15,455 bases of DNA from Bdellovibrionales bacterium (GTDB lineage Bacteria > Bdellovibrionota > Bdellovibrionia > Bdellovibrionales > JAMPXM01), in assembly GCA_043739185.1 (NCBI GenBank), contig JAYUEN010000223.1, positions 1 to 15,455 on the forward strand, written 5' to 3'. A program made the translations under genes and the position numbers. Below, in pieces: positions 1-15,455 of this stretch (within the stretch, counting starts at the first letter, position 1; each line of letters opens with the position of its first letter). A model generated the notes under the pieces. That model worked only from the letters and a program-made list of their open reading frames with translations, was not told the origin of the DNA and did not search any database.

Positions 1-137
1 TATGAGTCGTCGTCAAATTTAGCAAAGCCCTTCTCATTTGAAGGATCCCTGACCCATCGTATTCCCGCAATTTCGCGAGTGCTTTCTAGAGACAGGAAAT
101 TTCTTAGCTCAAGATAGTCCCTAAGCGGGAGTGTCAT
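1..137 (-). CDS. Possible hypothetical protein, 5' part only (runs off the left edge)
   Basis: Hand translation: ATG at 137 opens a frame with no stop to position 1 (MTLPLRDYLELRNFLSLESTREIAGIRWVRDPSNEKGFAKFDDDS...). No recognisable motif, and the start is uncertain. Confidence 0.3.
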   Translation of the reverse strand, partial: MTLPLRDYLELRNFLSLESTREIAGIRWVRDPSNEKGFAKFDDDS

Positions 138-229
138 CAATATGTGATCAAAAACACATTTTTCTCCCGCATGCGCTGAGAGTGAAAGGCAGACTAATAT
201 TAAGATTGAACAAAAAATATTTCTCAACC

Positions 230-255
230 AAAAAATCCTTCACGGTAGCGGGATT
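230..255 (-). terminator. Possible weak intrinsic terminator after the SWIB gene
   Basis: The minus strand reads AATCC-CGC-TACC-GTG-AA-GGATT-TTTT, an imperfect stem followed by a T-run, just past the stop at 264. Confidence 0.3.
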
Positions 256-263
256 GAAAATAA

Positions 264-617
264 TTATTTCAGATGCTTTGAAACATGTTTTGTCATTTCG
301 AACATTGAAACGACGGCTTTGCCACCGAAAATTGGTTTAAGAACATCATCCGCAATAATGTTACGCATGTTTTTAGGATCTTGGAGCTTATGCTTTTTTA
401 TATAGATCCAGAGCTTTTTCACCACTTCTGTTCGAGCTAAAGCTACGGCACCGACAACTTTGGCGAGTTGCTCACTGGGAGTAAGTGCTTTCATAAAACC
501 AGGATTTGGTTTTCTCTTTGACGCCGCTTTCTTTGCGACTTTTTTTGCAGGTGATTTTTTGGAAGCTGATTTAGAGGCGGCTTTTTTTGTTGCTGTTTTT
601 TTCTTTGCTTTTGCCAT
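264..617 (-). CDS. SWIB/MDM2-domain protein with a Lys/Ala-rich histone H1-like N-terminal tail
   Basis: C-terminal FMKALTPSEQLAKVVG...RTEVVKKLWIYIKKHKLQDPKNMRNIIADDVLKPIFGG...VSMFEMTKHVSKHL is a typical stand-alone bacterial SWIB domain. The N-terminus is KKTATKKAASKSASKKSPAKK. GGAG RBS upstream. Confidence 0.93.
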   Translation of the reverse strand: MAKAKKKTATKKAASKSASKKSPAKKVAKKAASKRKPNPGFMKALTPSEQLAKVVGAVALARTEVVKKLWIYIKKHKLQDPKNMRNIIADDVLKPIFGGKAVVSMFEMTKHVSKHLK

Positions 618-1010
618 TGTGCGATCTCCGATTGACTGGGTTTATTTCTGAACTCTAATCAAATCCAGTGTGGAGCAGAGAATTTGGATTGTCCAAATAA
701 AAAGAATGCCCAATGCGACAATCACAAATTTTAAAATTCATAGCGCCAAGTGGTATAGGGCAATTCCTCCAGAGTCCAACGGGCACAGTTGTGACCCACT
801 AGAGAGTCTTTTAGCTTTCGAAGCTTAACCTCGATCTGAAGTCCAGCGCGGATTTCCGTGCAGGTATTTTGAGCTGAGGTCGAAAGTAAACGGCTCTTCG
901 CTCGTTTTTCAAAAGTCATAATTTTCGCTGTTTCCGAATTTCGGCAGGCATATCAGAAGCTTGTCCGATTTTCTGGCTCGCGGTGCCGTCATTGCAATTC
1001 GTCATCTCCA

Positions 1011-1031
1011 CCAACGAAACGGTTTCGTTGG
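1011..1031. promoter_or_regulatory. Perfect palindrome, candidate operator upstream of the transfer operon
   Basis: CCAACGAAAC-G-GTTTCGTTGG (10-bp arms, 1-nt centre), 20 nt before the ATG at 1052. Confidence 0.55.
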
Positions 1032-1051
1032 CAAAAACAAATGGGGGAACG

Positions 1052-1822
1052 ATGAAGAAAACTTTTGAACGACCATGGCTGACGGGATCCGGAGTAGAGA
1101 TTCCGACGATTGAGCTTAGCGAGATTTGTAAGACATGGGCTCCAGGCACCTGGCAAGCTTATCTGAATTGGTACGGGAGCAGTTGCCGCGAGGTTCTCAT
1201 CACGCTCGCGGTTTATCAGAAAATTGGCGAGGAGCAGTTCGAAACCATTTTCGAATCTCTCGCAAAATCGGAAACACCCGCAAAACGCAATTTAATTGAA
1301 CGAATGCTCAGTCAATTAAGTGAACGCGAGGCTGAAATTTTGCGCGCCACTTTTCTTGACGGACGCACTCAAGTTGAAATTGCTGCGGAACTTTGCCTTT
1401 CTCAGCCTCGAGTGTGCCAAATCAAAAATAGCGGCATTAGAAGTCTTAAACGGGGACTTGGCGGGGACAAATTTATCGCCCGCCAATTTATGAGGGGTGC
1501 GAATAGTTATGAGCGCCCAATTGAGACAGCAATTTGGGATCAGCCAATGGTGCCACCACCAAAGGAGCCGCGATTTTATGATCCAAATAATTTCGAAAAC
1601 GAAGTTCAGCATCTTAAAAATCACAGCTTGAGAAAAGCAGTGCTTCTACTGCCGTCGACATCGCAGGAAATCGTTTATTTACGATTTTGGTGTGACCAGT
1701 CCATTCGTCAAATTGCACAGCGACTTCAAATGGGCATGAACAGCGTTTGTCAAATCTGCCATGCATCCGTCGCAAAAATTAAGCGTTCTATTGTTCAGTC
1801 ACAAACCGGCCTAAAGCTTTAA
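1052..1822 (+). CDS. Regulator with two sigma-70 region-4-like HTH domains (256 aa)
   Basis: LSQLSEREAEILRATFLDGRTQVEIAAELCLSQPRVCQIKNSGIRSLK and LLLPSTSQEIVYLRFWCDQSIRQIAQRLQMGMNSVCQICHASVAKIK both fit sigma70 r4. Start moved from 983 to ATG 1052, which follows a GGGGGA RBS. Confidence 0.8.
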   Translation: MKKTFERPWLTGSGVEIPTIELSEICKTWAPGTWQAYLNWYGSSCREVLITLAVYQKIGEEQFETIFESLAKSETPAKRNLIERMLSQLSEREAEILRATFLDGRTQVEIAAELCLSQPRVCQIKNSGIRSLKRGLGGDKFIARQFMRGANSYERPIETAIWDQPMVPPPKEPRFYDPNNFENEVQHLKNHSLRKAVLLLPSTSQEIVYLRFWCDQSIRQIAQRLQMGMNSVCQICHASVAKIKRSIVQSQTGLKL

Positions 1823-1834
1823 AAGGAGTATTCA

Positions 1835-2209
1835 ATGTTAAGCGAAAAGTTATTTGAAAAGTGTGAAGATTTTTTTGATTTAATATCGGCCGATCACCGA
1901 ACCGCAGAGGTCGATGTCATCATTGATCATTTGAATGAATTCCTTGTTGCTGAAGTTGATGGTCATACAAATCAGGGTGACTTTCTCGTCGCGGAGGAAG
2001 TTGAAACTCAGATTAAAGAGCTTTGGCAGCTGCTTCCTGCTGAGGAACGAACAACAAATAATAATCTGAATGATTATTACGACGACTTTATGGAGACGCT
2101 ATTGGACGTTCTGGACGCATCAACTTCTGAGTCAAATGACGATGATTTTGACGACTGCGATCTTGAGCCTGACGACAACGAGTCCGACAGCGAAGAGAAC
2201 TTCGAATGA
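1835..2209 (+). CDS. Small, extremely acidic hypothetical protein
   Basis: AAGGAG RBS. Hand count gives 40 D/E versus 5 K/R in 124 aa. Confidence 0.8.
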   Translation: MLSEKLFEKCEDFFDLISADHRTAEVDVIIDHLNEFLVAEVDGHTNQGDFLVAEEVETQIKELWQLLPAEERTTNNNLNDYYDDFMETLLDVLDASTSESNDDDFDDCDLEPDDNESDSEENFE

Positions 2210-2278
2210 TCCGCCGAATATTTTCAAAACTGAAACGCCTATTGCTGAAATTAACCCCTAAACAAAAGGACCTGACCT

Positions 2279-2626
2279 ATGAAGAGTTCATTAATCTTGA
2301 AGGAAAAAAATTCCAAAAATCTGAATACAACAACGGGAGTCCAAAAACTCCACTGGACCACCGGATACGTTATCGCGGCTAGCGTACTCTTCCTCAGCCC
2401 ACAGTTTGCCCTAGGATCTGTCGAAAGCTCCCTGCAAGCCGTGCAGGACAAACTTGTGGGCACTCTGCTTCCACTCGGGGCCATGTGCGGCCTCGCCGTG
2501 GCCGGATTGAGCTTCGTGGCGGGCCACCCCAACGCTCGTCAACATCTTTTTTATGCAGTGGTAGGTGCGATTGTTGGCTTCGGGGCCGAATCAATTGTTT
2601 CTCTCATTCGAAGTTTAATTCACTAA
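2279..2626 (+). CDS. virB2: TrbC/VirB2-family conjugative pilin
   Basis: Leader ending ...SPQFALG, followed by two hydrophobic helices (LLPLGAMCGLAVAGLSFVAG; LFYAVVGAIVGFGAESIV). First gene of the virB2-B3-B4 order. Confidence 0.8.
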   Translation: MKSSLILKEKNSKNLNTTTGVQKLHWTTGYVIAASVLFLSPQFALGSVESSLQAVQDKLVGTLLPLGAMCGLAVAGLSFVAGHPNARQHLFYAVVGAIVGFGAESIVSLIRSLIH

Positions 2627-2648
2627 CTCCAGGGAAGGACTTAAGCAA

Positions 2649-2972
2649 ATGGCACTAAAGACATCAAATGTATACCGCTGCCTTGATAAAAAAGCGCTTG
2701 TTCTTGGATTTGAGATCGTTGATCTGCTGGCTGTTTTTCTTTTTTTATCAGTGCTCAATTTTCTATTTCAGGGCTTGCCTTACAAGTTCTTCATCACCTG
2801 GGTTCCAGCACTGGCGCTGGCTCTATTTCTGCGACTGGGCAAAGCGGGAAAGCCTGAAAACTATCTCCTCCATTGGGTGAGATTTCAGTTCATTCCCTTG
2901 GTTTTCAGCAGCTTCCCGCTAGCCCACAAACGGGCGCGATTTACAAAAAATATATTGAAAGGACGAACATGA
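2649..2972 (+). CDS. VirB3/TraL-like small inner-membrane protein
   Basis: 107 aa with two TM segments, VYRCLDKKALVLGFE N-terminus and GKPENYL motif. Lies between the pilin and VirB4, with an ATGA overlap onto virB4. Confidence 0.7.
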   Translation: MALKTSNVYRCLDKKALVLGFEIVDLLAVFLFLSVLNFLFQGLPYKFFITWVPALALALFLRLGKAGKPENYLLHWVRFQFIPLVFSSFPLAHKRARFTKNILKGRT

Positions 2973-5377
2973 TCAAGCAATCACTTGTCGATAAACTTCA
3001 AGTCTGGGGTTTCGAAGATGGCCTCTTGATTTTTAAGGACTATTCACTCGGGGCTATTCTTGAGCTGAAGGCTAAAGATATTTCCACAGCTACCGATGAT
3101 TATTTGAATTCCATTCACAACCTCACCTGCGATTTTCTAAATGGCCTGAGGGACCCACTCTCAATGCAGTTTGTCCAAGTGATTGATCGTGGTGTCGGAT
3201 CAACGCTTGATCAACATGAACAATTAATGGTGGAGTCGGCACCAGATTTGGCAGAACAGCTTTTGCGCGAGCGTCTGTTTAAGATTCGGGCTCGCGATGA
3301 TGCTGGTCAGATTCCGAATCAAAAATTATATCTGATTCTAAGAAGACCCTTTGTCCGGACACTGAAGCGCGACCGTAAATTCAGAATTTGGCAAAAAAAA
3401 GATGATGTCACCGAATGGTCAAGATCACAACTTGAGCCCGAACTGAAATTATTTCGGCAGGTGGTGGCCTCTACACAAAAAGGCCTTGAATTGGTCGGCG
3501 TGGGATCTCGTCCATTACTTGAGTCCGAATCCTTCGCTTTGTTATTTGATCAATGGAATCCAGGTCATCCAGTCGAGGGAGTCAACTTTGACCAAGAAGA
3601 CATAAGAGACGACTTATTACTAAATGACCTAATTGTTTCCACCAAGGGCTTTATGCTTGGGCAGTTTCACCACAGGGTGTTGTCGCTCAAGATCATGCCC
3701 GAACAAACCTTTGCATCCATGAGTGAGCGTCTGCGCGAGCTTCCCTTTGACTCCAAGTTGTGCCTAACGGCAGAAGTTTTGGATCAGGGGCGTGAAGACC
3801 TGGTTCTTCAAACCCAACGGAGAATCTCTTACGCGATGTATGCTGGAAAGCGCGGCGTTTCTGATTTAGAGAGTGCTGCAAAGCTATCCGATATTGAGTC
3901 AGTGCTGGCCAAACGCGTGGCAGGTGAAACGAAGATTTTTTCGGTTGCCCTTAATATTATTTTACGAAGTATCGACGAAGAAATTCTGGAATCCCAGGTC
4001 GAACAGGTTTTGCAGAAATTTCGTGAGCTCTCAGGATCTGAAGGGATGGTTGAATCCTTGGCGGCCACTTCCATCTTTTTTGACATAGCGCTACCTAACA
4101 GTAGGGCAAGAGAACGATCCCGAAAAATGAATACCGAAGTATTCGCAAGCTTTCTTCCTCTTTTCGGTGATTGGAAGGGTCACGAAGAGCCAAGGGTGCT
4201 TTTGGGAAACAGGGCCGGAGCACTTGTCAAATTCGATCCATTTTCTCCAACGCTCACCAATTTTAATCAAATTATCAGCGGCGGGAGCGGCGCGGGTAAA
4301 TCATTTGTTACCAATTTGATGATTGCCCAGATCATGAAGGAGGATCCACAAGTATTTATTATCGACATTGGTGGATCCTATAAAAAAATCTGTGAGAACC
4401 TTTCGGGTCAATATGTGCCAATCGGAACCGACTCGAACTTAAGATTGAACCCGTTCGATCTCACCGAAAAATCAATCGAGGCCATTGATCAAAAGATAAA
4501 ATTCATGACGTCGCTCGTGGAAATCATGACCAAAGAGGATGAGGCCACCGGCATCGGAAAACTCGAGCGGTCTGAAATAGAACATGCAATAAAAGAAATC
4601 TTGGCGGAGGAAACAGCGCCAAGACTTACGCATTTGCGCGATAGACTCCTGAAAAACTCGGAGCCTGCGCTGCAAAAAATGGGGAAAATCCTCGGTCCAT
4701 GGTGTGGCGACTCCCCTTATGGCAAGTTTGTCGACCAAGAAACAAATCTAAGCCTAAAAAAGCGAATTGTGTGTTTTGACCTAAAAGGCATGGAGTCCCA
4801 GCCTGATCTTCAGGCCGTGTGTTTATTTTTGATAACCGATCTTATTTGGCGCGAAGTTCAGCGCAACCGCACAAGTCCGAAGTTCGTCGTGTTTGATGAG
4901 TGCTGGGCATTACTTGAGAACGAAGCTGGAGCTAGGTTTTTGGGTGAGGTGTTTCGCACCTTTCGAAAGTATCGGGCATCGGCCATTGCGATCTCACAAA
5001 CTATGGATGATTTTGCTAACTCCAAAGTCGCACAGGCAATTTTGCCAAATGCCTCAGTCAAATGGCTGTTGAAACAAACTGGCGGAAATCTACCATCGCT
5101 GCAAAAAATTTTGCGGCTAAATGAACGGGAACTGAAGCTTGTCGAAAGTGTTACCTCGAAAAAGGGATTTTATTCGGAAGCCTTCCTGATTGCAGGAGAT
5201 GATAAGCAAGTTGTTAAAATAGAGAGCACTCCACTTGAATATTGGCTCTCGACGACGGATCCACTTGATTTGAAGGCACTTGAACGCTTGCAAGAACAGC
5301 GGCCAGACGATTCCAGTTTTGAGCTTCTACAGGAAATGGCCACGAAGTTTCCAAACGGAGCCCAAAGCCATTTTTAA
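2969..5377 (+). CDS. virB4: VirB4/TraC-family T4SS ATPase (802 aa)
   Basis: Walker A GGSGAGKS, IIDIGGSY, LNPFD, Walker B FVVFDECW and FRTFRKY. Start moved to ATG 2969 (AAAGGA RBS, ATGA coupling). Confidence 0.93.
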   Translation: MIKQSLVDKLQVWGFEDGLLIFKDYSLGAILELKAKDISTATDDYLNSIHNLTCDFLNGLRDPLSMQFVQVIDRGVGSTLDQHEQLMVESAPDLAEQLLRERLFKIRARDDAGQIPNQKLYLILRRPFVRTLKRDRKFRIWQKKDDVTEWSRSQLEPELKLFRQVVASTQKGLELVGVGSRPLLESESFALLFDQWNPGHPVEGVNFDQEDIRDDLLLNDLIVSTKGFMLGQFHHRVLSLKIMPEQTFASMSERLRELPFDSKLCLTAEVLDQGREDLVLQTQRRISYAMYAGKRGVSDLESAAKLSDIESVLAKRVAGETKIFSVALNIILRSIDEEILESQVEQVLQKFRELSGSEGMVESLAATSIFFDIALPNSRARERSRKMNTEVFASFLPLFGDWKGHEEPRVLLGNRAGALVKFDPFSPTLTNFNQIISGGSGAGKSFVTNLMIAQIMKEDPQVFIIDIGGSYKKICENLSGQYVPIGTDSNLRLNPFDLTEKSIEAIDQKIKFMTSLVEIMTKEDEATGIGKLERSEIEHAIKEILAEETAPRLTHLRDRLLKNSEPALQKMGKILGPWCGDSPYGKFVDQETNLSLKKRIVCFDLKGMESQPDLQAVCLFLITDLIWREVQRNRTSPKFVVFDECWALLENEAGARFLGEVFRTFRKYRASAIAISQTMDDFANSKVAQAILPNASVKWLLKQTGGNLPSLQKILRLNERELKLVESVTSKKGFYSEAFLIAGDDKQVVKIESTPLEYWLSTTDPLDLKALERLQEQRPDDSSFELLQEMATKFPNGAQSHF

Positions 5378-5416
5378 TAAATAAAGCGATGACTGCTTTT
5401 CGCTGAAAGGACTCAA

Positions 5417-6109
5417 ATGAAAAAAATATTGATGGCAATTGGCCTTTTTGCGGTTGTCAGTCTGTCGTTTCCTGAACCGGCAAACGCAGATTTTTTTGGC
5501 GGCGATCTAGTGATCTTGGCGCAAATCCTAACCCAAACTATCGCACAGCTCGCTGAACTGAAACAAATTTTTCAGAATGGCAACGACACACTTGGGCTGC
5601 TTCAAGACATCAATCGCGGGATCAATGACTCACTCAATTTAGCTAGAACGCTGGGAATTCGTGTGGACCCTGGCCTATACAAAGACCTACGGCAAGTTGA
5701 CGACGCGGCTCGTGCGGTTGAGACCATTTTCGGTAAACCAGTGGATTCGCTGCTTCTGCCCGTTCAGCACAATACGGATCAGACAGTGGCAGAGGCAATT
5801 TCATTCAACAATGATTTGAATGAATATGCAGGCAGGCTTGATCAAATTGGCGAGGATATTAAGTCCTACTCCCATGCGGCATCACCTGGGGGTGCGGCGA
5901 AACTCACCGCCGAATCTCTTGGTGTTGTGATCCATGTTCTGAATCAACAGCTTCGCGCCAGCGGCCAAGGACTGAAGCTACAGGCCCAGGCGCTCGCACT
6001 TCAGAATAAAAAAGATAAGGATCAGACCGGCCAATATTTAAAAGAAGGACAGCTCTTGCAGGCAAAAATGAGTTCCCTCAACCCGACCTTTACAGTTCCG
6101 AGGTTTTAA
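5417..6109 (+). CDS. Secreted helical protein, VirB5/TrbJ-like
   Basis: Signal peptide MKKILMAIGLFAVVSLSFPEPANA, Gln/Leu-rich helical body, and position between virB4 and virB6-like genes. Confidence 0.55.
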   Translation: MKKILMAIGLFAVVSLSFPEPANADFFGGDLVILAQILTQTIAQLAELKQIFQNGNDTLGLLQDINRGINDSLNLARTLGIRVDPGLYKDLRQVDDAARAVETIFGKPVDSLLLPVQHNTDQTVAEAISFNNDLNEYAGRLDQIGEDIKSYSHAASPGGAAKLTAESLGVVIHVLNQQLRASGQGLKLQAQALALQNKKDKDQTGQYLKEGQLLQAKMSSLNPTFTVPRF

Positions 6110-6110
6110 C

Positions 6111-6986
6111 ATGGATATGAATTGGCTAGCAAACGAAGCAAGGCAGATTCACGATCTGTTTTCGTCTATGTTTTATACGATCCTGCTGCTTACGATCTCC
6201 CTTGGCGTAGTTCTAAGTTACTTCAAAATGCCCATGGGTCAGGTGCCCGAGTTTTTGAATCTTGTGGGCCGGGCGGTGTTGGCGGCATTTATACTTTCCG
6301 CCTTTCCTGAAATCATGAATGCACTCGCCAACATCACCGATGATTTGGCAAGCCAGGTGGGACAACTAAACAATTTGAAACTCGTGGTCGCAAGAGCGGG
6401 CGAAAAGATTGGAAACCTCACTTGGTCCTGGGTCAGCGTTAAGGATTCGGTTTTATTGCTCGTGAGTTATCTCACCTACTTTCTGCTCTACGCATCGGTG
6501 TATGTGGCTGATGCAATGTACCTTTTGACCTGGACTTTGCTTTACATATTTTCGCCGCTATTGATTGCGGCGTTCACAATGCCAAAGACGGCTTCTGCCA
6601 CATTGGGGCTATTTCAAGCGCTCTTTGAAGTTTGTTTGTGGAAAATATGTTGGTCGGTGCTTGCTGCACTTTTGTGGAGCTTTGCCCTGTCGACGATTAA
6701 TGATCCCCATTATGACATTGATTTTATAACTGCGATTTTACTCAATGTCATGTTGGCCTTTTCGGTTCTGCTCACTCCAATGATTGTTCGGTCTTTACTA
6801 AAGGGCGGACTGCAAAATACTGCCGCAACTATGGGAGCGGCAATGTTGGCAACTGCTGCACTTACGCCAACTGATCTTTTGAGCAAAGCAAAACAGGGTT
6901 CAAATAAAGTAATGGGAGCCGTCACGGGAGGCAGAAAAGAGGACGAGTCCGGTGATAATCATGATCGTGATCCACGCCGACGGTGA
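6111..6986 (+). CDS. Polytopic membrane protein, VirB6/TrbL-like
   Basis: Five or more hydrophobic segments, LLYIFSPLLIAAF motif and a G/A-rich C-terminal tail. Follows the VirB5-like gene. Confidence 0.7.
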   Translation: MDMNWLANEARQIHDLFSSMFYTILLLTISLGVVLSYFKMPMGQVPEFLNLVGRAVLAAFILSAFPEIMNALANITDDLASQVGQLNNLKLVVARAGEKIGNLTWSWVSVKDSVLLLVSYLTYFLLYASVYVADAMYLLTWTLLYIFSPLLIAAFTMPKTASATLGLFQALFEVCLWKICWSVLAALLWSFALSTINDPHYDIDFITAILLNVMLAFSVLLTPMIVRSLLKGGLQNTAATMGAAMLATAALTPTDLLSKAKQGSNKVMGAVTGGRKEDESGDNHDRDPRRR

Positions 6987-7038
6987 AATTAATGCTTGAT
7001 ACTGATTTTTTACAATTTAATTTGGAGGAATTTAAACT

Positions 7039-7590
7039 ATGAAATTTTCATCTGCTGTTGATGTAACACAAAAAGAAAACCGATTTTTACGAAACCTGAC
7101 ACAAATGCTGGTCTTGGTGGCCGGGGTCCTTGCTGGAGTTTGTATGCTCATGTTTGACAAGGCCCCGGTGATGGTTGAACGAACAAGCCACGGACTGGAA
7201 ATTGTCCAGCCAACCGAACTATTGCGAAAGCCTGGTGATGTCGAAAGTGCTGTCAAACTAATGATGACAGCGCGGTTCAATTCAGACGCCAACGCGCCGG
7301 AGCTCTTCATTAATCCAAAAGAAATGCTCATGCGTGATACAGAGCAAAAAGAAATGAAATCCCGAAGCATGAATCAATCGGTTCTGATTCGCGCAGTTCA
7401 TCTAACAAAAAATGAAGCCACCGTGGATATTGACCGGCTCATTGCTATTGGGGAACTGCGTTCGGCACTGAAGGCGCAGGTTCGAATTACATTCGAAGAA
7501 GTGACGCCCAATGAGCTCAATCCCTATGGACTATTACTTTCGACCGCCGAACCTGTGCAACCTACCACCAAAGAGGAGAAGCCAAAATGA
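7039..7590 (+). CDS. VirB8/TraE-like bitopic protein
   Basis: Single N-terminal TM, APVMVE after the TM, and C-terminal NPYGL (VirB8 NPxG motif). GGAGGA RBS. Confidence 0.7.
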   Translation: MKFSSAVDVTQKENRFLRNLTQMLVLVAGVLAGVCMLMFDKAPVMVERTSHGLEIVQPTELLRKPGDVESAVKLMMTARFNSDANAPELFINPKEMLMRDTEQKEMKSRSMNQSVLIRAVHLTKNEATVDIDRLIAIGELRSALKAQVRITFEEVTPNELNPYGLLLSTAEPVQPTTKEEKPK

Positions 7591-7970
7591 AGCCATTTTT
7601 ATTTCTCATGCTTTTACCCATAATGCTCCTAGCCGTCACTACGTCGAAATCCAAGGACACTGAAAAAGGAATCGCCTGTGATGAAAAGGTTCCAAAGGTG
7701 GTGCATGTCATGCGCGGTCGAGTCACCGTTTTAAATTTTCCATTTAAACCAAAGGATGTGGTTCCCGGATCACAGGCCTTCGACTTCAAGCAAATAAAAA
7801 ATGATCTGGTCATCACTTCGGTGACTCCGGGAGGACACACAAATGCAGTTGTCTATCTTGAGGAGCGCCGATGTGTTTTCGATCTGGTTTCGGTTAAATC
7901 ACATGGCGACGATATTTTAATTGTGAAAGATCCAAAGGATTCTCAATTCGAGGTGAAATTTCATGAATAA
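7587..7970 (+). CDS. Short VirB9/TraK-like periplasmic protein
   Basis: Signal peptide and beta-rich VVHVMRGRVTVLNFP...LVITSV...TNAVVY pattern. Lies between VirB8-like and VirB10-like genes, ATGA-coupled. Confidence 0.55.
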   Translation: MKPFLFLMLLPIMLLAVTTSKSKDTEKGIACDEKVPKVVHVMRGRVTVLNFPFKPKDVVPGSQAFDFKQIKNDLVITSVTPGGHTNAVVYLEERRCVFDLVSVKSHGDDILIVKDPKDSQFEVKFHE

Positions 7971-8886
7971 AGAAAAAGATCAAGAACAGGTAGAAATCAA
8001 AGCAGACGTTGGCTCCGAGTCTATTGGTAAGGATAAATTCATTCGCGCAAGTGAGGGTCAATTTAATTCCCAGGGTATGCGAAGCTCCGTCCTGGTTGCA
8101 ATGTTCCTGGTCTCGATAGTTTTCATCACCATGATGTTCACATCTAAAAAAGATACGAGACCCCACCAGGGAAAATCCCTGCCGGGTCCAGATGGGACCC
8201 GCGGGCAAGTCGATCTTGGCGCAAAAATCATGACTCAAAAGGATCTGACTAATCTTATTCCAAAGCCCAAGTCAGTTTCAAGTGACCTAGGCAAGATTCG
8301 CGTGGTCAACCTTCGATCTATCGCCGAAGTCCCCACCGGCAGCGAGATGCTGGCTATTTTATCAAGTGGTGCAACAGATGGCATTGTGAAGGCCCGCTTG
8401 ACGGCACCACTGATTGTCGATGGTGAGCCCGTGATTCCTGAAAATTCGGTGCTATTCGGAAGTGGAAAATCCGGTGAAGAGCGATTGATGGTGGAATTTA
8501 GAAAAGTAATCTTTCCCACTGGCGAAAGCTTTGCGATTCGCGCCCAGGCTTTCGATCCATCGGACAAAGTTTTAGGCTTGAAAGGTGCGATTGTCGGCAC
8601 CAGGGCCAAGAAAATGGCCGGAGCCATGGCATTTGGATTCTTGGGTGGAATGGCAGACGGAATGCAAACAACAAGCGGAAGTTCGATGTTCCTGCCACAA
8701 CGACCCTCCATCCGAGACGGCGCACTTGCGGGAGCCTCCAAGGCGGCCCTTGATCAGAGTCAGGCCTACATGGAAGAGCTCAAGCGCTCGCCAAATATTA
8801 TTGAGGTCAAAGCCGGATCAGACCTACTTGTAATCGTAGATGAACCTAAAAAAAATGAGGATGAAAAATATGGCAACGCAAAATAA
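7963..8886 (+). CDS. virB10: VirB10/TrbI/TraB-like core complex protein
   Basis: N-terminal TM and linker, then VPTGSEMLAIL...IVKARLT...VIPENSVLFG...RLMVEF...IIEVKAGSDLLVIV, with a Gly/Ala-rich helical antenna. Confidence 0.78.
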   Translation: MNKEKDQEQVEIKADVGSESIGKDKFIRASEGQFNSQGMRSSVLVAMFLVSIVFITMMFTSKKDTRPHQGKSLPGPDGTRGQVDLGAKIMTQKDLTNLIPKPKSVSSDLGKIRVVNLRSIAEVPTGSEMLAILSSGATDGIVKARLTAPLIVDGEPVIPENSVLFGSGKSGEERLMVEFRKVIFPTGESFAIRAQAFDPSDKVLGLKGAIVGTRAKKMAGAMAFGFLGGMADGMQTTSGSSMFLPQRPSIRDGALAGASKAALDQSQAYMEELKRSPNIIEVKAGSDLLVIVDEPKKNEDEKYGNAK

Positions 8887-10240
8887 AGCAAATGAATTTT
8901 GGTATGATCGGCTCTTTTGGACGACTCGTTTTTTATGGAATTCAACCTGCGAACTTGTGAACGGTATTAGGCACGAAAAAATTGATGTTGTCCGCTATGT
9001 CTATCCAGGTCTCATGATCGGTATCTTTTTTGTCTGTAGGGCCGACGTCTATCTTGGCAATTTTTTTGACCGTGAATGGCTGAAGTTAACGGACATCATG
9101 AGATCGGTTTTGGTGTACTCGTCAATTTTTTCAGGATTTGTTATTTGGTCTTTTGAACGAGCTTTTTATCGAACTCAGTTCCTTAGTAAGTTGCGGTCTG
9201 CATTTGAATACTGCGGACTTCAAGCAAATCGAAAATTTCCCGCCTTTATTTCAGATTTACCGATTGATGAACACGTTAGAAATTTAAAACTTCATGCCAA
9301 TGGTGTTCCGATTCAAAAGTTCAAGGACAACACAGCAAACTTAGAAGCCCATTTCAATGTGTCGATTGTTAAAATGTATGAGGAGCCAAATGATAAAAGC
9401 CGAATCAACTTGGTCTATGCTCTACAGGACTTGGCCCGCGAGGTCCACCTTGAGAACTCTGCCAGCTACCGTGACGGCGACATCCCAATTGGCGTGACCT
9501 ATGATGGTCCGATTAAGGTCAACATGCGGGACATTGCGCACCTAAGTGTCAACGGACAGACCGGCGGCGGCAAATCAAATGCCCTAAAAGTTTTGACTAC
9601 GATTCTAACCGAGAACAACCCAGGCGCTGAAGTTCACTTCCTGGATTTCAAAGGCGGAATGGAGCTTGCTGAGTTAATAAACAGACTTGGCACGGATTGC
9701 TCAAATTTCTTTCACAAGGCAGATACCCTTCCCTGTGCTGAGCACTTGGCCAAACTTGGGAAATCACTTGAAACCAGATTAAATCGGCTGGCAAGCGCCA
9801 AGGCCTCGTCGCTAGATAACTACGATCCGGCAAACGAGCCAAAGAAAGTTGACACTGATGGCGTTGATCGTGGGAGCCAAAAGATCCGACGGCAGTACAT
9901 CATAATTGATGAGATCGCAGAGCTCTACGTCACCAGGTCAAAAGCGAACCGAGAAACGGTTCTTGCAGCCCGCGAAGCCGTCAACCGAATTGCCCGTCAG
10001 GGTCGGGCAGCTGGTGTCCACTTGATCATTGCCACTCAGCGCCCAGATTCATCCAACTTCGACCAAACCGTGAAGTCGAATATCCCGGCTGTATTATGTT
10101 TTCCGATGCCATCACAAGCGGCCAGCGTATCAGCCCTTGGCACCAAGCGGGCTTTTGACCTAAATCCAGAAATCAAAGGCCGCGCAGTCTGGAAATTCGG
10201 TTCTCAGACCTGTGAAGTGCAAACTTATTTATTCAGTTAA
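8870..10240 (+). CDS. FtsK/SpoIIIE-family ATPase with two N-terminal TM segments, putative coupling protein or DNA translocase (456 aa)
   Basis: IPIGVT, Walker A GQTGGGKS, LDFKGG.EL, Walker B YIIIDEIAEL and IARQGRAAGVHLIIATQRP (FtsK signature). Start moved to ATG 8870 (GAGG RBS). Confidence 0.9.
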   Translation: MATQNKANEFWYDRLFWTTRFLWNSTCELVNGIRHEKIDVVRYVYPGLMIGIFFVCRADVYLGNFFDREWLKLTDIMRSVLVYSSIFSGFVIWSFERAFYRTQFLSKLRSAFEYCGLQANRKFPAFISDLPIDEHVRNLKLHANGVPIQKFKDNTANLEAHFNVSIVKMYEEPNDKSRINLVYALQDLAREVHLENSASYRDGDIPIGVTYDGPIKVNMRDIAHLSVNGQTGGGKSNALKVLTTILTENNPGAEVHFLDFKGGMELAELINRLGTDCSNFFHKADTLPCAEHLAKLGKSLETRLNRLASAKASSLDNYDPANEPKKVDTDGVDRGSQKIRRQYIIIDEIAELYVTRSKANRETVLAAREAVNRIARQGRAAGVHLIIATQRPDSSNFDQTVKSNIPAVLCFPMPSQAASVSALGTKRAFDLNPEIKGRAVWKFGSQTCEVQTYLFS

Positions 10241-10261
10241 TTTTTTATTAGGGGGGCCGTT

Positions 10262-11167
10262 ATGGATTCAGTAAAAGTCCGAAGACAAAAACCTATCAAG
10301 TCCAAACCGGGAATCGAATCTTTCTTGAGTTGGCGAAGTGCCAAGATTTTAGAATATATCTGGAAATGGAAAATTGCGTCAACGGCCTCGATTCATGAAG
10401 CCATTGGCCGACCTAATTCCGTCTACTCCACCTACAAAATCCTAGAGCGCCTCAAGACTCAGGGTTACATTCAAGACTACTTTCATTCGCGAGAAAGATT
10501 TTACGTTTGGTCCCTCACAGAGTTTGGATTTGCCGAGACAGTTAATTACCTCGGACAACTTGAAGAAGAAGGCTATCTATCCGAGAATCACCGCCATGAT
10601 CGACTCGTTCAGGCCTTCCAGCTTGGTGAATGGTCCACACATCAGAATCCCAGGGTTTTGTTTTTCACCGAACAGGATCTCCGCAGGCGAGGCGTAAGCC
10701 ACTATCCACCTTGGGTCCCGCCGACCAAGGAACACAGATCCGATGGCTATACCAGAATTGTCGGAACCAAAGAAGCCTGGACTTTTTCCTATGAGGCAGA
10801 GCTCTCGGCAAAAAGCACTCAGCAGTATGAAGGAATTCTTCGGTTCTACAAAATGTCAGCCGGAATCGATCGGGTATTCTGGTTGGTCGGCGATGCATTC
10901 ATCAAGGACCAGATTTTGAGTGCAAAGACCTGCATTAAGGATGACACGAACAACTACCATGTGTTCGTGGACCTCAATGATTTTCAAAAAAACGGTTGGG
11001 ATGCGATGGTTACCAACGAACGGTCAGAAAACCTATTCACATTACGCGATAAATACCAGGGACTTTGCGGGGATTTTATAGGTGAAATCATAGGGACCTT
11101 CAGGGGAAACTCGAGAGTTAGCGTCCACCTCGATGGCCGAAAAGTTCTAGGCAAAACAAGACGTTAG
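10262..11167 (+). CDS. Putative relaxase, MOB_C / replication-relaxation (PD-(D/E)xK) type with N-terminal winged helix
   Basis: D-x16-E-A-E-L-S-A-K-S-T-Q-Q-Y closely fits the MOB_C motif D-x6-17-E-x-E-(R/L)-x2-K-x3-R-(Y/F), with Q in place of R. Also HD motif (HRHDRL), wHTH-like N-terminus (YKILERLKTQGYI...VWSLTEFG), and position next to the coupling ATPase. Confidence 0.7.
   Translation: MDSVKVRRQKPIKSKPGIESFLSWRSAKILEYIWKWKIASTASIHEAIGRPNSVYSTYKILERLKTQGYIQDYFHSRERFYVWSLTEFGFAETVNYLGQLEEEGYLSENHRHDRLVQAFQLGEWSTHQNPRVLFFTEQDLRRRGVSHYPPWVPPTKEHRSDGYTRIVGTKEAWTFSYEAELSAKSTQQYEGILRFYKMSAGIDRVFWLVGDAFIKDQILSAKTCIKDDTNNYHVFVDLNDFQKNGWDAMVTNERSENLFTLRDKYQGLCGDFIGEIIGTFRGNSRVSVHLDGRKVLGKTRR
11057..11110 (+). 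repeat. Five degenerate direct repeats spaced about 11 bp apart (YAGGGA-like) in the 3' end of the relaxase gene
   Basis: CAGGGACTTT (11057), CGGGGATTTT (11068), TAGGTGAAAT (11079), TAGGGACCTT (11091), CAGGGGAAAC (11101). Confidence 0.4.
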
Positions 11168-11181
11168 AAATTTCCAAAATG

Positions 11182-11211
11182 GGGACACTTCCTTGAATGA
11201 GGGGGTGTTTC
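11182..11211 (+). other. 12-bp stem-loop (four G-U pairs) between the relaxase and lipoprotein genes
   Basis: GGGACACTTCCT-TGAATG-AGGGGGTGTTTC. There is no long U-tract after it, so terminator function is uncertain. Confidence 0.4.
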
Positions 11212-11255
11212 GCATGCTCCCAAATTCAAACTTACTCCCTTAAAGGATGTGCTTT

Positions 11256-11483
11256 ATGAAATTTACTCTTTGGACTGCGACCATGCTTTGTCTCTTTGTC
11301 AGTGGTTGCGCAAGTATGAATAAGAAACCCGCTGACGTTAAGGACCAAACTCCACCGCCGAAACTGCTGGCTCCAAGTGTGAAAAAAATCTGGATCCCTG
11401 CCGCAATTAAAAATGGCGGCATCGAATGGGAAGAGGGTCACTATATTTATCGAATTGAAAGGGAGACAACATGGTCCCGTTAA
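11256..11483 (+). CDS. TraV/VirB7-like small lipoprotein
   Basis: Lipobox VSG-C after a short signal peptide. PSVKKIWIPA...EGHYIYRIE...W resembles the TraV C-terminal pattern. Start ATG 11256 after an AAGGA RBS. Confidence 0.65.
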   Translation: MKFTLWTATMLCLFVSGCASMNKKPADVKDQTPPPKLLAPSVKKIWIPAAIKNGGIEWEEGHYIYRIERETTWSR

Positions 11484-12004
11484 CCGGCCCTAATGCCCTT
11501 GATGAAAAAGAGAACAATCAACTTCCCGCAAAATCCAAACACGAGCCTGAGATTGAGCGGATAAAACTTGGCAAGGTTGAAGCTGTAAAAGTGGCGGTGT
11601 GGCTTAAGCAGTTAGATGAATCCTCAAATGGCTTTTTACAGCTTACGAAATCAGACTTGGTTAATTTTATAATTCGCGATCGAAAGGGTGAACTCACACC
11701 AAAGGAAATTGTGCAGATTCGCGCCAACCACTACGATCCGATCCGGCATTTGAACTGGATTACACCACGGCTAAAAGAGGCACTCATTTCCGGCGACTCA
11801 GATCAAATTGCCCGTCTGCAAAATGAGATTCGCAGCATTGAATTGTCAGTCGTCAAGCGGGCAACGGCACCAAATGGTGAGGAAGCAGCTTCTGCTGTTC
11901 CGAAGCAAAAGAGGTCGCGACGCCCCAAAAAAGCCGATGAGTCAGAAGCACTTGGCTCAAGTGTAACTGATGGCTTGGCTGGTATTCGAGATGACCCCGT
12001 CTAA
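11471..12004 (+). CDS. Hypothetical protein, possibly RHH-like DNA-binding accessory factor
   Basis: 177-aa ORF overlapping the previous stop. IERIKL...VAVWLKQL...LTKSDLVNFIIR resembles strand-helix-helix, with a basic C-terminal tail. Confidence 0.6.
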   Translation: MVPLTGPNALDEKENNQLPAKSKHEPEIERIKLGKVEAVKVAVWLKQLDESSNGFLQLTKSDLVNFIIRDRKGELTPKEIVQIRANHYDPIRHLNWITPRLKEALISGDSDQIARLQNEIRSIELSVVKRATAPNGEEAASAVPKQKRSRRPKKADESEALGSSVTDGLAGIRDDPV

Positions 12005-12034
12005 ATATCCAAGACCAATTTGGGCACCAGGCTA

Positions 12035-12082
12035 TTGAATACGAGGAGAGGGCATGCTATTCTTAATAAGATTATTAAGAAT
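12035..12082 (+). promoter_or_regulatory. Sigma70 promoter with overlapping palindromic operator for the TA operon
   Basis: -35 TTGAAT (12035-12040), 17-nt spacer, extended -10 TG-C-TATTCT (12058-12063). Perfect IR ATTCTTAATAA-GA-TTATTAAGAAT (12059-12082), with a GGAGGT RBS immediately after. Confidence 0.8.
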
Positions 12083-12093
12083 GGAGGTTTCAA

Positions 12094-12336
12094 ATGAAGG
12101 CCACAAATAAAGCTCAAGTGGTATCAGTATCTCTGCCCCTCGATATGACAAAAGAGGTTCAGGAAATGGCCAGAGACGAGCGCAGGTCAGTGAGCGAAGT
12201 TATTCGAGAAGCTTTCCGTCAGTACGCAGCCAACAAGGTGCTTAAAGATGTTAGAAAAGAAGCTCGAAAATCGGCAAAGGCCAAGGGCATCAAGCCCGGT
12301 GATGTGGCAGCAATTGTACGCGAAGGTCGAAGATAA
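12094..12336 (+). CDS. Ribbon-helix-helix (CopG-like) antitoxin
   Basis: VVSVSLPLDMTKEVQEMARDERRSVSEVIREAFRQY is a clear RHH. TAATG-coupled to the PIN gene. Confidence 0.88.
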   Translation: MKATNKAQVVSVSLPLDMTKEVQEMARDERRSVSEVIREAFRQYAANKVLKDVRKEARKSAKAKGIKPGDVAAIVREGRR

Positions 12337-12743
12337 TGTTGAAAGTCTGTCTAGACACCAATGTCTGGATTAGCGGCTTGGCATTTTCGGGCGTCCCCGC
12401 CGAAATTGTAAGCCTTGCATTCAGCCGCAAATTTCAGGTGGTGACTTCAACCCTGATCCTTGAAGAGCTTAATCGCAACTTGATTAAGAAGTTCGACGTG
12501 AATCCAAAGCGCGCCAAACATCTGTGTTTTAGGATTGCGCAAATTGCCGATGTGTATGAGCCAAAGGGCACCATTCATGCGATAGCTGGACATCATGCCG
12601 ACAACTTGGTTTTGGAGACTGCCATTCTTGGCCGTGCAAAGTACCTTGTAACTGGCGATAGAGAGCACCTGCTCCCGCTCAAAGTTTTTAAGAATATTAA
12701 GATTGTCGAGCCCGCTTCGTTTTTACTTCGTTTAAAAAACTAG
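12336..12743 (+). CDS. PIN-domain toxin (VapC-like, PIN_3 type)
   Basis: KVCLDTNVWISGL, ILEEL, DNLVLETA...YLVTGD.HLL give the acidic PIN active-site pattern. Confidence 0.9.
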   Translation: MLKVCLDTNVWISGLAFSGVPAEIVSLAFSRKFQVVTSTLILEELNRNLIKKFDVNPKRAKHLCFRIAQIADVYEPKGTIHAIAGHHADNLVLETAILGRAKYLVTGDREHLLPLKVFKNIKIVEPASFLLRLKN

Positions 12744-12866
12744 ATCCTTTCGGCTACTGCCGCTGCATCAAAAATCACTTTTCATAAATCATGAGTTTTC
12801 GTTTATCAAAGCGGCTTTCAATCGCTTTCCGACGCGACTCTTTTCTTGATTTTCAGAGGAAATTAT

Positions 12867-13088
12867 ATGACATTGAATTCAATTAGCCCGAATGAAAATT
12901 CGGGTTCGCTCTTTGAAATTGCGAATAGCTGGTTGTCAACAAATGAGGTAGCAAAGATTCTTTCTATTACTCCGAACGCAGTTCGTATTCTGGTTTGTCG
13001 CGGGCGATTGCCCGCCTTCAGACTCGGAAGACATCTGCGGTTCCGGAAAAAAGATTGCATGGCCCTTGTCCAAAAAACAGGAGCCTAA
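12867..13088 (+). CDS. xis: Excisionase-like HTH_17 DNA-binding protein
   Basis: WLSTNEVAKILSITPNAVRILVCRGRLPAFRLGRHLRFRKKD. Ends 2 nt before int. ATG 12867 after a GAGGA RBS. Confidence 0.85.
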   Translation: MTLNSISPNENSGSLFEIANSWLSTNEVAKILSITPNAVRILVCRGRLPAFRLGRHLRFRKKDCMALVQKTGA

Positions 13089-13090
13089 AA

Positions 13091-14188
13091 ATGGCAATTT
13101 CGAATTACACCTTAAAAGGAAAGAAACTCTTTGAAGTTTATATCAATGGATCTGATCTTCGCGGTAAACGCGTGCAAATGCGAAAACGCGGAGTCACTTC
13201 CCTTAAGAAAGCCCAAGATCTCGAGTTTGAATTCAATCGCGAGCTTGCTCGCATCCGAGAAGAAGATATTCATCTTAGATGGAGCGAATGGTTTCCCGAG
13301 TGCATGAAGATTATGAAAGCAATGAATCAGCCCTCAACGATTTATACTTGCGAGAAAATCGCCGGTAAATGGATTCACAAGCATTGGAACTCTAAAGAAC
13401 TCAGGGGCATCTCAAAAACGGATGTGCATGAGTTGATCTATGAGAAGATGCTGGAGGGTGAATGTACAATGCATACGAGGAAATCCGTCTTGAAAATTGC
13501 AAAACGGATTTTTCAAGTTGCGATCGATACTGGAAAGCTTGACCGTAATCCCTGTCAGGGAATGATGGTCAAAGTTCCTGAGTCCGACATGAAAGTGCTT
13601 TCAAACACTGAGGCGCAGACTCTTCTAAGAAATGCCCAAAGCACTAATCATCGGTTTTATCCGGTGTGGGTTGTGGCGCTTTTTACGGGCATGCGCTCGG
13701 GTGAGCTTTTTGCCCTGAGATGGACTGATGTGGATTTGGAATCAAGAAACGTCCACGTCTCTAGAAGCTGGAATAGCAAAAACGGCATGAAGTCCACGAA
13801 GAATCAAAAAACCAGGATCGTCCCAATGGGGGATGAGCTTTTGGGGTTTTTGAAAAAGCTCAAGCTTGAGCGCGGCCAAGAAGAATTCGTTCTCCCACGG
13901 TTAATTGATTGGGAGCGCGGTGGTGCCGCCAAAGTGTTAAAAGCTTTTTGTCGAGGGATTGAGATCACGGAGATTAGGTTTCATGACTTGCGTGCAACAT
14001 TCATTACCAATCTTTTGAGCCAGGGTGAGTCCCTGGTCCGAGTGATGGCGATAGTGGGACATGCGGACATGGAAACGACAAACGAATACCTCAGAAAAGC
14101 CGGAATCGAGTTAAAGGGCGGCACTGATAAACTTGGGTACAAAGTGCCCGTGGAATCAGAGGGCAAAGTCCTTCAGTTGGTCCTATGA
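13091..14188 (+). CDS. int: Tyrosine recombinase / integrase (365 aa)
   Basis: TGMRSGELFALRW (R), TKN (K), FHDLRATF (HxxR), VGH and TTNEY (catalytic Y), with an N-terminal arm-binding-like region. Start moved to ATG 13091 (AGGAG RBS). Confidence 0.95.
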   Translation: MAISNYTLKGKKLFEVYINGSDLRGKRVQMRKRGVTSLKKAQDLEFEFNRELARIREEDIHLRWSEWFPECMKIMKAMNQPSTIYTCEKIAGKWIHKHWNSKELRGISKTDVHELIYEKMLEGECTMHTRKSVLKIAKRIFQVAIDTGKLDRNPCQGMMVKVPESDMKVLSNTEAQTLLRNAQSTNHRFYPVWVVALFTGMRSGELFALRWTDVDLESRNVHVSRSWNSKNGMKSTKNQKTRIVPMGDELLGFLKKLKLERGQEEFVLPRLIDWERGGAAKVLKAFCRGIEITEIRFHDLRATFITNLLSQGESLVRVMAIVGHADMETTNEYLRKAGIELKGGTDKLGYKVPVESEGKVLQLVL

Positions 14189-14198
14189 CCACGGCGAA

Positions 14199-14289
14199 TT
14201 GCTAGAAACACATAACGTGCGTTGCTACAGTTTGCTACAACTTGATTTTGGCCGAAAAATGTTGTGAATGATTACCAGGTGTTAGCAAA
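14199..14289. repeat. Putative integrase arm-type binding sites
   Basis: TTGCTAGA (14199), TTGCTACA (14222), TTGCTACA (14232) and an inverted TTAGCAA copy (14282), all between the int stop and the att core. Confidence 0.6.
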
Positions 14290-14304
14290 GGCGGCCGGGG
14301 GATT

Positions 14305-14318
14305 CTCCCTCTCCGCCA
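14305..14318 (+). other. attR core: 3' fragment of a tRNA-Ser-like gene (not an intact tRNA)
   Basis: CTCCCTCTCCGCCA matches typical bacterial tRNA-Ser 3' ends (...GAATCCCTCCCTCTCCGCCA). No TTCGAA T-loop or 5' half lies upstream. Confidence 0.72.
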
Positions 14319-14460
14319 ACTAAAATAAAAGAAGAGAGAAGAAAAGAGTGGGCGGGCTCCTTGCCCTGCGGAAAAAACTCGCGCGTCGTGCGCTCGGTTG
14401 CTTCGCAACGTCTTTTTTCCGATCCACTCTTTTCTTCTCTCTTCTTTTATTTTAGTTGGC
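14315..14460. repeat. 146-bp branched palindromic element with perfect 37-bp inverted arms
   Basis: GCCAACTAAAATAAAAGAAGAGAGAAGAAAAGAGTGG (14315-14351) is the exact reverse complement of 14424-14460. Inner stem CGGAAAAAA/TTTTTTCCG plus three small hairpins. Confidence 0.92.
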
Positions 14461-14653
14461 TGGCTCGGGCGAGGCTACGAACCGGTTCTTGAGTTCGACA
14501 AAAGGGCCAGAAGACAAGTCTATTTCCGTAGTTGCAAAAGAACTGATTGAAGAGGCTTTAGAAAAGCATGAGGATTTAATTCTATCTGAAATGGCTATGA
14601 AGCGGGAAGCAAAATCTAAAAAGACAATTCCACATGACAAAGCCTGGAAATAA
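14456..14653 (+). pseudogene. Antitoxin, probably 5'-truncated (RHH/RelB-like C-terminal half)
   Basis: KSISVVAKELIEEALEKHEDLILSEMAMKRE...IPHDKAW looks like the second half of RelE-associated antitoxins. The only start is a TTG inside the IR arm with no RBS, and the first ~18 codons do not resemble an RHH strand/helix A. Confidence 0.55.
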
Positions 14654-14918
14654 GCCATTTCAAGTTGAATACTTGGAAGGCGTTGTGAAGGACGATATTT
14701 CGTTGCTTCCAAAAACAATACGAAATCGAATAAAGACAGCGATAGAGACCAGACTTACTGTAGACCCAATTGGTCTCGGAAAGCCGTTAAGATATAGTTT
14801 TGTTGGTCATCGTAGAATTCGAGTTGGGGATTGCCGGATCGTCTATCGTTTAAACATGGAGAAACATTCAATTACAATAGTTCTGATTAAACAGCGTAAA
14901 GATGTTTACAAAGAATAG
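14634..14918 (+). CDS. relE: RelE/ParE-family toxin
   Basis: LPKTIRNRIKTAIETRL..DP..LGKPL....GHRRIRVGDCRIVY...IKQRKDVY. Overlaps the antitoxin stop. Confidence 0.88.
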   Translation: MTKPGNKPFQVEYLEGVVKDDISLLPKTIRNRIKTAIETRLTVDPIGLGKPLRYSFVGHRRIRVGDCRIVYRLNMEKHSITIVLIKQRKDVYKE

Positions 14919-15013
14919 TCCACCCTGAAGTCTTTAAGATTTAATTTTTGCAAAAATGAAGTTATCGAAATTTGCGCTCAAGCGGAGGATGCCCTGACCA
15001 TGGCGCGAAGCCC

Positions 15014-15031
15014 ATCTTACCCCCTCCGCCA
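15014..15031 (+). other. Second tRNA-Ser-like 3' remnant (older att scar)
   Basis: ATCTTACCCCCTCCGCCA resembles ...ATCCCACCCCCTCCGCCA and shares CTCCGCCAA with the 14311 site. Confidence 0.55.
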
Positions 15032-15040
15032 ATAAATTAG

Positions 15041-15366
15041 TCATCTTGCCCAATTGCCTACAACATCTCCACCCGATGAATTTTTAATATTAATATACCA
15101 GACGCCGGTATCTAGTTTAATTTCGCCGGCACCCCCGCGGTCATTGATCGAAAAGCTCGTGCTAGCACCATTCACACCCAATTTATATTCAGCCCATATA
15201 AATGGATTTGGTGAAATCCAATTGCTAGTGCTCGAGTAATCACATTTGGTTTTAGAAATCGTCGCCAATCGAAAAGCTCTTGTGGGCCCAACATCAGAAA
15301 ATCCAAATCCAGCAAGCTGGCCATTAATGGTTGAGTCTGCGGCAGTTACATTAAGTTTACAGGCTT
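15041..15366 (-). pseudogene. 3' remnant of a gene for a beta-rich, probably exported protein, interrupted by an IS
   Basis: The reading frame of the 15041-15268 ORF stays open upstream to 15376 (...ACKLNVTAADSTINGQLAGFGFSDVGPTRAFRLATISK...) with no ATG, and stops at the putative IS end. Confidence 0.5.
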
Positions 15367-15455
15367 CTACGGTTGACTAAGGTTATGAAAATCTATACGG
15401 TTTGCAAATGGCTAGACCGACTTACCCCAAGACATTGTTGGAATTTGTGGCAAGA
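15367..15455 (+). mobile_element. Left end of a probable IS1595-family insertion sequence (partial)
   Basis: CTACGGTTGACTAAGGTTAT resembles IS1595/ISSod11-type termini from memory and is followed by a transposase-like start. The exact boundary is approximate. Confidence 0.5.
15408..15455 (+). CDS. IS1595-family transposase, N-terminal 16 aa (truncated by the window edge)
   Basis: Hand translation MARPTYPKTLLEFVAR matches the YPxTLxEFxxRF pattern that precedes the IS1595 zinc ribbon. Very short evidence. Confidence 0.55.
   Translation, partial: MARPTYPKTLLEFVAR

Follow-up and report, generated by a model that had tools for sequence, protein, structure and literature searches.

A family of predicted integrative conjugative elements in Bdellovibrio-type bacteria pairs a Gram-negative mating channel with an FtsK-like ATPase

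Our analysis reveals an island family of Bdellovibrio-type bacteria in which, as judged from sequence, a Gram-negative mating channel is paired with an FtsK-like pump and not with VirD4. The window, a stretch of 15,455 nt (contig JAYUEN010000223.1 of assembly GCA_043739185.1, Bdellovibrionales bacterium, JAMPXM01), holds the right part of one such integrative conjugative element (ICE), for which cell-to-cell transfer is predicted. The original prediction had proposed a distinct ICE family. This is borne out by a conserved family with an FtsK-family ATPase for VirD4 and a MOB_C-type relaxase, and no described ICE or MPF family of the same layout was found in the literature searched. According to published reviews, couplers of the VirD4 family serve all Gram-negative T4SSs, and those of the TcpA type are confined to part of MPF_FA; the FtsK-coupled family predicted here would break this rule in a large share of the phylum's genomes.

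Predicted features of the window
1052..1822, +, regulator, two helix-turn-helix domains of the sigma70 region-4 type (matched in two stretches by Pfam Sigma70_r4, E 3e-20)
1835..2209, +, small acidic protein (no family match; position kept in closest relatives)
2279..2626, +, VirB2 pilin (TrbC/VirB2 PF04956 E 8e-9)
2649..2972, +, VirB3/TraL-like protein (TIGR02762 E 5e-6, below cut-off)
2969..5377, +, VirB4 ATPase (best model TIGR02746, TraC-F-type, 304 bits against a cut-off of 567; tree)
5417..6109, +, VirB5-like minor pilin (nearest atlas clusters, at 0.91-0.92, contain VirB5/TrbJ)
6111..6986, +, VirB6-like polytopic membrane protein (six hydrophobic segments; PF04610 only E 0.8; position)
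7039..7590, +, VirB8-like bitopic protein (one N-terminal hydrophobic segment; position)
7587..7970, +, short VirB9-like protein (TIGR02781 E 3e-4)
7963..8886, +, VirB10, outer-membrane core complex (TrbI PF03743 E 9e-18)
8867..10240 (alternative start 8840), +, FtsK/TcpA-like ATPase with N-terminal membrane anchor and no gamma domain
10262..11167, +, MOB_C-type relaxase with a winged helix at about residues 20-100 and a C-terminal PD-(D/E)xK domain
11058..11110, +, array of five short purine repeats in the 3' end of the relaxase gene, with a spacing of about 11 bp
11247..11483, +, TraV/VirB7-like lipoprotein (TIGR02747 E 0.5)
11471..12004, +, conserved 177-aa protein (no family match in profile scans)
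12094..12743, +, RHH antitoxin/PIN toxin pair, VapBC-like (PF01402, PF13470)
12867..13088, +, excisionase, xis (TIGR01764 above cut-off)
13091..14188, +, tyrosine integrase (PF00589 E 5e-24, with arm-binding and central domains)
14222..14239, +, pair of 8-nt direct repeats spaced by 10 bp (sequence)
14307..14319, +, att core at the element's right end, repeating the 3' end of a tRNA-Ser

Results

The element and its borders

The predicted transfer ORFs at 2279-11483, the span of the original prediction, are all on the + strand. The element itself is wider: it takes in regulator genes at 1052-2209 and runs on to the att core at 14319. Its left end lies off the contig, and about 7 kb of its left part are absent from the assembly. 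Integrase and excisionase were both found in the window by profile scans, and a T4SS, a relaxase and a candidate coupling ATPase are all on the element. The right core matches the tRNA-Ser 3' end, and both ends were found in nine FtsK-type relatives. The left end of the window's own copy is visible only as a contig loose end: loose ends link the att core on one side with tRNA-Ser(tga) and on the other with the DNA after that tRNA. No tRNA gene was found in the window. Rfam matches to plant microRNA hairpins at 14313-14462 were sub-threshold and are taken as chance.

The position of the sigma70 region-4 regulator is kept in close relatives, and the VapBC-like pair recurs in a sister copy of the element on contig C54. 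The 177-aa protein, nearest to the named atlas clusters MetJ and ParB_C (0.78-0.79), is encoded in both FtsK-type and VirD4-type elements and is possibly a ribbon-helix-helix relaxosome helper, which we offer as a lead only. By its sequence the 8-nt repeat pair may be an integrase arm-like site; in many relatives, too, the integrase is followed by a comparable pair.

A minimal VirB2-10 channel

The predicted VirB2-3-4-5-6-8-9-10-like operon is present. VirB9 and VirB6 match weakly in the window; relatives support VirB9 (up to E 5e-11), VirB5 (one match to TIGR02791 at E 2e-3) and VirB8 (one match to IcmL/DotI at E 4e-4). The lipoprotein reaches E 2e-3 in one relative and its position is conserved. 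Overlapping stop and start codons had also been described for this run of genes. The pairs that overlap are VirB3/VirB4, VirB8/VirB9, VirB9/VirB10 and VirB10/ATPase (-4, -4, -8 and -20 nt); the ATPase and relaxase genes stand 21 nt apart.

On sequence comparison VirB4 appears nearest to F-type TraC, yet it falls in a separate clade (29% identity to IncC TraC, 22% to R388 TrwK, 20-22% to TcpF). With very long outgroups the VirB4 tree rooted inside the family, and it was rebuilt minus three of these; for MPF classes B, C, G and I the comparison used NCBIfam scores alone, outside this tree. The channel resembles MPF_F (F, IncC TraC) in its best VirB4 model and its TraL- and TraV-like genes, and MPF_T (R388) in the VirB5-, VirB6- and VirB9-like genes and their order. 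Unlike both, it has a VirB4 clade of its own, and the cargo scan of nine delimited elements (154 ORFs of 130 aa or more, from 194 non-core ORFs) found none of TraW/U/N/F/H/G, no VirB1/lytic transglycosylase family and no VirB11, the last being missing from the operon as well. An assignment to MPF_F is thus opposed by the sub-threshold TraC score and the Tra genes not found, one to MPF_T by the lack of VirB11 and the low identity to TrwK, and one to the Firmicutes class MPF_FA by the presence of VirB9, VirB10 and a pilin, together with the distance from TcpF.

An FtsK/TcpA-like ATPase in the place of VirD4

The FtsK signature noticed at the outset, RQGRAAGVHLIIATQRP, is accompanied by a Pfam FtsK_SpoIIIE match at E 1e-18. 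In a sequence search against solved structures the closest relative was pCW3 TcpA (E 8e-26), the PDB chain of this match being confirmed as such. The family ATPase profile reached TcpA at E 3e-66 and FtsK at E 3e-45, and TrwB was not among its 18 matches. The protein aligns to TcpA and FtsK across both alpha and beta domains and has one hydrophobic segment (residues 39-57) at the threshold used. Unlike chromosomal FtsK/SpoIIIE, it stops at the motor domain, with no C-terminal gamma domain; unlike VirD4/TrwB, it has no T4SS-DNA_transf, TrwB_AAD_bind or TraG-D_C domain and lies outside the VirD4 clade. In having a membrane anchor and a motor that stands nearer to FtsK than to VirD4, it agrees with TcpA coupling proteins.

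Clustering with VirD4 would have spoken against the original prediction. In our tree, which left out VirB4s, TcpB, one Campylobacter VirD4, Tn916 Orf21 and ICEBs1 ConQ, the ATPases of the family make up a separate clade (support 79/86), outside that of three pCW3-type TcpA rows (100/100) and away from VirD4 and from phage FtsK-like ATPases. The FtsK encoded by the host genome falls with those of E. coli and Listeria and not with the family.

Neither VirD4 nor an HUH relaxase is the best model for any of the 21 proteins scanned in the window, as had been stated. Their presence upstream would have changed the picture. The corresponding part of the window's own copy falls in the missing left portion; in the nine delimited FtsK-type relatives the VirD4 profile had no match, and neither VirD4 nor HUH relaxase families occur in the 154 of 194 non-core ORFs scanned.

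The coupling protein is most likely this ATPase, because in two loci VirD4 occupies its place on the shared scaffold; we infer the role from gene position and this exchange. A predicted complex of ATPase and relaxase scored 0.14 against a mark of 0.32.

A MOB_C-type relaxase with a conserved tyrosine

The protein described as PD-(D/E)xK does carry such a C-terminal domain, preceded by an N-terminal winged helix. Aligned with pTEF1 TraX (hhalign E 3e-5), it has the D/E/E/K/Y set in register: D161, E178, E180, K184 and Y189 match TraX D152, E170, E172, K176 and Y181 (TraX numbers counted from the alignment). Across 77 relaxase sequences H112, D161, E178 and K184 are invariant and Y189 is conserved in at least 90%. 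The earlier statement that a catalytic Tyr is lacking is not supported as it stands: Y189 is retained, and its counterpart Y181 is reported to be essential for pAD1 transfer and is the proposed covalent-link residue (PMC6736028). Published work on MOB_C enzymes reports that a covalent intermediate was not detected.

A full-length fold search was dominated by winged-helix proteins, so the C-domain was folded separately (pLDDT 93.6). The resulting model has a predicted restriction-endonuclease PD-(D/E)xK fold: the top five VIA rows comprise four restriction enzymes and one unknown protein, with PaqCI at a modest Z of 7.5 (rmsd 4.7, 126 aligned). Foldseek with the C-domain found nothing within E 0.001 (the top row was BamHI, at 0.024), and a sequence search with the relaxase against solved structures gave none. 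The window relaxase stays under curated cut-offs (NF041423 19.8 against 200 bits; PF13814 unmatched). PF13814 is matched weakly by 8 of 113 close homologs, and among more distant relatives the curated cut-off is passed.

The repeat array at 11058-11110 is a candidate for the relaxase-binding part of oriT. A lag-11 excess is found family-wide (38/51), the window alone being not significant (p ~0.12). The array inside the relaxase gene is a feature of the window's clade, and several of eleven relaxase-only loci also bear it. A nic hairpin of the CloDF13/pAD1 type was found in 0 of 50 FtsK-linked loci scored, and the window has none. Among the others it lies 3' of the relaxase in 7 of 15 loci (5/11 relaxase-only, 2/4 VirD4-linked), as well as in C15, and its arm in sister elements is the one known from the CloDF13 nic site and from pTEF1. 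Hairpin loss tracks relaxase clades and is confounded with descent. Two nic candidates were rejected: the sole motif returned by a Gibbs search downstream of the array fits the encoded peptide, and single-arm TGAC-type words were barely above background.

Spread of the family and its VirD4-bearing sisters

The relaxase profile matches in 138 of 401 genomes of the phylum. A search for the same synteny elsewhere had been suggested, and 43 of the 60 loci fetched combine a VirB T4SS with an FtsK-like gene in conserved order (39 complete, 4 partial); eleven are relaxase-only. Two loci, L085 and L091, have VirD4 between VirB10 and the relaxase on an otherwise equal scaffold. Their VirB4s share one clade with the FtsK-type VirB4s (support 83/91), and the sister-element VirD4s group with pTEF1 TraW in the ATPase tree (99/89). 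Holding the FtsK-type VirB4s together was not rejected (p-AU 0.20), and the VirB4 tree therefore gives no direction for the exchange of VirD4 and FtsK.

The window's own genome also holds VirD4-relaxase pairs (contigs C409 and C15); in all, its other contigs carry three VirD4-like genes and one MOB_P relaxase, and each VirD4 with flanking sequence sits in another element. A PF02534 genome search missed VirD4 genes found by other searches and was not used as proof of absence. Nine FtsK-type elements bounded by direct repeats span 22-48 kb, six of them ending in a tRNA gene. Every delimited element has xis, att duplications, variable cargo and either an integrase or a serine recombinase, and several divergent copies occur per genome.

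Discussion

We consider it probable that a hexameric FtsK-family ATPase does VirD4's job in this large ICE family within a single-strand transfer scheme. Xis and the tyrosine integrase, both present, would excise the element from the tRNA-Ser 3' end as a circle. The relaxase would bind the 11-bp array at its own gene's end through the winged helix, probably assisted by the 177-aa protein, and its TraX-type metal site, whose residues are present, would nick one strand, with Y189 as the candidate linking residue. The membrane-anchored ATPase would then recruit the relaxase-DNA complex, and the single strand would be pumped through a channel of minimal make-up, VirB2-10 without VirB11 and VirB1. 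In the recipient the circle would be rebuilt and then integrated, and relaxase-only islands of the same clade may hitch on the FtsK-type machine. TcpA-type couplers are reported to serve single-strand transfer in Tn916-type elements (PMC3548315). Against the scheme, the motor retains the alpha domain of FtsK and stands nearer to dsDNA translocases, the pCW3 TcpA structure is reported to have prompted a dsDNA proposal (PMC12857230), the FtsK-linked loci scored lack the nic hairpin, the window relaxase is under curated cut-offs, part of the element is missing from the assembly, and VirD4-like genes and a MOB_P relaxase lie on other contigs of the genome.

Double-stranded transfer, raised by the original prediction, keeps a place but is less likely, since VirD4 too is found with this channel, relaxase class and set of accessory genes. 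With element and coupling role unchanged, the relaxase at the array would open or cut both strands in the manner of a restriction enzyme and load the hexamer, its winged helix substituting for the missing gamma domain, and duplex would be pumped; we rate this account as a whole as rather unlikely. The alignment to TcpA and FtsK over both motor domains speaks for it, as do the dsDNA proposals made for pCW3 and pELF from pore size in the literature, the failure to detect a covalent MOB_C intermediate, and the SSB family not being found in the 154 cargo ORFs scanned, although small SSB genes (<130 aa) could escape that scan. The hairpin, absent from the FtsK-linked loci scored and present in some VirD4-linked and relaxase-only loci, suggests on this account that oriT changed along with the motor; its confounding with descent weakens the point. 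The TraX tyrosine is retained, and export of the sole duplex copy would lose the element from the donor unless it were replicated first. Single-strand transfer seems probable, and likelier than double-strand transfer, which we hold to be unlikely. Similarly unlikely is a ninth mating-channel class, in which FtsK-type motor, restriction-fold relaxase and hairpin-free origin would move dsDNA across two diderm envelopes after a VirD4 exchange on an otherwise unchanged scaffold; the VirD4 form of the scaffold persists, even in the same genome.

Alternatively, the ATPase may not be a coupler at all and would segregate or resolve the excised circle, or derive from a phage-plasmid pair of FtsK and replication-relaxation proteins, with VirD4 borrowed from elsewhere. 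Such pairs without a nearby VirB operon do exist (Bacillus cereus phage-like plasmid, Thermoanaerobacterium plasmid), and three VirD4-like genes are at hand in the window's genome, but those with flanks each belong to another element, in 43 loci the ATPase gene follows VirB10 as part of the operon, VirD4 substitutes for it one for one in two, and the family clade is separate from phage ATPases, which makes this quite improbable. That the T4SS serves protein export or prey-DNA uptake, with the nuclease as effector or processing enzyme, is highly improbable: the hosts are predatory, FtsK-family ATPases also power type VII secretion (EccC/YukB among the matches), and VirB11 and VirB1 were not found, but all delimited cases have recombinase, xis, att duplications and variable cargo, divergent copies, relaxase-only satellites and patchy spread are typical of the family, and neither signal peptide nor immunity gene is evident for the nuclease.

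Among known systems, pCW3 TcpA of Clostridium perfringens (about 27% identity) shares with the family ATPase the N-terminal anchor, both domains and a place beside a non-HUH relaxase gene. Unlike in TcpA systems, a diderm T4SS with VirB9/VirB10 and pilin is found here, the relaxase is MOB_C-type and not MOB_M or MOB_T, and the ATPase clades are separate. Of the MOB_C systems (TraX of pAD1/pTEF1 with TraW, CloDF13 MobC with MobB), the relaxase shares the D-E-x-E-K-Y set with TraX, the VirD4s of the sister elements group with pTEF1 TraW, and the sister elements have the hairpin arm in common with pTEF1 and CloDF13; in contrast, the window relaxase goes with an FtsK-like motor, is too distant for curated MOB_C cut-offs and has the internal array in place of a hairpin. 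The Firmicutes FtsK and replication-relaxation pairs show the same two families in the same order, but no VirB operon adjoins them in the stretches read, and their ATPases lie outside the family clade. Streptomyces TraB (pSG5) and Enterococcus pELF TraD are likewise FtsK-family conjugation motors, with dsDNA transfer proposed or shown; they lack a VirB2-10 channel and a relaxase (for pELF, no nickase homolog is reported), and their ATPases branch elsewhere.

Profile tools likely miss the family, since relaxase and VirB4 score under curated cut-offs. With one channel, relaxase class and accessory genes in common, the VirD4 and FtsK-type versions form a natural matched pair for comparing couplers, which bears on the strandedness of the DNA moved by TcpA-like motors, single or double, and on how MOB_C enzymes hand over DNA without a detected covalent link. 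The elements could also become genetic tools for predatory bacteria. Defence and signalling genes are among the cargo of the family's elements.

Results and Discussion

A new form of ICE

The FtsK-linked elements are a real and widespread ICE family and a new form of ICE. The original prediction of an operon running from VirB genes into an ATPase and a relaxase was borne out, on the plus strand, by open reading frames (ORFs) and profile matches in the window, which is contig C223 of a genome of 4.85 Mb in 540 contigs:

2279 onward, + strand: VirB2 pilin (ORF and profile matches)
3' of the pilin, + strand, in this order: TraL-like VirB3, VirB4, VirB5-, VirB6-, VirB8- and VirB9-like genes, VirB10 (ORFs and profiles)
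8867-10240, + strand: FtsK_SpoIIIE ATPase, after VirB10
10262-11167, + strand: 301-aa protein (relaxase), after the ATPase
after the relaxase, + strand: lipoprotein gene (ORF/profile)
3' of the lipoprotein gene: 177-aa ORF, then RHH-PIN pair, xis, tyrosine integrase
3' of the integrase: arm-like repeat pair
14307-14319, 3' of integrase and arm-like repeats: copy of the tRNA-Ser 3' end (att core)

Matches to VirB5, VirB6, VirB8 and VirB9 are weak in the window, and their assignment leans partly on relatives, hydropathy and position. At 264-617 on the minus strand lies a gene for a SWIB/MDM2-domain protein with a lysine-rich, histone-like tail, probably element cargo, of which contig C332 holds a second copy.

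The relaxase profile matches 1001 clusters at 50% identity and 138 of 401 genomes sampled from the phylum (E 0.001 or better, weak matches counted), which named homologues and atlas clusters suggest to be Bdellovibrionota. The synteny recurs in other genomes. Sixty loci, picked because they lie on long contigs, were typed by iterated profiles; 40 of them match the relaxase strongly and 20 weakly. Of the 60, 43 have the same operon with an FtsK-like gene (39 complete and 4 partial copies). The FtsK-relaxase pair stands beside a different, F-like T4SS in three, the same operon carries VirD4 in two, one has a relaxase-VirD4 pair and 11 are relaxase-only. The window's own genome holds at least four further ATPase-relaxase pairs (contigs C54, C352, C490, C249).

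According to earlier work, all Gram-negative T4SSs have VirD4 and TcpA is limited to an MPF_FA subset (PMC12857230), the only group with VirD4 replaced (PMC4027160), and TcpA is never found with MOB_C in streptococcal IMEs (PMC5357655). FtsK and replication-relaxation genes do occur in pairs in Firmicutes phages and plasmids (see also PMC3853050, PMC11526630). No published description of the family was found in a search that covered subscription journals thinly, and large ICE survey tables could include members.

Several relatives vary in layout. In L080 (7214-14634), L092, L088 and L076 the same ATPase-relaxase pair adjoins a different, F-like T4SS that includes a TraG_N-like gene and whose VirB4 is very divergent. 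The relaxase adjoins an integrase or serine recombinase, without T4SS, in L039, L049, L056, L070, L072, L081, L083, L084, L087 and L093; such loci are candidate mobilizable islands of two kinds, with repeat array or hairpin. A large serine recombinase replaces xis-int in L040, L041, L065, L075, L077, L089 and L090, at tRNA or tmRNA genes, and L060 and L050 are integrated where a protein-coding gene begins. Genes for DNA methylases and unknown secreted proteins are inserted within the core, between relaxase and 177-aa gene, in L050 and L060 (in both, just 3' of the relaxase) and in L053, L058, L040, L042 and L055.

The FtsK-like ATPase and its exchange with VirD4

The best solved relative of the window ATPase is TcpA of pCW3, a Firmicutes FtsK-family coupler (E 8e-26, residues 120-456), with FtsK next; clostridial TcpA proteins are its best plasmid matches (26-28%). 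A 44-member family profile covers both alpha and beta domains and finds TcpA at E 3e-66 and FtsK at E 3e-45, TrwB being absent from its 18 matches; the gamma domain is missing from the window ATPase. In a tree of 32 rows a branch (79/86) separates the 11 family rows from chromosomal FtsK, TraB, phage FtsK and the three pCW3-type TcpA rows, which form a group of their own (100/100). As the original prediction implied, the family does not cluster with the six VirD4 rows; no sister group is resolved in this tree. The ATPase is thus predicted to be TcpA-like in its working, which does not imply membership among TcpA proper.

In L085 and L091 a VirD4 (TraG-D_C, T4SS-DNA_transf, TrwB_AAD_bind) occupies the slot after VirB10, and the usual relaxase, 177-aa gene, xis and integrase are kept. 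Both VirD4s group with TraW, the MOB_C partner of pTEF1 (99/89). Their VirB4s are 36-38% identical to that of the window, much like a second FtsK-type subclade (31-35%), and all 16 VirB4s, of both types, form one clade versus F, IncC and pSK41 proteins (83/91). One channel lineage thus runs on either motor; the VirB4 tree test gives the exchange no direction (p-AU 0.20). Since VirD4 takes the same slot on the same channel lineage, the FtsK-like ATPase is probably the coupling protein, the exchange being the best evidence.

Relaxase and putative origin of transfer

In the relaxase model (pLDDT 90.5) the N-terminal part is a winged helix; the C-domain, folded alone, resembles PD-(D/E)xK nucleases, although the Z scores are modest (PaqCI 7.5, BspD6I 6.9, SdaI 6.9). 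H112, D161, E178 and K184 do not vary among 77 relaxase sequences, and conservation is at least 90% at D113, E137, E180, Y189 and Y196. The profile matches TraX of pTEF1 (E 3e-5, probability 73); in this alignment D161/E178/E180/K184/Y189 pair with TraX D152/E170/E172/K176/Y181. The earlier statement that no catalytic tyrosine exists was too strong, because Y189 aligns with TraX Y181, described as essential and as the proposed covalent-link residue (PMC6736028). For CloDF13 a free 5' end is reported there, and according to PMC12857230 a covalent intermediate has not been seen. The catalytic set is common to the window relaxase and pTEF1/pAD1 TraX; the motor is TraW-like in L085/L091 and FtsK-like in the window.

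Some relatives have a hairpin with arms TGACC(A/C)...(T/G)GGTCA on the 3' side of the relaxase gene: 5 of the 11 relaxase-only loci, 2 of the 4 linked to VirD4 (a contig end truncates one of the negatives) and contig C15 of the window's genome, but none of 50 FtsK-linked loci (not dereplicated). Its arm recurs in the inverted repeat of pTEF1 and at the nic site of CloDF13, GGGTG/GTCGGG (PMC5935869). In the window's relaxase clade the last codons of the gene instead contain an array of 3-5 short repeats with 11-bp spacing, and the location of this array is fixed. At this position, picked after an earlier motif-search result had been seen, the lag-11 signal exceeds the 95th percentile of control windows in 38 of 51 dereplicated genes (lag 9, 1; lag 10, 6; lag 12, 19; lag 13, 4), against 2 of 17 in other clades. 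As lag 11 is out of frame, the signal is in the DNA. The repeat unit varies between elements, the array is kept in relaxase-only islands, and it is not significant in the window sequence alone. Both patterns, hairpin and array, track relaxase descent. TraX binds five repeats (PMC12857230), and by analogy the array is a putative relaxase binding site.

Alongside the observed parts, gene order, catalytic residues, att core and motor exchange, we propose that the element would excise, the relaxase would bind the 11-bp array and nick, and the FtsK-like ATPase would couple the DNA for transfer. We lean towards single-strand over double-strand transfer, because the TraX residue set is present with its tyrosine intact, VirD4 also serves the same scaffold, and transfer by Tn916-type TcpA systems is regarded as single-stranded (PMC3548315). 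That double-stranded DNA is moved instead seems rather unlikely to us; in its favour are the FtsK-like motor, the dsDNA transfer proposed for pCW3 (PMC12857230) and pELF, and the loss of the nic hairpin wherever the motor is FtsK-like.

Element ends and neighbouring elements

Contig loose ends in two runs of one study, possibly the genome's source, join the left side of the att core to tRNA-Ser(tga) and its right side to the sequence that comes after tRNA-Ser(tga) on contig C530, and one contig extends ~7 kb beyond the window start; the left part of the element is absent from the assembly. From these joints and this extension we infer an element of ~21 kb at tRNA-Ser(tga). The joints may reflect an excised circle plus empty site, a tandem array, or merely the left end.

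When 26 relatives were extended upstream, direct repeats delimited nine FtsK-type elements of 22-48 kb and a single VirD4-type element of 25 kb. None of the nine contains a VirD4-profile match. Of their 194 non-core ORFs, the 154 scanned (130 aa or longer) include no VirD4, HUH relaxase, VirB11, transglycosylase, F-specific Tra or SSB family. Their cargo comprises restriction-modification, McrBC, Qat-like, two-component, ParA and metal genes; in the 48-kb member a Qat-like defence cluster (KAP NTPase, QueC, TatD) lies at L129 4601-9363. Three VirD4-like genes and one MOB_P relaxase elsewhere in the window's genome count against an element without VirD4 or HUH relaxase; where flanks are readable they lie on other elements. 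TrwC and MobA_MobL were not found in this genome. Its other elements include a MOB_P relaxase-xis-integrase island (C191, L159), an F-like region with a TraD-like gene (C14, L162) and a VirD4-relaxase-serine recombinase element (C15, L161).

An inverted repeat, perfect over 37 nt and enclosing a loop of 72 nt, lies directly 3' of the att core (14315-14460) and may be a small repeat element; the loop resembles a stretch of contig C398 (84% over 76 nt). At 14456-15031 a RelB/ParE-type toxin-antitoxin pair precedes another copy of the tRNA-Ser(tga) 3' end (15020-15031), which together are likely what is left of an older island inserted there. The repeat at 15359-15455, common to the ends of contigs C510, C129, C437 and C516, is probably an insertion-sequence end breaking the assembly.
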